A DNA stretch of 64,000 bases, from contig CAWAUM010000011.1 of NCBI GenBank assembly GCA_963785235.1, forward strand, positions 233,724 through 297,723, written 5' to 3'. The translations under genes were made by a program, and so were the position numbers. The notes under the pieces are model-generated. The model had not been told where the DNA came from and ran no database searches. It saw only the letters and a list, made by a program, of their open reading frames with translations. This document shows positions 1 through 64,000 of this stretch, piece after piece; position 1 is the first letter of the stretch; every line of letters starts with the position of its first letter. This stretch comes from an uncultured delta proteobacterium. GTDB lineage: Bacteria > Desulfobacterota > Desulfomonilia > UBA1062.

Positions 1-520
1 TTATGATGTTGCTCTGGAACGGGGGTTCTTGGGACAGACCTTTGATATATGGTGTTTTGGATTCAGAGCTTTCCTGGTTCTGTATGGTAGCAGTCGTTGT
101 GCCCAGCGCCACGGTCTTTAACGGCTGAACCTTATTCTTGATATCCTCTGGGATATCGAAGTCCATGATAAGGAGCTTGTTGTCCTGGGACACAAAGTAG
201 GGGGTCATCTGCTTCATGGCAATATCAAAGACCACATCCTCTTTGTCCTGTCTGGGAAGGATCTCCTGAATGGCTGTTGCAAACTCGGAGGTGATATACG
301 GCCGTGCAAGGCTGTTTGGTATTTTCGCCTTGTTCACCCTCAGCACGATGCTGTTGCCTTCACGGTTCACGTCGTAGGCAGCCTGTCCGTCAAGGCCGAT
401 CTGGAGCCTTGATTTGTTCTCCACATTCATGAAGTCCACACTCTTGATGGTCAATCCGAATGCGGTCAGCGGCATGGCCAGCAAGCCGATTATGAGTACT
501 AGGATGGTATGTCTCTTCAT
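1..520 (-). CDS. pilQ: Type IV pilus secretin PilQ, N-terminal part (gene runs off the window start)
   Basis: Absent from the ORF track because it has no stop inside the window. Reverse-strand ATG at 518-520, 1 nt after the pilP stop. Hand translation MKRHTILVLIIGLLAMPLTAFGLTIKSVDFMNVENKSRLQIGLDGQAAYDVNREGNSIVLRV gives a signal peptide plus an AMIN-like N-domain. It follows pilMNOP. Confidence 0.75.
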   Translation of the reverse strand, partial: MKRHTILVLIIGLLAMPLTAFGLTIKSVDFMNVENKSRLQIGLDGQAAYDVNREGNSIVLRVNKAKIPNSLARPYITSEFATAIQEILPRQDKEDVVFDIAMKQMTPYFVSQDNKLLIMDFDIPEDIKNKVQPLKTVALGTTTATIQNQESSESKTPYIKGLSQEPPFQSNII

Positions 521-521
521 G

Positions 522-1046
522 CTACTTTACCCCCTCTTCCTTCTTGAGAGCCAATACAACTTCTCGGGTGGTTATGCGACCCATGTAGTCTTTGAAGTGT
601 TGTTTGATGGTAACGCCGTCTTTTGCAACCCTGGTGACAATTCCATTATTATCACCGATAAGTGTGCCTTCGGTGATAATGTATCCCATTCCTGATGAAT
701 CCTGGATAAGGGCACGGTTCTGTTTGGAGAGGATAACTCCAACGACATAGACCTGTGAAATGGAGAGCCTCTGGAGCGCATCCGGACCCTTATCGCTACC
801 CTGGCCTATCTCACCTGGGTTGATACCCGCGAAGGGCTGGAAAGGGTCGCGAATGCCTATTATTTGGTATTCCGGTTTTTTCTCTTCCTCCTGGACAAGC
901 ACCGGTGTAACCACTTCAGCCTTTTTCTGGGTTGCGGGATGCGGGGGCTGACCTGTTGTACCTGTTGACGGCTGCTTGCAACCTGGCAAGGCGAAGAGCA
1001 CTCCGGTCAAAAGCACGATCAGGAAGGAGTAGATAATTCTTTTCAT
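522..1046 (-). CDS. pilP: Type IV pilus assembly lipoprotein PilP
   Basis: 174 aa. Lipobox LFALPG-C, a Pro/Thr-rich linker, then a beta-domain (VYVVGVILSKQNRALIQDSSGMGYIITEGTLIG). 4-nt overlap with pilO. Sits in pilMNOPQ order. Confidence 0.85.
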   Translation of the reverse strand: MKRIIYSFLIVLLTGVLFALPGCKQPSTGTTGQPPHPATQKKAEVVTPVLVQEEEKKPEYQIIGIRDPFQPFAGINPGEIGQGSDKGPDALQRLSISQVYVVGVILSKQNRALIQDSSGMGYIITEGTLIGDNNGIVTRVAKDGVTIKQHFKDYMGRITTREVVLALKKEEGVK

Positions 1047-1660
1047 TTCTTCCCTCCTTTAGCTGCATCCGCAACTGGTGGTTCGGGCTTTGCCGTTTCA
1101 ATGAACTTATAGGTAACGGCCTTGCAGGACGTGGCCACCATCGTACCGCCCGCGGGGTCTTTTTTAGGGGTGCCTGTAGAGATGTCCACGATGTTGACTA
1201 TCCTGGGCATCCTGGAAACATTGTTAAAGAAGGTTACTATGTCGCGGTATTTCCCCTCAACCTGGATATCTACCGGGATCTCAGCAAAAAAGTTCTTGGC
1301 AACCTCGGGCAAGGGTTTGAAAAGTTTAAACTGCAACCCCGCTGCTGTCCCCAGCGAGGAGACATTTTCCAGCAGTGTCGGTATTTCACTTTTATCAGGG
1401 AGTTGTTTCAGGGCAATGTAGAGCTTGGCCCTTGTTTGTTCAAGTTCGGCAAGGTACCTGGCTTTTTCCTTTACGATCACCTTTTTGGCTGCAAGCTCGG
1501 ACTTGAGTTGATTCAACTCCGGCTCTATGGTCCTGATATCGGTGAGTACCGGTTTGTAGAATACCTGCCAGTAGACACCGAGGATTGCAGCCAGGATGAC
1601 CACGAGGACAAGCACCTTAATAAGCGCTTTCTGTCGTAAGAGTATATCGATTATATTCAT
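1043..1660 (-). CDS. pilO: Type IV pilus assembly protein PilO
   Basis: 205 aa. Single N-terminal TM helix, a coiled-coil segment and a C-terminal alpha/beta domain. Located between pilN and pilP. Confidence 0.8.
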   Translation of the reverse strand: MNIIDILLRQKALIKVLVLVVILAAILGVYWQVFYKPVLTDIRTIEPELNQLKSELAAKKVIVKEKARYLAELEQTRAKLYIALKQLPDKSEIPTLLENVSSLGTAAGLQFKLFKPLPEVAKNFFAEIPVDIQVEGKYRDIVTFFNNVSRMPRIVNIVDISTGTPKKDPAGGTMVATSCKAVTYKFIETAKPEPPVADAAKGGKK

Positions 1661-1668
1661 AATCTACC

Positions 1669-2202
1669 TCAGGCTGACAACTTAATCGTGCACGTGATGG
1701 AAAACTTCTGTTTGCCCCCTTCTTGTTGAGAGAGCACAAGGGTCACATTATCGAAATGCTTGGATGCCTGAAGCTGTTTCATGAATGTGGCAATGGTGGT
1801 ATTGTCCACTGCCTGACCTTCTATCACCATGCTGTCGCCCTTGTTGCTCAGAGAGGTGAGCCATGCCTTATCGGGGATTATTGTGCTCAATTCATCCAGT
1901 ACTTCCACCGGGCCGGTTTTCTTGGCATTGAGGTCTTGGATTACATCGAGCTTTTTTTCCAGCTCCTGTTTTTGTTGTTTGAACTTTTCGATCTCGCCGG
2001 CTTCAACGGTGAGCTTCTTGATCTCTATCTTTGTGGCTGCAACTTCCCTTATGAGGGATTCCCTCTGTGATACAATAGAGGCTTGGACGAACCATTCAAA
2101 GATGAGCGTGAGAACAACACAGAGGCCTATAAGGACTATATGCTCCACCAGGGCCTTTTTCCTCAGTTCCAGCCGGATGGGTAATAGATTTATCTTTACC
2201 AT
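1669..2202 (-). CDS. pilN: Type IV pilus assembly protein PilN
   Basis: 177 aa beginning MVKINLLPIR (canonical PilN N-terminal INLLP motif that binds PilM), followed by a single TM helix and a coiled coil. Confidence 0.85.
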   Translation of the reverse strand: MVKINLLPIRLELRKKALVEHIVLIGLCVVLTLIFEWFVQASIVSQRESLIREVAATKIEIKKLTVEAGEIEKFKQQKQELEKKLDVIQDLNAKKTGPVEVLDELSTIIPDKAWLTSLSNKGDSMVIEGQAVDNTTIATFMKQLQASKHFDNVTLVLSQQEGGKQKFSITCTIKLSA

Positions 2203-3254
2203 TTATAGTCGGCCCTCCTTAATGCAAGGCCCACGGCCACAGCCATCTGTGGTGCGATATAGGCCATATATTCCGGGTCAAACACCCTATCGTCCCATTT
2301 GATATTATTAAAGGGATTGACCACCTCAACCGGGATCTCCATCTGTTTCTCCAGCAGCTTGACAAGACCTGGTATCTTGCTGGATCCGCCACTCATGTAG
2401 ATCTTCTCGATATTCTCATTGACCATGGTGGACAGGAAAAAGTCCAGTGTCCGCCTGATTTCCTGGACATAGGTTTCTGATGCCATCTTAAAGATGTAGT
2501 TGATCTTCTCAAGGTCGATGCCCTCGATGTTCGCCCCGGTCTTAATGTTCTCAGCCCGTTCGTAACTCACGCTGAATTCGCGCTGGATCCTCTCTGTAAG
2601 CTGTCTGCCACCCATGGAGATGTCACGTGCAAAGATCGACATGCCGTCTTTAATGACATTGATGTTGATCATGGAGGCTCCGGCGTTCACGAGCGCCACA
2701 ATAGACTCCGTAGCATCCGGGTAGTTGACTTCATACATGCTCTCCAGGGAGAAGACGTCGATGTCCATGAGCATGGGCTTTAAGCCGGCATTCTTTACGG
2801 CTGAAGAGTAATCATCAACCAATTCCCTCTTGGCGGCTACGATGAGCACATCCATCATGTCTGTTCGCTCCAGGCTCTCGCCTAAGATGAAGGAGTCAAA
2901 ATAGACATCGTTAATATCAAAGGGTATATACTGCTCCGCCTCAACAGGGAGTGTCTGTCTGAGTTCAGCTTCGCTCTGGAGGGGGAGTTCGGCCTTTTTC
3001 ACAATAACGGAATGGCCGGATATTGCAGTGGCCGCGCCGCGGGACCTCACCTTCAGGTTTTCCCTGAGGTTCTTGATGGTATCCACCACGGTCTCAGAAT
3101 CCATAATATCCTTGTCTACGATACACTCGGCAGGGATCAGGCCAAGCCCTAAGGCCTTAAGCTGGTAGCCGCTTCGTGTCTTGGCTATATCCACCATCTT
3201 GATGGATTGTGAGCCGATATCCAAACCAAGCAGATTTTTTTCAAAAAACATCAC
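2196..3254 (-). CDS. pilM: Type IV pilus assembly ATPase-fold protein PilM
   Basis: 352 aa with an actin/FtsA-like fold. Has the LGLDIGSQSIKMV phosphate-binding motif. Its end overlaps the pilN start. Confidence 0.9.
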   Translation of the reverse strand: MMFFEKNLLGLDIGSQSIKMVDIAKTRSGYQLKALGLGLIPAECIVDKDIMDSETVVDTIKNLRENLKVRSRGAATAISGHSVIVKKAELPLQSEAELRQTLPVEAEQYIPFDINDVYFDSFILGESLERTDMMDVLIVAAKRELVDDYSSAVKNAGLKPMLMDIDVFSLESMYEVNYPDATESIVALVNAGASMININVIKDGMSIFARDISMGGRQLTERIQREFSVSYERAENIKTGANIEGIDLEKINYIFKMASETYVQEIRRTLDFFLSTMVNENIEKIYMSGGSSKIPGLVKLLEKQMEIPVEVVNPFNNIKWDDRVFDPEYMAYIAPQMAVAVGLALRRADYKW

Positions 3255-3266
3255 ACCACCCCGCGA

Positions 3267-3590
3267 TCAAGACTTTTTCTTTTTGAACACTACGATGGTA
3301 TCTCCGGATCTCACCAAGTTCAACTCCTTTACGATCACATGCTCGATGTATGCCATGTTGTCTTTGAGCATAGTGGCTTCCTGCATCAGCGAAGCATTTT
3401 CCTTTTCGAGCGCTGCAGTTCGATTTTTCAGAGTAGCAAGCTCGCGGTGGAGTTGATAACCTCGAATGATCCCCTTCTCGCCTGGAAGAGTGAACACGAG
3501 CAGTAACGCAATAACCAAGATCAAACCAAAGGTTAAGGAATGCGTAACTGTCATTGTGTTTACTATACTCCATTTGTATTGGGATCGCAT
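3267..3590 (-). CDS. ftsB: Septum formation initiator FtsB/DivIC family
   Basis: 107 aa with a single TM helix, then a leucine-zipper-like coiled coil (LATLKNRTAALEKENASLMQEATMLKDNMAYIEHV) and a KELNLVRSGDTIVVF tail typical of FtsB. Confidence 0.7.
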   Translation of the reverse strand: MRSQYKWSIVNTMTVTHSLTFGLILVIALLLVFTLPGEKGIIRGYQLHRELATLKNRTAALEKENASLMQEATMLKDNMAYIEHVIVKELNLVRSGDTIVVFKKKKS

Positions 3591-3743
3591 TAAAAATCAG
3601 TTCTTCCCTATGCATAGCCTATCTATCGGGAAGGGGAAAGTGAATCTTTAGGAAAATATCAAATTGGTAACAGAGGTTGTCGAGGGAATAGGAATTTGGC
3701 TTGCCGGGTTACGATGTCGTAATGATAGTTCCCATTGTGATGG

Positions 3744-4433
3744 TCATCTTGAGAACCGGTAATGGATCCCTGTGCCCAAACCCAGAAGAAAGCCGCCAAT
3801 ATGGGAAAACCACGCCACCGAACTTGCAGAGTGCATACTGAGGTACCCATGTACACCCTGGATGAAGAACCAGATGAGGATGAAGATAATGGAAGGGACC
3901 TCAATAATCTCAATCAGCAGAATCAATGGGATCAATGTAAGAATACGACCCTTGGGGTTCAGGATAAGATAGGCCCCCATGACGGCTGCAATGGCACCTG
4001 AGGCGCCCACCACAGGGACGGATGACTGGGGATTTATTATGGTGTGTGCATAGAAGGCTGCAAAGATTGCAACGATATAGAAGAGCATAAAGCGAATTAC
4101 TCCCAGATTCTTTTCCAAGGGCGGGCCGAAGACTGACAAGAAGATGAGATTACCGATGAGATGGATGTAGCCTGAATGGATGAACCCCGAGGCAAGAATG
4201 GCCGTATGTACCTTTAAAAAATTTGTATTGCCTACGATGAGGTACCCGGCAATATCAGCAGGGCTTACGCGAAACATATGAAATAGCTGTTCGCCGAGCC
4301 TGATCTCCTGAATGAACATAGCTAGGTTCAAGATTATAAGACAGGCGGTTGCTGGGGCAAAACCTCTGGGGGCGCTTGTGTCCCGGACGGGGATCATGGG
4401 TGAAGCAATACCATGAAAAGATCTATGGGGCAA
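3744..4433 (-). CDS. Rhomboid family intramembrane serine protease
   Basis: 229 aa polytopic membrane protein with the catalytic GASGAI (GxSG) and HIGGFLLG (His) motifs. Confidence 0.85.
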   Translation of the reverse strand: MPHRSFHGIASPMIPVRDTSAPRGFAPATACLIILNLAMFIQEIRLGEQLFHMFRVSPADIAGYLIVGNTNFLKVHTAILASGFIHSGYIHLIGNLIFLSVFGPPLEKNLGVIRFMLFYIVAIFAAFYAHTIINPQSSVPVVGASGAIAAVMGAYLILNPKGRILTLIPLILLIEIIEVPSIIFILIWFFIQGVHGYLSMHSASSVAWFSHIGGFLLGLGTGIHYRFSR

Positions 4434-4465
4434 GGTGATCGCATTATGGTATATATGTACTTGCC

Positions 4466-4684
4466 ATGAGACAACTCGGGACCCCGCTTATCTTTGCCGG
4501 TATCATAGTGATACTTCTGGGCATCTTTTTTAGTATGGGAGGCAGCTTATCCTGGCTGGGAAGGTTGCCCGGCGATATGAGGATTACAAGGCCGGGCTTC
4601 AATTTCTATTTCCCCATAACAACGTCCATATTTTTAAGCATCATAGTCAGCCTGGTGCTGTACCTTATCAGGCATTTCAGATGA
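4466..4684 (+). CDS. Small membrane protein, DUF2905-like
   Basis: 72 aa with two TM helices and the LGRLPGDMRI..GFNFYFPITTSI pattern I associate with DUF2905. ATGA overlap with the next gene. Confidence 0.55.
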   Translation: MRQLGTPLIFAGIIVILLGIFFSMGGSLSWLGRLPGDMRITRPGFNFYFPITTSIFLSIIVSLVLYLIRHFR

Positions 4685-5952
4685 GAGATGTGTCTTTAGA
4701 CAACTTCATTGCATGGTTTGTTCGCATGAACTCAAAGGCCAGCTTTACCTTTGATGAAGGGGGGAGAGCATTTCATCCGGTTGCACCTTCTCATCCGGTT
4801 AATCTTTACATCCACATTCCATTTTGCGTGCAGCTCTGCCCGTACTGCTCTTTCCACCGTTATCAATTTGAAGAGGGTGTGGCCAGGGAATATTTCCTGG
4901 CATTGAGACAGGAGTTGCAGCTCTATGCGCAGAAGGGTTTTTGTTTCTCATCGGTCTATATAGGGGGCGGAACCCCAACGGTCCTGATGGATGAGCTTTT
5001 TTGTACCATCGGGCTCATCAATACCCTGTTCTCTCCGGCAGAGATTTCTGTAGAGACAAACCCGGACCGTCTTGATAAAGGGCTCCTGGCTTCTCTTGCC
5101 AATGCGGGGGTGGGAAGGGTATCGGTGGGCATCCAGAGCTTTTCTGACGAGATCTTGAAGGCTATCGGGCGATATGAAAAGTACGGCAGCGGAGATGAAC
5201 TGGCCCACAAGGTCTCAGAGGCAATGGGTATTGTGGAAACCTTGAATGTGGACATGATATACAACTTCCCCATTCAGGACTCCTCTATGCTCGAACATGA
5301 CCTCAGGACACTTCTGAAGATTCTCCCGGACCAGGTCACCTTCTATCCTCTTATGATATCCCAGGCCACCCGTGCTCAGATGGAAGGTATCATGGGGAAA
5401 GGCAGCCCTGAGACAGGGAGGTTTTTTTATGCCATGATTACATCAGAGCTTGAATCTGTGTATACGCCAAATTCAGCGTGGTGCTTTTCCCGGGGCGGTG
5501 CACCCATGATCGATGAATACGTGGTTGGCGGCCAGGAGTACGCAGGAGCCGGTAGCGGTGCCTTTGGTCTGGTGAATGGGGTAATGTATGCGAATACCTT
5601 TTCACTACCAGAGTATGTGAAATCGATAAAATCCTCTAAGCTGCCCATCAAACATGCCAAGACCTTCTCGCGCCATGAAATGGCCCGCTACTGCCTTCTC
5701 ATGAACCTTTTCGGACTCAAGCTTGATCTCGGATTATTCAGACAACGTTTCGGGCATTCCGTGTGGAGGCTGCTCGGGCCGGAGATACTCTTTTTTATTC
5801 TGGCCGGGGCTTTTCGCATAACACCCGGACAGATAAGCCTGACCAAGCGTGGGCGATACTACTGGGTCATCATGATGAGAGAATTCTTTACCGGTGTGGA
5901 CAATTTTCGTGATGCAAGCAGGGAGGCTGTTCTCCTTAAAGCAGGCGATTGA
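4681..5952 (+). CDS. Radical SAM protein, HemN/HemW (oxygen-independent coproporphyrinogen III oxidase-like) family
   Basis: 423 aa. LYIHIPFCVQLCPYCSF contains the CxxxCxxC radical-SAM cluster motif in the HemN-family context. GGGTPT motif follows. Confidence 0.75.
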   Translation: MRDVSLDNFIAWFVRMNSKASFTFDEGGRAFHPVAPSHPVNLYIHIPFCVQLCPYCSFHRYQFEEGVAREYFLALRQELQLYAQKGFCFSSVYIGGGTPTVLMDELFCTIGLINTLFSPAEISVETNPDRLDKGLLASLANAGVGRVSVGIQSFSDEILKAIGRYEKYGSGDELAHKVSEAMGIVETLNVDMIYNFPIQDSSMLEHDLRTLLKILPDQVTFYPLMISQATRAQMEGIMGKGSPETGRFFYAMITSELESVYTPNSAWCFSRGGAPMIDEYVVGGQEYAGAGSGAFGLVNGVMYANTFSLPEYVKSIKSSKLPIKHAKTFSRHEMARYCLLMNLFGLKLDLGLFRQRFGHSVWRLLGPEILFFILAGAFRITPGQISLTKRGRYYWVIMMREFFTGVDNFRDASREAVLLKAGD

Positions 5953-6005
5953 AGTGACCCCTGCATAGCCTTCCAGACATTTTGTTGCGAGAGGAAAAAA
6001 CCTTA

Positions 6006-6056
6006 CCCGTTCAAAACATGCATCTTGGTGAAACCAAGATGCATGTTTTGAACGGG
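6006..6056. terminator. Perfect 24-bp palindrome with 3-nt loop; probable bidirectional intrinsic terminator and copy 1 of a repeat family
   Basis: cccgttcaaaacatgcatcttggt (6006-6029), gaa loop, accaagatgcatgttttgaacggg (6033-6056). An A6 run lies upstream and a T-rich run (aatttttggttt) downstream, so a T/U tract follows the hairpin on either strand. Sits between the convergent hemN-like and dnaA genes. Confidence 0.65.
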
Positions 6057-6122
6057 CCAATTTTTGGTTTGCATCTCAAGGATTCTTTTGTTGTGAAATG
6101 TTCTGATGAGGGTAAAAAGCCC

Positions 6123-7469
6123 TCAAGCCGACTCACTGTCAAGCTTCTCAATGAGGAAATCAATCTCCCGCTTCACCTTGAGGTTCTGTGTGTACTGGGC
6201 CTCGATTGTCTCTAGGGAGTGGATGACAGAGGAGTGCTTCCGGGAGAAGGCCTCGCCAATGATCTGCAGCGGCTCCTCAGTATAACGTCTGCACAGGAAG
6301 ATAGCCACCTGGCGTGGATATACGATGTCCTTCTTCCGTGAAGGTGAGACAATCTTGTCTTTGGGTATGGAAAAATTTTTCGAGATGAAATCAAGAATAT
6401 ACGGGATGTTTATCCGCTGCTGTTTTTCCAGGGTCCCTTCAAGGAGTTCCCGGGCAAGCTCCAGGGTGATCGTACGCTTCATGAGAGAGCTCATGGCGGA
6501 AATGGTCATCACCGCACTTTCCAAGTCCCTGATGCTGGTATGGATGGTATTGCTCATGAACTCCACCACCTCATCGGGCATGCTTACCCCGTTCTTTTTT
6601 GCCTTGTGGCGGACAATCTTGGCCCTCGTTGTCTTATCAGGGCGCTTGATATCGATAACGAGCCCAGAAGATAAGCGTGACCTGAGTCCCTTGTCGATCT
6701 GGGGTATGGAAGTGGGCGGACGGAAGCCCGAGAGGATCACCTGCTTGCCCGCACTGATGAGGTCGTCAAGCACATGGCATAATTCAACCTGGGTCTTTTC
6801 CTTATTTTTGAAGAGATGGACATCATCAATAAAAAAGATATCCATGTTTTGGCTTCGGTATGAGCTTTTGAAGGAACTGAGAAAATTGTTTCTCACCGAG
6901 TGGACATAATCCTGCGTAAAGTCCCTGGCTGTAGTGTACCGCACACTGGTCCCATTGCGTAATGAAACGAGCTTGTTCCCTATGGCATGGGAGATGTGGC
7001 TCTTTCCAAGACCCACATCGGAATAAAAGTACAGAGGGTTATACCGGCGCAGATCCCCTTCGGAGACCGCAAGTGCCGCCTCATAGGCAAAGGCATTGCA
7101 TTTGCCCACTACAAACTCGTCAAAGGTGAATTGGGCATTGAGTCCGGATGAGGCCGGCGTTGGAAGATGTGAGGGCAGGCTCATCTGAATGGGAAGGCTA
7201 TCAGCCTGCGCCGGCCTTTGTGCCTGATGCTCGCTGAGAGGATTTACGCAGAACTCAACATCTGCCGGTCTGCCGAGATGAGACCTGACAGATGAGATGA
7301 TAAGATCTTTATAAACCCGGGATATATGCCTCTGGGCAAAGACATTGGGACAGCGGACAAAGACAGTGCCATCCTCCTCACAGATATCGATCTGGTCTAT
7401 GAGCGCCCTGTCCGATGCGGCATGCGACATTGAGAGAATAGATTCTTTAATAATTGCAAAGTGATTCAC
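6123..7469 (-). CDS. dnaA: Chromosomal replication initiator protein DnaA
   Basis: 448 aa. AAA+ Walker A GLGKSHISHAIG, Walker B FFIDDVH, and C-terminal DNA-binding domain IV (VYPRQVAIFLCRRYTEEPLQIIGEAFSRKHSSVIHS). Confidence 0.95.
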   Translation of the reverse strand: MNHFAIIKESILSMSHAASDRALIDQIDICEEDGTVFVRCPNVFAQRHISRVYKDLIISSVRSHLGRPADVEFCVNPLSEHQAQRPAQADSLPIQMSLPSHLPTPASSGLNAQFTFDEFVVGKCNAFAYEAALAVSEGDLRRYNPLYFYSDVGLGKSHISHAIGNKLVSLRNGTSVRYTTARDFTQDYVHSVRNNFLSSFKSSYRSQNMDIFFIDDVHLFKNKEKTQVELCHVLDDLISAGKQVILSGFRPPTSIPQIDKGLRSRLSSGLVIDIKRPDKTTRAKIVRHKAKKNGVSMPDEVVEFMSNTIHTSIRDLESAVMTISAMSSLMKRTITLELARELLEGTLEKQQRINIPYILDFISKNFSIPKDKIVSPSRKKDIVYPRQVAIFLCRRYTEEPLQIIGEAFSRKHSSVIHSLETIEAQYTQNLKVKREIDFLIEKLDSESA

Positions 7470-7727
7470 AAAAAACCCCCACAGAGAGTAAATTCATAGT
7501 TAACGGGTGACATAATGGGTCTAGTGAAAAAAAAGGTCAAAGGTGAAACACCCCGGTTATAGGTAGACCGTGTTAATTTTGTGTAAAGGGAAATAACTAT
7601 AGTAATATTAATAACATGAATAGCGGATCGCGACATTCAGGGCATCTGGTGGCACCCGTTCAGGACTCTGGTCGTACCTGGTTCCGGAAGTCTTATCTAC
7701 ATTTTGTAGAAAACTGATGAGCTCTTA

Positions 7728-9162
7728 TTATCTTGATCTTTCTTTGAAAACTTTGAGATTACGATAGATGAGTGAATACTGCCCGGCAGGTTTTGCCCAG
7801 CTCACATCGAGTTCCATTGCATTGCTTATCATAGCATTAAGCAGGTCTCTCTCATCTTTAAAGATTCTGCATGCCTGTGAGACCGCATGCAGCAGTGCTT
7901 CCGTGTCTGGGGTAGGTCACCCGCAGGCCTGTGGGGTTATCGCCTTCGCCAAGGGCAGTGACCGTATCCCGTAAGCCCCCTACACCGGTAACGATGGGGA
8001 TGGTACCATAGCGCATGCTGATCAGCTGGTTTAGCCCGCACGGCTCGAACCGGGAAGGCATGAGAAAAAAATCAGATCCTGCCTCGATGGCATGGGCCTT
8101 TGTCTCATCGAACCCTATGAAGATACCGACCTGTCCGCCGAATTCCTGATGGAGTTCGGCGAGTTTGCGCTCAAAGGCAGGGTTCCCGTTTCCGAGAATG
8201 ACTAATTTGGCACCCATGGCCGCTATCTTCGGGATGGCATCCAGTACGCAATCGATGCCCTTCTGCTCAACGAGGCGGCTGATGAGCCCGAATACCGGGG
8301 CGTCGTCAAGGGCCAATGAGAACATCTCCAGTAGAGCCCTTTTGCACAAGGCCTTGCCCTTTAAATCCCTTGCAGAATACTGAGAAGCTATGAGGATGTC
8401 TTCAGCCGGATTCCATGTATCGATATCTATGCCGTTGGCAATACCGGTGAGCTTATATGAAATGGCTTTGAGGAGCCCATCGAGGCCGCTTCCGAACTCA
8501 CTTGTCTGGATCTCCTGGGCATAAGTGGGGCTCACGGTATTCACTGCATCGGCAAATATAAGCCCGGCCTTCATGATGTTTATCCTGCCATAATATTCCA
8601 TGGCATCAGGGTGGAATAACTCGTGCGGCAGGAAGAGCATGGACCAGAGTATGGCATCGAAGAGGCCCTGGTAGGCTAGGTTATGGATGGTGAACAGGCT
8701 GCCGACCTTCTCGATGCCTGCGTCTTTCATGTAGGCAAGCACCAGGGCTGTCTGCCAGTCATTGCAGTGGACGATATCCACATCACCCATGAGCCTGATC
8801 ATCTCCACACATGCCCGCGAGAAGAAGGCGAAGCGCTCGAGGTTATCCGGATAATCGTAGCCCGCAAAGGAATACAGACCTGTCCGGTCAGAGAACAGCG
8901 GATGCGAAATGAAGTAGGTCGTGCCATGCGAGAAGATCTTCGCTTCCGAAATCCCCGTTCCGGTGAGGACCGATATATCGCCATGGGGCTTCAGTGCAAG
9001 TCCCATGTTCATGACTTCACGGTACAGCGGCATCACCACGGAACAATCAATACCCTGCCGGTTAAGCTCGGCAGGCAGGGCCGCGCTTACATCCGCCAGT
9101 CCCCCGGTCTTTGCATACGGAGTGACCTCGGATGAACATACCAATACCTTCATAACAGCCAT
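7728..9162 (-). CDS. glgA: Glycogen synthase GlgA (reading frame interrupted near 7900 as assembled)
   Basis: N-terminus MKVLVCSSEVTPYAKTGGLADV is the GlgA signature. The track ORF 7858-9162 ends prematurely. The conserved C-terminus (EALLHAVSQACRIFKDERDLLNAMISNAMELDVSWAKPAGQYSLIY) continues in another frame to a TAA at 7728-7730. Confidence 0.85.
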
Positions 9163-9520
9163 AGTTTATACCATACACTAAGAATGGTCGGGCAGTAAAG
9201 ACAAGGGAGTACAAACCCGGATTTTACAGGTGGACATGTCCATGAATAGGTTCTGTACTTCAGAAGCACCTTAAACAGTAAACCAAAAGTGTCCATGGAT
9301 TGCTTTTAAAATAGGCCGTTCATCCTTCACTTGCAGCTCAGGACAGAAATTAGCATTCCCAAACTGCATGAATGCACAAAATCCATGGGATACAAGGGGT
9401 TCTTCCTATGGAAGTATCCTTTTATATCAGAGAAAAGATCCCTGCATAAAAATAAAAGATCACACATGACATCAGAACGTGAGGTTTACTTTTAGTGCGC
9501 TATCGGGTTAAGCTGAGTTC

Positions 9521-10117
9521 ATGACCAGGGAGGAGTTTGAAATATCGCTTAAGGAATTCGAGTCGCAGATCAAGAAGAAGCTCCCCTCCATGATCAACAG
9601 CTACCTCATGAATCGAGGGAACCGTGAGTTTGAAACGGCCTTCACCCATCTTGTGGAGATCCTGGGCAGACAGAGGAAGAATCTCCTGAAGGACCTGACC
9701 AGGGTGGCAAGGCTCGAACAGAAGACCCGGTACTTCAATGCCACCAATAATATGGATTCCCAGCTCAGGAGCATGGGAAACAGAGATGCCTTGAAACAAC
9801 AGACGAAATTGCGGCAGCATCGTGTCCATGCACCGCTTGTCTATGACCTCGGGGCAGGGCCTGAAGCGGGTGACCTCCTGAACGCCGATGATTTAGGCGT
9901 CTTGCTGGAGACTACGGAAAAGGTATCCATCGACCATGAGGTGAGGATAAGCCTCTCAGGGAAAAAGGCGCGCGGCAAGGCCATGTGGTCAATCCCTGAT
10001 GAGACAGGCCGCATGGAGACGGGGGTCAAACTGCTCAATCCATCTGAGGATTTCCTGGAAGAACTCAAGAAGATTATCAAGAAGCCTGCAAAAAAGCAGA
10101 AAAATCCTCATGATTGA
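9521..10117 (+). CDS. Hypothetical protein (198 aa, charged, Lys-rich C-terminal tail)
   Basis: Open frame with no competing ORF of better quality, 35 nt upstream of mtaB on the same strand. I recognise no motif. Confidence 0.4.
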   Translation: MTREEFEISLKEFESQIKKKLPSMINSYLMNRGNREFETAFTHLVEILGRQRKNLLKDLTRVARLEQKTRYFNATNNMDSQLRSMGNRDALKQQTKLRQHRVHAPLVYDLGAGPEAGDLLNADDLGVLLETTEKVSIDHEVRISLSGKKARGKAMWSIPDETGRMETGVKLLNPSEDFLEELKKIIKKPAKKQKNPHD

Positions 10118-10151
10118 CACCCCTACGGGTGCATAGTATTCCTTTATAAGT

Positions 10152-11357
10152 ATGAGATTCGCTATTCTCACCTTAGGATGCAAGGTCAACCAATATGAAA
10201 GCCAGCGGATCAGGCAGGGGCTTGTCACAGCAGGCCACACGGAGCAGTCCTTTGCTGAACCCGGCGCCGAGTGTTACATCATCAATACCTGTACCATCAC
10301 CCATAAGGCCGATGCTGAAACGCGCAGGGTAATCCGCAAGGCACTGAGCCTAGGCGGTAGGGTAATAGTAACAGGCTGCCAGGCTGTTGTAGATGCCAAA
10401 GGCATCAGGGAGGTCTCCGAGGCAATTGAGATAGCCACGCCGGATCATCTCTCCGAGATACTCCAGGTAGACCTGCCATCCATTATTACAGGCTTCGGCG
10501 ATCACCATCGGGCCTTTGTGAAGGTCCAGCAAGGATGTGACAAGTATTGCACGTACTGTATCGTCCCTTTTGCCAGAGGAAGGCCTGTGAGCAGGCCTTG
10601 GCAGGAGGTTGTCACTGAGGTGAGAACCCTTTATGATAAGGGTTTTCATGAGGTGGTGCTTACCGGGATCAATATCGGTCTGTATGAGGGAGGGCTTTCA
10701 AGGCTTGTGGAAAGGGTGCTTTCCCACACATCCATCCCAAGGATCAGGGTAAGCTCCATGGAACCCTGGACCGTTGAAGACGGGCTCATATCCATAATCA
10801 AGGACAACTCCAGGCTCTGCAAACACCTTCACCTGCCGTTGCAGCACGGAAGCGATTCCATTCTTCGAGTCATGGGAAGGCCGTATACGGCCTCATATTT
10901 CAGGTCACTCATAGACCGAATCAGGAATGCGCTACCTGAGGCTGCAATCGGCCTGGACGTTATCGTGGGATTCCCAGGTGAGGATGACAAATCTTTTGAG
11001 GAATCCTATAGCCTTATCGAAGACCTCTATGTAACCTATTTCCATGTCTTCCCCTTCTCGCCAAGGCAAGGCACTGCCGCCGCTCTACTGCCCGGACGCC
11101 CGGATGAGGCGGCTGTGAAGAAGAGGTCTTCCCACCTCAGGGCTTTATCCAGAGAAAAGAGGCATGCCTTTGCCTGTTCACGACAGGGCATGGTTGAGGA
11201 AGTGCTTGTCACCGGGATTTGTGAGGGGCATTTTCATGGAGTGACCTCGAATTATCTTACCGTTCAGGCCCAGGGTAGTGTAACGCCAGGAAACATTGTG
11301 AGCGTTCTTCTCAAAAGTATGGAAGGGCAAACCCTTACAGGAGAGCTCGTTGGATAA
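10152..11357 (+). CDS. mtaB: tRNA methylthiotransferase, MiaB-like MtaB family (radical SAM)
   Basis: 401 aa. N-terminal UPF0004 domain (MRFAILTLGCKVNQYESQ, INTCTIT), radical-SAM CDKYCTYCIVP, and a TRAM-like C-terminus. Confidence 0.8.
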   Translation: MRFAILTLGCKVNQYESQRIRQGLVTAGHTEQSFAEPGAECYIINTCTITHKADAETRRVIRKALSLGGRVIVTGCQAVVDAKGIREVSEAIEIATPDHLSEILQVDLPSIITGFGDHHRAFVKVQQGCDKYCTYCIVPFARGRPVSRPWQEVVTEVRTLYDKGFHEVVLTGINIGLYEGGLSRLVERVLSHTSIPRIRVSSMEPWTVEDGLISIIKDNSRLCKHLHLPLQHGSDSILRVMGRPYTASYFRSLIDRIRNALPEAAIGLDVIVGFPGEDDKSFEESYSLIEDLYVTYFHVFPFSPRQGTAAALLPGRPDEAAVKKRSSHLRALSREKRHAFACSRQGMVEEVLVTGICEGHFHGVTSNYLTVQAQGSVTPGNIVSVLLKSMEGQTLTGELVG

Positions 11358-13066
11358 CAGCACCCTGGTAGATTCCTTGCTTGAGATGGCATTCGCGTTA
11401 GAGTTCCTGGAAGAGAATCCTTTCAAGGCAAAGGCATATGAGAAGGCTGCCAGATCTCTGTCCGGAATTGCCACACCCATGGAAGAACTCATCGATACAG
11501 GCGCAATAAGCCATATAGAGGGAGTCGGAAAGACCATCGCCGCAACGCTTACGGCCTGGGTGAAGGATCATGATTTTTCTGCATTGAAAGATCTGCAAGC
11601 CAGGCTGCCAGGTGGATTCGATGAATTGATAAAGGTGCCGGGGCTCGGGATGAAGAGGCTGAAGCTCCTGTCTAAGGAGCTTAACATCTCTACACTTGAT
11701 GAGCTTCTTGAGGCAATAAATACGAGCAGGCTTTCATCCGTTAAGGGTTTCTCCGATAAAAGCATTGCCAAGCTCAGAGGCTCTGTGCAGGCTATCCTCG
11801 ATTACCGGGGATGGTTTCTGCTTGATGCCGGGTGGGACTGGGCAGCAACTTATATATCACTCCTTAAGGATAGCGGACTTAATGTGCAGGTCAGTGGTGT
11901 CTGCCGCAGGTCCATGGAGATTATCTCTGCCATCGACCTCCTCGTAGAAGATGGCCCCGGTATGCATGACGCACTTGTTCAGTGCATTACCGGCATCCCT
12001 GATATGCAGCTTGTCCACGATGGGGCCGTACTTGTGGCGACATATCCCGGCAAGCCCCCTGCAAGGATCCACACCGTATCTCAGGCCTTGGTTGTACCTG
12101 CCCTGTTTATCACAACCGGCTCGGATGCCCATGTGGAAATGGTGAACAGGCACGGGGCGCTGCGATCCGTCCGGGTCAGCTATGAAGGGGTCTTTAAAGA
12201 CGAGGTGCTTGTGCCTATTCAAGCCGAATGGGAGATTTATGATCTGTTCGGCATGCACTACCTCCCACCCGAGGTAAGGGAGGGCAGGCCCATGGAGATG
12301 GACCTTGCCTTGAACTGCAGTGTGCCTGAGCTTATTGTGCAAGAAGACCTGAAAGGTATCATCCATGTCCATTCCACCTATAGCGACGGCAAGGCTACGT
12401 CTGGCCGACATGGTGCAGGGCGCTCATGAGAGAGGTTATTCCTGGATAGGCATCTCTGATCACAGCAAGAGCGCCTATTATGCAGGTGGATTGAGCGTGA
12501 AGGACCTGAAGCGGCAGTTCGAGGAAATCCATGAGCTCTCCCACATATTCCCTGATATGACGATCTTCAAGGGGATCGAATCCGATATCCTGCCCGACGG
12601 CTCACTGGATTATCCTCAGGCCGTGCTCAAACAATTCGATTTTGTCATTGCCAGCATCCATTCCCACATGGATATGGACAGATCGACCATGACAGAGCGT
12701 ATCATAAAGGCCATCCGCAATCCCTTTACCACCATACTTGGCCACCCCACAGGCAGGGTACTGCTTGCCCGCAGGCCCTATGAGGTGGATATGGCCGCAG
12801 TTCTGGCAGAGGCGGCAGGCCTTGGTGTCATAGTGGAGCTCAATGCCAACCCCTTAAGGCTCGACCTGGACTGGCGACTTATGCCGGACTTCACTGCAAA
12901 GGGAGGGCGTGTTGTCATAGCACCTGATGCCCATAGCGTTTCCGGGCTTGATGATATGCGTTATGGCCTGGCCATTGCCAGGAAAGGCCTGCTCTTAAGG
13001 GACTCCTGCATGAATGCACTCAGTGCCCGGGAAGCGAGGGAGGCGTTTAAAATCAGGTGGTCATAG
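11350..13066 (+). CDS. polX: Family X DNA polymerase with C-terminal PHP phosphoesterase domain (frame interrupted near 12390)
   Basis: N-terminal HhH repeats (IEGVGKTIAATL, VPGLGMKRLKLL). The PHP motif IHVHSTYSDGK sits at the end of track ORF 11350-12429. The PHP domain continues (GAHERGYSWIGISDHS) in ORF 12365-13066 in another frame. Confidence 0.8.
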
Positions 13067-13963
13067 AGTGCGCCGGTGTTTCTTACTGCTATGAGGTCGC
13101 GCTGGCGATGAATGGGCGCTTGTTGATATGGACCTGAAGATCGGCCAGGGTGAAAAGGTCGTCATCGCAGGGCCGGCAGGATCAGGAAAGACCACCCTGC
13201 TGCAACTGCTGGATGCACTGATCCTGCCCACCAAAGGAGACATCCTCTATGACGGTATCAGTGTGCGTACACTCGCCAGGAAGAAGGGCCTTACAATGGT
13301 GCGCAGGCGTATGGGGGTCCTATTCCAGTTCCCTGAAGACCAGTTTTTCCAGGAGACTGCTTATGACGAGCTTGTCTTTGCCATGAGGAATTTTTATCGA
13401 CCTCACAAGGGGAGTTGGAAGAAAGGGCATACCATGTCACTGCGGGTTTCGGCCTTGAGCTTGAGCGGCTCAAAAACACGTCGCCATTTCGTTTGAGCTC
13501 AGGAGAGAAGCGAAAACTCGCCTTAGCATCCGCCCTCATGATAGGCCCTGAGATATTGATGCTGGATGAACCCACAGCAGGCCTCGATGCCTCAGGCAGG
13601 CGCGAACTTACGGGTATGATATCTTCACTTGCGGATACAACCGTCATCATTGTCACCCACAACCAGGAGGATTTCCTCTCTCTGAATGATCGTTTTATCG
13701 GTATCACTTCAGGCAGAAAGGTCATTGATGTGAGGAAGGAGGAACTTCTTGATAAGATCGAGGCCATGGATGCCTCCGGTATCGATGCCCCGCTTGTACT
13801 CCTGGTCCAGCACTGGCTAAAACGCTCAGGCCTTGCATTGGATCATACCTTTTATGAAATGGATGAACTCATTGGCTTTCTCAGGGAAAAAAGTGCTCAT
13901 GAAAAGTGCTTTAAGGAAGCCAATCATCCTCTACTTGTCGTTACCCTTTTGTGTATTGACTAA
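13057..13963 (+). CDS. ABC transporter ATP-binding protein, EcfA/CbiO-like (two frame interruptions, near 13115 and 13450)
   Basis: GTG at 13057 gives VVIECAGVSYCYE, a typical ABC N-terminus. Walker A GPAGSGKTT, signature LSSGEKRKL and Walker B ILMLDEPTAGLD are spread over three frames (track ORFs 13128-13496 and 13415-13963). No permease or S-component gene is adjacent. Confidence 0.75.
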
Positions 13964-13992
13964 TACCACCTTCAGTCTTAATCTATTGTTTC

Positions 13993-14524
13993 ATGGAGGA
14001 TACACCCATGTCGAGCTTTGTTGAAATGAAGGTGGCAGGCATTGCGCTTGACCCCACCAACAATGCCCCCATCGTGGTCCTGCGTGACCTTGATGGCAAG
14101 TTCATCCTCCCCATCTGGATCGGCATTATGGAGGCAAGCGCCATAGCTTCAGCACTTGAAGGGGTTCAGTATTCAAGGCCCATGACCCATGATCTTTTCA
14201 GGTCTTTCATCGAAACGTTAGGCGCCACCATTGAAAAGATAGAGGTAGTTGATATCAGGGACAATGTATTCTATGCACTTATCACCATCATCCATGGCGG
14301 AAACCGTCTTACCATTGATGCGAGGCCATCGGATGCCATAGCCATAGCGCTTCGCACCAAGTCCGCCATCTTTGTGGCAAGTCATGTGATAAAAGACGCC
14401 ATCCACCTGGACTCCAAGAGCAAGTGCCGGCAAGGTCATGGTGGGGTTCGAGCAGGATACCGAGAAGCTCAAGGAGATCCTTGAGAAGATGAATCCGGAG
14501 GACTTCGGTAAGTTCAAGGCTTAG
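13993..14524 (+). CDS. Bifunctional nuclease (DUF151/BFN) domain protein (frame interrupted near 14430)
   Basis: VAGIALDPTNNAPIVVLRD..ILPIWIG..EA.AI and IDARPSDAIAIALR motifs. A UVR-like tail EQDTEKLKEILEKMNPEDFGKFKA reads in a second frame and ends at TAG 14522-14524. Confidence 0.75.
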
Positions 14525-14582
14525 CCTCTTTCGGCATTTTGTATTGATAGACTTGGCTGCATCGTGTATTTCCCATTGATAT

Positions 14583-16898
14583 ATGCATGCCCATGACTCT
14601 GCTCATCAAAAGGCGAAAAAGATCAGCAAGGCCATCTTCGAGACCATTGTCGAGATGGCATATGAGGGCATCTTTGTATATCAGGGTCGCCGGTTTTTCT
14701 ATGTAAACACCGCATTTGAGCGCATGCTTGGATATTCTGCCGAGGAACTCGATGAAATGGGTTTCAAGGATGTATTGGATGCAAGCTCTTCCGCCCTTAT
14801 GGAACAGCGTTATCTTGCCCTGATCAGGGGTGAGGATATCCGCCCAAGGCGCGTGGACGTGATCTTCCGGACCAGGACCGGACATGAACGCATCATCTCG
14901 CTGTCCACATCGGCCATCACCCTGGTCGGCGGTATCAGGGCCACCCTGAATATCGCCCGCGACATCACCAGGCGCAAAGGTATGGAAAACAGCCTGGAGT
15001 CAACGAACAAATTTCTGGCCGGTCTCATTGCAAGTTCATCCGATGCCATCGTTGCCTCTGACCTGAAGGGAAGGGCACTAATCTTTAACAAGGCAGCCGA
15101 GGAGATCACGGGGTATAGCGCCGAGGACATGCTCAACCACAAAACCAACATAGCCGATTTCATGGTGCCGGGCGAGCGTGACCGGATCCTGGCCATCCTG
15201 GATGAGGGCACCGAGGAGGTCCCCAGGTGGGTCGTGGGCGAAGAGACCTCAATCTACCACAAGGACGGTACACTCGTCCCCATATCGATTTCCGTGTCCT
15301 ATCTGTATTCCGAAGAGAAACCCGTCGCAGCCATCAGCGTCTTCCGCGACCTCAGGCCCTTGAAGAAGGTGGAGAATAAGCTCCGGGAGTCGGTGCAGAA
15401 ATACCAGATGCTTGTGGAAAAGACCGCCGACGGTATCTTTGTCTACCAGGATCATTGCTTCAAATACACCAATCCTGCGTTCAGGGAGTTGCTTGGTTAT
15501 AATGAAGAGGAACTCCTGCACAAGGGTCTCAAAGATATCGTGAGGCCGGAGCTGGCCGGGATGATCGAGGCGCGTTATACCAAACGAATCCAGGGTGAAA
15601 AGGTGCCGGACCAGTACGAGATTGCCCTGTGCAGCAAAGACGGCAACTGGCGCGCCTTTGAGATCACTCCTTCGGTCATCGAGTATGAAGGCGGACTTGC
15701 GACCCAGAATGTAATAAGGGACATAACCCAAAAGAGAGAGGCCCAGAAGGCGCTTCGTGCCAGTGAGTCCAAGTACCGAGCCACCGTGGAGCATACCGGC
15801 ACGGCCATGATGATCCTGAATGAAGACTACACGATAACCTTTGCGAATAACCAGCTGGAAAAGCTCAGCGGTTACACCAAGGAGGAGATCGAAGGTAAGA
15901 TGCACTGGACCGATGTGGTGCATCCCGATGACGTGGAACGCATGAAGGGCTACCACATGGCCAGGAGGCAAGGGGATAAGGATGCTCCATCCCAGTATGA
16001 GTTCCGGTTCATAGACAAGGCAGGCAATGTCAGGGACTCCTTCCTCACCATAGGCATGATACCCGGCACCAGGCAGAGCATTGTCTCCATCATGGACATT
16101 ACCCAGATCAAGCAGATGCAGCGCGAGCTGGAGCAGACAAGGAAGATGGCCATCTTAGGCGAGATGTCCGCCCATGTGGCCCATGAGGTAAGAAACCCGC
16201 TGCAGAAGATTAAGACCGGTGTCGAGCTGCTGTCCAACTCATTATCGGTGGATGAGCGGCAGCGCAGACAACTCGACGGAGTGAAGCACGGGGTGGACAA
16301 CCTGGAAAAGTTCGTCACCCAGATCCTCGAATGGACGCGCTCGGGTGAACTCAGGCCCAGGCCTCACCGCATCAGCAATATCATTGATGGCCTGCTGTTC
16401 AACATTGAGGACGCCTTCAGTCTAAAAGAGGTTAAGGTCCAGACCTTCTATGACCCGGATGCCGACATTGTTGTCGTGGACGGCATCCAGCTCCGGCAGG
16501 TCTTTGGAAACATCATAGATAACGCCCTGGATGCCATGCCCCATGGAGGGTCGTTGAAAATCTCCTCAACCTTCGTTCCCAGGCACCCCTTTGCGGCAGG
16601 GAAAGAGGTTGTTGTCCTTGATGCCTCTGAGATACGCATTGAAGATACCGGCAGCGGCATTGCCAAGGAAGACCTGGAACGTATATTCCAGCCTTTCTTT
16701 ACAAAGAAGGCCAAGGGAACCGGGCTTGGTCTTGCCCTGGTGAAGAAGGTCATTGACATGCACCACGGCGAGGTTGAGGCCTTAAGCGCCAAAGGCAAGG
16801 GCTCTGAGTTTATTATCAGGATCCCCTGTGAAAAGGGTGGTTCCTTGCGGGCTTCAGACAGCCGGACAGTCGGGGCCCATAAAAAACACAAAGGCTAA
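14583..16898 (+). CDS. Multi-PAS sensor histidine kinase
   Basis: 771 aa with several PAS/PAC repeats. H-box MSAHVAHEVRNPL, N-box GNIIDNALDAM, G-boxes EDTGSGI and GTGLGLAL. Confidence 0.85.
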   Translation: MHAHDSAHQKAKKISKAIFETIVEMAYEGIFVYQGRRFFYVNTAFERMLGYSAEELDEMGFKDVLDASSSALMEQRYLALIRGEDIRPRRVDVIFRTRTGHERIISLSTSAITLVGGIRATLNIARDITRRKGMENSLESTNKFLAGLIASSSDAIVASDLKGRALIFNKAAEEITGYSAEDMLNHKTNIADFMVPGERDRILAILDEGTEEVPRWVVGEETSIYHKDGTLVPISISVSYLYSEEKPVAAISVFRDLRPLKKVENKLRESVQKYQMLVEKTADGIFVYQDHCFKYTNPAFRELLGYNEEELLHKGLKDIVRPELAGMIEARYTKRIQGEKVPDQYEIALCSKDGNWRAFEITPSVIEYEGGLATQNVIRDITQKREAQKALRASESKYRATVEHTGTAMMILNEDYTITFANNQLEKLSGYTKEEIEGKMHWTDVVHPDDVERMKGYHMARRQGDKDAPSQYEFRFIDKAGNVRDSFLTIGMIPGTRQSIVSIMDITQIKQMQRELEQTRKMAILGEMSAHVAHEVRNPLQKIKTGVELLSNSLSVDERQRRQLDGVKHGVDNLEKFVTQILEWTRSGELRPRPHRISNIIDGLLFNIEDAFSLKEVKVQTFYDPDADIVVVDGIQLRQVFGNIIDNALDAMPHGGSLKISSTFVPRHPFAAGKEVVVLDASEIRIEDTGSGIAKEDLERIFQPFFTKKAKGTGLGLALVKKVIDMHHGEVEALSAKGKGSEFIIRIPCEKGGSLRASDSRTVGAHKKHKG

Positions 16899-16906
16899 GG
16901 AGACGC

Positions 16907-18350
16907 GTGGAAGATAAAAAAAAGGTCCTGCTCGTGGATGATGAAGAGGTATTTCTTGAACAACTCAAGGACGCCCTTGAAAACTCGAGCCTTGACCTCC
17001 AGATAGATACCGCATCCGACGGTGTGGAGGCCCTGGAGAAGATAGAGGCGAATCACCATGACATCGTCATCACGGACGTCAAGATGCCCAGGATGGACGG
17101 GTATAGCCTCCTGAAAGAGATCCAGAACCGCTTCCCGTCCACCTATGTTGTGGTGATCACCGCATTCGGGAGCATATCCGGGGCGGTTGAGGCCATTAAG
17201 TACGGGGCGTATGACTTCCTGGAAAAACCTTTCAACATGGACTCGCTTGAGATATCGCTGACCAAGATCCTCAGGCAGCACGAGATCCTCAAAGAAAATA
17301 TCGTCCTCAAGGGTCAGATCCAGCAGCACACCGAGGGGCTGGACCAGCTTGTGGGGTCCCATCCCAAGATGCAGAGGCTCTATGAGCAGATACTGACCGC
17401 CTCAGAGACGGACCTCACCGTGCTCATTTTAGGTGAGACCGGCACCGGAAAGGAGCTCATCGCCCGTTCCATCCACTCCAGGAGTGACAGACGCTCCAAG
17501 CCCTTTGTGGTGATCAACTGCGCCGCCATACCCGAGAACCTTCTGGAATCGGAATTCTTCGGCCACGAGAAGGGGGCCTTCAGCGGCGCCATTTCCCAGA
17601 GGATAGGCAAGTTCGAAAAGGCCCATACCGGCACGCTCTTCCTCGATGAGATAGGCGACATCCCGCTGGACCTCCAGGCCAAGATCCTGCGCGTGATAGA
17701 AGACCACAAGATCACGCGCATCGGCAGCAACCGCGAGGTGGAGCTGGACTTCCGGGTGATCTGCGCCACGAACCGGCCCATCCAGGACATGATCAAGAAG
17801 GAGCTTTTCAGGGAAGACCTCTACTACCGCATCAGCGTTTTCCCCATCATCGTTCCGCCTCTGCGGGATCGGAAGGAAGATATCTCGCTGCTCTCCGGCC
17901 ATTTTATCGCCAAGAATCTCAAGAGGCTCAACTCCAGTGTAAAGGGGATCTCGCCAAAGGCCATGGATCAGCTTACCGCATATCCGTGGCCGGGCAATGT
18001 CCGGGAGCTGGAGAACAGTATCCAGCACGCCATGGTCTCTACCCGCGCCGAGCTCATCACCGGATTCTCCGAACTGCGCAATGTCGCGGTGGGCACACAG
18101 GCCAGCGCCGCCCATATCCATGACAGAGGAGCCCACCATATGGGTGGAGGCAGGCGAAGGGAACGACTATCATACCATCAAGCAGACCCTGCTTGAGCAG
18201 TTCGAACGGAAGTATCTTGCCCACCTGCTGGATAAGCACGGCGGCGTCATTGCCGAGGCGGCCAGGGAGTCGGGCCTGAATTACAAGACATTCTACCTGA
18301 AGGTGGAGAAGTATCAGCTCACCAGGAAGAGAGAAAGAATACCGCAGTGA
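16907..18350 (+). CDS. Sigma-54-dependent response regulator, NtrC family (frame interrupted near 18115)
   Basis: GTG start. REC domain (VITDVKMPRMDG), AAA+ domain (GETGTGKE, GAFSGA loop, RVICATN, VRELEN). A Fis-type HTH (GGVIAEAARESGLNYKTFYLKVEKY) follows in a second frame (track ORF 17997-18350). Confidence 0.85.
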
Positions 18351-18566
18351 TGCCAGAAAAATAGTATACACAAGATCGAGAAGTACCTTTTAATCTGGAG
18401 GTTGCAGTTGAAAGTGCCCATGAGCACTCCATGCCCTTCGTGAGCGGCTTAAGCATAAGACTCATGGTGGTGATCTATAATATTTTAACGGATTAAGTTT
18501 TAACACATCCTGAATGCAAAATCCGGGTTATTGTTGTCTCCCGGAGACAACATACCCACAAAGCTC

Positions 18567-18595
18567 TTGACAGACATACCCTGCCCATATATTAA
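18567..18595 (+). promoter_or_regulatory. Candidate sigma-70 promoter of rpsT
   Basis: TTGACA (18567-18572), 17-nt spacer, TATTAA (18590-18595), about 40 nt upstream of the rpsT ATG. Confidence 0.4.
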
Positions 18596-18637
18596 GATTC
18601 ACTTCGTAGCAGTGATACTAAGGAGGATACAGAGTTA

Positions 18638-18904
18638 ATGGCTAACCATGCTTCAGCCCTGAAGAGACAGCGCCAGAGTGAAAAACGGCGTTCAAGGAAT
18701 AGAGGTCACAAGTCCGCTATTAATACGACCGTCAAGAAGGTTCTCACTTCTATAAGCGCCAAAGAATCTGATAAGGCACGTGAATTATCCCGTGAGGCAG
18801 TGGCCCTAATGGACAGCGCCGTTACCAAGGGTGTGCTGCACAGGAAGACCGCTTCCCGGAAGATCTCACGCCTCACCAAGATGGTGAACGCCCAGGTTTC
18901 TTAA
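18638..18904 (+). CDS. rpsT: 30S ribosomal protein S20
   Basis: 88 aa, MANHASALKRQRQSEKRRSRNRGHKS. Basic composition and size are characteristic. AGGAGG RBS upstream. Confidence 0.95.
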   Translation: MANHASALKRQRQSEKRRSRNRGHKSAINTTVKKVLTSISAKESDKARELSREAVALMDSAVTKGVLHRKTASRKISRLTKMVNAQVS

Positions 18905-18907
18905 GGC

Positions 18908-19905
18908 TTAAGGCCTGCCGGATATCCTTCCCTCATTCCTGGGGGAAAGCACAAGCCGCCCGATCAATTCGGTCAGGGCCGCATATACGTGTATCAGTGA
19001 GCTCGATTTTATCTGTTGTTCTATCCCGCGGACATCTTTAAGCAGAGTGGTAAGTTGCGCAATGCTCCATGAGGACTTGCGCCTCATGGCCTTGTCTGCC
19101 ACGAAGTCGTGGATCTTCATCTTCTTCCAGTCGTGTGCCGGAAAGCACTACATAGTGGGTGATGATCTGGTTTTCTATCCTGCTGATTATCTCCAGCTCG
19201 GCGACACCTGAGAGCTCAAGTTCATAGAGGCGTGACAGGGCATCCTTTTTCCGGTCGAACAGCGCATCAAGGAATGCAAATATTACGGGTTCATGCGTGC
19301 GCATGACTGCCTCATGAACATCCTTGCCGGTTATGGAGGGGCTCTGGTGGGCGTACAGGCACAGTTTCTGAATCTCGCTGTCCAGATACCACATGCTGCT
19401 TCCCCCGGTCATGTCGGCAAGCAGCACGGCAGCATCCCTGTCAATCTTCTTCCCATGCAGCGGCGTCCTTTCCATGATCCAGTTGATTCGCTCGCCCCTG
19501 TTCTTGATGGACTCGAAACGGACTATCTCAGCCTTGCCATCGAATTTCTTGATAAGCTTGTTCAGTTCCTTATCCGTCTTCTCAATCTCCATGAATCAGG
19601 ATGAAGGTTGTGATTTCGCATGGATTATCAAGGTAGAGTATCACCTGGTCCAGCTGCTTGGCAGAAAGCTTCTGGCCGTTTTTGATGATGACGACCCTTT
19701 GCTCAGACAGGAAGGGCATGGTGTTGCACAGGCTTATGATCTCATTCATACTCAGGTCTTCTTCAGCGTTGAAGGTAGCCCAGTTCATGGATATGTTCTC
19801 GCCCAGCTGTTGTTTTAATCTTACGAGCTCCTCCTCAACAAGGAACGTCTCCTGGGCTATGAAAACGGAATTGGAAAGCGGGCTTTGAGGTTTCTTTGTG
19901 CTCAT
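18908..19905 (-). CDS. holA: DNA polymerase III delta subunit HolA (two frame interruptions, near 19100 and 19590)
   Basis: Three consecutive fragments (19582-19905, 19038-19592, 18908-19120) read as one delta subunit: N-domain FLVEEELVRLKQQL..MPFLSEQRVVIIKN, then the middle and C-terminal helical domains. Conserved leuS-lptE-holA order. Confidence 0.75.
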
Positions 19906-20378
19906 AGCTGCAGTACTGCAACGGCCCGGGCGATCTGCAGGGAGACCTGTCTGCAGGCCTCATCCAGGGCATCTTCGTCCTGGCCTCCTTCTGAGAAGGT
20001 CCCGGTATCGGAAAAGGTTGCCTGCCAGAGGGACTTACCCGAGGTATCGCTTAAGTTTGCAAGCACACTGATGGTAAGCCGGTAACGGTTCCCGCTCTTG
20101 AGTGAGTTGGAGGTGATGGTCTCGCGGGATGAAGATACCATGGAGCATGTGAGTCTGTATTTTGCGTCTTTGTTTGATATCATGCCCATGGAGGCGAATG
20201 ACTGCTCCAGGAATGAGTCCAGCACAATGGCGGCCTCACGAAGATGGGTCTTGTTCGTGCTCGGGTCCAGGGCGATCTTTCTGCCGCCCTCGGCCCCTTC
20301 CGGCAAAAATCCGTATCTGCAGGAGATAAGGCTACTTGCCAGCAGCAACAATAATATTAATGATCTTGTTCGGGACAT
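19902..20378 (-). CDS. lptE: LPS-assembly lipoprotein LptE
   Basis: 158 aa. Lipobox SSLIS-C followed by RYGFLPEG (LptE-like CGF.LRG start). Located between leuS and holA as in many diderms. Confidence 0.7.
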
Positions 20379-22815
20379 AGATGACCTTGCGTATGGATAC
20401 CCCTTCGATAAAGCGCTTCACGTTCGTGTCGGAATACGCAGCGGTTTCCACCTCAGCCTGAGGCGTATCCTTGGGCATTTCGATGGTGGCGCGCAGCTTG
20501 CCGTTCACCTGTACCGCGATTGTCACATTCGAGTCCTGGGCCCATGTGGGATCGAATTCGGGCCAGGGGTGCTCGAAGAGCCTGCCTGACAACCCTATGG
20601 TTTCCCACAGCTCATCGGCGATATGCGGGACAAAGGGCGAGAGCATGATGATCAGGTGCTCGATGGAATACTTCAGCACAGCCGCTTCTTCGGCGTCCTT
20701 TACCACTTCTTTTGTCTTATAGAGATCGTTTATGAGCTCCATCATGGCGGCTATGGCCGTATTGAACCGGAAGCGCTTGTCTATGTCCTCAGTGACCTTG
20801 CGGATGGTCTGGTGTGTCTTCCTCATGATGGGCTCTACGGATGCCGGTACCCGGGTAACCTTAGATGTCCCCTCCATTGCCTTGATGTCCATGGCAAGAC
20901 GCCAGAGCCGGGTCAGAAACCGGTAGGTCCCCTCAATACCCTGGTCGCTCCAGTCCATGTCCTTCTCGGGCGGGGCGGCAAAGAGGGTGAAGAGCCTGGT
21001 GGCGTCAGCGCCGTAGCGTGCTATCATGTCTTCGGGATCAATCACGTTACCCTTGGACTTACTCATCTTGGCGCCGTCTTTGATGACCATGCCCTGGGTC
21101 AGCAGCCTCTCAAACGGTTCATCAAATGCCACATAACCCAGGTCGCGCAGCACCATGGTAAAGAACCGTGAGTACATGAGGTGCAATATGGCATGCTCGA
21201 TGCCGCCGATGTACTGGTCCACCGGCATCCAGTACGCAACCTCCTTGGCGTCAAAGGCCTTGTCCTTGTGGTTGGGGCTGGTATAGCGGATGAAGTACCA
21301 GGAGGACTCCACAAAGGTGTCCATGGTGTCGGTCTCACGCTTGGCCTTGCCGCCGCATGAAGGGCACTTCGTGTTCACGAATGACTCCACCTGGGCTATG
21401 GGTGATTCGCCGGCGCCGGTGAGCTTTACGTCCTCGGGCAGGATAATGGGCAGGTCTTCTTTTTTTACCGGGACGGTTCCGCACTTTTCGCAGTGCACCA
21501 CCGGGATGGGTGCGCCCCAGTAACGCTGTCTCGATATGCCCCAGTCACGCAGTTTGAAGTTGATTGTGGGCTCACCCCTGCCAAGGGACTGGAGATGTTC
21601 GGTGATGCCCTTCATGGCGTCGGTATTCTTCATGCCGTTGAACTGCTGTGAATTCACCAGCACACCTTCACCCTCGTAGGCAGCTTCCATAGTCTCCGCC
21701 TTGAGTTCTTCGCCCTCAGGCTGGATGACCACTATGATGGTAAGGCCGTATTTCTTGGCAAACTCGAAGTCGCGCTGATCGTGCGAGGGCACGGCCATGA
21801 CTGCGCCGGTGCCGTAGTCATACAGCACGAAGTTGGCCACATAGATGGGCATCAGAAAGCCGGTGAGCGGATTTGTGCAGTATTTGCCCGTGAACACGCC
21901 CTCTTTCTCATAGGAATCCGAGGTACGGGTGATCTTGTCCTCCTTGAGGGTCTTGTCTATAAAGGCCTTCACTGCTCCTTCCTGGCCGGTCCCTTTGGGC
22001 AGGGTCTTGGCCAGGGGGTGCTCCGGCGCAATGCTCATGAAGGTGGCGCCATAGAGGGTATCGGGTCTGGTGGTGAAGACCTCGATGTCATCATTGGTGC
22101 CATCGATGGCAAACTTCAGGAGCGAGCCTGTGCTCCTGCCGATCCAGTTTCTCTGCATGGTCAGCACGCGCTCGGGCCAGCCTTCTTTGAGGCGCTCGGT
22201 ATTGTCTAGAAGCTCCTGGGCGTATTTGGTGATCTTGAAGAACCACTGGTCGTATTCCCTGAGGTACACCTGTGTGCCGCAGCGCCAGCATGCCCCTGCT
22301 TCCACCTGCTCGTTGGCCAGCACGGTCTTGCAGCTGTCGCACCAGTTCAGAAAGGTGCGGTCCTTGTAGACGAGGCCCTTCTCGAACATCTCTATGAAGA
22401 AGAGCTGCTCCCACTGGTAGTAGTTCGCATCACAGGTGGCGATCTCCCGGTCCCAGTCATAGCTGAATCCCATGCGTTTGAGCTGGACCTTCATGTATGC
22501 CATGTTCTCATAAGTCCATTTTTTGGGGTGCACACCGCTTGCAATGGCGGCGTTCTCAGCGGGCATGCCGAAGGCGTCCCATCCCATGGGATGCAGCACG
22601 TTAAAGCCTTTCATCTTCTTGTAGCGGGCCACCACGTCGCCGATGGTATAGTTGCGGACGTGGCCCATGTGGATACGGCCCGAGGGGTAGGGGAACATCT
22701 CCAGGAGATAGTATTTCTGTTTGGAATCATCGACCTCCACCTTGAAGAGCTTGCTGTCTTCCCAGCGCTTCTGCCATTTGGCCTCGATCTCCTGAGGTCT
22801 GTAGTCCGTCGTCAT
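20332..22815 (-). CDS. leuS: Leucyl-tRNA synthetase
   Basis: Class I aaRS with HMGH (HIGH-type) motif and KMSKSKGN. The start I prefer is the internal ATG at 22813-22815 ([18 protein letters not shown]), preceded by GGAGGA. The track ORF extends to 22902 without conserved sequence. Confidence 0.95.
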
Positions 22816-22954
22816 ACGTTCCTCCACATGAATGGTGAGAGCACAATTAACACAACACCTCCCCTTCGTCCAGTCCCCGTTCCCGCGTATCGAACCGTAC
22901 ATTCCAAGATGATATACATCTTAAATATTTCTTCAGATACAAACCAAAAATTGG

Positions 22955-23005
22955 CCCGTTAAAATCATGAATCTCGGTGAAGCCGAGATTCATGATTTTA
23001 ACGGG
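22955..23005. repeat. Perfect 23-bp palindrome, copy 2 of the palindromic element family (terminator-like, in a divergent promoter region)
   Basis: cccgttaaaatcatgaatctcgg (22955-22977), tgaag, ccgagattcatgattttaacggg (22983-23005), followed by gtaaggTTTTTTT. The flanks ccaaaaattggcccgtt and aacgggtaaggtttttt are identical to copy 1 in inverted orientation. Confidence 0.8.
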
Positions 23006-23141
23006 TAAGGTTTTTTTATCCGAGACCCTTTCCGGAATTGTGCAAAGCTCTTAACTTTTGTAACTGCATTGGTGTCCCTGAGGTCTCTTCAGGCTCTTTG
23101 CGCTTGCATTTCATGGCCATATTGATATGTAAGGGGACACT

Positions 23142-25547
23142 ATGAGGTGGCTCAAATTCATACTTCTTATCATGGTGATCATCATTGTCCTGTGTGGAGC
23201 AGCAATCTATGTATTCGTACTCAGGGGGCTTCCTTCCCTTGAAGAGCTCAAAGGCGATGAGGTGACCAAGCTCAGCAAGGTTACCGCTGCCGACGGTACA
23301 CCCATCGGCTACTTCCCGCCCGAAGGAAGGGTTGTCATGAACGGGCACAACATCCCCATTACCCTCAAGCAGGCCATCATCGCTGCAGAGGATTCCACCT
23401 TTTATGATCATGTGGGACTTGAACCGCGCAGGATCATAAGTGCATTGCTCGCTGATATCAGGGCAAACTCCTATGTCCAGGGCGCATCTACCATAACCCA
23501 GCAGGTTGTCAGGTCGTATCTGCTCACCAATGAAAAGACCCTTGCCAGGAAGGTCAGGGAGATCGTTCTGGCGCTGCGCATCGAACAGGCCCTGACCAAA
23601 GAGCAGATTTTAAACCTGTACCTTGACCGCATCTACCTGGGAAGCGGGGCCTATGGAGTACAGGCGGCCTCCTTTCGTTATTTCGGCAAGGAGTGCAGAG
23701 AGCTCGAGCTCTCGGAGATGGCACTGCTTGCAGGGCTTGCCCCTGCGCCTACGAGATATTCTCCGCTGAATGATTTCACTGCTGCAAAAAGAAGGCAGTG
23801 GTATGTCCTTTCCCGCATGGTGTCCGAAGGTTACATTACCGGAGACGAGGCCCGTGAGGCATACAAGGACCCTTTGAGGATCATAGCCAAGGATGTGGCC
23901 CAATTTTCCGAATACCCCTATATCACCGACTATGTGAAGACGCTCGTGACCAAGCAGTTCGGCGAAGATATCTTCAACAAAGGGATCATTATCCGCACTT
24001 CGATAATACCTGAGCTCCAGCGCTCGGCAATGCTCGCTGTCCGCAAGGGGGTTATCGAGCTGGAGATGAGACAGGGCAAGTATCGTGGCCCCATAAAGGA
24101 TGTACCCCAAAGCGATGGTACGCTCAAGCCATTGGCCCTGCCGACAAGGATCGCATCTTTGCATTGCAGTCAAACCAGCTTGCATGGAAAGGATACGAAC
24201 CCTATGAGCTCTATTGGGCAGAGGTGACAAGACTGGATCCATTAACGGTAAAACTCGGCACCAGAAGCCTGGAACTCGGCCCGGGCAGCTACGCCTGGAT
24301 CAACCCCAAGGGGAATTGGAATCCCGGCAGCGTGCTCAAGCCCGGCGATCTCATAGCAGCTCTGCTCTACGCCCGGCGGTTTTGTGATCTCGCAACACCC
24401 TCAGGTTCAGGGGGTGCTTGTAGCCTTTGATTTGGAAAAGGCCGGCATCCTTGCCATGGTTGGAGGGGTCGACTATGCCCAGAGCCAGTTCAACAGGGCC
24501 ATATACGCAAGGAGGCAGAGCGGTTCGGCAATAAAACCCTTCATCTATGCGGCAGCTATCGACAAGGGGCTGACCCCGGCCTCCATCATCTTCGACTCGC
24601 CGGTGACCTATAATGCCGGGGCGGATGAGGAAATGTGGCAACCTAAAAACTACGAAAACCGCTTCTATGGTGCAACCACATTGAGGACCGGCCTTGTCCT
24701 GTCAAGAAACGTGGTTACCATAAAGATTTTAAACCAGATCGGCCTTGATTTTGCCATCTCATATATCAGACGGTTCGACATGCAATCGGATCTGCCTCGG
24801 AACCTTTCCCTGGCCCTGGGTTCAGGTTCGGTAACCCCTATTAACCTCTTTAAGGGGTATGCCGAGCTGGCCATCTATGGTCAGAAGTTTGATCCCCATA
24901 TGATCGAGAGCATTGTCCAAAGCGGAAAGGGGACTATCTTTCGTGCCCCTGCAGGCCCGGCAGCACTTACTTCTCCTGTTGTACCTGCGGTAACCGCCGG
25001 AACCGAAGGCATTACGGCAGATACGGCCTCTTTGACCAATGTCTTGCAAGATGGTATTGATGCCATCACGTCTATACCGGACCGGGGAGTTATCTCATCT
25101 CAGACGGCCTTCATTATCACGAACATCCTCAAGGACGTGGTGCAGGCGGGAACAGGTTGGCGTGCAAAGGCGCTTATGAGGCCTATTGCGGGAAAGACAG
25201 GTACCAGCGATGACAGCAAGGATACCTGGTTTATCGGATACTCCCCTGATGTCTTATGCGGTGTATGGGTCGGCTATGACAGCATGACTTCGCTTGGCGC
25301 GAATGAGACAGGCGGTAAAACCGCATGCCCAATATTTGTCGACTTCATGACAACAGCGTTGCGTGACAGGCCTGTGCGCGACTTCAGGGTCCCTGCGGGT
25401 GTGGTATTCGCCAGGGTCAACTCCAATACGGGCAAAGGGGCTGGTGAGGATTCTCTGGAATCACGTTTTGAGGTCTTTAAGCAAGGCAGCGTACCTGCAG
25501 CCGAGAAGGCCGTTAATGATGATCAATTGTTAAAGGAGGTCTTCTGA
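23142..25547 (+). CDS. mrcA: Class A penicillin-binding protein (PBP1A: transglycosylase/transpeptidase), two frame interruptions near 24200 and 24400
   Basis: N-terminal TM helix. GT51 motifs EDSTFYDH, GASTITQQ, RKVRE. Transpeptidase motifs SGSAIKP (SxxK), SRN, KTGTS. Split over track ORFs 23142-24227, 24164-24430 and 24384-25547. Confidence 0.85.
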
Positions 25548-27334
25548 TGCATGTCCGTGCGGTCTTGCTTCTGGTTGCCCTGATCGCATATTCGCTGAGT
25601 GTTTTTGCTGCGGACATCACCCTTGTGAAACATGCAAGGAGGGCCAAGCCTCTTGGGGCGAGTCAGTATGTAGTGAAGGAAGGCGATACCTTGCGAAGGA
25701 TTCTGATGGAGGGATACAACGCAAAGGAGGAAGACCTTCCTACTCTCTATAAGAGATTCAGGCAGGAAAATCCCGGCATAGCAGATCTTGATTACATACC
25801 TTCAGGCACCAAGATCGTGGTCCCCATAAAAGGAGAGCCCGGCCTTGTTGCCGACCAGAAGAAACCCCCTGGCGAGCTTGAGGTGAGAGAGGCTTCTCCC
25901 AATGAATACGTCATAAAGCAGGGTGAGTATCTCGCCAGGATCATGAGGAAGGTGTACGGTGTCTCGGATGACCTCATCTTTCATGAGTACATGGCCCTGG
26001 TAAAGAAATTAAACCCCGGGATCAGCGATCCGAACCTTATCAAGGCGGGTCAAAAGCTTATTCTGCCGGACATCAAACGGGTAATGGCCAAGGCAAAGAA
26101 TTCCCAGGGGCCTGCTGCCGGAGTGTTATCGGTTTCAACCGCGGGCGTACCCCCACAAGATGTAAGCAATAATACCCCTCCTGCCCTGATAAGTGATGCA
26201 TCAGTCCCTCAGGCAAAGCAGGATACGGATGCATCCGAGCAGCTTCCCAAAACGGCCCCTGCAGCGCCCCCTGTGTTGCCCGGAGTGAAACAGGCAAGTA
26301 ATGGCAAATCGCCGGAACCCGGGAAAGCCAGGGATCTGAAGATGGTCAAAGGTGCAGTCCTGCCGGCCCTGAAGAACATGGGGGGTACGAAGAGGGACAA
26401 AGGGATATATTATATGCCGACCTCGGGAGGCACCGGGTTGTCCATCAACACCTCCGAGATCCCTGTCATGGAACTCGATACGGGGAAGAAGATAATTTTT
26501 GACATGAACGGGACCATCAGCACCGAGGTTAAAGGGTATATCGAGAAGGCCTTCCCATCTTTCACCGTTGTATCCGGTTCGCAAGGGGACCTAGAGGGCC
26601 TGATGGACAAGGTCTTAAGCGTTTCCGGCTATTTCTCCATCAATAAAGACTCAAGTCCTCTTCTCGTGGGAGCAGAAGAAAAACTAAGATTTTTCGGCAA
26701 GTGGATCGTATACAAGGACTTCTCCCGAAACAATGTGTTTGTCGTTAATCTCCTGGGCAATGAAGATCAGAAGACGCCCGGCGGCATTAGAAACTATGCT
26801 AAGCATTTTGGTATCGACCTCATTGAGATCGGCGGTAAAGACACAGGGAGTGCACTGAAAAAATCCGCACAAGTTGCTGACCTGAATCACTCGTATCCGG
26901 CCCTTTTGGGCCGTCTTAAGATCCCTCATGATACGAATAAGGAGATAGACCTGGTAAAAAGCGGCGTGGTGAAGATAACCTACAAGGCCCCGGTGCTTAC
27001 GGGTAAGGTCGTACTCACCGATGTCATGCCTGAAACGGATATGGCCTCACTGCTTCATGAGAAGTCATATGTGTTGCTGAATACCGGCACAGCTGGGCCT
27101 GTTGATGTGCTGGGCGCTCTCGGGCTGGAATTTGAAGGCCCCCCCCTGAAGATGACAATAGCCAAGGGAAGGACAGAACTGGAGATCCCTGGAATACGTC
27201 TTGGGAACAATATCATCCTCTTAAAGAAGATCGATAAAGATATAGCGGCCTATCTTGCAGATTTCGGGGATGAAGGTGATGGTGTGGTAAGGCCCCCGAT
27301 AGGGGGACAGGGTCACAATGAAAAGACTAGATAA
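25547..27334 (+). CDS. Secreted protein with two LysM domains, a Pro-rich linker and a C-terminal domain of unknown function
   Basis: 595 aa. Signal peptide MHVRAVLLLVALIAYSLSVFA. LysM-like YVVKEGDTLRRIL and YVIKQGEYLARIM. ATG overlaps the PBP1A TGA (tgATG at 25545-25549), with AAGGAGG just upstream. Confidence 0.7.
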   Translation: MHVRAVLLLVALIAYSLSVFAADITLVKHARRAKPLGASQYVVKEGDTLRRILMEGYNAKEEDLPTLYKRFRQENPGIADLDYIPSGTKIVVPIKGEPGLVADQKKPPGELEVREASPNEYVIKQGEYLARIMRKVYGVSDDLIFHEYMALVKKLNPGISDPNLIKAGQKLILPDIKRVMAKAKNSQGPAAGVLSVSTAGVPPQDVSNNTPPALISDASVPQAKQDTDASEQLPKTAPAAPPVLPGVKQASNGKSPEPGKARDLKMVKGAVLPALKNMGGTKRDKGIYYMPTSGGTGLSINTSEIPVMELDTGKKIIFDMNGTISTEVKGYIEKAFPSFTVVSGSQGDLEGLMDKVLSVSGYFSINKDSSPLLVGAEEKLRFFGKWIVYKDFSRNNVFVVNLLGNEDQKTPGGIRNYAKHFGIDLIEIGGKDTGSALKKSAQVADLNHSYPALLGRLKIPHDTNKEIDLVKSGVVKITYKAPVLTGKVVLTDVMPETDMASLLHEKSYVLLNTGTAGPVDVLGALGLEFEGPPLKMTIAKGRTELEIPGIRLGNNIILLKKIDKDIAAYLADFGDEGDGVVRPPIGGQGHNEKTR

Positions 27335-27352
27335 CTTTATGCCCTGGGTTAA

Positions 27353-28669
27353 TTATATTTTTGCCGTGGAGATGAAACATGTTCCCCCTGACCCACTGCC
27401 TTCATTAATTGGTTTATCCTCTGTTGTGAATGATACTGAATAATCTGATTTCATTGAATTTCCAGTAAGGTCTTTAACACCATTACTTCCACCCCTTAAG
27501 GTTATCGTATAGGGTGTGGAAAATGCATCTGCACCACTTACAGAGACGGCCATGCCATTAGGAGAGAGACTCAGCTTTGCGGGAACTGTTGTCGAACCAG
27601 ACGTCATAATTATTGTTGAACTGGTAATGGTTGCCGCATTGAGCTTCTCTGTAAATGAAAACTCTATGGGATTTGATACATAGGCCTTTCCGCCAGTACC
27701 CTCGATTCTGTCGTAATAGATCACGGGTGGTATTGAATCTGTTCTGCTGTAAGTAACCATCACGCCATTTTTGCATGCGAAGTAAACCTTTCCCGAGGTG
27801 CTTCCCCATATTGCATAAATGTCAACAAGAGAGGTATTTCCCAGCTTGGTCCATGAAATCCCGTCGTAATGATATACGGCACCGTAATCGCCTGCAGCAA
27901 AGACGTCAGTTGGACCACTTCCCCAGAGACTGTTGAATTTAATGCCGCTGGATGTAGCCGCGAGTTTCCATGTCCCATCATAGTGAAGTATGTCCCCATA
28001 TGAGCCCGCGGCATAGATATCTAAGGTAGATGATCCCCAGAGGGCACGGATATCCTGGCTGGTTCCTGAGCTTGCAGAACTCCATTCACTGCCGTTAAAA
28101 TGGAACAGCTTACCAAGTTCGCCACCAGTGTATACATCATTTGCAGAACTGCCCCAGATGCAATAAAGGTTGATCCCGGTTGTAATAGTAATGGGAGATG
28201 CCAGTTTAGAGGATGTCAGGTTGGTCCATGAGCTTCCGTTAAAGAACAGAATTGTGCCTAACGAACCAACGGCATAGGCGTTTGTGACCGATGCTCCCCA
28301 GATGGCATTAAGGCTAAGGCCATTCAATGATGGGTATTTAACCCACCTGAGGCTATCATTGAGAAAAATATTTCCAAAATTATCTGTAGTGATAATGACA
28401 ATGGGTGATATTCCCCACACTGCCATCAGATCATAGGGGGTATTGCTTTGTATCCATGCAGACTCTTGCCATGAGGTTCCATCATAACTCAAGAATGTAC
28501 CATTTGCTCCGGCAACATAGATATCCTCGTCCGTTGCGCCCCAAATGGCATTGAGATTCTGATCGACAAGGGTAGTTGCTTGCCAATCATCCGCGCAATA
28601 ACCAAAACAAGGCGAAAGAAGAATAAGGAATAATGCTGTGAGCACACCGTATAATACGTTTGTTCTCAT
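27353..28669 (-). CDS. Secreted seven-bladed beta-propeller protein with C-terminal SbsA-type Ig-like domain
   Basis: 438 aa with a signal peptide. Seven repeats of the form (I/L)WG.s..d(V/I)YaaG..G.i.hYDG..W, then an Ig-like segment (PIEFSFTEKLNAATITSSTIIM..YTITLRGGSNGVKDLTGNSM). Confidence 0.65.
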   Translation of the reverse strand: MRTNVLYGVLTALFLILLSPCFGYCADDWQATTLVDQNLNAIWGATDEDIYVAGANGTFLSYDGTSWQESAWIQSNTPYDLMAVWGISPIVIITTDNFGNIFLNDSLRWVKYPSLNGLSLNAIWGASVTNAYAVGSLGTILFFNGSSWTNLTSSKLASPITITTGINLYCIWGSSANDVYTGGELGKLFHFNGSEWSSASSGTSQDIRALWGSSTLDIYAAGSYGDILHYDGTWKLAATSSGIKFNSLWGSGPTDVFAAGDYGAVYHYDGISWTKLGNTSLVDIYAIWGSTSGKVYFACKNGVMVTYSRTDSIPPVIYYDRIEGTGGKAYVSNPIEFSFTEKLNAATITSSTIIMTSGSTTVPAKLSLSPNGMAVSVSGADAFSTPYTITLRGGSNGVKDLTGNSMKSDYSVSFTTEDKPINEGSGSGGTCFISTAKI

Positions 28670-28862
28670 AATGTATCCTTTCCAGAAATACCCAAGGATG
28701 GTTTATTTCAATATATATGTATAATTATAATAACGACGACCTTTGGTCTTTTCAATTCTTTTCTCGACAAAATCCTTTCTATGATCACATCCATAAAGAT
28801 ATGAGAGCAGGTAAAAGTACAGTATGGTATACATTGTCTGACAAACCACTAAGATTTTTGTA

Positions 28863-30302
28863 TTATTGATGATAAATGGTCAGTTTGTCGCCGGGTTTGA
28901 TCTGTGCAGTGGAGGTCAGCTGGTTCCACCGAAGGATGTCCACGGTGGAGACATAGAACTGTTTTGAGATCCCCCAGAGGGTATCGCCTTTCTTTACCTT
29001 ATACTTGGTAGACTTCACGTGTGCCTGTTTGCTTTGTGCCGAGGGGATGATAAGTGCTATTCCTAATTTCAGGCCCTGTTTTTTGGAGATCCGGTTCGCC
29101 TTGGTAATGGCATCTACACTTGAGGAATATTTCCTGGCAAGGGAATATAAGGTGTCGCCCTTACGCACGGTATGATTAACGTTTGTGGCGGATTCTTCGT
29201 TGGTATCCGGTTGGGCTGCAATACCTTTCTTTGATGATTTCGGCGTGTTTCTGCGGACCTTATCCCCGCCATTCTTTATTGACAAAGACTGGGCGTCAGT
29301 AAAGGATTCAGGGTTATTATCCGCCAAGGACACAGTAAGGCCGCTGTTTGATTTTGCGATTCTATCCAGATACTCCTGGCTATCCACTGTCTCGGGTGTC
29401 CCGGGGGCAGTGCCCGGCAAGGGATTCGGCAGCCCGTAGGCGTTACGGTTTTTAGCCAGGATGACAGTGGCGATATATTTCGGCACATAATCGATAGTCT
29501 CAGGCTTTATGTTCATGGAATTGTTTATGTCCCAGAATGTGTAAACCCCATGGTTTTTCATGAGACGGATGAGCGTCCCTTCTCCTGCGTTGTATGCAGC
29601 AATAGCCAAATACCAATCGCCGAAGATGGAATAGAGGTGTCTCAGGTACTGTGCTGCTGCTTGTGTGGATTTCTCCAGGTGTTTACGCTCATCCACATAT
29701 TTGTTCACTTGCAGGCCATATCTCTTTGCGGTATCCGGGATGAACTGCCAGTAACCAGTTGCTCCGGAGCTTGAGACTGCATGCGGGTTGGCATTACTCT
29801 CAACCAGGCATAAGTAGACGAGGTCCTTGGGGATGCCGTTTTGTTTGAATATCCGCTCCAATGTAGGGCGTATCTTATCAAGCCTGGACAGAGAGCCCTT
29901 GAATGCATCACGGTCTTTAACCGAGAGGCGTTCGATCCAGAGCTGCACTATGGCATTGACCTCATAGGTGCCGTCTGCAGTCTTTTTTTTCTGCGGTTTC
30001 CCCTTTTTCTGAACAAGCTCATCCTCCTTCATTTTTCCCGGGATTATTTCTTTGGATTCTTCCTGGATCTGGGGTAAATCGATTTCTTTGGGAGGCTGCT
30101 CTTTTAGTGTCATAGGTTCCTGGATTGAGCTAAGGTCCAGAACCTGACTAGGCGGATGTGTCGGCGGATAGTTGGAATGGAGGTCGTGCGCGCATCCAAG
30201 CAGTGCGAACACAAAGGTATACATGAGTGTTGCCCTGAACGAGTTCATTCTCATCAACCTCCGAATTGTTGTTTTTTTATCTGGATTGGATGAAACCTTC
30301 AA
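28863..30302 (-). CDS. Membrane-bound lytic murein transglycosylase (MltD-like) with two C-terminal LysM domains
   Basis: Lipobox FALLG-C. SLT catalytic region LCLVESNANPHAVSSSGATGYWQF. LysM-like HTVRKGDTLYSLA and YKVKKGDTLWGIS. Confidence 0.8.
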   Translation of the reverse strand: MKVSSNPDKKTTIRRLMRMNSFRATLMYTFVFALLGCAHDLHSNYPPTHPPSQVLDLSSIQEPMTLKEQPPKEIDLPQIQEESKEIIPGKMKEDELVQKKGKPQKKKTADGTYEVNAIVQLWIERLSVKDRDAFKGSLSRLDKIRPTLERIFKQNGIPKDLVYLCLVESNANPHAVSSSGATGYWQFIPDTAKRYGLQVNKYVDERKHLEKSTQAAAQYLRHLYSIFGDWYLAIAAYNAGEGTLIRLMKNHGVYTFWDINNSMNIKPETIDYVPKYIATVILAKNRNAYGLPNPLPGTAPGTPETVDSQEYLDRIAKSNSGLTVSLADNNPESFTDAQSLSIKNGGDKVRRNTPKSSKKGIAAQPDTNEESATNVNHTVRKGDTLYSLARKYSSSVDAITKANRISKKQGLKLGIALIIPSAQSKQAHVKSTKYKVKKGDTLWGISKQFYVSTVDILRWNQLTSTAQIKPGDKLTIYHQ

Positions 30303-30391
30303 CCCTTTTTTTCATCTAAAAATACGGATTGTTGGTACCGATAGATTTAATTAACTTTTAGGTCATATTTTATAAAGGAGATAAATGATAA

Positions 30392-31249
30392 ATGCAACTC
30401 CCAATTGTACACAATAATGCTGTTGCGGCGCTCATCAGTAAATTTGATCGATTACCCGCACTGACCAAAGAGGAAGAATCCAACCTGGCCTTGCGTTTAA
30501 AGGAAAAGGGCGATATCGATGCCGCCCAGAGGCTTATCACTGCCAACTTGCGCAACGTTGTCCGTATCGCCATGGATTATAGCGGTTATGGGCTCCCCAT
30601 GGAGGACATTATCCAGGAAGGCACTATCGGCTTGATGATAGCCGTGAAAAAGTTTGATCCCCATAAGGGATACAGGCTTATGACTTATGCCGTCTGGTGG
30701 GTCAAGGCCATGATTCACGATTATATACTCAGGTTCTACTCACAGGTGAAACTTGGCACTACCAAGCTGCAGAAGAGGCTCTTTTACGGTCTTAACCGTA
30801 TGTCGGCCGAGGAGGATGTAGTTGACGAACACATAACCGAGAAGTCCCATGCCCTTTCGGCCAGGCTCGATGCTGATCCCCAAGCCATCGAGGAGATCAT
30901 ATCACGTCTGACCAACAGAGATCAGTCCCTCGACAGCCCCATGACGGACGGAAGTGACTCCAGTTTTATGGATTTCCTGGTGGATACAAGGGCAACTCCC
31001 GAGGACAGGGTCATGGAGTCCCAGCGGGCGTCTTTTGTTAAGGGCCAGATTGACGCCGCCCTTGAAAAGCTATCGCCGCGCGAGCAGGAAATCGCCCGGC
31101 AGCGCCTCATGGCAGAGAACCCATTGACATTGGAGGATTTAGGAAGGCAATATGCCATTTCCAAAGAGAGGGTCAGGCAGATCGAGAATAACGTGAAGGT
31201 CAAACTCAAGAAGGCCCTTGCAGGTCATCTAGATCTCATGCTGCCATAA
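30392..31249 (+). CDS. rpoH: RNA polymerase sigma-32 factor RpoH
   Basis: 285 aa. Sigma-70 regions 2 and 4, plus an RpoH-box-like segment LGTTKLQKRLFYGLNR. Confidence 0.9.
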   Translation: MQLPIVHNNAVAALISKFDRLPALTKEEESNLALRLKEKGDIDAAQRLITANLRNVVRIAMDYSGYGLPMEDIIQEGTIGLMIAVKKFDPHKGYRLMTYAVWWVKAMIHDYILRFYSQVKLGTTKLQKRLFYGLNRMSAEEDVVDEHITEKSHALSARLDADPQAIEEIISRLTNRDQSLDSPMTDGSDSSFMDFLVDTRATPEDRVMESQRASFVKGQIDAALEKLSPREQEIARQRLMAENPLTLEDLGRQYAISKERVRQIENNVKVKLKKALAGHLDLMLP

Positions 31250-31267
31250 AAATTAAGGGGTATTTCC

Positions 31268-31714
31268 ATGATAACCCGCAAGAAGGCATTTGCAGAAGAT
31301 CTCCTGCTCCTTCAGGACAGGATGAACAGGGTTTTTGAGGAGAGTCTGAGGGAAACCGGTATTTCCCGGAATCCAGGACAGTGGATTCCCTACGTGGATA
31401 TGTTTGAGGATGATGTATCGCTTATACTCAAGGTCGAGCTTCCTGGTGTGAGGCGCGAGGATATTGGACTCGATATTACTGAGGGTATTCTCACCATCAG
31501 CGGCAAGAAGCCCTTTGAGCACGAGGAAACCTCTGAGAGTTTTCATGTCATGGAGCGGCAATACGGGCTTTTCAAGAGATCTTTCACCTTGCCCGGGTCG
31601 GTGGATGTTGAGAGCATTGAAGCCGGATATCATGCAGGTGTCCTGGAGGTGGTCCTTCCAAAACCCGCGGACACGAAGTCGAGAAGGATACCCATTATCA
31701 GGCAAGGCGATTAA
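31268..31714 (+). CDS. hsp20: Small heat-shock protein, Hsp20/alpha-crystallin family
   Basis: 148 aa. WIPYVDMFEDDVSLILKVELPGV..GILTISGKK and the AGYHAGVLEVVLPK alpha-crystallin core. Lies 18 nt downstream of rpoH. Confidence 0.9.
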   Translation: MITRKKAFAEDLLLLQDRMNRVFEESLRETGISRNPGQWIPYVDMFEDDVSLILKVELPGVRREDIGLDITEGILTISGKKPFEHEETSESFHVMERQYGLFKRSFTLPGSVDVESIEAGYHAGVLEVVLPKPADTKSRRIPIIRQGD

Positions 31715-32240
31715 AGATCGCAAGGTTCAGGGTATTCATCGCACTCTTTTTCGATATGATATCAACTAACTTAAAGGGATGGGGGAGTTCAGGCGTACTG
31801 AGGGTGAAAAGGTAATAAAGCCTCCCTCCCGGCATGAGGAGCTTCAAACAGACATCTTCCAAGGTGCTCAGTGGTGAAAATGACCTTGCGAGTACGGCAT
31901 CGAATTGCCCGACTTCATCATGGAAAGGGTCATGTGGGAGGATTTCCACATCAGATAGGTTAAGCAATTCGATTGTATGCTGCAAGAAGGTGCATTTTTT
32001 GACGCTCCGCTCAATCAGGCAGATATGCGAGTCAGGATGGAGGATTTTGTAAGGGATTGCAGGCAATCCTGATCCTGAGCCAAGATCGGCAAGAACAGGC
32101 TCTTCTATTTGCATTAGCAGGGGCAGCATTACTTCAAGCTCATCTTCAATACCTGTAAGCATAGAAGGCCCCATCAGGTGGAGCTTGCCGTTATAACGCC
32201 TCAGCTCCCGGATCCATGTTTTTAGCCTCTCGTCCATCAT
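31698..32240 (-). CDS. rsmG: 16S rRNA (guanine527-N7)-methyltransferase RsmG (GidB)
   Basis: 180 aa. SAM motif LADLGSGSGLPAIP. Follows mnmE with a 4-nt overlap. Confidence 0.85.
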   Translation of the reverse strand: MMDERLKTWIRELRRYNGKLHLMGPSMLTGIEDELEVMLPLLMQIEEPVLADLGSGSGLPAIPYKILHPDSHICLIERSVKKCTFLQHTIELLNLSDVEILPHDPFHDEVGQFDAVLARSFSPLSTLEDVCLKLLMPGGRLYYLFTLSTPELPHPFKLVDIISKKSAMNTLNLAIFNRLA

Positions 32241-33559
32241 TTTCCGACGCAGAAACGGGAGAATATCCGCTCAAGGATGTCCTCATCAGCGGTCTCGCCG
32301 GTCATTTGTCTGAGATGATCCATTGCATGCTTCAGATCAATAGTGAGTACGTCTGCGGTGAATCCTTCTAGGGTGGCCTTCAGGCAGGAGTTAAGGCTGT
32401 CAAGGGTCTTGCCAAGGAGGTATGTGTGCCTGTCCAGGAACACCAGCGGCTGGTCGTGTGGAAATGCCCGCCTCATGGCGGTTAATAACTCGTCAATGCC
32501 AAGAGCATATTTGGCCGAGATGCCAACCGTATCATACCCCGGGGCATCATTGACCTCTCCTTCAACCAGGTCCTTCTTATTCATTACCACAATAGTCTTT
32601 TCCGCCAGGTCCAGCCACTGTCTCTCATGGGATTTGATCCCCTCCCGGGCATCCACTACATAAAGGACAAGGTTGGATGCCTTCAAGGTCTCAATGGTCT
32701 TTTCCACCCCGATCCGCTCAGGTCCTGATGCAGTTTCCCTGATTCCGGCGGTGTCGTGGAATACAAAGTCCATACCGCCCAGGTACAAATGCTCCCTCAG
32801 GACATCCCGGGTCGTTCCTTCCTCATGGTGTACAATGGCCCTGTTATACCCTAAGATAGCGTTGAAGAGCGATGACTTGCCCACATTGGGCAGTCCTGCA
32901 ATGGTTGTAACAATACCTTCATATATCCCTTTGGCCTCTGTAGCGTCTTTGAGAAGCCCGGAGATTTGTGAAGTGATGTGGGTAAGCGTTTCGAGGAGTG
33001 TTTCTTGCCCGATGGGTTCATCCTCAATGATAAAGGATGCTTCAATATCGGCTAGTATCACCATGATAACTTCGATCATAGACTTGACCCTGCCTGAAAG
33101 CTCACCTTTCAGGAGTGCATGTGCCATCTCGCAGCCTATTGGACTTGAAGAGCCGATGAGTGCGCCAACGGCCTCGGCCTGGACCAGGTCCATCTTGTGG
33201 TTTAAAAAGGCCCTCCTGGTGAATTCTCCCTTGTGTGCCAGGCGTGCTAGGCCGGTGGATGAGATTGCTCCCATAATACGCTCCACCACCAGCGGGTTGC
33301 CGTGGCAGCTTATTTCGGCCAGGTCTTCTCCGGTATATGAGTCAGGGCCGGGGTGGAACACGAGCATAGTCTGGTCTATGATAGCGCCCTTGCTATCTTT
33401 AATGAGTTCGAGGAACTGAGTGTGGGGTGAGAGTTTATGGTTTGAGCTGATCCTTGAAATAATATCAAGCGTATGCACTCCGCTCATGCGGATAATGCTG
33501 ATAGCGCCGTGACCTCTCGGGGTCGACTCGGCATAGATGGTGTCTTTTACCGTCTCGAT
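32237..33559 (-). CDS. mnmE: tRNA modification GTPase MnmE (TrmE); start codon uncertain
   Basis: G-domain GLPNVGKSSLFN, DTAG, NKKD, and the C-terminal FCVGK. The conserved N-terminus KDTIYAESTPRGHGAISIIRMSG is encoded in frame upstream of the track ORF start (33487). No ATG/GTG/TTG lies before it (see findings). Confidence 0.9.
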   Translation of the reverse strand: METVKDTIYAESTPRGHGAISIIRMSGVHTLDIISRISSNHKLSPHTQFLELIKDSKGAIIDQTMLVFHPGPDSYTGEDLAEISCHGNPLVVERIMGAISSTGLARLAHKGEFTRRAFLNHKMDLVQAEAVGALIGSSSPIGCEMAHALLKGELSGRVKSMIEVIMVILADIEASFIIEDEPIGQETLLETLTHITSQISGLLKDATEAKGIYEGIVTTIAGLPNVGKSSLFNAILGYNRAIVHHEEGTTRDVLREHLYLGGMDFVFHDTAGIRETASGPERIGVEKTIETLKASNLVLYVVDAREGIKSHERQWLDLAEKTIVVMNKKDLVEGEVNDAPGYDTVGISAKYALGIDELLTAMRRAFPHDQPLVFLDRHTYLLGKTLDSLNSCLKATLEGFTADVLTIDLKHAMDHLRQMTGETADEDILERIFSRFCVGK

Positions 33560-34284
33560 GCCTTCCTCGGCACAATGATCACTTTTTTATAAATACCTTC
33601 GCCAATACTCTTGGTATTAAGCCCGTTCTCATTCTTGAGGGCAAGATGAATGATCCTGCGGTCATAAGGATTCATCTTTTCCAGAGAGATGGCCTGGCCG
33701 GTGCGCTTGGCCTTTTGCCCCATCTTCAACGCCATGGACTTGAGATAGCTCACATGCCTTTGTCGGTACCCTTCCGTGTCCAGGGTTATAAACACCGGTT
33801 CGGACCTCGATTTGTTGATGATCCGGTTGAGGATAAACTGTAAAGAATCCAGTGTCTGTCCTCGTTTGCCGATTATCAGACCGGAACCGTCACCCATGAT
33901 CTCAAGGAGACCTTCTTCACGGACCTTTACCTCTCCGGGCATGTTCAGCAGCCTTAAGAGGTCGCTGACAACCCCTTGTGCCTCTAGAAGCATTTCCGGC
34001 GTTGGTGCCTGGGATTCGCTGGGAGGCTCCGGTTTAGGTTCTGCAGAAGGGGCCGGGGTTGTCTTAATTACTTCTGCTTTGATTCTATCGGGTTTTAAGA
34101 CGGCCTTTTCATGCCTGACCAGTATCTTTGCAGTTTTGTTACCAATGATTCCGAACAGACCCTTGGAGCCCTCGGAAACGACCTTGACCTCGAGGTCGTC
34201 AAAATCAGCATGCAAGGTCTTCATGGCAAGGATGACTGCCTCGTCTACGGTCTTGGCTTCAAATTCTCGGAAATCCTCTTCCAT
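33547..34284 (-). CDS. jag: RNA-binding protein Jag (KH + R3H domains)
   Basis: 245 aa. Jag_N region, KH-like GKRGQTLDSLQFI, and R3H (MNPYDRRIIHLALK). Sits in the yidC-jag-mnmE order. Confidence 0.85.
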   Translation of the reverse strand: MEEDFREFEAKTVDEAVILAMKTLHADFDDLEVKVVSEGSKGLFGIIGNKTAKILVRHEKAVLKPDRIKAEVIKTTPAPSAEPKPEPPSESQAPTPEMLLEAQGVVSDLLRLLNMPGEVKVREEGLLEIMGDGSGLIIGKRGQTLDSLQFILNRIINKSRSEPVFITLDTEGYRQRHVSYLKSMALKMGQKAKRTGQAISLEKMNPYDRRIIHLALKNENGLNTKSIGEGIYKKVIIVPRKASRR

Positions 34285-34293
34285 TCTTCTCTC

Positions 34294-35887
34294 CTATGCG
34301 GTTTTCCTGTTTATGTAAGCCTGCTGGGCAATTGAGAGGATATTGCTCACGAGCCAGTATATGACCAGACCGGAGGGGAAGCTCAGGAACATGAAGGTAA
34401 AGACAACCGGCATGAAAAGCATGATCTTCTGCTGCATGGGATCACCCGTGGTAGGCGTCATTTTCTGCATGATAAACTGGCTCGCCCCCATGAGGATGGG
34501 AGTGATGTAGTAGGGATCGCTGGCTGAAAGATCCGGGAGCCAGGTGCCGAACATATGGAACGGGGTGTGTCTGAGCTCAATGGCCTGGTAGAACACCTTG
34601 TAGAGGGCAAAGAGAATGGGGATCTGCAGGAGCATGGGCAGGCAACCACCCATGGGGTTGATCTTGTGCTCCTTGTAGAGCCGCATGAGCTCCTGGTTCA
34701 TCTTCTGTTTGTCGTCCTTGTACTGCTGCTGGACCTCCTTCATGAGCGGCTGGATCTTCTGGAGCTCCTTCATGGAGGTGAAGCTCTTGAGGGTCAGAGG
34801 ATAGAGAAGGAACTTGATGATGATGGTCAGGATGATGATAGTCCACCCGTAGCTGCCCACGTATTTGTAAATCCAGTTCATGGACATGAGCAGCGGTTTG
34901 GCGATGATGTCGAAGAATCCGAAATCCAGGGCCTTGTTCAGCTTGTATCCCACAGCCTCCAGGGGTTTCAGCTCTTTGGGGCCTAAGAAGATGATATTGT
35001 CCTTGATCAGTGATGAACCGGCTGCAATAGTGGCTGGGGCAAAGGTGTAGTTGAGCTCCACAGTCTTGTCGCTGGTACGTTTTATGATGAGAGTGGTACT
35101 CGAAGGTGTCTTGGGAATGATGGTCTGGAGAAAGTACTTATCCTCAAACCCGAACCACTGGATCTCTCCGGTGAAATCCCTATAACTCCCGATATTCTTA
35201 ACCTTGTCGATCTTGAATTCTTCAAGGTGCTTGCCGTTCAGCAGAACAGGGCCTTCAAAGGCGTACCCGCTGCTCTTTTCATCAATCTTATAGGTATGGT
35301 TAAACACGATCCCGCCGGATACGGACATGGGTGAGGCGGTATGATTTTCAATAATAGCCTGGTATCCTATCTGATAGGTTTTGGGGTCTATGGTGAATAC
35401 TTTTTTCAGGGTGATGGCGGGCGATGCCTGGCTTCGGAATTCAATGACCTGTGGTATGTCGGCAAGTGTCACGGGACCCTGCTGGGATGATTCATAAACA
35501 AGGCCGACATCTGTGAACCCACCGGAAAGAACAAGGTTAGGCATTGGGGCTTTGATGATCTCAACCGGCTTTGCGTCCTTGTCCATGGAGGTAAGGTATT
35601 TCTTCAATTTTAAAGAGGTGATCTGGGCACCTTTCGTGCTGAAGGTGGCAGTATACAAGGGGGTATCTATGATGACATCGTTACCAGCAATACTGAGAGT
35701 TTGCGGGGCTGTGGTCGGGGCGACATCGATGGGTTGTACCTCCTGAGTCGGCTGGCTTGGCGCTGCAACAATGGGCTGCCGGCTTCGGCTCAGGTGCGGT
35801 TTTTATCTTTGTCTGGTCAAAAAGCAAGCCCCAGCCGAACAGAATGGCCATTGATAAAATGATGGCAAGCAGAGTCCTTTTTTCCAT
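34294..35887 (-). CDS. yidC: Membrane protein insertase YidC (frame interrupted near 35770)
   Basis: N-terminal TM fragment MEKRTLLAIILSMAILFGWGLLF (track ORF 35681-35887), then the periplasmic domain and 60-kDa insertase core (GGCLPMLLQIPILFALY) in ORF 34294-35658. The linking sequence PIVAAPSQPTQEVQPIDVAP..TPLYTATFSTKGAQ reads through in the second frame. Confidence 0.9.
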
Positions 35888-35911
35888 CTCGTCTTCATCT
35901 CCAGATAAGTA

Positions 35912-36121
35912 TTACACAGGGTCGAAGCCGCCTTTGTGAAGCGGGTTGCAGCGAAGCACCCTCCATGCCGCCTTCAGGAGACCTCGCACAGGACCGTACT
36001 TGGCAATGGCCTGGGCTGCATACTCAGAGCAGCTTGGATAAAATCTGCACGAAGGCCTGAGCAGCGGAGAGATAACCTTCTGGTAGAGACGTATCAGTGC
36101 GATGAGTAAGGCTTTTCCCAT
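35912..36121 (-). CDS. yidD: Membrane protein insertion efficiency factor YidD
   Basis: 69 aa. [27 protein letters not shown] is the family signature. Confidence 0.9.
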
Positions 36122-36462
36122 GTGTGTGATCCAATGGCCTTTGCTATCTCCTGGGTGAGTTCTTGGTAACCGGTATCCGCCATGCCGTGTTTTGCGATCA
36201 GGATATAATCATGGCCCTGAGGAAACAGATGTTTGTTTCTTCTGTATATCTCTCGCAAGAGCCTTTTTGCCCTGTTTCTAACGACAGCACCCCCGACTTT
36301 TTTGCTCGCAGTTAATCCAATACGAACGTGGGGCAGATCATTTGGAGCAGCGAGGATGACCAGGTGTTTGGTGACCAGTCTCGCAACCTTGTTTTTCTCA
36401 GCCCTTTTGAATTCAATGCGTTTCCTCAGCCGTTCAGCCTGGGGGAATTTCTCGTCCGGCAT
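36094..36462 (-). CDS. rnpA: Ribonuclease P protein component RnpA
   Basis: 122 aa, basic. [25 protein letters not shown] (RNR motif). ATGA overlap with rpmH. Confidence 0.85.
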
Positions 36463-36596
36463 CAGACCGACAGACGTTTCCGTCCCTTGGCCCTCCTCCG
36501 GTTGATGACGAGCCTTCCACCCTTGGTGCGCATACGAATCAGGAATCCGTGCGTACGTTTCCGCCTGGTATTGTGCGGTTGAAATGTGCGCTTCAT
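36462..36596 (-). CDS. rpmH: 50S ribosomal protein L34
   Basis: Absent from the track (44 aa). Hand translation [51 protein letters not shown] lies 6 nt upstream. Confidence 0.95.
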
Positions 36597-36632
36597 GAAT
36601 TACCTCAATTTCTTATAGTTTTGAGCGGTAAG

Positions 36633-36661
36633 TATTTACATGCAGGGTAGGCCATTGTCAA
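36633..36661 (-). promoter_or_regulatory. Candidate sigma-70 promoter of the rpmH-rnpA operon
   Basis: On the reverse strand: TTGACA (36661-36656), 17-nt spacer, TAAATA (36638-36633), about 35 nt upstream of the rpmH ATG. Confidence 0.45.
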
Positions 36662-36676
36662 GCAACAAAAGGCACT

Positions 36677-37393
36677 ATGGCTTCTCCTTGTCAGACACTG
36701 GCCTTGTACGCTATAGCTCACATCATGCAAAGGGTATTCTGCAAACGCGAGGTGACCCATGGTCTGGACAGGGGTCCTGATGCCGTATCCGCAAGGCTCG
36801 CTGAGCTCCTGCCGGGCAGCCGTATTGTCTGCCTGGCGCAGATTCATTCGGACAGGATCGTAAGGGCCGAGGATATCCCCCCCGGGGTGTTCCCGGAGGC
36901 GGACGGGGTCATTTCTCTGGACCCGTCCCTGGTGCTGTGCATCCGCACTGCCGACTGCGTACCGCTGCTCATGTGGGCGGAAAATACGCCAATAATCGCA
37001 GCGGTTCATGCCGGATGGAAAGGACTCGCGAAGAAGATTGTCTCCAAAACAATCGATCTCATGCGCGCACTAGGCGCGCATGAGATCCATGTAAGCATGG
37101 GGCCATCCATCGGGCCATGCTGCTATGCCGTGGGGACAGAGGTCATTGAGGCACTTCAGACCGGGCCTGACCGACACTTTGGTGGAAGGCTTTATGTGGA
37201 TCTGCACCGCATCTCGGCGCTGCAGGCCAAAAACGCCGGCGTATCGCCTGATATGATCCATCAGGTGCAGGCCTGCACCTACTGCAACAGTGACTCGTTT
37301 TTTTCCTACCGGAGAGAAGGGGAGCATACCGGCAGGAACATATCGCTCATCGGAGGACTCTCATGCTCGTTGCCGGGCTTACAGGCTCTATAG
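36677..37393 (+). CDS. pgeF: YfiH/PgeF family (laccase-domain, peptidoglycan editing factor) protein
   Basis: 238 aa. QIHSDRIV, TADCVPLL and AVHAGWKG motifs, and the C-terminal CTYC..FFSYRR. Confidence 0.8.
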   Translation: MASPCQTLALYAIAHIMQRVFCKREVTHGLDRGPDAVSARLAELLPGSRIVCLAQIHSDRIVRAEDIPPGVFPEADGVISLDPSLVLCIRTADCVPLLMWAENTPIIAAVHAGWKGLAKKIVSKTIDLMRALGAHEIHVSMGPSIGPCCYAVGTEVIEALQTGPDRHFGGRLYVDLHRISALQAKNAGVSPDMIHQVQACTYCNSDSFFSYRREGEHTGRNISLIGGLSCSLPGLQAL

Positions 37394-37980
37394 CCACCGG
37401 GAAATCCACGGTTTCGGGTATCCTGAAGGAACTTGGTGCATTCATCGTGGATGCAGACCGTGCAGCCCATGAGGTAGTTCTTCCGGGTACGAAGGCATGG
37501 AACGAGATAGTTCGGATCTTCGGTAAGAAAATATTGCAGAAATCCGGCGAGATAGATCGGGAACACTTGGGTCGTATCATATTCAACGATTCAGCCATGC
37601 GAAGCATCCTCGAGGAGGTCGTCCACCCCGAGGTTATGCACTCCATGGACGAGCAGATCAGATCCATCACGTCGGGTTTCCCCGATGCAGTAGTGATCCT
37701 TGACGTGCCGCTGCTCATTGAGACGGGCATGCATAAAGGGGTAAGCGAGGTCATCGTGGTATATTGCCCTGAAGACATGCAGATAACGCGGCTCATGATC
37801 AGGGACAATATCAGCAGGGAAGAGGCTCTCACAAAAGTCCGCGCCCAGATATCCATTGAGGAGAAGAGGAACTATGCCTCCTTGCTCATCGACAACAGCG
37901 CTTCAAGGGACAATACCAGGAAGCAGGTGAAGAACACCTATAATCGTATCAAAGAAAAGGCAGGAGATGCTCAAGGGTAA
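37363..37980 (+). CDS. coaE: Dephospho-CoA kinase
   Basis: 205 aa. MLVAGLTGSIATGKSTV P-loop and VLDVPLLIETG. Confidence 0.9.
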   Translation: MLVAGLTGSIATGKSTVSGILKELGAFIVDADRAAHEVVLPGTKAWNEIVRIFGKKILQKSGEIDREHLGRIIFNDSAMRSILEEVVHPEVMHSMDEQIRSITSGFPDAVVILDVPLLIETGMHKGVSEVIVVYCPEDMQITRLMIRDNISREEALTKVRAQISIEEKRNYASLLIDNSASRDNTRKQVKNTYNRIKEKAGDAQG

Positions 37981-38003
37981 AGGAAGCAATCGGGGCATGC
38001 CCT

Positions 38004-38906
38004 TTATCGCTTGATGGGCTGTTTGGCAGGGGGGGCTACGGTCTTTTTTATTACGATCGGAGGTTTTTCCGACAATCCGGCATCCAGGAGTTCTTTGTCA
38101 AGATCCGACAATTCATCTCCTTCCATGGCTTCGGCCACTGGCTCATCAGTATCCTCTGGGGTTATCCCCAGTGCTGCCATCTCTTTGCCGATGAGCGCTT
38201 GAAAACTCTTGGCGTCCCTGAAATGAGGGTTTATCTCAAGGGCTTTTTTCAGCCATACCAGGGCATTATTCCATTCCTTTATGTCATAATAGATCCGCGC
38301 GATATTGAAATAGAGGTGCTCGTCCTGGGGTGAGATGGTAATTGCCTTCTGATAGTTTGCCAGGGCCTCTTCCAGCATATTGGCCTTTCTCAGTTCTATT
38401 CCGAATTCATTGAAGATATGTTTGTTATCTTCTTCAAAGATGGCCTCGACCTCGGAGAGCTTTCTGAACACGTCCTTTGCTTTTGCGGTATCACCCATCT
38501 CCATGTACAGGGTCCCTATACCGAAGTTGGCCCTGATGCTTTCGGGGTCTATCTTCAATGCATTGGTATACTCGAACTCAGCCGAAAAGAGCTCGCCCCG
38601 TGCCCTTTGTTTTTCAGCCACGGCCACATGCCGGTCGTGCTCAGCCTCATTTTTTGTCTTTACCCGGTAGTTGGGGTCAAAGGTATATCGTTTCAGGAAC
38701 TCGTCATAGGCGATTTCTATGACAATGCCGGTGGGTTTTCCTTCGTTGCCCAGGAAGCTTAGTTTGACCTTTTCACTATCAATCTGTTCGGCCTGGCAAT
38801 AGTTCTTCATCTTCTGGTTCTTCTGAGTATGACCGGTCCCCAGGGTAATGGTGGATTCTTCGAAAAAAACTCCTTGAATTTTCTTGACGTATTTTGTTTG
38901 GTCCAT
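38004..38906 (-). CDS. TPR-repeat protein with acidic C-terminal tail
   Basis: 300 aa with several TPR-like units (ALANYQKAITISPQDEHLYFNIARIYYDIKEWNNALVWLKKALEINP). Confidence 0.6.
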   Translation of the reverse strand: MDQTKYVKKIQGVFFEESTITLGTGHTQKNQKMKNYCQAEQIDSEKVKLSFLGNEGKPTGIVIEIAYDEFLKRYTFDPNYRVKTKNEAEHDRHVAVAEKQRARGELFSAEFEYTNALKIDPESIRANFGIGTLYMEMGDTAKAKDVFRKLSEVEAIFEEDNKHIFNEFGIELRKANMLEEALANYQKAITISPQDEHLYFNIARIYYDIKEWNNALVWLKKALEINPHFRDAKSFQALIGKEMAALGITPEDTDEPVAEAMEGDELSDLDKELLDAGLSEKPPIVIKKTVAPPAKQPIKR

Positions 38907-39029
38907 ATTTTTTTATTATCGGTTCTTCATGCACAGAAGTTTACATAATATCATGACCAGAACCGGAGGTTGACGCATGAGCATGTAATATGGCAACCCT
39001 ATGAAGTATCACGTACATGGTAAGGGGGT

Positions 39030-39839
39030 GTGATGAAACCGATCGGCTTTATCGGCGCAGGGAATATGGCAGAGGCGATTATCTCAGGATTGATAAAGAA
39101 AGGCCTGATAAACCCCCAAGAAATCAAAGTATTCGACATCAAGCCGGAACGTATGGATCATTTGTGCAGCGTTTTGAGCATAGAATGTGCCGCATCCATG
39201 CAGGAGCTTGTCCGCTCGCGGGATATTGTAATACTCGCAACCAAGCCCGACCAGATATCGACCCTGCTGCAAGGCATTAAGGGATCTCTCGCCGGGAAGC
39301 TCATCATAAGCATAGCAGCCGGCGTAACATTGAAAAGCATGCTTGATGTACTAGGGCCACAGGCCAGGATAGTGAGGGTGATGCCCAACACGCCGGCCCT
39401 GGTGCTCGAAGGTGCCACAGTACTTGCGGCTTCATCATCATGCACAGAACAGGATAAAGAGATTGCAAAGGAGATCTTCTTTGCTGTGGGCATATGCCTT
39501 GAGATGGATGAGAAATTCATCAATGCGGTCACGGCCCTTTCAGGTTCGGGCCCGGCCTTCTGCTTCCTGTTCCTGGAGGCGATGTGCGATGGGGCGGTAA
39601 AGGCCGGTCTGCCGAGGGATGTAGCCCTACGGCTTGCAGCCGCAACCATGAAGGGGGCTGGTGCAATGGTCCTCGAACTCGGGAAGCACCCGGGCCAGCT
39701 CAAGGACATGGTAACCTCTCCTTCCGGCACAACCATTGAGGGGATATCCGTTCTTGAGTCAAAGGGTTTTCGCTCAGCCGTTATAGAGGCAATAACCGCA
39801 GCCTATAAGAGGGCAGAGATCATGTCGGGGAAGGGTTGA
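39030..39839 (+). CDS. proC: Pyrroline-5-carboxylate reductase
   Basis: 269 aa. IGFIGAGNMAEAI Rossmann motif, and the MPNTPALV and SPSGTTIEG motifs. Confidence 0.9.
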   Translation: MMKPIGFIGAGNMAEAIISGLIKKGLINPQEIKVFDIKPERMDHLCSVLSIECAASMQELVRSRDIVILATKPDQISTLLQGIKGSLAGKLIISIAAGVTLKSMLDVLGPQARIVRVMPNTPALVLEGATVLAASSSCTEQDKEIAKEIFFAVGICLEMDEKFINAVTALSGSGPAFCFLFLEAMCDGAVKAGLPRDVALRLAAATMKGAGAMVLELGKHPGQLKDMVTSPSGTTIEGISVLESKGFRSAVIEAITAAYKRAEIMSGKG

Positions 39840-39863
39840 TACCTTAAGACTCCTACCATGCTC

Positions 39864-39891
39864 TAAATCTCGGCTTGTAAATCTCGGCTTG
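39864..39891. repeat. Exact 14-nt tandem duplication (taaatctcggcttg x2)
   Basis: Units at 39864-39877 and 39878-39891, directly 5' of the 39902-39950 palindrome. Confidence 0.8.
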
Positions 39892-39901
39892 AAAAACCTG
39901 T

Positions 39902-39950
39902 CCTCTACAGAATGATCATCTCGCCATGCGAGATGATCATTCTGTAGAGG
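39902..39950. terminator. Perfect 23-bp palindrome with 3-nt loop; probable terminator between convergent proC and the LOG-family gene
   Basis: cctctacagaatgatcatctcgc (39902-39924), cat, gcgagatgatcattctgtagagg (39928-39950). On the reverse strand the hairpin is followed by acaggTTTTTc. On the forward strand no T-run follows. Confidence 0.6.
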
Positions 39951-39998
39951 CTAAATAAAGCTTACTTGCAGCAGACAACAGGGTATCTAAGGTTATTA

Positions 39999-40652
39999 TT
40001 AATACACCTTTGAATTCTTGATGATCTCCACGGCGTCTCTCGGCGAGTCCACCAGTGTATAGATGGACCTGTCTTCAGGCAGTATCATGCCGTCTTCCAG
40101 CATGGTGTCCTCGATCCATTCAAGCAGGCCGGCCCAGTACTGTGAACCTATCATGATCACCGGGAAGGGCTTGAGCTTGTCGGTCTGGATCAGGGTGAGG
40201 GCCTCGAAGAGTTCGTCCATGGTTCCGAATCCGCCGGGGAAAATGACATAGCTCATGGCATACTTGACAAACATGACCTTGCGCACGAAGAAGTAACGGA
40301 AATTGATGTGTATGGTGGTATAGGGGTTGGACTTCTGTTCAAAGGGCAGAACGATATTCAGCCCCACTGACTGTCCTCCTGCCTCATGGGCCCCTTTGTT
40401 TGCCGCCTCCATGATGCCCGGGCCGCCACCTGTTATTACCGAGAATCCTTCATTGGCCAGCATCCGTCCCAACTCTTCGGCCATGTTATAATACTTGTCT
40501 CCTGGTTTTGACCTGGCAGAGCCGAAGATTGTTACTGCCGGCTCCAGGGGGGACAATTGCTCGATGCCGTCAACGAACTCGGCCATGACCCTGAAGACCC
40601 TCCACGATTCCTGTGGTTTGATCTGGTCGATGATATATTTCTCGCTCTTCAT
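39999..40652 (-). CDS. LOG family protein (TIGR00730-type nucleotide phosphoribohydrolase; formerly 'lysine decarboxylase-like')
   Basis: 217 aa. GGGPGIMEAANKGA and PGGFGTMDELFE motifs. Confidence 0.85.
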   Translation of the reverse strand: MKSEKYIIDQIKPQESWRVFRVMAEFVDGIEQLSPLEPAVTIFGSARSKPGDKYYNMAEELGRMLANEGFSVITGGGPGIMEAANKGAHEAGGQSVGLNIVLPFEQKSNPYTTIHINFRYFFVRKVMFVKYAMSYVIFPGGFGTMDELFEALTLIQTDKLKPFPVIMIGSQYWAGLLEWIEDTMLEDGMILPEDRSIYTLVDSPRDAVEIIKNSKVY

Positions 40653-40722
40653 GGAAGCTCTCCTTAAAGAAACTCACAATCAATTGCCTTATCGGCATTG
40701 AGAGTGGTAGGATTTATCAGTC

Positions 40723-41583
40723 GTGTACGACCTCCACATCCATACATCACATTCTTCAGACGGGCAATACGGGCCTGGCGAAATCCTGCGTATGGCTAAG
40801 GCCTGCAATCTGAAAGGCCTGGCCTTTACCGATCATATGGACACCTCTGCCGTGGCTGAAGGTATACGCCTGGCCCCTGCATACGGACTGAACTTTATTT
40901 CCGGTGTGGAGCTCTCAACCGTACTCCATGACCGGGAATATCACCTCCTGCTCTATGGGTTCCACCCGGATAATAGGATAATAAAAGCCTTTCTTGATCA
41001 GCACTGCCGGGCCATCTGGGATAAGGCCCTTGAGGTACTCAATGTATTCAATCAGATGGGTTTTGATATCAGGAAGGACGATATCCCGTCATGGGGCCTC
41101 TCGGTGCCCACCGGGGTTACCTTTCTCAATGCGCTGATCAAGAGGAACCAAGGGGACAAGAGGCTTCAGGAATACCTCTGTGGGCACAAGGCGTCCTCTC
41201 CATATCTGAACTTCTATAAGGATTATGCCCTGACTGATATCGGAACCATGGTACGCTCCGCCTTGCCGGATCTCATAGAGACCATGCGGCTGCTTAAGGA
41301 CTCCGGCGTGTTCATCCTCGCCCATCCCGGCAATACAAGCAATACTATTTTGAAGGAATTGAAGGGTGAAGGTCTTTGCGGGATCGAGGTCTACAGCACT
41401 CATCACACAGCCCGGATAATGGAGCATCTAGTGGAAGAGGCCAGGTCGCTGAATCTTATGGTAAGTTCGGGATCCGATTTCCACGGAGAGTTTATCAAAC
41501 CGGGCATCGGTCTTGGTGATTCATCCGGGGAGCCTGATGATCAGCTCATCACTATGATTTTAGGCATGACCGCAAGAGGATAA
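40723..41583 (+). CDS. PHP-domain metal-dependent phosphoesterase
   Basis: GTG start. MYDLHIHTSHSSDG and AFTDHMD motifs, with later SGSDFHG. Confidence 0.75.
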   Translation: MYDLHIHTSHSSDGQYGPGEILRMAKACNLKGLAFTDHMDTSAVAEGIRLAPAYGLNFISGVELSTVLHDREYHLLLYGFHPDNRIIKAFLDQHCRAIWDKALEVLNVFNQMGFDIRKDDIPSWGLSVPTGVTFLNALIKRNQGDKRLQEYLCGHKASSPYLNFYKDYALTDIGTMVRSALPDLIETMRLLKDSGVFILAHPGNTSNTILKELKGEGLCGIEVYSTHHTARIMEHLVEEARSLNLMVSSGSDFHGEFIKPGIGLGDSSGEPDDQLITMILGMTARG

Positions 41584-41660
41584 TGAATAGGACCGCTTAT
41601 GCAATTCTGATGGTCTTAAGCAGAGTACTCATAGTGAACATGGAATTGTCTTTTCATAGG

Positions 41661-41746
41661 TCCGTTCAAAACCTGCATCTTGCAGCTTTGAAGGTCCGAC
41701 AGAATAAGCATAGAGAAAAGGCTGCAAGATGCAGGTTTTGAACGGA
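41661..41746. terminator. Perfect 26-bp palindrome with 34-nt loop; copy 3 of the palindromic element family
   Basis: tccgttcaaaacctgcatcttgcagc (41661-41686) pairs with gctgcaagatgcaggttttgaacgga (41721-41746), followed by taaggTTTTTa. Lies between the convergent PHP gene and the secretin gene. Confidence 0.6.
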
Positions 41747-41822
41747 TAAGGTTTTTACACCTCGTAACCGCAAAATCTGTCTTAAAGGCCTTGGAATGGT
41801 CGCAGCCATTCCCTACCATTCC

Positions 41823-43437
41823 CTACTGGGCCAGGATAATCGGTTCAAGCAGGATAACCAGCTCTGCGGTCTCAACGCTTTTTATCTGCTGGCTGAAGAG
41901 GTATCCAATACCGGGGATACTGCCCAGTATGGGTATACTCGTATTTTCCTGTTTCAGATTCTTGCTGATAAGCCCACCTAAGGCAATAATGTTTCCGCTT
42001 TTAACACGGATCTGGGTGGTGGCCTCTTCAAGCTGCACTGTGGGCAGCGTATAGACATTACCGCTGATGTCGCGTTCTTCAAGCTTCACTATCCGGCTCT
42101 TGATGGGGGTGATGCTCAGGTTTATCGAACCGGTATCCAGGTCGATATTGGGCACGACACCCAGCATGATGCCATCGAAGATAGAACCCACGGTCACCTC
42201 TGGTGTAGTGATTGTCGGGCCACCTTCTGTGGAAGTGGTTGTGAGCTTGATCTCCTGGATATATGAGGTGTTCGTGCCCACACTGATCAGCGCCGGCTGT
42301 CCGTTGGTCACCCTTATCCGGGGATTCGAGAGGACCTTTATGTCTCCGAATTCCTGCAGGGCGTTCATGGCTGCATTAAAGCCGTGAACGTCCGATTGTG
42401 CCTGGATCACCAGGGCAGGGGTGAGGTTAGTCGTTGAGAGCGCAAGGTTCTGCTGGATCGGATTGAAGACGATATCATTGATACTGAGGTGGGTGCTGGT
42501 CCAATCGATGCCGTACTGGCTTTTATCCTTCAGCGCGACCTCAATGATCTTTGCCGTGATGAGGATCTGTGAATTATAATAGGCCTTGATGGTCTTGATG
42601 TAGGCATCGATACGATCTATGGCGTCTCTCCTGTCATTTACCTCAAGGAAACCCAAGGCCCTGTTGAGGGAATACGACCCATCGCGGGTCAGGGTTGACT
42701 TCACATGATCCTCGATCTGTGTGCAGATGTCGCTGGTTGCTACAGGGATGGTGTCCTTGATGGAAAATTCACCGCTCAGGCCGTTATCACTTGATCCGCC
42801 ACTTGATCCGCCACCTGAGCCGCCACTTGAGGAGCCCGAAGAAGAACTGCTTGTAGAGCTGCTGATAACATCTCCTCCCACAGACATGGTGGTCTGTTTC
42901 TGGGAAGACAGGAAATTAAGGTGATAGGTTCTTGAGTCAGTACCCTTTACAGACAGTGCGCGTCCGTCCACCTTATAGAAAATGTGCAGTGCAGATGCTA
43001 CGTTCTCCAGGGCCTCTTCCAGTGGCGTCCTGTTAAATGCAATGGATACGGGCGGTAGAATAATGGGACCTTTGGCTGTTTGTTTATCTTTGGCCGCATC
43101 AGCTGTTTCTTCGGATAGATCGGTGCCGGTGCCCGCCTTAAGGCGTGAGTCAACCACCAGGTCCAGTCCCGCCCTTTCCGCAACGGCTGCAAATACATCG
43201 GTGAAAGCGGCATTGCTTGCGTTAAGGGTTATGGTCTTGCCTTTCAATGGATTCAGCTTGGCCACCTTTGCTTTGGGCAAAAGACTCTAAAGGTTTTGCC
43301 GCCTCAAGAGGTGTTGCAGCTTCCTTTTCTTTTTCAATGGAGAAATCCTCTTTCTTCATCAATTTGTCTGTGGTGCATCCGGAAAGGAAGACGCAACAGA
43401 TAACCGTGAGTAGTGAATACCTAATAAACTTTAACAT
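41823..43437 (-). CDS. Secretin, MshL-like lipoprotein secretin of a type IV filament system (frame interrupted near 43275)
   Basis: C-terminal secretin domain (GNIIALGGLISKN..IPILGSIPGIGYLFS..ELVILLEPIIL). N0/N1-like region (RTYHLNFL). The upstream fragment 43222-43437 encodes MLKFIRYSLLTVICCVFLSG-C (lipobox) and runs into the secretin frame after a 1-nt shift. Confidence 0.8.
42788..42835. repeat. Four tandem 12-nt units inside the secretin gene encoding a Ser/Gly-rich linker
   Basis: cacttgatccgc, cacttgatccgc, cacctgagccgc, cacttgaggagc (42788-42835). On the reverse strand these encode part of SSTSSSSSGSSSGGSGGGSSGGSSD. Confidence 0.8.
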
Positions 43438-43870
43438 GAAGGGTCTCCCTGGTACCGTTTTTGTTAGTAGTGATCACCTGGTCCGGTCCAATGGATGATA
43501 TTTGAAAGCTTTGTGTCTTGTCGCCAAGGCGCATTTTCTTTCCATTGATGATACAATAGCTTTGAGAACCTGCCTCAACAATCATACTTACCCTGACCGG
43601 TTCTGCTTCGGCCTTAACAGGAGGGTTTCCATATAAGGCATCCAAAGGCATGGTCCACTCGTGGCGAAAGACATCCCGGATGTCTTTGGCTGCAAGATCG
43701 GAATCGTCTTTAAGGGTGAAGATGCTCAGTTTATCAACATAGGTGAGGAACTCAGGTTGCTCGAGAGTAATGTTTTTGTTTTCGCGAAAAACATATGGAA
43801 CTGCGATGCACAATATAAGCGCAATGAGGGGCAGCATAAAGATCAGGATGAGGTTTTTGTCCAACTTCAT
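43421..43870 (-). CDS. PilP/MshK/GspC-like pilus assembly protein
   Basis: 149 aa. N-terminal TM helix and a C-terminal beta-domain (VSMIVEAGSQSYCIINGKKMRLGDKTQSFQISSIGPDQVIT). Immediately upstream of, and overlapping, the secretin gene. Confidence 0.5.
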   Translation of the reverse strand: MKLDKNLILIFMLPLIALILCIAVPYVFRENKNITLEQPEFLTYVDKLSIFTLKDDSDLAAKDIRDVFRHEWTMPLDALYGNPPVKAEAEPVRVSMIVEAGSQSYCIINGKKMRLGDKTQSFQISSIGPDQVITTNKNGTRETLHVKVY

Positions 43871-44281
43871 TCAGTTCCCGCCCCCAAGCTTGAAGCCTTT
43901 CATGCTGACCGTGATACCTGATGAAGTGCTTGTAACAATTGCCTTTTCAAGAAAGAACATGTCTTGTGCATAGGTCGAGGCAACCTCGGAAAACAGTTTT
44001 TTTACATCGTGGTCCGTCAGGGTGATTTCATAGTCCACGTTGATACCCCGTTCATGGGAAAGGGTGATCAGTTTGGCGCTGTATGCCTTGATGGACTCGA
44101 TCTTTTTTACATATTGTTTACGCTGCTCACTGGTCGCCAGGATCGCTCCCAGCTTGGCCTGGTTGAAGGTTATCTCCCTTGCTGCATGTACGTAATAGGC
44201 AAAGCCGGATATAACCAGCACGGCGCTGATGATGCCCATTATCAGGGCGAGGCGATAATACCTCATGGTTTTATCTCGCAA
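43871..44281 (-). CDS. PilO/MshJ-like pilus assembly protein
   Basis: 136 aa. Single TM helix, a coiled-coil segment and a small C-terminal domain. Abuts the previous gene with no gap. Confidence 0.45.
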   Translation of the reverse strand: MRDKTMRYYRLALIMGIISAVLVISGFAYYVHAAREITFNQAKLGAILATSEQRKQYVKKIESIKAYSAKLITLSHERGINVDYEITLTDHDVKKLFSEVASTYAQDMFFLEKAIVTSTSSGITVSMKGFKLGGGN

Positions 44282-45699
44282 TTCAGGCTGAATTCAGCAA
44301 GCTGTTCCTTGTGGTTGTAAGCGGCCTTTGAGACGGGAAAGACCTCCTGCATGGTCATGATGAAAGATGAGAAGATCTCTTTGGATTTCGGGTAGGGAGA
44401 GTTGATGATGCCTTCTATTGCTATCCCGAATGAATTTGCATGAGATGTGCGATGAGCTTCTGCAGCGACAGGCATGGCCCTGCCCTTGGGAATGTCTTCC
44501 TGCAGGGAGGACCTGTTGACCTCGATCCTTGTAATGAAGACATTGGCCGGTACTCCCTGGGTTATGGTTTGTACAATTGATTGCAACTTGGGCTCAGCCT
44601 GGAAATCTTTATAGGTATCGACGATGGTGTTGATATTCGTCAGGTCAAGATTTTTGCTCAGGGATGTATAATCGTCTTCAAGCTCTTTGAGCTGCTTGGA
44701 GCTCTTATAAATTGCCGAATTGGTCCTCTTCTCCAAGGCCTCGGCCTTTGTGGTGTTGCTCCACCCCAATGCAAAAAACACAAAGGCCATCAGGATCATT
44801 ACCAATGATATGGCGCAAGAGATTTTTGCATATCCCACAATCCTTCTGGTCCGGTGCAGTTTTTCAGGGGTGAAGTCATAGCAGGGTTTCATGGCGGTTC
44901 CGAAGAGCACGATTGCAGCGGCGTCCGGATCTCCGGTTTCACTCAGGCTGAAAGGGACTGTATGGATGTTATGCTTTTCGAGATCGGATATATTGATCTC
45001 TCCTTGTCCTATATAGTAGATCTTCTGGACCTTTTCCTGGTTGGAGCTCTGCAGCATGGAGGTCATTTCCCGAATGCCGGAAACCGTATCGGCCTGGGCA
45101 TCGAAGGACTCGGCATAGTTAACGGTTATGAGGTAATAGATGATCCCGGATTTTGCGCCGATGATCCGGATGAAACGGGTGTCTTCATAGACGATGATCA
45201 CCATGTTTTTGTCAATGGAACCCACTGCCGAGGCGATGGATGACTCGATGGGGCAGAACATGTCCACAAGGGCCTCATCCTCGTCAATGAGATCGGTCCT
45301 GGTCAGTTCATTTGAAGGGATGGCCAGGTAGGAATACCTGCCCTTGAGGTTGTCTATATCCTGAATCTTGGCAAAGGCGACATGGTAAGTGTCCTTGAAG
45401 AGACCGAGTTTATCAATGGTAGATCGGATATGGGCTGTTGTGGCCTCCTTGCTGATACGGGAAAACTCACCCACATCCGAGTAGATGCCTCTGGATGAGA
45501 AGCATATGGACATGCCGGGCGCCTTGCGCGAGATGTCTGTCAATGAAGTGGAATCGACCTTCTTCATGTCTTTAAGGACGATCTTCTGTCCGGCGCCGGA
45601 ATAGGATGCAATGCAATGCTCCTCTTCGCCCAGGATAACGGCAATGCCCTTTTTCGGCCCCATTTTCATCGAGATAAATTTAGTCAATATGTCATTCAT
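44263..45699 (-). CDS. MshI-like (PilM-PilN fusion-type) pilus assembly protein
   Basis: 478 aa. A roughly 290-aa cytoplasmic domain, one TM helix (ISCAISLVMILMAFVFFALGW), then a roughly 150-aa periplasmic PilN-like part. The size and the I-J-K-L gene order match MSHA clusters. I could not identify ATP-binding motifs. Confidence 0.45.
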   Translation of the reverse strand: MNDILTKFISMKMGPKKGIAVILGEEEHCIASYSGAGQKIVLKDMKKVDSTSLTDISRKAPGMSICFSSRGIYSDVGEFSRISKEATTAHIRSTIDKLGLFKDTYHVAFAKIQDIDNLKGRYSYLAIPSNELTRTDLIDEDEALVDMFCPIESSIASAVGSIDKNMVIIVYEDTRFIRIIGAKSGIIYYLITVNYAESFDAQADTVSGIREMTSMLQSSNQEKVQKIYYIGQGEINISDLEKHNIHTVPFSLSETGDPDAAAIVLFGTAMKPCYDFTPEKLHRTRRIVGYAKISCAISLVMILMAFVFFALGWSNTTKAEALEKRTNSAIYKSSKQLKELEDDYTSLSKNLDLTNINTIVDTYKDFQAEPKLQSIVQTITQGVPANVFITRIEVNRSSLQEDIPKGRAMPVAAEAHRTSHANSFGIAIEGIINSPYPKSKEIFSSFIMTMQEVFPVSKAAYNHKEQLAEFSLNCEIKP

Positions 45700-45773
45700 A
45701 TTTGTGAGTGTAGAGGATAAACCTCTCCACTTACTATGTTCTCGGAATTACGATTTGGTTTCTTTAGGATATT

Positions 45774-46442
45774 TTAAGGGAGTAATCCATGGAGATACGT
45801 GAGGCTCACAGTCTCGAGGATATCATCATAATTTGAGTTTATTAATGCAGAAGGAGAGGCGAATTGGTTATTATCACTGTTCGTGATACGCCCATCTCCG
45901 GTGTCGTCATTGGGAGTGTCTGCCCGCAGGTTTTCTCCCCCGGAAAGAACGACAAAGGCCACCTTCATGTTTCCATTGTCACAGAAGAGATCCGGAGCTG
46001 TTGTTCCATTGATAAGCTGACCGATTGTTGTTTTAAGCGTGGCGGGCGTAGTTGAGGTCAGATGTGATTCAACGGAATAAAAGAGGGTGGTCTGATAAGG
46101 GTCCTTGCCATTGATGCCGAGCGTTACCCAGGGCAGATAGCCATTTAGTCTGTTAGTAGTTTCAGCCCCATTGATGTTAGCGCTGGCAAACGGCAACCTT
46201 CCTGTGGCCAGGGCATACCCGATGATGGCGGTCCTGACTTCTTTGACAAACATCCGGTCATCCTTCAACTTGTTCTGCTTGATCAGCATGGGGAGGAGTT
46301 GTGCGCCAAGTCCCACAAGGATGCCGACTATCACGAGCACAAAGGCCATCTCGATGAGGGTAAACCCCTTTCGTGAAAAAGGCTTGCTCAGGCAGCAGCC
46401 TCTCCTTGTCATAAGGTCATTGTTCACCCTAGCCACCCCCAA
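45774..46442 (-). CDS. Prepilin-type (pseudo)pilin
   Basis: Class III signal KG/FTLIEMAFVLVIVGILVG with Glu at +5. The likely true start is the ATG at 46412 (MTRRGCCLSKPFSRKG-FTLIE). Confidence 0.75.
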   Translation of the reverse strand: MGVARVNNDLMTRRGCCLSKPFSRKGFTLIEMAFVLVIVGILVGLGAQLLPMLIKQNKLKDDRMFVKEVRTAIIGYALATGRLPFASANINGAETTNRLNGYLPWVTLGINGKDPYQTTLFYSVESHLTSTTPATLKTTIGQLINGTTAPDLFCDNGNMKVAFVVLSGGENLRADTPNDDTGDGRITNSDNNQFASPSALINSNYDDILETVSLTYLHGLLP

Positions 46443-47643
46443 GCTTGGACATGAGGTCGTAAACCGGACCGATAAGGGAAATGACGATGAAGACGAAGAT
46501 GCCGCCCGTTATGACTATGGCAATGGGCTCAATCATCTTGCCCAAGATGTCTACAAAACGCGATGTCTTCAATTCGTAGGTATCTGCAAGATATTTCAGC
46601 CTCTGATCCAGGGTACCGGTCTTCTCGCCCACGCTGACCATCTTCAACGTGATGGCATCAAAGAATTTCGTTACAGTGAAGGCCGTCAGCAACGAATTGC
46701 CCATGTTGGTTTCATTACGTATACGTATGATGACCGAGCGGATGAGGTCGTTGTGAAAGACCTTTTCAAGGATATCAAGCGCTTTTGTAAGTGTCACGCC
46801 GGACTGAAGCATGAGGGACATATTCGAGAATACCAGGGTAAGGGTTGAGCATTTCAGCAGATCGCCCACCACGGGAAGACTGAAGGCAACACGGCTCAGC
46901 ATCAATCGTGTTCTAGGAATTTTTCCCAGAATGACAAACCCTATGGTAATCAATCCGAGTGCAATGGGGTATAGCAACCAGTTATCTTTGGAGAATTGGA
47001 CGAAATTGACAAGGCTCAACGTGATATTGGGGAGCTGGACATTGATCTCCTTGAAGGTTGAAACAAGGCGGGGCAGCACGAAAAAGAGCCAGAAGATGAT
47101 GACGCACAGCATGGCAGCCACCACGAAGCCCGGATAGATCAGCGCCCTCTTCACCTGGGAAACAATACTGTCCACCTTTTTTAAATAATTCGCGGTATTG
47201 TCCAGGGCTGTTTGAATGGTACCGGTCTCTTCTCCGATATGGCAGAAAAATATGAGCATCTCGGGAAACACCTCGGGCCGGCGTGAAAATGCCCCTGATA
47301 AAGACTCTCCCTGGGCAATGCCCCCGATGACCTCATCGATTGCATCTCGCAGGCGTTTTACCCTGATGGTTTCCTTGATGCTTTCCATGGATTCCAGTAG
47401 GGGCAGGCCGCTGCCGAGCATGGAGGCAAGGGATTCACAGAATTCCGCTATCTCGATCTTCTTAACTGCCGGCTGGGTAAGGGTCTTGATGGTTTCAATT
47501 ATCTGATACCTCTGTTCGCTGTAACGGATAAGCGTCATTTCCTGAGAGGAAAGGTTCTCCATCAGATCCCGGATGCCCTCGAAATCGCCCTTGGAGGCAA
47601 AGATTGTTCCGTCTTTCTTCAGGGCATTGTACGAAAGGATCAT
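46429..47643 (-). CDS. Type IV filament platform protein (GspF/PilC/MshG family)
   Basis: 404 aa with two T2SSF repeats and three TM segments. ATGA-type overlap with the ATPase gene. Confidence 0.85.
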   Translation of the reverse strand: MILSYNALKKDGTIFASKGDFEGIRDLMENLSSQEMTLIRYSEQRYQIIETIKTLTQPAVKKIEIAEFCESLASMLGSGLPLLESMESIKETIRVKRLRDAIDEVIGGIAQGESLSGAFSRRPEVFPEMLIFFCHIGEETGTIQTALDNTANYLKKVDSIVSQVKRALIYPGFVVAAMLCVIIFWLFFVLPRLVSTFKEINVQLPNITLSLVNFVQFSKDNWLLYPIALGLITIGFVILGKIPRTRLMLSRVAFSLPVVGDLLKCSTLTLVFSNMSLMLQSGVTLTKALDILEKVFHNDLIRSVIIRIRNETNMGNSLLTAFTVTKFFDAITLKMVSVGEKTGTLDQRLKYLADTYELKTSRFVDILGKMIEPIAIVITGGIFVFIVISLIGPVYDLMSKLGGG

Positions 47644-49277
47644 TACCGCAAAACCCTCCAGATCTCTGCGAAGCTTGTCGTACCGTTAAGTATCTTGCGG
47701 ATGCCGTCACCCCGGAGCGTTACCATGCCTTCTTCCACAGCCTTGTCTTTGATCTCGAAGGGGTGTGACCCCACAGAGATGAGGCGCTCGATCTCTTTGG
47801 ATATAACCAGGATTTCCGCCACCATGATCCGGCCCAGGTAGCCGGTCTTTATGCACCTGGGGCATCCTACCGGGGCATACAGGGTTGTCCCTTTCTGGAT
47901 GCCGAATACACGGTGCTCTTCGTCGCCTGAATCATATGGCTGCTTGCAGCTCGGACAGAGTGCCCGGACGAGCCGCTGCGCTATGACGCAGATGAGTGAT
48001 GATGATATCATATAGTCCCTCATGCCAAGGTCTTTGAGCCTGGGTACGGCTCCGGAGGCATCGTTGGCATGCACCGTGGAAAGGACAAGGTGCCCTGTCT
48101 GCGCAGCGCGGAGCGCCATGGTCGCCGTATCGCCGTCCCGTATCTCACCGATAAGGATGACATCAGGGTCCTGCCGTAAAAAGGCCCTGACCGCGCTTGA
48201 GAAGATATACCCGGACTTCTCGTTAACCTGGGTCTGGCGGATCAGCGGGAACTGGTACTCAATGGGGTCTTCAACGGTCACGATATTTTTTTCAATGGAG
48301 CTGATCTCCCGCAAGGCCGCATATAAGGTTGTAGTTTTTCCTGACCCTGTGGGGCCGGAGACTAAGACCATGCCGTAGGGCTTGTGCAGAAGATCCCTGA
48401 GCTGGGTAATATCATCAGGATCCAGGCCAAGGCTCCGGATGTTATACAACTCCTCCGAGGAAGCCAGGATGCGCATGACCATGTTTTCCCCATTGGTAAC
48501 CTTTAAGGTAGAGACACGGATGTCATAGTGCTCATTTAAAAAATCAAAGGAGAGCCTTCCATCCTGGGGTTTGCGCTGTTCCGAGATGTCCATCTCGGCC
48601 TTTACCTTGATGCTGGAGATAACCCTGGAGTGCACCTCGATGGGAAAGGAGTAAAACGGGTAGAGTATGCCGTCGATGCGGTAGTGGATCTGTGTTGTCT
48701 TGTTCGTGGGGGTTACGTGGATGTCCGTTGCACGGGAGTTGATGGCGGACATGATCAGCAGCCTCACCAGTTTTTCTGTATCCACGTCGTGCGGATTATA
48801 CTTGGAATGTTCGAGCTGCTGCTCGATCTCTTCTTCTATGGGGTGTTCCAGGAGGTAATAGTCTTTTTCAATGTGCTTCTGTATCTGCGATGGCGATGCA
48901 GCCACAAACCGGATGCGTTTTTTCGAGATGCGTGAGGCAAGGTCTGACAGTTTCGTATTATCCGGTTCGCTCGTGGCTATGGTCAAGGTAGTGTCCTCGA
49001 CACTTATGGGAAGCAGGGAGTTCTCGCGTGCAAATTGCACGGGTAAAGCAGAGAGCGCTTCTTTCTGTGGTGAGAAATGACGCAGCTCTACAAACTCGAT
49101 GCTGAACTGTTTTGCAATGGACTGGGCAAGTTCCGTCTGGGTGACAAGGCCAAGACGGATCAGGATATCGCCGACCCGTTCCTTGGTGGCACGCTGTTCT
49201 ATAAGGGCAAGGCCGATTTCCTTATCGCTGATGATCCCTTCATCTTTGAGAAGATCACCAATGCGTTTTTTCTCCAT
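47643..49277 (-). CDS. Type IV filament extension ATPase (GspE/PilB/MshE family) with N-terminal MshEN c-di-GMP-binding domain
   Basis: 544 aa. Walker A GPTGSGKTTT, Asp box DPDVILIGEIRD, His box TGHLVLSTVHAND, and a tetra-Cys CPSC...CPRC motif. N-terminal tandem 24-residue RxGxx(L/I)...Q motifs separated by 5 residues. Confidence 0.9.
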   Translation of the reverse strand: MEKKRIGDLLKDEGIISDKEIGLALIEQRATKERVGDILIRLGLVTQTELAQSIAKQFSIEFVELRHFSPQKEALSALPVQFARENSLLPISVEDTTLTIATSEPDNTKLSDLASRISKKRIRFVAASPSQIQKHIEKDYYLLEHPIEEEIEQQLEHSKYNPHDVDTEKLVRLLIMSAINSRATDIHVTPTNKTTQIHYRIDGILYPFYSFPIEVHSRVISSIKVKAEMDISEQRKPQDGRLSFDFLNEHYDIRVSTLKVTNGENMVMRILASSEELYNIRSLGLDPDDITQLRDLLHKPYGMVLVSGPTGSGKTTTLYAALREISSIEKNIVTVEDPIEYQFPLIRQTQVNEKSGYIFSSAVRAFLRQDPDVILIGEIRDGDTATMALRAAQTGHLVLSTVHANDASGAVPRLKDLGMRDYMISSSLICVIAQRLVRALCPSCKQPYDSGDEEHRVFGIQKGTTLYAPVGCPRCIKTGYLGRIMVAEILVISKEIERLISVGSHPFEIKDKAVEEGMVTLRGDGIRKILNGTTSFAEIWRVLR

Positions 49278-49466
49278 AAGACCCGTTCCCGCTCCTTAAG
49301 CAGTGCAAATTGAGAAATCACTCAAAGATATGTCCCTGCAAGAATCTCCTGTTGGAGAGTAGCCTTTCGGGTTTGTCTTCCACCTTCCTATCACGAGTGG
49401 GTGCATGATGTGTCATGCCCCAAACAACGCACGTGTGGGCCGGAAGACACCATCCTCGTGATACGG

Positions 49467-50060
49467 CTACATTCTCCAGTAGACAGTCTTAACCGTTGTT
49501 GCCGTATAAACAGTGTTGGCCCTCATGGTCCCTGTGTTGTAAACCGCGTCATCATATTTTCTGTCCATTTCCTGGGCAACCTCATAGGGGATCTGGGTGT
49601 ACACGATACAGTTCGCGTTCAGCGGTGTTGCAGACCCTGGGGGAGTAGCCAAATACTGGATGTAGGCCTGGCCTCCAAAGGGGTTTGTAGGGTAATCGTT
49701 AGCCGCTCCGGTATAGCCCCCGTTGATGATCTGTGCCAAGACGAGGTCCTGGAAGAGAACAGAGCGCTCGGTATTCGCATTGATCTGGCCGTTTCCTGCA
49801 GTCGCAGCAGGATCTGTATGGCCCTGTGTCGGGATATTAGCTACAGGTGCATCACCCGGATAATAGTTATACCTGTCATAATAGGTATAGAAGGCCGCGG
49901 TGAGTGAATCCTTCTGGTTGACTAACTTCTTGACCTTTGCATTCTGAATGAGGGCCTCGCCCTTGAGTACGCCTGTAATGAGCAAGCCGATGATCACCAA
50001 CACCAGTGCAAGTTCAACAAGGGTAAAGCCGCCTTTTTGTCGATTTCTAAACCGTTCCAT
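49467..50060 (-). CDS. Prepilin-type major pilin candidate
   Basis: 197 aa. MERFRNRQKG/FTLVELALVLVIIGLLITG (short leader, Glu+5). It is its own transcription-unit-like gene, followed by a long hairpin and a 189-nt gap before the ATPase gene. Confidence 0.8.
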   Translation of the reverse strand: MERFRNRQKGGFTLVELALVLVIIGLLITGVLKGEALIQNAKVKKLVNQKDSLTAAFYTYYDRYNYYPGDAPVANIPTQGHTDPAATAGNGQINANTERSVLFQDLVLAQIINGGYTGAANDYPTNPFGGQAYIQYLATPPGSATPLNANCIVYTQIPYEVAQEMDRKYDDAVYNTGTMRANTVYTATTVKTVYWRM

Positions 50061-50180
50061 GCATACACCTCCTGATAGAGTAGCGCCTAGCTGTAAGCTC
50101 TAGTAAGCACCCAATCGGTATAATCCACATTCTTCTTTAGTAATTGCTCGATATGGCTTGAATTATGGAAAGGGAAGAGC

Positions 50181-52331
50181 TTATTCTTTATGCGTAATGA
50201 TTCGTCTCCCAAGTGTCAGGGGGGATATGCCCGGTATAGTGGAGATGTCCTTGTTATATACAGCTCCTGTTGAAGATATGAATTTCATGACACCATTGTC
50301 CAGATCAATGGAAGGACCAAAAGCGCTGCCCATAAACATGGCCTCTGACTTTGTTTGCCTTCCAGTGAGGGAATCATACTCTTGAAACATGGATATGCCG
50401 GTGTCAATACCTCCGCAGGGAGAATCTTCTTTCCAGGTGCTTAAGAATAACCTGTTATCCATGATTGTCATGCCTGAGGGTGAGCCTCCTTCAAGGGAGA
50501 CAGACCAAACGATATTCTCTTTGGTATAGCATTCAAGGCGTTTATTACTTGCCACGATGAGGTGAAGCTCCTTTCGCCAATGGAACGGACGTATCTCCAT
50601 AATGGGATTATTGGCGGTGGTGTTTATGATGCCCAAGAGTTCGAGCCTGTTGTTAAAAAGATAGACAAGTCCGTCGGATGTCCCTGCAAAAACCCCAGCT
50701 GTGCACGGATCATAGCGCACGACATTAATGGTATGATTAACTTCGAATTGAGCCGTCCCTATGCCGTTTCCAAGATTGTACGCATATATCGTGGAGCCGT
50801 TACTGATATAGGCCATGGATTCGGATGCGTCGATAAAAGACCCTTTATGCTGCCAGATTATCTGAGGTCCCTGGCCTATACACGAAATGATGCCCAGTCT
50901 GTTCGGGCCTGTTATGACCCGTTCGCCTCTCAGTCGCACCTCGCCCCCTATACCTGTCATGAGCCACGTCAGGCTGCCTTCGGGCATGGTGACATTGAGG
51001 AGCTGATCGCGGGATGTAGTGCAGTACAGGTCTGTCTGTGTGGCTGCAAGGTCATGGGCAAGGCCATTCAGGGAATAACCCGGGCAGGATACCAGGCTTA
51101 AAGGACTGACGACACTCGGTCTGTAAAACCGGCATTTGTCGGTTTTGAGCCATGGCGGATCGAGCCGTGCACGGAGGTTTTTCAGTATCATGTCCTGGTC
51201 GTTACGAACCACTATAGGCTGGGTAACCAGCATCTGTTCAGGAACGAGTATCTCCCGTGCCGGCATATACTGACCCCCGCCCTTTATAGCAACACTTCTC
51301 AGATACGCCGTATCAGGGCCGATAATGTGGACATTGATGCCCAGAGACTTCGCATAGGATGAGACATCATCAAGGCAGTGAGAGCCTTCCCCTTCAAAGG
51401 CAGCATCTTTGGCGTTTCCATCATGATCAAAGTCCTTCAGCCAGGAGGGGAGATGGCCGTCGTTTATGGGAACACCTGCAGTAACCAGAATGATATGTTT
51501 GCCGGATACACACTGCGAAGGGAACAGGGTTGTTGCATTATAAAGTGCCTCCGATAAAGGGGCTGAGCCCGATGCCGGATGAACGCCGTCAAGGCCCTGA
51601 AGGATCTGCTGCCATTCAATGGTAAAAGTTTGGATCAGGCCTTGTGACGTGCTCATAAGGGACACTTCACACAGATCCAGTGATTCAAAGAGCGACTTTG
51701 CGTAGGAGAAGGACTTTGTCCACACTGACATTGCACCTGTCAGGCTGCCGAGTGCCGGGGCCCTTTGATATGAGTTGCCCCAGCTTCCCTTGAAATAGGT
51801 GCCCTCAGCGTTCGTGTAGGTGTCTTCAAACTCACAGATATCACTGATGTGGGTTATGCCGCCTGTGGCCCATTTTGAGTAGAGCGCATCGTCTAAGAAA
51901 TCTTGGCCGGATGATGTAATCGTGCTTAATGAATCATCGATGATAATTATGATATGTGGTCTCTGGGCAATCCGGGTGGTGCCTTGTGGGATATCCGCAC
52001 TCTGTTCCCTTAGTGCCACACACCAGGAATATGACTGCATGGCGCTGGTTGCATGTTCGGTGAGCCTGGTGGAAAAACATATATGGTCCCACCCTTCAGG
52101 CGCCACAAGCAGTTTATGGGTTGCGGATGGCATAGTCCCGTTTTGGGGAGCAAAGAGCTGATCTTTAATAATACGATAGAAGGCGTTGCTCGATTTCATA
52201 TGGTACAAGGTTATGGAAGCGGACGCCATGGTAAGCCCCAGGATCACGGTAAGGAGTAGGAGTACAAAGGCAAGGATAAAACCTTGCTCATTGGATGGGG
52301 GATGATAAAGAGAGTTCCTTCTCTGTTCCAT
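50181..52331 (-). CDS. PilY1-like candidate tip adhesin: PilX_N-type anchor + vWA domain + beta-propeller
   Basis: 716 aa. N-terminus EQGFILAFVLLLLTVILGL (PilX_N-like hydrophobic helix). vWA beta-1 with DxSxS (HIIIIIDDSLS), HIILVTAG, INVHIIGP. The C-terminal roughly 300 aa holds PQQ-like propeller repeats (STIYAYNLGNG, GLVYLFNN). Confidence 0.6.
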   Translation of the reverse strand: MEQRRNSLYHPPSNEQGFILAFVLLLLTVILGLTMASASITLYHMKSSNAFYRIIKDQLFAPQNGTMPSATHKLLVAPEGWDHICFSTRLTEHATSAMQSYSWCVALREQSADIPQGTTRIAQRPHIIIIIDDSLSTITSSGQDFLDDALYSKWATGGITHISDICEFEDTYTNAEGTYFKGSWGNSYQRAPALGSLTGAMSVWTKSFSYAKSLFESLDLCEVSLMSTSQGLIQTFTIEWQQILQGLDGVHPASGSAPLSEALYNATTLFPSQCVSGKHIILVTAGVPINDGHLPSWLKDFDHDGNAKDAAFEGEGSHCLDDVSSYAKSLGINVHIIGPDTAYLRSVAIKGGGQYMPAREILVPEQMLVTQPIVVRNDQDMILKNLRARLDPPWLKTDKCRFYRPSVVSPLSLVSCPGYSLNGLAHDLAATQTDLYCTTSRDQLLNVTMPEGSLTWLMTGIGGEVRLRGERVITGPNRLGIISCIGQGPQIIWQHKGSFIDASESMAYISNGSTIYAYNLGNGIGTAQFEVNHTINVVRYDPCTAGVFAGTSDGLVYLFNNRLELLGIINTTANNPIMEIRPFHWRKELHLIVASNKRLECYTKENIVWSVSLEGGSPSGMTIMDNRLFLSTWKEDSPCGGIDTGISMFQEYDSLTGRQTKSEAMFMGSAFGPSIDLDNGVMKFISSTGAVYNKDISTIPGISPLTLGRRIITHKE

Positions 52332-52980
52332 GGTATCTTGACCTCATGCGAATTGTCAGATCATTGCCTGAAATCGTTGGATGAAAGAGGACTACTGCCT
52401 CTGCAAGCAGTTGGTTGTTCCGGTAGAGGCCGTCTCCCTTCAGTTCATAGTGGATAGCCGGGACCGCCCTGTTGCCTTGTACAGGCATTATGGCGCATGT
52501 CAGAGGGAGGGTTTTTTTATCCAGGCCCCGTGAATAGTTGTGGCCTACAACACAGGGGCCGTTCTCGGTTATTATTCCAAGGTCGGCCCAGAAGTCTGCG
52601 CGGCCGTCATTGTCGATATCTACGGTATCGAGTATTGCAACCCTTTCAGCTGAGGAATTGATGAGTGCATAGTAAGGTGCCGGATTGGTCAAGGATATGC
52701 TGATACCGGGATTTTCAGATGTGACAGGCACCCCTGCAATAAAAAGCTGGCTGCCTTCAATCGCAATCTTAAGGTCCTGCGGGAGCAATAATGCACACTG
52801 AACGAGATCTGCATTCAGCTGGATAGAGGCCTGGCGGAGCGACTGCATGCAATACCATGCCTCTCTCATTTCTTTATGCGTAACAGCCGAAACCTGGTAG
52901 AATTGATAGAGAGCGAGAAAAAGTATTGATGAGCATGCAAGCGCTATAAGCAACTCCACCATGCCCACACCTCTTTCCAT
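52288..52980 (-). CDS. Minor pilin, PilW-like prepilin-type protein
   Basis: 230 aa. MERG/VGMVELLIALACSSILFLAL (Glu+5). First gene of the cluster, overlapping the next gene by 44 nt. Confidence 0.65.
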   Translation of the reverse strand: MERGVGMVELLIALACSSILFLALYQFYQVSAVTHKEMREAWYCMQSLRQASIQLNADLVQCALLLPQDLKIAIEGSQLFIAGVPVTSENPGISISLTNPAPYYALINSSAERVAILDTVDIDNDGRADFWADLGIITENGPCVVGHNYSRGLDKKTLPLTCAIMPVQGNRAVPAIHYELKGDGLYRNNQLLAEAVVLFHPTISGNDLTIRMRSRYHGTEKELSLSSPIQ

Positions 52981-53200
52981 TGTATGCCCCTTCCACTATA
53001 AAATATACTTATATGAAAGGAGGGATAATTCTTGGGAATAGAGATTAAACAAGAGAGAGCAGCAAGCTCAACAACAATACAATAAATACAGTTTAATATA
53101 ATACTATGAACCCGGTGCTTGTCAAGGGATGAAAGTACGCCTTAGGAAAATGACAATGGACAACCTTAAGAGATATTGATAATAATCGCACCAAAACAAG

Positions 53201-54855
53201 ATGGAGCGCATGCAGAGCAGGGGAAATATACTTATCGCGGTTATTGTGGTGATCGCCATTGCCATGACCCTGTTCCTGATTGTACCCCTTGGCGGTAAGG
53301 TGGGGCAGCTCAGGGAAGCCACCATCTCGTTCATCTTCCGGAAGCCCCCGCAGTTCACCTCCATGGAGGTCGATGTGGAGGGGGCCCGCAAGGTGGTAAG
53401 AGCGGGTGAGTCACTCAAGATCAAGGGTGGTGAGACCATCATCATCACCAAGGTCCATGCAAATACGTTCTTCGATTCATACCTGTCTGCTGATGTTGTA
53501 GGCTTCAGTAAACCAAACGACATGAATGAACCCATCGATACGGTGGAGATCCGCAATCAGCTCATAGCCGCCGGCATCAAATCGGTCCCCATTGATATTT
53601 TCTACCTCGACCGGAAGATCGCCAAGGTCCCCCTTGAGTTGGATCTGAATGAGCAGGACTTTATCAATCAGATAAGATCAGCCAAGAGTGATGAGGAAAA
53701 GATCTCCCTTTTGCGCTCCGCACATGCAACATTTCCGAAGAATATGTCCTTTCTGGATGAGCTTGATAAGCTCTTGAGTGCTAAAGAAGATTACCAGGCA
53801 CTGGTGGGGATCTATAAGGGGGTTGTGGAAGCCGATCCTGCGAATTTGGCGGCATACTTGAATCTCTCAGCATATTACATAAAGCTGAAGAACTACGATG
53901 AGGCCCTTGCCATGTGCCGGAAAATTATCGATGCGGGCAAGGCGGATGCGGTCATTTACCGCCGCATGGCCTATATCGCAGGCGAAAAGGGTGATCTTGA
54001 AAACCGTGTTGTATACCTGAAAAAGGCCCTTGAACTTGATAAACAAAACGAAGCCGTGGTTGTCGACCTGGCCAAGACCTATGAACAGGCAGGCATGAAA
54101 CAGCAGGCCCTTGATGTGTACCAGTCTGCTTCGGATATTGCCAAGGACAGGGATATCCTTATCCCTCTGATTCAAAATGCGATGAAAAAAGAAGATTATA
54201 AAAAGGCGCTCGATCTTCTGAAGCGCTACATTCAGCGCTACCCCAATGATAAGAATGCCACTTGCTCAGCTTGCCATGGTCATGGGCAAGCTGGGTGATA
54301 CAAAGGCGCAGGTTATATATTACCAGAAGGCGGCTGAACTTTCGCCTTCAGACAGCGTGATCTGGTATAACCTCGGTGTTGCCCGCGAAAAACTCGGCGA
54401 TAACAAGGGCGCCCTTGACGCCTATGACAAAGGTGCTCCAGATGAAGCAGGCAGATATGGATTCCATGCAGGCTGCGGCAGGCCTGTCTTTGAAACTGGG
54501 CCAGTACAAGGATGCATACGCGTATTATTCATCCCTGGCGAAAAAGACATCCAAGAAGGAACACCTTAAGGGACTTGTGAGCGCCGCTGTCGGATTGAAG
54601 GACCAGGACAAGGTTATCGAGGCCGGTACCTTGTTCCTCAAGAACAACAAGGACCATGACGTGGCCATGGCACTCGGGTATGCCTATGAGTCCAGGGCTT
54701 CTACACGTGAGCCCCGGGCAAAGCTGGATGACCTGAATAAGGCCTTGGAGGCATATCAGACAGCCCGTAAGGTCAATCCCGCATCCAGGATTGCAGGCGA
54801 GAAGATACCCGAGCTTAAGATTGAGATCCTTAAGCTCAGGAAGGCAAGGCAGTAA
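53201..54855 (+). CDS. Membrane-anchored TPR-repeat protein (two frame interruptions near 54255 and 54430)
   Basis: N-terminal TM helix (ILIAVIVVIAIAMTLFLIV), a roughly 130-aa unknown domain, then many TPR units continuing through track ORFs 53201-54298, 54246-54569 and 54376-54855. Divergent from the pilus cluster, in a position analogous to MshN/PilF-type TPR proteins. Confidence 0.65.
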
Positions 54856-54863
54856 GGCCGCGT

Positions 54864-55553
54864 GTGTATATGAGCCCTGGGAGTCAAACACACGTCATGG
54901 ATAGGACGTTTGCCATCGGAGACATCCATGGATGTCTCGATAAACTCGAAGACCTCATAAAGCTCATCGATCCTGGCCCGAAGGACAGCCTGATTTTTCT
55001 GGGTGATTACGTCGACCGGGGCGAATCCGCCTCAGAGGTGATCGATTACCTTATAGATCTTGCGCGCAGGGTGCCCTGTGTTTTTTTGCGGGGCAACCAT
55101 GAGGATATGTTTATCACCTTCTTGGAGTTCGGCTCGAATAAGACGATCTTTTTTGCCAATGGCGGCCTTAAGACCATCGAGTCCTACATCAAGCCCGAAC
55201 GTTTTACCGGCAATGACCAGGTGGCCCGAAGGTTGCCCGAGGCACATAGAGATTTTCTCTCAAATCTCAAGCTGTATCATGAGGATGACGGGTATATTTA
55301 TGTGCATGCAGGCATCAAGCCCGGCAATCCCATGATAGAGCAGGACAGGTATGACCTTCTCTGGATCAGGGACGAGTTCATCTTTTCGCCCACCGGCATG
55401 GAGAAGAAGGTGATCTTCGGGCATACACCCTTTGCCAGGCCCATGGTGAAACCGGATAAGATCGGGATAGATACCGGGGCGGTCTATGGCGGGGTTCTCA
55501 CGGCCATAGAGATCCCGGGCGAAACATTCATCCAGTCCTTCAGGCAGGCATAG
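54864..55553 (+). CDS. PPP-family metallophosphoesterase (PrpE/ApaH-like Ser/Thr phosphatase)
   Basis: Motifs GDIHG, GDYVDRG and GNHE. The likely start is MDRTFAIGDIHG, slightly inside the track ORF. Confidence 0.8.
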   Translation: MYMSPGSQTHVMDRTFAIGDIHGCLDKLEDLIKLIDPGPKDSLIFLGDYVDRGESASEVIDYLIDLARRVPCVFLRGNHEDMFITFLEFGSNKTIFFANGGLKTIESYIKPERFTGNDQVARRLPEAHRDFLSNLKLYHEDDGYIYVHAGIKPGNPMIEQDRYDLLWIRDEFIFSPTGMEKKVIFGHTPFARPMVKPDKIGIDTGAVYGGVLTAIEIPGETFIQSFRQA

Positions 55554-55577
55554 GCCTTATAAACGAGAATAACAGCC

Positions 55578-56237
55578 ATGTCCAAGGATTATTACCGGAT
55601 TCTGGAAATATCCAAGGATGCAACGTCTTTAGAGATCAAGAAGACCTACCGCAGGCTCGCCCTTCAATATCACCCTGATCGTAACCCCGATAGACCCGGC
55701 CTATAGAGCATTTCAAGGAGATCACCGAGGCATACGGGGTGCTTATCGACCCGGACAAGCGGCGGAAATATGACATGCAGCGTGAGATTCTCCTTCAACC
55801 GGGAGACGGTGTTCGAAGATATCTTATCCAAATCAGAGTTCCGGGACGTCTTCGATGATCTGCCCATACGAAAAGAATGGATTGACCGCATATTGAACGT
55901 GAGCAAGGTCTTTGCCTATGAGGCCTTTGTGGTGGGAGGCACGCCCAGTGCAATCCTGAGGCGGTCCATGGTGCGCCTGGCATCGCAGGGATTGAACAGG
56001 ATGTTCCATGCAGTCATGGACATGCACGAAAAGGTTGCCATCCCTTCAAGCATTGCCGTGCTCGGGGGATACATAACCCTGGAGTACAGGCCGGGCTTTG
56101 TGAAACACAAGATCCGTGTGAAAATACCCAGGAACACGCAGCAAGGCACAATGCTCAGGGTCCTGGGGATGGGCAGGTCAAGCCCGTCAAGAAAGGCAGG
56201 GGACCTCTATTTGCAGGTGGACATCGAATCGTTGTAA
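55578..56237 (+). CDS. J-domain (DnaJ/CbpA-like) protein (two frame interruptions near 55700 and 55790)
   Basis: ATG at 55578. [38 protein letters not shown], then [21 protein letters not shown] in a second frame. The C-terminal fragment (track ORF 55770-56237) ends [10 protein letters not shown], like the DnaJ C-terminal domain. Confidence 0.7.
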
Positions 56238-57151
56238 ATGACGATCTGGTTCTTGCCGTGCGTCTTGCCCCAGTACATGGCCGCATCCGCCATTTTGATG
56301 ACCTCGTGCGGATCGCTGGAATCCTTCGGCAGGCTGGAAAGGCCTATGGTGACGCTGACCTCAAGCGTTGATTCAACCGTGCTGCAGATACGCTCTGACA
56401 CCACCACGGCCTCTTCAATGGAGGTTTCGGGGAAGAGGATAATGAACTCCTCGCCGCCATAACGGGCAAGGATGTCGCAGTTTCTCGTGTTATGCTTGAA
56501 CACATGGGACAGGCGCACGAGCATTTCGTTGCCCTATTCATGCCCTTTGGCGTCGTTGTACTTCTTGAAATCGTCGATATCGATCATGGCCAGAGACATT
56601 GTCCTGTTGTACCGCAGGTGTCTCGAAACCTCGTTCTTGAGTACGCTCATGAGGTGCCGGAAATTGTACATGCCCGTGAGTTCGTCGGTGCGGGAGAGGT
56701 TCCGGTAGTAGTCAGCCAGTTCGGCCTCCTCTTTGAGCCTGACCTCTTCGAGGATCCTTTGGATGGTGAGGTGGAGGTGGTCGAGCAGAATCGGTTTGGT
56801 AATAAAATCCGAGGCGCCGAGCTTCATGCATTCCACTGCATCACGAATGGTGCCGTACCCGGTAATCATGACAGCCTGGATATCGGACCTGATCTTTTTG
56901 ATGGATTTCAATAACTCCGAACCTGTCATGCCCGGCAGGTGAAGATCCACAATGGCTATATGAAAGAGGTCTTTCTGGACGAATGCAATTGCCTGCTCCC
57001 CACTCATGGCGGTTGTTACATCAAAATCGTGCCCTAAAAGATACTCTTCAATAAGATCAAGGGTCTCCTGTTCATCATCCACAATCAGGACCCGAGTTGT
57101 TTTCTTCACAAGCGTGGCACCCATCGTATCAGCCGTTCTCCTTGTCCTCAC
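56207..57151 (-). CDS. Response regulator-diguanylate cyclase (REC-GGDEF) with an in-frame TAG at 56534-56536
   Basis: REC domain (IAIVDLHLPGMTG). GGDEF domain split as ...YNDAKGHE-TAG-GNEMLVRLSHV...RYGGEEFIILF. Both halves are in the same frame (track ORFs 56534-57151 and 56207-56524). Confidence 0.8.
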
Positions 57152-57348
57152 ATAATAATTCCATGAAGAGAACTTACAACTATCTTCATACTAACGGATA
57201 ATTGTCTACAATTCATGAGAGTTATTTTCGTTTACCGTCAGGGGGTGCTAGTATTAGCGAAATAATTTCAAGTAGGTGTCTCATGAGCTTTTATGTATAA
57301 CAGAATTCCCTCTAAAGATATTTTAAAAAAAGTCCGTTAAAGGGTGGG

Positions 57349-58156
57349 ATGCAACAGGCTTGTCTTATCAAGAAGATTGAACAGCATATTGAGAGTATTC
57401 CGACGCTTGAGTCCAGCCGGATGAGGCTCTTTAATGTGCTCCAGGAGGAAGAATCCTCCATAGAGGGTATTGAGCAGGTAATATCCAGTGATCCTGCCCT
57501 TGTAGCCAAAGTGATCAAGCTGGCGAATTCGTCGTTCTACCGTCATGCCGACAGGCATGTGGGAATCCAGCAGGCATTACGCACCATCGGTCTTGACATG
57601 GTGAAATGCATCGCATTGTCCATGGCCGTGATGGAGACCTTCGGCACCCAGACCCCTTCAATGAAGCAGCTCTGGAGGCATTCCTATGCAGTGGCTTATA
57701 TATCAGGACTGCTCGGGAATTCCAAAGCCGAGAAGGAGTGTCTCTTCACCGGGGGGCTTCTCCATGATATCGGCAGGATGATACTGATCTGCAGAGACAC
57801 CTGAACACTATCTTCCCCTTTGCGAATTCACCGGTAGCTGGCCCGATCTGGCATTAGAGCGCGATGTTTTCTCCATGGACCACACAATAATCGGCGAAAT
57901 GATCGCGAAGCGCTGGCATTTTCCGCCGGAAGTCATAGCGCTGATAAGGTATCATCATGAACCAATGAGCCGAGCAACCGCCCTTGTTTATCTGACGGAT
58001 CAGGTCGTCATGCAGCATGAGAGGGGTTTGATCACAGAAGATTTTGAGCAGGAGGTCGGAATCAGAAACCATCTTGGTGATGAGTATAAAGATCTTGTAA
58101 ATACTATTAGACAAAGGTATAGAACGAACACGGTTATATTTGAAAATTTGGGGTAA
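57349..58156 (+). CDS. HDOD-domain signalling protein (frame interrupted near 57800)
   Basis: IESIPTLESSRMRLFNVLQEE..IEQVISSDPALVAKVIKLANSSFY, then GGLLHDIGRM. Continues as EHYLPLCEF..DHTIIGEMIAKRWHFP in a second frame. Confidence 0.75.
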
Positions 58157-58164
58157 GGGGCATT

Positions 58165-60292
58165 GTGTTTGCCGTGAAGGAGCTGCATATTCTACGGGGC
58201 GAATCCACAGAGCTTACCTCGACTCGTGAAGCGATCCTGCTTGATCTCCTCAGCAAGGCCTCTGATTTCTATGAACAAACGGTAGGGGTACTTTCTTCCA
58301 TCTTCGAGATCACCGAATTCGTCTCTAAAGGCTCTCCGGAGAGCGATTTTTTCGCTTATGTAACAGGCGTGCTCATCGAGGAGTCAAGGTGTGAAAACGC
58401 CTCAATCTTCATGGTGGAGAACGGCATGGTAGTACTCAAGGCCGCTTCCGGTATAACAATAAACAATGCCAATCCTCATGTGAGCATGGCACTCGGAGAG
58501 GGTGTTGCCGGAACCTGTGCACAAGATGGAAAGACCATCTTAGTTCATGATGTACAAGACTGTGAATTTTTCAAAAAGATGGATTCCGCCAAGGTAACCA
58601 TTGGTTCCATGCTGTGCGTGCCCATTAAGGAAGGAAACCGGACGCTCGGCGTCATGAACCTGTCCCACTCATGCAAGGGCTTATTTCAATGTCCATTATG
58701 TCCGGGTGTTTGAGCTCATGGGCCTGCTCATCGGCCAGATGCTTACCCTGGTGCAGCTCTATGAAGTCTTCCATCGGAAAAATTCAGATTTGACTGAACT
58801 CTTAAGCGAAAGAGACGAATCTTTACGAAGCGTTACCGAGAGGTATAAGGCGGTTGTCGATATTTCCGAGGAGATGATATTCATTATCGACATGGCAGGC
58901 CGTGTCCTGTTTCTCAACAGGGCCCTGCAGTTACTCCTGACAAGGCCGCCAGTGACCATTTCGGATATCTTCGATGAGAGGTGCGTTTCCTTGATCCTTG
59001 AAACCGTTTCTCAGGCAGATACCGGACATTCCACCGAGTTTGATCTCAATGTGAAGGTGGGAGATAAGGCCGATGTCATCGCTCAGTTCTTTGTCAAGCA
59101 TATCGATACCGACCAGATTCTCGTAATTATGCGTGACATCACTGCCAAGAAGCGCATGGAGCAGAAGACCATGCAGACAGAGAAGCTCACCTCGCTCGGG
59201 CTTCTTACCTCCGGGATAGCCCATGAGCTCAACAACAAGCTCACGCCTATCCTGGGATTTGCCGACCTCATGGACCCGGATCATCTGACCCCTCAGGACA
59301 AAAAGAGGCTTTCCATCATCATCAACTCGGCCTCGGCCGCCAAGGGCATTGTGGAATCCCTGCTCAAGTTTTCCCGGAACAAACCCCCGGAGAAGAACAT
59401 CTTCGACATGCGTGATGTTATCAAGAGGACTATGAACCTCTATAGCCCCATCATCAAGAAGCGCGGTATAGAAATCATCAACGAGGATCCTGAAGAGCCG
59501 CTGTACATTAAGGCAGACATGAATTGCATGGAGCAGGTGCTCGTGAACTTCATCAACAATTCCATCGATGCCATTGATGAGCACCCCGGCACCATCTGGA
59601 TCAGGTCGTTCATCAATGATGAATTTGTAAATGTCACTATTGAGGATACTGGTCCAGGCATTGCTGAAGGCGTCAAGACAAAGATATTTGATCCGTTTTT
59701 CACCACCAAGCCGAAGGACAAGGGAACAGGACTCGGGCTTTCCATATGCTACGGGATCATTTCCGACCACAAGGGCGAGGTGTTCATTGAAAATACAAGC
59801 AATGGCGCCATGGCGACCATGAAGATCCCTGCCATCATGGATATGGACGCCAAAGACAGGGATGCTGTCATAGATGATGAGCCCGCCTGCACGCCCTCTG
59901 ACAGCCGGAAGAGGCAGAGCCTGATCATGGTGGTGGAGGACGAGGCGGATCTCCTTGACCTCATGGTGGACACCTTGAGCCCGCACTACAAGGTCATCAC
60001 CTTCGAGAACGGCAGGAAGGCCTGTGATAACATCGAAGAGTATGCCTGGGAACTCATCATATCCGACCTGAGGATGCCGGTGATGAACGGCATGGAATTC
60101 TACCACGAGGCGATAAAGAAGAACCCGGGTTTAAAAAAGAGGTTCTTGTTCATTACCGGTGATACCTATGACTTCCAGGTTAAGGAATTTCTTGAGACCA
60201 CCGGTGTAACATTCCTGAGGAAGCCTTTCAGGATCAAGGAGTTGAGGGAATCCGTGCACAAGCACCTGCAATTGAGGATGATTAAGGAATGA
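58165..60292 (+). CDS. Hybrid sensor histidine kinase GAF-PAS-HisKA-HATPase-REC (frame interrupted near 58690)
   Basis: GAF domain (GEGVAGTCAQDGKTILVHDV), H-box SGIAHELNNKLTPILGF, N-box NFINNSIDAI, G-boxes EDTGPGI and GTGLGLS. C-terminal REC (LIISDLRMPVMNG). Confidence 0.85.
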
Positions 60293-60963
60293 GTATTAAG
60301 AGGATACTCGTTGTGGACGATGAAGAGATCGTCCGTTATTCACTGAAAAATATCCTTACAACCAATGGGTTTGAGGTGGATGAAGTAGGCTCTGCCGAGG
60401 AAGCGCTCAAACTCCTCTATACCAAGAGCTTTCATCTGGTGCTCACCGACCTTGTGCTGGAAGGCATGGGCGGGCTTGAGTTGCTGGAGAACATCAAGGT
60501 TATATCGCCCAGGACACTGGTGATCGTGATTACGGGCTATGGTTCCCTGAAGACCGCTGTGGCTGCCCTGAGGCTCGGGGTGTACGACTATCTCCTCAAG
60601 CCCTGTGACGAAAATGAACTCGTTTTGAGGGTGCGCAGGGCGCTTGAGATGCAGGGTTACGGCACGGAACAGAAAAAACTCCATGAATTAAGCGCCATTG
60701 CCAAGACCGCGGTGACACTCTCGGACAAGATCAATACCCCGCTCAACATCATCCTGGGCAACATCGAGATGCTCGAGCTCAGCCCGGAGCTTGAGAGGAA
60801 CACCAAGATACAAGAGACACTTCATGTCATGGAAACGCAGATATTCACCATCAAGAAGGTAATGGATAAGCTGGCCAGCCTCACGAACGCCGATACCAAA
60901 AGATACCCGGCTTTAAGGGATTATGAGATTATTGATTTGACAAGCGAGGGGGCCAATGATTAG
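60289..60963 (+). CDS. Response regulator receiver fused to a DHp/HisKA-like domain lacking the phospho-accepting His and any ATPase domain
   Basis: REC (LVLTDLVLEGMGG, KP). Residues around 125-200 align to a HisKA H-box, but as SDKINTPLNIILGNIEML (Asp146 where His is expected). ATGA overlap with the upstream kinase. Confidence 0.7.
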   Translation: MSIKRILVVDDEEIVRYSLKNILTTNGFEVDEVGSAEEALKLLYTKSFHLVLTDLVLEGMGGLELLENIKVISPRTLVIVITGYGSLKTAVAALRLGVYDYLLKPCDENELVLRVRRALEMQGYGTEQKKLHELSAIAKTAVTLSDKINTPLNIILGNIEMLELSPELERNTKIQETLHVMETQIFTIKKVMDKLASLTNADTKRYPALRDYEIIDLTSEGAND

Positions 60964-61435
60964 TTCAAAGCAGATCCTGATCGTTGATGATTCCCATGAC
61001 CTGACCCATGTGATAGCGGATTTCCTGGGCATGTACGGATACCAGGTTCATACGGCGCACAATGGGTACGATGCCTTGGAATGTATGCACTCGCAGCATA
61101 TCCAGGTCGTGGTGAGCGACATCCATATGCCTCGCATGGATGGATTCACGCTGATGGGAGAGATCAAGGCAAAGTACCCCGAGGTGCCCATTGTCCTGAT
61201 TACGGGATTTTCCGTTAGCGAGGCCCAGAAAATGGCCTTTGACCATGGGGCTAATGCCTTTGTTGCAAAGCCCTTCAAACTCAAGGAGCTCAAGAGTGTG
61301 ATAGAATCGGTTTCACAAGAAGATATACACAACAGCATTGAGGAGGTAGATAATGAAGAAGACGACCAAGGTGAAGAAACCCCAGAAGGTTCTCTGCTAC
61401 ATCGATTATGCAAAGTACAGCGCCTTTATTGTTGA
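60956..61435 (+). CDS. Single-domain response regulator (CheY-like) with acidic tail
   Basis: ILIVDDSHD, VVVSDIHMPRMDG and KPF motifs. The 3' end overlaps the well-supported USP start by 83 nt, so the true stop may be misplaced by an indel. Confidence 0.75.
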   Translation: MISSKQILIVDDSHDLTHVIADFLGMYGYQVHTAHNGYDALECMHSQHIQVVVSDIHMPRMDGFTLMGEIKAKYPEVPIVLITGFSVSEAQKMAFDHGANAFVAKPFKLKELKSVIESVSQEDIHNSIEEVDNEEDDQGEETPEGSLLHRLCKVQRLYC

Positions 61436-61813
61436 TTATGCATACCAGCTCTCTTGCCTTATTGATGCAGAGCTCTTTGTCCTTCATACCGTCACCGACA
61501 TCAAGAATGCTGCGGGTTTTTATGTCCCCCACATCAATACCGACAAGCTTGAAGAGGAAGTAATAAGGCAGCCAAAGACAAGATGTATTCCATCTGCAGC
61601 CAGGTGGGTGATGATGTGATCGATGCGAAGCACAGGCTTGTCATGAGGGGAATTCCCATCGATGTGATCAATAAGGTGATCAAGGACAAGGCAATTGAGC
61701 TGCTCATTATCGGCCATGAGGTCAGCAAGGGTGCCCTTGCCGGGTTCAGGAGCGATTATGCGGAGAAGTTCATGAAGAACCCGTCGATTCCTTTCCTGGT
61801 CTTGCCGGTTTAA
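61353..61813 (+). CDS. Universal stress protein family (frame interrupted near 61570)
   Basis: GGAGG lies 6 nt upstream of the ATG. KVLCYIDYAKYS..AELFVLHTV, then GDDVIDAKHRLVMRGIPIDVINKVIKDKAIELLIIGHE in a second frame. Confidence 0.7.
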
Positions 61814-61943
61814 TAAGGCTTATGGATGACATGATCCCAACTGTAGCCTGAGGCGGGATCTTTCCTTTTACGGACATCATCAAGTGGCGCCTGGTTTGAA
61901 CAAGAACCCCAGGGACTGCTCCGGGGTATAAAAGACAAGGCCT

Positions 61944-62715
61944 TTATCTTCTCTTAGCATCAGGATACGGGCACCCATGTGCATTTTTCATCCAGGGCGG
62001 GATGAGGGCAGCCTTAGCCCCCATCAGTGAAGGGTTATACCTGTGCTGCAGGATGGAGACCATGAGTTCATAGGTGTCCATTTTATCAATATCCCCGATA
62101 AAAACCCTCATGAAAGGACTCTTCAAGCGATGCCCTCCACTGACGCTCCAGGGGAAGGCCTTTTATGATTTCAATGGTCCCCGGAGCTGCTTCCTGGCGG
62201 AATAGAACTCAATTGCGTCCCCCCTGCCCGAGAAGTCGATACCGGCAGGGATGCATGCAGACAGGCTATCTGAACTCGCCAATGAACATGGAAGCTCGGT
62301 TGCCTTGATGGCTTCCGGCAGGAGGAACAGCTCAGGGGAGTTTCTCATGCTCGTGCCCATATAGTATGCATAGATCGACAGCGCGATGATGAAGATGCCG
62401 AAAAAGAAACGCAGGGGTTCCTTGTCTGGTTTCTTATTTAGAACCATTTGGGATGGATGGGTTTGTTGGAGAAAGTTTCCTTTTGTGTGCGTGTCGTAGT
62501 CATGCCCTATAGGGGGCTCTTCGAGGTATTCGTGCATGCGTTCTTCAGGCATGGGCCTCCCGGTCCTGTTCAGGCGGCCTGTCTGCATCCTTGCCGGCAG
62601 CCGTGTACTGCCCGAGGCGTTTCAGCAGCGCGGGAAGAACCAGGAAGAGGAGGAGGAGAATGATAGGCAGGAGTGAGTTAATGTCAATGGCAAAGGAGTT
62701 TCTTTCCATAATCAT
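61944..62715 (-). CDS. Hypothetical membrane protein(s); three fragments that may be one gene
   Basis: A 56-aa ORF at 62545-62715 ([33 protein letters not shown] helix). Then 62163-62588 (second TM helix FFFGIFIIALSIYAYYM). Then 61944-62126, in the same frame as the second fragment after an in-frame TAA at 62163-62165. No recognisable motif. Confidence 0.3.
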
Positions 62716-63352
62716 ATGATAATAACATAACGATCAAGTGAGTAAACACAAAAAATTTATCGTAGTACCTGGTCAGTCTCATGGAAGTTATGATCTGAGT
62801 CCAGAGTTCATCCATGCCGTCACCCTTGGCGGCAGAGGTTATAACCGGAGACAGCCCGCACTGCTTTGAAGCTCGGATGCACGCTTGAGCCGCTGGCCGT
62901 AGCTCAGCTTGTCGGTCTTGGTGGCAACGAGTACGACCTTGGCCGGGCTTTTCGCCATGAGTTCAATGAGCATACGCTCCTCATCCTTCAAGGTCCCTGC
63001 GTATGTCCACAAGCAGCATGACGAGCTTCAGTTCGTTGTTGTTCGAGAGATATGTGGCAATCAGCTCGTCCCAGTTCTGGCTTATGGTCCTTGGATACCT
63101 TGGCATAGCCATAGCCCGGCAGGTCCACCAGATAGATGGAGGGCTGGTCCACCAGGTCCACCCGGAAGAAGTTGACGGCCCTGGGTCTTGCCCGGCATCT
63201 TGCTTGTTTTTACCAGGGATTTGCGGTTCACCAGCGTGTTGATGAGCGAGGACTTGCCCACATTCGATCTGCCTGCAAAGGCGAACTGGGGAAGCCCGGC
63301 GCTTGATGGGGAAAGGGCCCGGCAAAGGTGCGTCGCGTATTTTCACCTTCAT
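62684..63352 (-). CDS. engB: Ribosome biogenesis GTPase EngB/YsxC (at least four frame interruptions)
   Basis: Pieces in different frames: [33 protein letters not shown] (G1), [14 protein letters not shown] (G3), [40 protein letters not shown] (G4), [12 protein letters not shown]. The ATG overlaps the aminotransferase stop (ATGA). Confidence 0.7.
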
Positions 63353-64000
63353 AGGCTTTTCAGATAGGAGGCCACCCGGGACACCCCCTCCACGATGTTT
63401 TTCTCCGAGTTGGCGTAGGAGAACCGGATATACCCTTCAGCCCCGGGCCCGAAATCGATGCCCGGGGTAACACCCACGCCCGTGTGCTCCAGGATATCCA
63501 TGGCAAACAGGCAGGGAGTCGGTGCAAAGATCGCCCATGTTCACCAGGACATAAAAGGCGCCGGTGGGCTCCACCTCCACGTTGAACCCGTGCCGGGACA
63601 TCTCGGCGAGCATGACCTTTCTCCGGCCGGCAAAGGTCTGACTGCATGTCCTCCACATCCGCACCCGCCTCGGTGAGTGCCGCGACCCCTCCCCACTGGG
63701 CGATGGAGGGCGCGCAGATCATGAGGTTCTGCTGGATCTTCTGGGCGGTACGGATCAGTGACGGGGGGAAGACGGCCCATCCCAGCCTCCAGCCGGTCAT
63801 GGCATAGGCCTTGGAGAAGCCGTTGATGACGATGGCATTGTCCGTGAATTCAAGGATGGTGTGCTGCTCGGATTCATAGACCAGCCCGTGGTAGATCTCG
63901 TCGGAGATAATGGGGATGCCGAGGTTGCCAAGGCCTTCAGGTGCTCCGTGTCCAGGCAGACGCCCGTGGGGTTTGCCGGCGAGTTGATGAGCAGGGTTTT
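63349..64000 (-). CDS. Class I/II (aspartate-type) aminotransferase, C-terminal part; gene runs off the window end; at least three frame interruptions
   Basis: Pieces: NGFSKAYAMTGWRLGW (PLP-Lys region), [86 protein letters not shown]-stop. Confidence 0.75.

Follow-up and report, generated by a model that had tools for sequence, protein, structure and literature searches.

Frame-disrupted genes accumulate in the last 11 kb (positions 53,201–64,000) of the 64,000-nt stretch of DNA analysed here, henceforth called the window, and raise the question of whether these genes are decaying in the organism or whether the sequence itself is faulty. The disruptions are very probably residual consensus errors of a long-read metagenome contig whose consensus changes lineage at ~63.0 kb. 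The events exist, are private to the window except for four that are common to another contig (L020; ENA contig_61464), are dominated by indels, and fall on genes whose selective signatures are intact. The window comes from a Desulfomonilia-type deltaproteobacterium; comparing it with E. coli gave no match, and scanning it for tRNAs and Rfam families returned nothing.

Disruptions were counted by aligning the window to collinear relatives with intact genes. A home-made 3-periodic Markov/Viterbi frame caller was discarded as the main counting method because it was too coarse and missed genes and short frame segments; it was kept for leads and for polarising the differences at 44,345 and 44,485. 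The regions 1–11.7 kb and 31.4–39.5 kb lay outside the close-reference comparison and were covered with Pfam, which returned mostly full-length domains and a few possible truncations. The alignments yielded 28 window-derived events in 53,201–64,000 (25 within ten genes, three intergenic), for which the first-pass annotation had given at least 17, an undercount, and the sharp rise in density that it described was reproduced: the event rate was 2.6 per kb in 53.2–64.0 kb versus 0.41 per kb in 11.7–31.4 kb and 0.07 per kb in 39.5–53.2 kb (binomial P = 8e-11 for at least 28 of 37 events in 24% of the assessed sequence; P = 9e-9 when all ambiguous events elsewhere are counted against clustering). 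Within the interval, the rate increased from 1.2 per kb (53.2–61.3 kb) to 6.7 per kb (61.3–64.0 kb; P = 1e-5); along the window, event density varied more than 30-fold, with its maximum in the last 2.7 kb. Independent of any reference, open reading frames of at least 200 aa covered 79% of 1–53.2 kb, 50% of 53.2–64 kb, and 24% of 61.3–64 kb. Disrupted genes elsewhere in the window include holA and those for a class A PBP and an NtrC-type activator. The disruption previously placed within 41.8–43.5 kb was recovered as a +1 insertion at 43,271 in a secretin gene, and the adjoining 43.5–53 kb, reported as free of disruptions, differed from the relative L021 only at 44,345 and 44,485, both of which are best assigned to L021 and not to the window. 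An intergenic ‘deletion’ at 31,250, at first taken as an error, was reclassed as a real variant by means of three short contigs (L022, L023, L024), which were 99.7–100% identical to the window without gaps over 3.8 kb of low-error regions. Contigs from run ERR10755943 matched the window at 99.9–100% identity.

From its start, the interval is occupied by the gene of a TPR-repeat protein (53,201–54,855, + strand; tblastn matches in frames 2, 3, and 1, and alignments), which two +1 insertions at 54,260 and 54,426 divide into three frames, the former also being present in L020; the gene is intact in relatives at 550–563 aa (550 aa in L021). The following metallophosphoesterase gene (54,864–55,553, + strand; 227–229 aa) is intact, with one additional G at 55,553 directly after its stop codon. 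Three +1 insertions (55,691, 55,703, and 55,783; net +3) scramble ~30 codons of the DnaJ-domain protein gene (55,578–56,237, + strand; alignments, with PF00226 and PF01556 in the gene calls) and introduce a stop; the gene encodes 218 aa in both L020 and L021. The response-regulator/GGDEF gene (56,207–57,151, − strand; a single-frame full-length tblastn match at 86–90%; 305–327 aa in relatives) bears one event, a nonsense change of TCG (Ser) to TAG at 56,534–56,536 that is private to the window. After an intergenic +1 insertion at 57,273, the HDOD-domain protein gene (57,283–58,156, + strand; tblastn and alignments; 279–290 aa in relatives) is cut by a single +1 insertion (G) at 57,796, and the same insertion was found in L020. 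The gene for a GAF/HisKA/HATPase/receiver hybrid kinase (58,165–60,292, + strand; tblastn and alignments), intact in relatives at 708–715 aa (L020 and L021: 708 aa each), is split into 182 and 528 aa by one +1 insertion (C) at 58,680. An intact response regulator gene (60,289–60,963, + strand; 224 aa), whose protein is 100% identical to its counterpart in L020, precedes a second one (60,956–61,435, + strand; gene calls and alignments), in which a lone 2-bp deletion at 61,327 alters and lengthens the C-terminus (159-aa ORF; 131 aa in L020).

The remaining genes lie in the densest part. A universal stress protein (Usp) gene (61,353–61,813, + strand; tblastn and alignments; 147–153 aa in relatives) has its frame split by one 1-bp deletion at 61,566, and its frame-corrected product matches that of L020 in 150 of 152 aa. 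One or more conserved hypothetical membrane protein genes (61,776–62,715, − strand; alignments; 225–237 aa stop-to-stop in relatives) carry six indels in 61.8–62.6 kb, i.e., at 61,882 (−1), 61,973 (+1), 62,128 (+1), 62,177 (−1), 62,493 (+1), and 62,553 (+1), with those at 61,973 and 62,128 common to L020; after frame correction, 225 of 236 aa are identical to L020. The engB gene, which encodes the YihA/YsxC ribosome-biogenesis GTPase (62,775–63,352, − strand; direct reading, alignments, and PF01926; 192 aa in relatives) and is essential in E. coli and B. subtilis, contains six 1-bp indels at 62,871 (−1), 62,987 (+1), 63,089 (+1), 63,183 (+1), 63,300 (−1), and 63,328 (−1). This corresponds to about one per 95 nt over ~580 nt, in line with the frame change every 100–200 nt read there earlier, and a frame-corrected translation has intact G1, G3, G4, and G5 motifs. 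The 3′ 650 nt of a class I/II aminotransferase gene (63,349–64,000, − strand; alignments; PF00155), which continues past the window end, hold three 1-bp indels at 63,513 (+1), 63,642 (+1), and 63,928 (−1), and this entire piece belongs to the diverged lineage described below.

In 18 collinear Desulfomonilia-type loci, the genes that are broken in the window are full length. Neither L021 (98.6% identical to the window) nor L012 (95%) has any of the window’s indels in 53–61.5 kb, where every gene broken in the window is intact in L021, and the indels of 61.5–64 kb are absent from L001, L002, L003, L005, and L017. Two public same-species Flye-style contigs (97–98.6% identical) have private +1 insertions of their own in genes that are intact in the window. 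In L020, at least eight such insertions affect window-intact genes, e.g., a 716-aa gene at 50.2–52.3 kb, and L025 (ENA contig_72265) has 13 private insertions within the 12.9 kb of 18.5–31.4 kb, among them breaks that split leuS (423 + 389 aa) and disrupt holA, and is nearly clean over 39.5–60 kb. Given the private insertions of L020 and the patchiness of L025, uneven error density is a general trait of these assemblies. Exact look-ups of the 716-aa, 198-aa, and 233-aa proteins, the truncated 151-aa HDOD product, and the 227-aa phosphatase gave no match, and the search for short-read contigs from this strain yielded none that span a disrupted site. The contig names are SPAdes-style (NODE) for L012 and Flye-style for L020, L021, and L025. 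LeuS of the window equals a protein (P0131) recorded on a contig of 299,769 bp, so the contig of origin probably exceeds the window's length by far.

Within engB, between 62,950 and 63,010, mismatches per 100 nt rise from 2–5 to 10–19. Identity to L020 is 97–98% upstream of ~63.0 kb and 86% downstream, and GC changes from 0.50 to 0.59 (0.57–0.61 downstream), with relatives rising only to 0.51–0.57; the GC content of about 60% estimated by eye for the end of the window came to 57.1% in 62,701–64,000 and 59.3% in 63,001–64,000, against 50.5% elsewhere in the window. The sequence divergence at the lineage switch is real. Window singletons in 63–64 kb number 19 per kb, with 8–21 per kb in the truly diverged L001, and many window states in this segment recur in other lineages. 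Differences from L020 fall on codon positions 1/2/3 as 27/22/78 (chi-square P = 1e-10). The codon bias and the L001-like singleton counts contradict another candidate, in which the last kb would be sequence of the upstream lineage with ~14% substitution error. From ~63.0 kb on, the window hence follows a different, unsampled lineage, owing to chimeric consensus or recombination; searches with the frame-corrected proteins and two JGI DNA pattern scans gave no donor closer than 84–88% aa identity (at most 84% for the EngB N-terminal part and at most 88% for the aminotransferase in the searched collections). The order Usp, 225-aa gene, engB, and aminotransferase is kept in L001–L005, L007, L009, L017, L018, and L020, and at least 15 relatives share the gene order across 62.7 kb. 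The chimeric or poorly polished join proposed in the first-pass annotation is also supported, by the change of lineage (identity falling from 98% to 86%, GC up) within the densest error zone; a misjoin of unrelated loci is ruled out by the synteny kept across the junction.

The switch is probably an assembly chimera rather than a natural recombinant. It is unlikely, if conceivable, that an allele comprising the engB 5′ part and the aminotransferase gene was imported by homologous recombination from a ~14% diverged congener, with the indels still being errors. Such an import would suit the gene order, which every relative keeps on both sides of the breakpoint, and the nature of the diverged segment, which is genuinely coding and under purifying selection; it would also suit the mosaic blocks of kb scale that the window, L020, and L021 form, a sign of a recombining population. 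However, these blocks diverge by only 1–3% elsewhere, not 14%, the donor lineage has no other sequence in the searched collections, and the coincidence with the window’s highest error density better fits an assembly path crossing populations.

The four indels at 54,260, 57,796, 61,973, and 62,128 are common to the window and L020 and absent from L021, L012, and L001. Random errors made independently would not be expected at the same sites, which leaves systematic error or true mutation as the origin of these four. Their presence in two contigs would agree with a reading in which only they are real, i.e., frameshifts in the TPR, HDOD, and 225-aa genes, and the other ~24 events are errors, which we consider rather improbable. 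Systematic basecalling errors, e.g., from strain-specific modified bases, could produce equal sharing, as could an origin of both contigs from one sample with cross-mapped reads. In addition, the window and L020 share three derived substitutions versus two indels in 50.3–60 kb, an error-like ratio, and the truncated HDOD product was found in no other assembly.

The lesions themselves are of one kind. Single- or two-base indels account for 27 of the 28 events, 18 being +1 insertions, and the remaining event is the TCG to TAG substitution; insertions exceed deletions ~2:1, no event is larger than 2 bp, and no IS insertion is present. In 61–63 kb, the window has ~12 indels but, at positions where six relatives all agree, not one singleton substitution; in 50.3–60 kb, private indels relate to private substitutions as 6:11 in the window and as 7:6 in L020. 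Unlike the textbook errors of Nanopore, 454, or IonTorrent data, the events are not concentrated in homopolymers: of 25 inserted bases, 20 match neither adjacent base and so extend no homopolymer run, a pattern also seen in L020 and L025. Scanned by eye, the contexts of the insertion sites showed no obvious shared motif (e.g., a methylation motif). Real substitutions between the window and L020 fall on codon positions 1/2/3 as 34/26/136 in 50.3–61.5 kb and 9/7/28 in 61.5–63 kb (chi-square P from 1e-4 to 1e-25 over all segments); this third-position excess indicates that the genes are under purifying selection, and the frame-corrected EngB, aminotransferase, Usp, and 225-aa proteins are conserved with their motifs kept.

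Genomes rich in pseudogenes, reportedly those of, e.g., Mycobacterium leprae and Sodalis glossinidius, resemble the window in having many conserved genes frameshifted and, here in one gene, interrupted by a stop codon. In decaying genomes, lesions vary in size, are biased towards deletions, and recur across strains, and IS elements and relaxed selection accompany them; apart from the four indels common to L020, the window shows none of these hallmarks, and its lesions are, moreover, packed into a few kb beside a lineage breakpoint. That this stretch of chromosome is in recent decay in this strain, with truly frameshifted genes, is highly improbable: the four indels common to an apparently independent contig, the nonsense substitution, and the TPR gene, in which the shared indel is followed downstream in each contig, within 190 nt, by a further private one as relaxed selection predicts, are outweighed by the near absence of private substitutions where indels reach 6.7 per kb, the uniformly small lesions without deletion bias or IS insertion, the preserved third-position bias, an engB with six lesions and all GTPase motifs, the intact genes of L021, and like breaks in other essential genes of other assemblies, e.g., leuS in L025. 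The earlier judgement that the pattern is assembly or consensus error and not biology is thus borne out by 1-bp indels with few private substitutions that are absent from relatives of 95–98.6% identity, by like private events in different genes of two same-species long-read-style assemblies, and by continued purifying selection on the conserved genes.

Consensus error as the preferred explanation could have arisen as follows. The window would be a slice of a contig assembled from a long-read metagenome (the technology being judged from indirect signs) of an uncultured Desulfomonilia bacterium, and nearly all disruptions would be spurious single-base insertions or deletions. This population may have had low local depth, or one backbone may have received reads from two related populations that occur together; polishing would then fail to resolve indels. 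The contig path would pass from one population to the other within a conserved gene, and at ~63.0 kb the consensus would move from the main window lineage to a congeneric lineage ~14% diverged.

Two known kinds of artefact are comparable. Strain- or species-level chimeric contigs likewise show an abrupt change of identity (here 98% to 86%) and GC inside a conserved gene, with collinearity kept and a poor consensus around the junction; they differ in that the second lineage here is absent elsewhere in the searched collections, and a natural recombinant looks alike in sequence. In Nanopore-only assemblies, single-base indels also break open reading frames and lower coding density, in a density that tracks local coverage, and L020, L021, and L025 have the same private +1 insertions; errors are tied to long homopolymers there, whereas 80% of insertions here lie outside them. 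Among named relatives, the nearest (L001 and L003) are MAGs from the Microflora Danica long-read catalogue, whose ‘MFD...bin’ MAGs are Nanopore-only and were produced with Flye --meta and one round of Medaka (PMC12313526). The authors of that catalogue describe Nanopore-associated errors in low-coverage MAGs, mainly linked to low coverage and long homopolymers (PMC12313526). The window probably stems from a pipeline of this type.

A tentative, minority reading is that the 63.0-kb segment is an import from an unsampled higher-GC, ~14% diverged Desulfomonilia lineage and/or that the four shared indels are genuine lineage-specific inactivations of the TPR, HDOD, and membrane protein genes; if true, such an import or such inactivations would be ordinary population-genomic variation with no new mechanism. 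The significance of the locus is limited to data hygiene. Gene calls in 53.2–64 kb, above all in 61.3–64 kb, should not be read as pseudogenes, and membership of the last kb in the same genome needs a read check first. Several public long-read contigs of this species carry private frame-breaking insertions in kb-scale patches outside homopolymers, and these patchy insertions call for caution in pseudogene or coding-density analyses on such MAGs.

According to Pfam matches, the window is an ordinary bacterial chromosome segment carrying pilMNOP (0.5–3.3 kb), dnaA (6,123–7,469), a block of holA, lptE, leuS, and a class A PBP (19–27 kb), rsmG, mnmE, jag, yidC, and rnpA (31,698–36,462), a type II secretion/type IV pilus-like cluster (41.8–50.1 kb), and, 3′ of this cluster, signalling genes followed by engB and an aminotransferase at the window end. 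With dnaA located approximately 25–30 kb from the rsmG-mnmE-jag-yidC-rnpA block, the gene neighbourhood is of the replication-origin type; despite this, cumulative GC skew rose monotonically over the whole window without a turning point.

A genome-collection scan with a 528-aa kinase fragment as query yielded 18 collinear loci from MAGs of uncultured Desulfomonilia or “delta proteobacterium,” the closest being L001 (90% nucleotide identity over 50,181–63,996) and L012 (95% over 53.1–61.5 kb). Three closer loci on two contigs were added via exact-protein look-ups: L020 (ENA ERZ25039462 contig_61464, 204 kb; 96.9% identity over 50,290–63,996), and L021 and L025, two pieces of ENA ERZ25039527 contig_72265 (108 kb), with 98.6% identity over 39,468–60,069 and about 98% over 11,665–31,393, respectively. 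JGI contigs L026 and L027 (about 90% identity) spanned 18.5–32.6 kb, and comparison of the window with E. coli returned no match. The 8.6-kb secretion/pilus cluster (41,560–50,180; secretin, T2SSE ATPase, T2SSF, N_methyl pseudopilins) is shared by the window, L021, and several of the more remote relatives but is missing from L001, where the PHP-domain gene directly adjoins the gene for a 716-aa protein; the cluster is a presence/absence polymorphism between close species. Contig_72265 additionally carries a 1,416-bp insertion with a DDE_Tnp_1 transposase, i.e., an IS element, next to a Big_5-domain gene (L025 2,879–3,976), which maps to window position ~28,714 and is absent from the window and the JGI contigs.

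Tblastn matches of the relatives’ proteins switched frames in 53.2–64 kb of the window, while the corresponding genes are intact in every relative, i.e., those encoding a TPR protein (550–563 aa), a phosphatase (~230 aa), a DnaJ-domain protein (218 aa), an RR-GGDEF protein (305–327 aa), an HDOD protein (279–290 aa), a GAF-kinase (708–715 aa), two response regulators, Usp (~150 aa), a hypothetical membrane protein (225–237 aa; 61.8–62.7 kb), EngB (192 aa), and the aminotransferase (~394 aa). Multiple alignments resolved 28 window-derived events in 53,201–64,000, 25 of them within genes; differences at 62,698 and 62,780 were assigned to L020 because L001 has the window’s state there. With the exception of a 2-bp deletion and a TCG-to-TAG nonsense change (56,534–56,536), all events were 1-bp indels, and +1 insertions made up 18 of the 28. 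Across the whole window, the inserted base differed from both neighbours in 20 of 25 insertions, which are therefore not homopolymer-length errors.

Measured against the same kind of reference, 11.7–31.4 kb contained eight events (13,491 in an ABC ATPase; 14,418; 18,104 in an NtrC-type activator; 19,137 and 19,594 in holA; 24,131 and 24,358 in the PBP; 27,260) and 39.5–53.2 kb a single one, in the secretin (43,271). Event density thus amounted to 0.41, 0.07, and 2.6 per kb in 11.7–31.4, 39.5–53.2, and 53.2–64.0 kb, respectively (binomial P = 8e-11), and reached 6.7 per kb in the last 2.7 kb. The rise over the final ~11 kb reported by the first-pass annotation is consequently real and statistically strong, and its figure of at least 17 disruptions was an undercount. 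The regions 1–11.7 kb and 31.4–39.5 kb were checked with Pfam only; candidate truncations of glgA, mnmE, yidC, and PolX/PHP at either the N- or the C-terminus would add a few events outside 53.2–64 kb and leave the conclusion unchanged. At 11,350–13,066, a PolX-type core (HHH_8, HHH_5, DNA_pol_B_thumb) and a PHP domain lie in two overlapping frames and are likewise called as separate genes in contig_72265 (L025 19,870–21,272). The split may be a frameshift shared by the two sequences, or two genes may truly be arranged in this way.

Five observations indicate consensus errors rather than mutations. Neither L021 nor L012 contained any of the events over their aligned spans. In a window/L020/L021 comparison polarised by L001, 9.8 kb held 11 private substitutions and six private indels in the window, and six and seven in L020; in 61–63 kb, the window showed about a dozen indels versus zero singleton substitutions at sites invariant in six relatives. 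Substitutions far outnumber indels in natural mutation, and the ratio observed here is what characterises an error process dominated by indels. Private +1 insertions of the same kind occurred in L020 and L025 within genes intact in the window, including the 716-aa gene (50.2–52.3 kb) in L020; in L025, leuS was split (423 + 389 aa), holA was broken, and a LysM protein had six events. Contig_72265 accumulated 13 events in 18.5–31.4 kb, yet was nearly clean in 39.5–60 kb, and patchy error density is therefore general for these assemblies. True differences between the window and L020 fell mostly at third codon positions in each of the zones 50.3–61.5, 61.5–63, and 63–64 kb (P 1e-4 to 1e-25), and proteins were conserved after removal of indels: frame-corrected EngB retained G1 (GRSNVGKSS), G3 (DLPGYG), G4 (TKTDK), and G5 (SA), and frame-corrected Usp was identical to L020 at 150 of 152 residues. 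Among the disrupted genes, engB, holA, and that for a class A PBP are essential in model bacteria. The earlier attribution to an assembly artefact, with a chimeric or poorly polished join, is supported.

L001 and L003, the nearest named relatives, are MFD...bin MAGs from a catalogue built on Nanopore data only, with Flye --meta and a single Medaka round; its authors describe Nanopore-associated errors in MAGs of low coverage (PMC12313526). The way the contigs are named and the character of the errors suggest that the window stems from this pipeline or one like it. LeuS of the window is identical to a protein recorded on a 299,769-bp contig, and the contig from which the window derives is probably some 300 kb long. 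Three short contigs matched the window without gaps at 99.7–100%, all in clean regions, and validated one intergenic variant; two are Logan contigs of run ERR10755943 (30,694–32,006, 100%; 49,240–50,309, 99.9%), a run in which the same strain is probably present and which could serve to polish or verify the contig.

Four indels (54,260, 57,796, 61,973, 62,128) were common to the window and L020 and absent elsewhere; systematic error, read cross-mapping (should the two contigs share a sample of origin), and genuine frameshifting are the candidate explanations, and a search for short-read contigs spanning any disrupted site found none. In the TPR gene, 3′ of the shared +1 at 54,260, the window (54,426) and L020 (54,448; 4,140–4,163 in L020) each have one further private +1, only 22 nt apart, which may mean that errors are frequent at this spot or that selection was relaxed once a real frameshift had occurred.

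Identity to L020 was 97–99% per 500-nt bin up to 63.0 kb, save 94% at 62.0–62.5 kb, and 86% in the last two bins, with mismatches per 100 nt going from 2–5 to 10–19 at ~62,950–63,010, within engB. The last kb represents a different congeneric lineage, roughly equidistant from all relatives (aminotransferase 82–88% amino acid identity, EngB N-terminus at most 84%); no closer match was present in a protein database of ~5.8 billion sequences or the JGI contigs. The GC-rich end noted previously was confirmed (59% in 63–64 kb versus 50.5% elsewhere) and is partly intrinsic to the aminotransferase gene, since the relatives’ GC also climbs there (0.55–0.63); the remainder is lineage-specific. An assembler splice, in which the consensus path would cross between co-occurring populations, is slightly preferred over natural recombination, since consensus quality is at its worst where the breakpoint lies. 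Substitution noise was rejected as the source of the divergence given the third-position bias (27/22/78 at codon positions 1/2/3), a singleton count (19 per kb) within the span recorded for L001, itself truly diverged, and window states often recurring in other lineages. Gene order is the same across the breakpoint in all relatives, so a join of unrelated loci was ruled out. Within 50,290–60,069, sites discriminating the window, L020, and L021 formed kb-scale blocks in which the odd one out varies, which suggests either that the population recombines frequently or that the assemblies are mosaic in consensus. The biology here is nothing beyond ordinary strain-level variation.

Follow-up and report, generated by a model that had tools for sequence, protein, structure and literature searches.

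The window analysed in this work is a stretch of 64,000 nucleotides, in which a sequence-only reading had proposed a compact signalling island of six genes. All six were found by Pfam domain searches and inspection of open reading frames (ORFs), and the flagged stretch is a genuine two-component signalling operon conserved in Desulfomonilia. The genes of the island and its surroundings are the following:

41823 to 52980, minus strand: type IV pilus / T2SS-like cluster (Pfam matches to a secretin, a T2SSF platform protein and three N-methyl pseudopilins, plus unnamed genes)
47643 to 49277, minus strand: MshE-like ATPase within the pilus cluster, recognized by translation and motif scoring
53201 to 56237, plus strand: conserved block of a TPR protein, a metallophosphatase and a DnaJ-like protein, upstream of the island
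56207 to 57151, minus strand: REC-GGDEF diguanylate cyclase gene (Pfam Response_reg and GGDEF)
57349 to 58156, plus strand: HDOD protein (Pfam), first gene of the plus-strand operon
58165 to 60292, plus strand: hybrid histidine kinase (Pfam GAF, PAS, HisKA, HATPase_c and Response_reg; NCBIfam)
60289 to 60963, plus strand: REC1-DHp(Asp) (Pfam Response_reg and a sub-threshold HisKA match)
60956 to 61349, plus strand: REC2, a stand-alone receiver (Pfam Response_reg)
61353 to 61813, plus strand: USP, universal stress protein (PF00582 is recorded for intact orthologues)
61944 to 62588, minus strand: conserved membrane protein (~215-226 aa) matching no known family, convergent, downstream of the operon

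The Pfam annotation that had been suggested at the outset confirmed the REC-GGDEF, HDOD, GAF-PAS-kinase-REC, REC1-DHp and REC proteins, with the USP match being weak in the window fragments. The two gene overlaps described by the sequence-only reading were likewise borne out: an ATGA at 60289-60292 joins the kinase and REC1-DHp genes, and REC2 opens with the ATG at 60956, before the REC1-DHp gene has ended with its TAG (60961-60963). Once repaired, REC2 ends with a stop codon at 61347-61349, and three bases separate it from the USP ATG at 61353. Conversely, the island is not placed "next to" the pilus cluster, as had been stated, since three conserved genes (53201-56237) intervene. This TPR/metallophosphatase/DnaJ-like block accompanies REC-GGDEF in most relatives, and the convergent membrane-protein gene stays beside the operon in most of them; in the window, these flanking genes are all split, those of the block by indels.

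The window sequence is a noisy assembly of long-read type, and four island genes are split in it by window-specific or lineage-specific indels; single repairs of 1 or 2 bases restore full-length ORFs for HDOD (268 aa), the kinase (708 aa), REC2 (131 aa) and USP (153 aa). The HDOD gene bears an extra G at 57796, also found in contig L001; L007, L008 and the remaining relatives all have an intact gene (orthologues of 259-268 aa). The kinase ORF is split by an extra C at 58680, seen in the window only, and its repaired length is that of L001 and L005 (intact orthologues of 702-708 aa). Two bases missing after 61327 extend the REC2 ORF, as read, to 61435, and the 159 aa formerly ascribed to it are to be corrected to the repaired length; in USP, one base is missing near 61566. 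REC-GGDEF carries no frameshift; instead, an in-frame TAG is present at 56534-56536, which reads TCG in the 98%-identical contig L001. Intact orthologues measure 305-320 aa and, given this TAG, the cyclase may be inactive in this strain.

With five of the six island genes interrupted in the window, and with the HDOD frameshift common to two independent assemblies, it could be argued that the stop codon and frameshifts are real and that this strain is losing the island, its copies of the cyclase, HDOD, kinase and USP genes being pseudogenes. We regard this as very improbable: indels occur at about 1 per 430 bases throughout a 13.7-kb comparison, housekeeping genes included; 4 of the 5 indels in island coding sequences were seen in one assembly only; the genes are intact in every better assembly; and the differences between the window and L001 concentrate at third codon positions, as purifying selection predicts. 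The shared HDOD indel adjoins a CTGCAG site, and could for this reason be a systematic base-calling error. The third-position bias, together with a gene order that recurs in 46 species-level genomes, indicates that the island ORFs are real genes and not chance occurrences.

In these 46 genomes of the Desulfomonilia clade, the conserved core comprises HDOD, the hybrid kinase, REC1-DHp, REC2 and usually USP (present in 34 of 40 informative relatives). REC2 follows REC1-DHp in all 42 clade loci (42/42), and the kinase lies upstream of REC1-DHp in 40 of 41, with only L007, which has a gapped copy, departing from this order. REC-GGDEF is linked to the core in 30 of 34 informative genomes; it was not found at the locus in L042, L047, L050 and L051, and in L033, L039, L046 and L048 housekeeping-type genes are inserted between it and HDOD. 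Co-occurrence with the pilus cluster, another check proposed at the outset, was seen in most cases, with pilus genes linked to the core in 23 of 25 informative genomes, and failed in L012 and L013, where they are absent upstream. Both links are frequent, not obligatory.

Regarding the individual proteins, the HDOD domain (PF08668) scored above the Pfam cut-off in the first gene fragment (E = 3.7e-34, 118 bits). The hybrid kinase combines in one protein a HisKA domain with its His (H-box AHELNN, His codon 59222-59224), a HATPase_c domain and a C-terminal REC displaying the SDLRMP motif (acceptor Asp codon 60065-60067) and the full set of phospho-acceptor residues. In REC2, the acceptor is Asp55 (codon 61118-61120). 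None of the four island receivers has a DNA-binding output according to Pfam and NCBIfam, which agrees with the first reading of the sequence.

REC-GGDEF shows a GGEEF active site, an RxxD inhibitory site (RNCD) five residues upstream (motif RNCDILARYGGEEF) and a phosphorylatable REC, a combination shared with cyclases of the PleD/WspR type, from which it differs in its single receiver and in the stop codon of the window copy. The MshE-like ATPase was scored against the MshEN consensus RLGxx(L/V/I)(L/V/I)xxG(L/V/I)(L/V/I)..., which consists of two 24-residue motifs with a five-residue separation (PMC11731258). Both motifs are present (residues 5-28 and 34-57) with a spacer of the correct five residues (RATKE), as expected if an MshEN ATPase lies near the island; the protein deviates from the consensus at one position, a non-conservative Lys at position 7 of motif I, the substitutions of Ile/Val for Leu being conservative. 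At the motif level it would thus be a putative c-di-GMP receptor. The c-di-GMP route put forward by the sequence-only reading is favored by the motifs in cyclase and ATPase, and weakened by the inconstant linkage and by the stop codon in the window cyclase; a link from REC-GGDEF to the pilus ATPase through this nucleotide is plausible but circumstantial.

The most unusual gene product is REC1-DHp(Asp), consisting of a receiver, a long helix and a HisKA-like helical hairpin, with no CA domain. Its receiver is NtrC1-like, with D10, D11, D54, T82 and K104 invariant, and REC1 plus its linker matches NtrC1. The HisKA match (PF00512) reached 24.1 bits against a cut-off of 26.9, and many orthologues carry a precomputed PF00512 match. 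In the structural model, residues 108-164 form one continuous helix, and the C-terminal part is predicted to fold as a helical hairpin (pLDDT 79.5), for which the top 19 Foldseek matches were all histidine-kinase chains, with weak E-values. Comparison of the DHp family profile with kinase DHp regions of the PDB gave LvrB as the best solved relative (E = 3.9e-8). The H-box reads TLSD(K/R)INTPL, with Asp146 (codon 60724-60726) at the His position and Thr150 at position +4; the former is invariant in 15 aligned orthologues, the latter is also invariant in orthologues, and the tail displays a conserved Y..(I/M)xDL segment. No conserved His was found in the C-terminal half in the orthologue and cross-phylum alignments, so the domain had been rightly described as a "His-less DHp". 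No HATPase_c (CA) match was obtained with Pfam either, the protein terminating 79 residues past the H-box, and REC1-DHp consequently lacks both defining features of a histidine kinase. With LvrB-type Rec-HK proteins it shares the N-terminal phosphorylatable REC joined to the DHp by a long helix, and not the autokinase core of His plus CA domain; Thr150 provides, as far as the sequence goes, the +4 residue of HisKA-type receiver phosphatases. Taken together, these features make REC1-DHp in all probability the helical core of a histidine kinase, deprived of the ATPase domain and bearing Asp in place of the phospho-His.

This C-terminal domain belongs to a small, uncurated family without CA domain. 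An exhaustive search using the 107-residue C-terminal part as query recovered about 50 clusters, and the CA profile had no match in any of the 50 family representatives. Two H-box types were distinguished: an Asp type, D-[KRQH]-[IV]-N-[TS(N)]-P-L, in 29 of 48 clusters, and a His type, H-E(Q)-[IV]-N-N(S)-P-L, in the other 19. In none of the Asp-type clusters (0/29) is the +1 residue acidic, and the +4 residue is Thr in 20 of them, Ser in 8 (a candidate phosphatase residue) and Asn in 1. According to Willett & Kirby, the +1 acid is required for kinase activity only, and the +4 Thr/Asn for phosphatase activity only (PMC3510030). Across phyla, the H-box is the most conserved segment of the family, which argues for a function at a receiver active site.

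Single-protein REC-DHp(Asp)-REC fusions were identified at 16 distant loci in other phyla, and in 15 of these a REC-PAS-kinase gene lies directly after the fusion; in this partner kinase the REC is N-terminal and serves as an input. Directly upstream of the fusions, a protein of ~215 aa is encoded whose HisKA domain retains the His. The first and second receivers of the fusions best match REC1 and REC2 of the window, respectively (97-127 bits, compared to ≤85 for other receivers), and by this measure the fusion corresponds to REC1-DHp(Asp) and REC2 joined in one chain, the window having the split arrangement.

These data bear on whether an HPt is needed. The sequence-only reading had recognized no HPt, and indeed PF01627 had no match in the island or in the ~60 ORFs of the 64-kb window, nor in REC1-DHp at E ≤ 0.01. 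The DHp-like domain, which had been named as the candidate for the missing phosphotransferase, cannot take this role, as it has no phosphorylatable His; with Asp146, no conserved C-terminal His and no PF01627 match, REC1-DHp was rejected as an HPt or Spo0B/ChpT phosphotransferase. Nor is the presumed requirement of the hybrid kinase for an HPt forced: hybrid kinase LvrA activates LvrB by phosphorylating the LvrB receiver, HPt being unmentioned there (PMC13269768), and the partner kinases of distant relatives carry their REC as an N-terminal input. The kinase-dead DHp is probably the reason for the absence of an HPt.

Alternatively, the kinase C-terminal REC, which retains all phospho-acceptor residues, could feed a classical multistep phosphorelay, in which phosphate would reach REC1, REC2 and REC-GGDEF through a protein of the HPt, ChpT or Spo0B kind whose gene lies elsewhere in the genome, the dead DHp acting as a side regulator. 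The HPt search covered 64 kb of the genome only, and the ~215 aa HisKA protein indicates that CA-less phosphotransferases exist in related systems; since it retains its His, the distant fusion systems may run a true relay. However, that protein has no homologue in the window, where HPt matches are also lacking, the tight 4-5-gene operon contains no such gene in 46 species, and the N-terminal position of REC in the distant partner kinases is that of an input; we therefore consider this relay unlikely here.

Among characterized systems, the island comes closest to the Lvr pathway of pathogenic Leptospira (LvrA, LvrB, LvrC; PMC13269768; PDB 8vc9), which it resembles in the succession of a hybrid kinase, a REC-helix-DHp protein and a receiver-bearing partner, and in having no DNA-binding regulator. 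The NCBIfam models of LvrA and LvrB recognize the island kinase with sub-cut-off scores, and distant locus L063 encodes an LvrC-like REC-HATPase_c_2 protein. Unlike LvrB (REC-helix-DHp-CA), REC1-DHp has no CA domain, Asp in place of His161 and no +1 acid, and would be capable of neither autophosphorylation nor phosphate transfer; furthermore, the downstream partner is a bare receiver here and an anti-sigma factor in Leptospira. Archaeal incomplete kinases and REC-PAS/GAF-HisKA regulators also combine a sensor or receiver input with a C-terminal HisKA-like dimerisation domain and no ATPase (PMC5847659), and Galperin et al. (2018) suggested a phosphatase role for the "HisKA, no HATPase" proteins among them (PMC5847659). 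However, those are described as keeping the His (PMC5847659), whereas the present family has Asp in 29 of 48 clusters, with matched changes at +1 and +4, a conserved Y..MxDL tail, and REC and kinase partners as constant neighbours. Spo0B, ChpT and HPt are likewise helical-bundle proteins placed between receivers in phosphorelays, but all require a phosphorylatable His, which Asp-type members do not have.

DivL of Caulobacter offers a precedent for a His-less DHp turned from phosphodonor to binder of a single-domain receiver, with PAS inputs upstream; it binds DivK~P through the interface normally used by receivers and stabilises it, without phosphatase activity (PMC4211667). DivL also keeps its other kinase motifs (PMC4211667), so a retained +4 residue is no proof of catalysis. 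By analogy, the dead DHp could be a non-catalytic sensor or scaffold that binds REC2 or the kinase REC according to phosphorylation state, sequestering it or relaying its state allosterically, e.g., to the kinase. The fusions and the strict adjacency suit binding as well as catalysis, and Asp in place of the His might serve to repel the acyl phosphate or to sense it. Nevertheless, DivL retains the CA domain, its His became Tyr (Ala in one species) and not Asp, and it has no fused receiver (PMC4211667); in addition, the change to Thr/Ser at +4 alongside the loss of the His and of the +1 acid looks like selection on a catalytic position. We hold this reading to be a serious candidate, yet a rather unlikely one.

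It has also to be considered that the dead DHp forms a heterodimer with its counterpart in the hybrid kinase, in the fashion of RetS/GacS, blocking autophosphorylation under the control of REC1. Dimerisation is known for DHp domains, the RetS/GacS DHp co-complex was among the Foldseek fold matches, and the dead DHp gene always adjoins the kinase gene; but such a heterodimer, which we judge quite improbable, would explain neither the conserved REC2 fusion nor why conservation peaks on the H-box face and not in the dimer core, and the two DHp sequences diverge at many helix 1 positions in the translations.

From the observed gene content, family features, fusions and synteny, we infer a branched His-Asp network that would act on proteins and not on DNA, and in which a REC1-gated dead DHp would dephosphorylate REC2; the c-di-GMP link and every step of phosphate transfer or removal are put forward conditionally, and the whole has, in our estimation, somewhat less than an even chance of being correct. 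One true kinase, the GAF-PAS hybrid, is encoded together with four phosphorylatable receivers: its own REC, REC1, REC2 and that of the divergent GGDEF cyclase. Its His would phosphorylate receivers directly, and for this reason an HPt would not be needed. REC1-DHp(Asp) would derive from an LvrB-type receiver-controlled kinase that lost the ATPase domain, the phospho-His and the +1 acid, and kept a Thr/Ser at +4. Phospho-REC1 would switch the coiled-coil and the DHp dimer, which in turn would bind REC2 at the canonical DHp-receiver interface and dephosphorylate it or, alternatively, hold it as DivL holds DivK. REC2 would thereby be a gated phosphate sink or adaptor tuning phosphate flow to the other receivers, and the likely enzymatic output in the clade would be c-di-GMP produced by REC-GGDEF, which the MshEN-type pilus ATPase nearby may read.

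More tentatively still, the Asp-type CA-less DHp may be a phosphatase of a new class, one that uses a kinase scaffold to hydrolyse aspartyl phosphate under the gating of its inputs. If so, Asp in place of the phospho-His and Thr/Ser in place of the +4 Asn would form a dedicated catalytic pair, comparable to CheX and CheZ with their acid/amide pairs; the resemblance to the CheX ExxN and CheZ/NarX DxxxQ motifs is by analogy only. The module has REC, PAS or GAF domains fused to it as inputs, and in many cases also the receiver that would be its substrate; in several phyla, among them Thermodesulfobacteriota, Calditrichota, KSB1 and Delongbacteria, it would offer a partner kinase a programmable sink for phosphate.

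The six genes of the signalling island named in the sequence-only reading were all recovered by ORF listing and Pfam scans, and the pilus/T2SS-like cluster is likewise real, its domains being assigned by Pfam.

Genes of the island and pilus cluster in the window
56207-57151, minus strand: REC-GGDEF protein
57349-58156, plus strand: HDOD protein
58165-60292, plus strand: GAF-PAS-HisKA-HATPase_c-REC hybrid kinase
60289-60963, plus strand: REC with a sub-threshold HisKA match (REC1-DHp)
from 60956, plus strand: bare REC (REC2)
61353-61813, plus strand: USP
41823-52980, minus strand: pilus/T2SS-like cluster with a secretin, a T2SSF platform protein, three N-methyl pseudopilins and a T2SSE ATPase with an MshEN domain

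Both reported overlaps (ATGA at 60289-60292 and eight bases at 60956-60963) are in the sequence, and the REC2 stop lies 3 bases 5' of the USP start once REC2 is repaired. The island shares the window with the pilus cluster but is not strictly next to it, as TPR, metallophosphatase and DnaJ-like genes, all conserved, intervene. Promoter and terminator scans over 55500-62700 gave counts no higher than shuffled sequence and are therefore uninformative on operon structure. Two pilus-cluster genes, 50181-52331 (minus strand, 716 aa) and 44263-45699 (minus strand, 478 aa), had no Pfam match; most relatives keep the 716-aa protein beside the TPR gene, with just 34-62% identity, near-identical contigs excepted. 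A second pilus set (pilM, pilN, pilO, pilP) lies at 522-3254 on the minus strand, approximately 40 kb from the MshE-type cluster. The window's only DNA-linked two-component system, PilS/PilR-like or NtrB/NtrC-like, lies at 14583-18196 on the plus strand and pairs a 771-aa multi-PAS histidine kinase with the response regulator encoded after it, a sigma-54 activator (REC and Sigma54_activat). Since dnaA, rsmG, mnmE, jag, yidC and rnpA are found at 6123-7469 and 31698-36462, all on the minus strand, the window is origin-proximal on the chromosome. A mobile or defence island was rejected, given the flat GC, housekeeping neighbours near dnaA and chromosomal synteny in 46 species.

The REC1-DHp protein is identical on a 204-kb metagenome contig (L001), which shares 96.9% identity with the window over 13.7 kb (window 50290-63996); homologue records are named as Desulfomonilia or Thermodesulfobacteriota MAGs. 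Mismatches between window and L001 fall mostly at third codon positions, which points to real divergence under purifying selection. The same alignment contains 32 indels of 1-2 bases, approximately one per 430 bases, housekeeping genes included, and the genes split by window indels include those for TPR, metallophosphatase and DnaJ-like proteins, a GTPase and an aminotransferase. Three island indels occur in the window only: the hybrid kinase has a surplus C at 58680, REC2 lacks two bases after 61327, and USP is one base short near 61566; the HDOD gene has an extra G at 57796 that is common to the window and L001 and not found in the relatives' loci L007 and L008 or in any other relative, and a second indel, a T near 57899, in L001 only. 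Single repairs give full-length ORFs (kinase 708, REC2 131, USP 153 and HDOD 268 aa), in agreement with the lengths of intact genes in better assemblies. We read the indels as assembly noise, in a pattern resembling an unpolished long-read assembly and not pseudogenisation. Two changes could be real: the HDOD indel common to both contigs, and an in-frame TAG at 56534-56536 (minus strand) inside the GGDEF domain, where L001 has TCG (Ser). Because the TAG is a substitution and not an indel, it could be a strain-specific cyclase knockout; the HDOD frameshift, whose extra G adjoins a CTGCAG site, reflects either a pseudogene specific to the lineage or base calling that errs systematically at a methylation motif. 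The island exemplifies how indel-rich long-read contigs can disguise a conserved operon as a set of pseudogenes.

A locus scan with one genome per species gave 80 loci, 46 of them in the Desulfomonilia-like clade; the counts that follow refer to those of the 46 whose contig extends far enough. REC2 lies immediately 3' of REC1-DHp in 42/42 loci, and the hybrid kinase immediately 5' in 40/41, the exception (L007) holding a gapped copy. HDOD is found 5' of the kinase in 37/38 loci, USP 3' of REC2 in 34/40, and REC-GGDEF upstream in 30/34. Co-occurrence with the pilus cluster across genomes holds in part: a pilus pseudopilin gene is upstream of the TPR gene in 23 of 25 loci, but L012, L013, L042, L047, L050 and L051 have no pilus genes upstream. 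At L012 and L013 the TPR-to-GGDEF block is kept and housekeeping-type genes, with functions read from N-terminal sequence, replace the pilus genes; at the other four, the core operon is present and REC-GGDEF, TPR and pilus genes are not upstream. Between REC-GGDEF and HDOD, 2-3 kb of extra genes are inserted at L033, L039, L046 and L048, and the inserts of L033, L046 and L048 resemble a dehydrogenase and a phosphofructokinase, as read from sequence only. Given these exceptions, HDOD, kinase, REC1-DHp and REC2, mostly with USP, make up the selected unit; this core operon often has REC-GGDEF and the pilus cluster as neighbours, but neither is obligatory. Convergent to the operon, a membrane protein of approximately 215-226 aa with no family (61944-62588, minus strand; L002:11509-12189 in a relative) and a small gene of approximately 83-112 aa form a pair present in most relatives, including those without USP, REC-GGDEF and pilus genes.

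The proposal that the island acts through c-di-GMP and the MshEN ATPase is consistent with the motifs of both proteins: REC-GGDEF carries GGEEF together with a correctly spaced RxxD site, and two MshEN motifs of 24 residues each, five residues apart, are found in the pilus ATPase, with one non-conservative deviation from the consensus (PMC11731258). We regard such action as plausible for the majority of the clade; in several species the genes are not linked, and the window copy of the cyclase is interrupted by the TAG.

The unusual member of the operon is REC1-DHp. Across 15 orthologues, D10, D11, D54, T82 and K104 of its receiver are invariant and its H-box is TLSD(K/R)INTPL, with Asp146 at the position of the His of the adjacent hybrid kinase (AHELNN); no conserved His was found in the C-terminal half of these orthologues, in agreement with the earlier description of the domain as His-less. 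The domain scores under the Pfam threshold and is not covered by any NCBIfam model. Searching its C-terminal 107 residues against 1.84 billion cluster representatives gave only 52 matches, of which two, the long repeat proteins P0124 and P0136, were spurious and were dropped. A CA (HATPase_c) domain was present in 0 of the 50 genuine matches; 48 keep a recognisable H-box, and in all 48 the domain is C-terminal or followed by REC. The domain ends in a conserved K.Y....M.DL tail, which in our reading of the alignment of the family profile to HK853 falls on the start of CA, and the family consequently looks like a kinase cut off just inside that domain. A search with a diverse family profile returned 16 short proteins only and provides no family census.

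H-box positions 0, +1 and +4 co-vary near-perfectly among the 48 clusters. The Asp-type (29 clusters) has Asp at 0, K, R, Q or H and never an acidic residue at +1, and T (20), S (8) or N (1) at +4; the His-type (19 clusters) has His at 0, with Glu at +1 and Asn at +4 in 18 each. Willett & Kirby (PMC3510030) showed for HisKA domains that kinase activity alone depends on the +1 acid, and phosphatase activity alone on the +4 Thr/Asn; hence the Asp-type has all kinase determinants gone and the phosphatase determinant retained. The His-type sister set (P0133, P0149, P0157, P0170 and 15 further clusters) is CA-less, with H-E-I-N-N-P-L and the same Y..MxDL tail, several members having an N-terminal REC; these proteins could be Spo0B-like phosphotransferases or phosphatases.

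Among solved structures, LvrB of the Leptospira Lvr pathway is nearest to the family profile (E = 3.9e-8). AlphaFold modelled the C-terminal part of REC1-DHp as a helical hairpin with a small beta hairpin after it (pLDDT 79.5), for which the top 19 Foldseek matches were all histidine-kinase chains, with weak E-values. A full-length model, built with 15 close orthologues, reached a pLDDT of only 60.9 and was set aside as poor, its Foldseek matches being uninformative (rmsd mostly >10 Å, mainly receivers). REC1 is NtrC1-like, with a long linker helix.

Asp-type domains also occur outside the clade, with Calditrichaeota, KSB1 and Delongbacteria MAGs among the record titles, in four contexts.

Contexts of Asp-type DHp domains outside the clade
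REC-DHp(Asp)-REC fusion, 360-408 aa: 16 loci, a REC-PAS-HisKA-HATPase gene directly 3' in 15/16
REC-PAS-DHp(Asp), approximately 514 aa: 8 loci, a 121-aa REC gene and a REC-PAS-kinase gene 3', in that order, in 5/8
Large GAF/PAS-DHp(Asp): 3 loci, two REC-only genes 3' in 2/3 and a GGDEF-REC protein upstream in 2/3
GAF-PAS-DHp(Asp): at contig ends

At L068 the kinase and fusion genes overlap by four bases, and the five REC-PAS-DHp(Asp) loci with a 121-aa REC gene have a REC protein upstream (REC-HATPase_c_2 at L063, the sole one scanned). Since the two receivers of the fusions best match window REC1 and REC2, respectively (97-127 bits versus at most 85 for any other receiver), REC1-DHp and REC2 of the window are the split form of one protein. 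This arrangement is strong evidence, at the level of gene fusion and order, that REC2 would act in physical contact with the dead DHp and that a REC-bearing kinase is the third partner.

Directly upstream of the fusion, four loci (L068:8908-9558, L056:8903-9556, L077:7611-8249 and L078:8861-9571) encode a protein of approximately 215 aa with an N-terminal HisKA in which the His is kept (LLHELSNP) and no HATPase match; the window had no homologue of it and the PDB no relative, and it could be a ChpT/Spo0B-style phosphotransferase. Eight non-Desulfomonilia MAGs contain two Asp-type systems each, one of the fusion and one of the REC-PAS-DHp type (L054+L063, L057+L069, L068+L072, L056+L076, L066+L071, L058+L082, L074+L083 and L073+L080). 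All five GAF-PAS-DHp(Asp) loci (L070, L079, L081, L084 and L085) end within approximately 300 bases 3' of the gene, as if a downstream repeat or another element had broken the assembly.

Hybrid kinases without an obvious HPt, and "incomplete" kinases with HisKA and no ATPase, are found in many genomes. As the sequence-only reading held, no HPt is recognisable here: PF01627 had no match in the island or the approximately 60 ORFs of the window, a search that covered 64 kb of the genome. Having no His, the dead DHp is ruled out as the missing phosphotransferase. The premise that a hybrid kinase needs an HPt is itself weaker than stated, because in the Lvr pathway LvrB is switched on when the hybrid kinase LvrA phosphorylates the LvrB receiver, and goes on to phosphorylate LvrC, in a report where HPt is not mentioned (PMC13269768), and because the partner kinase in distant relatives of the module has its REC N-terminally, as an input domain. 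Assignment of the kinase REC to the Rec_inter or Rec_term class by the FATGUY/FxSGY motif, whose meaning is unresolved in its own source (PMC9981736), was abandoned, FITGDTY giving no clear match.

The island is a conserved network acting on proteins, not DNA; these parts of the original interpretation stand with the observation itself, while the HPt premise and the pilus/c-di-GMP link are weakened. We propose that the kinase would directly phosphorylate REC1 and REC2, and probably REC-GGDEF likewise. REC1 would then switch the DHp dimer as the LvrB receiver switches the LvrB core, and the DHp would dock REC2 and dephosphorylate it through Thr150, making REC2 a gated phosphate sink or an adaptor. 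The main rival is docking without catalysis, as in the Caulobacter pseudokinase DivL, which keeps kinase motifs yet has no phosphatase activity and stabilises DivK~P (PMC4211667); the others are a phosphorelay via an HPt whose gene lies elsewhere, and an anti-kinase role like that of RetS, the DHp anti-kinase of GacS.

A phosphatase role for CA-less HisKA proteins had already been raised for Archaea, and in a 2018 census none of the REC-PAS/GAF-HisKA regulators without ATPase had been studied experimentally (PMC5847659). The Asp-type, which has defined partners, is an undescribed variant of this 'HisKA without ATPase' class, itself known but unstudied. The locus ties such a protein to one kinase and one bare receiver, fused elsewhere, and together with these partners the residue pattern, in which kinase-specific residues are lost and the phosphatase-specific one kept, makes a vague category experimentally specific and cheaply testable.
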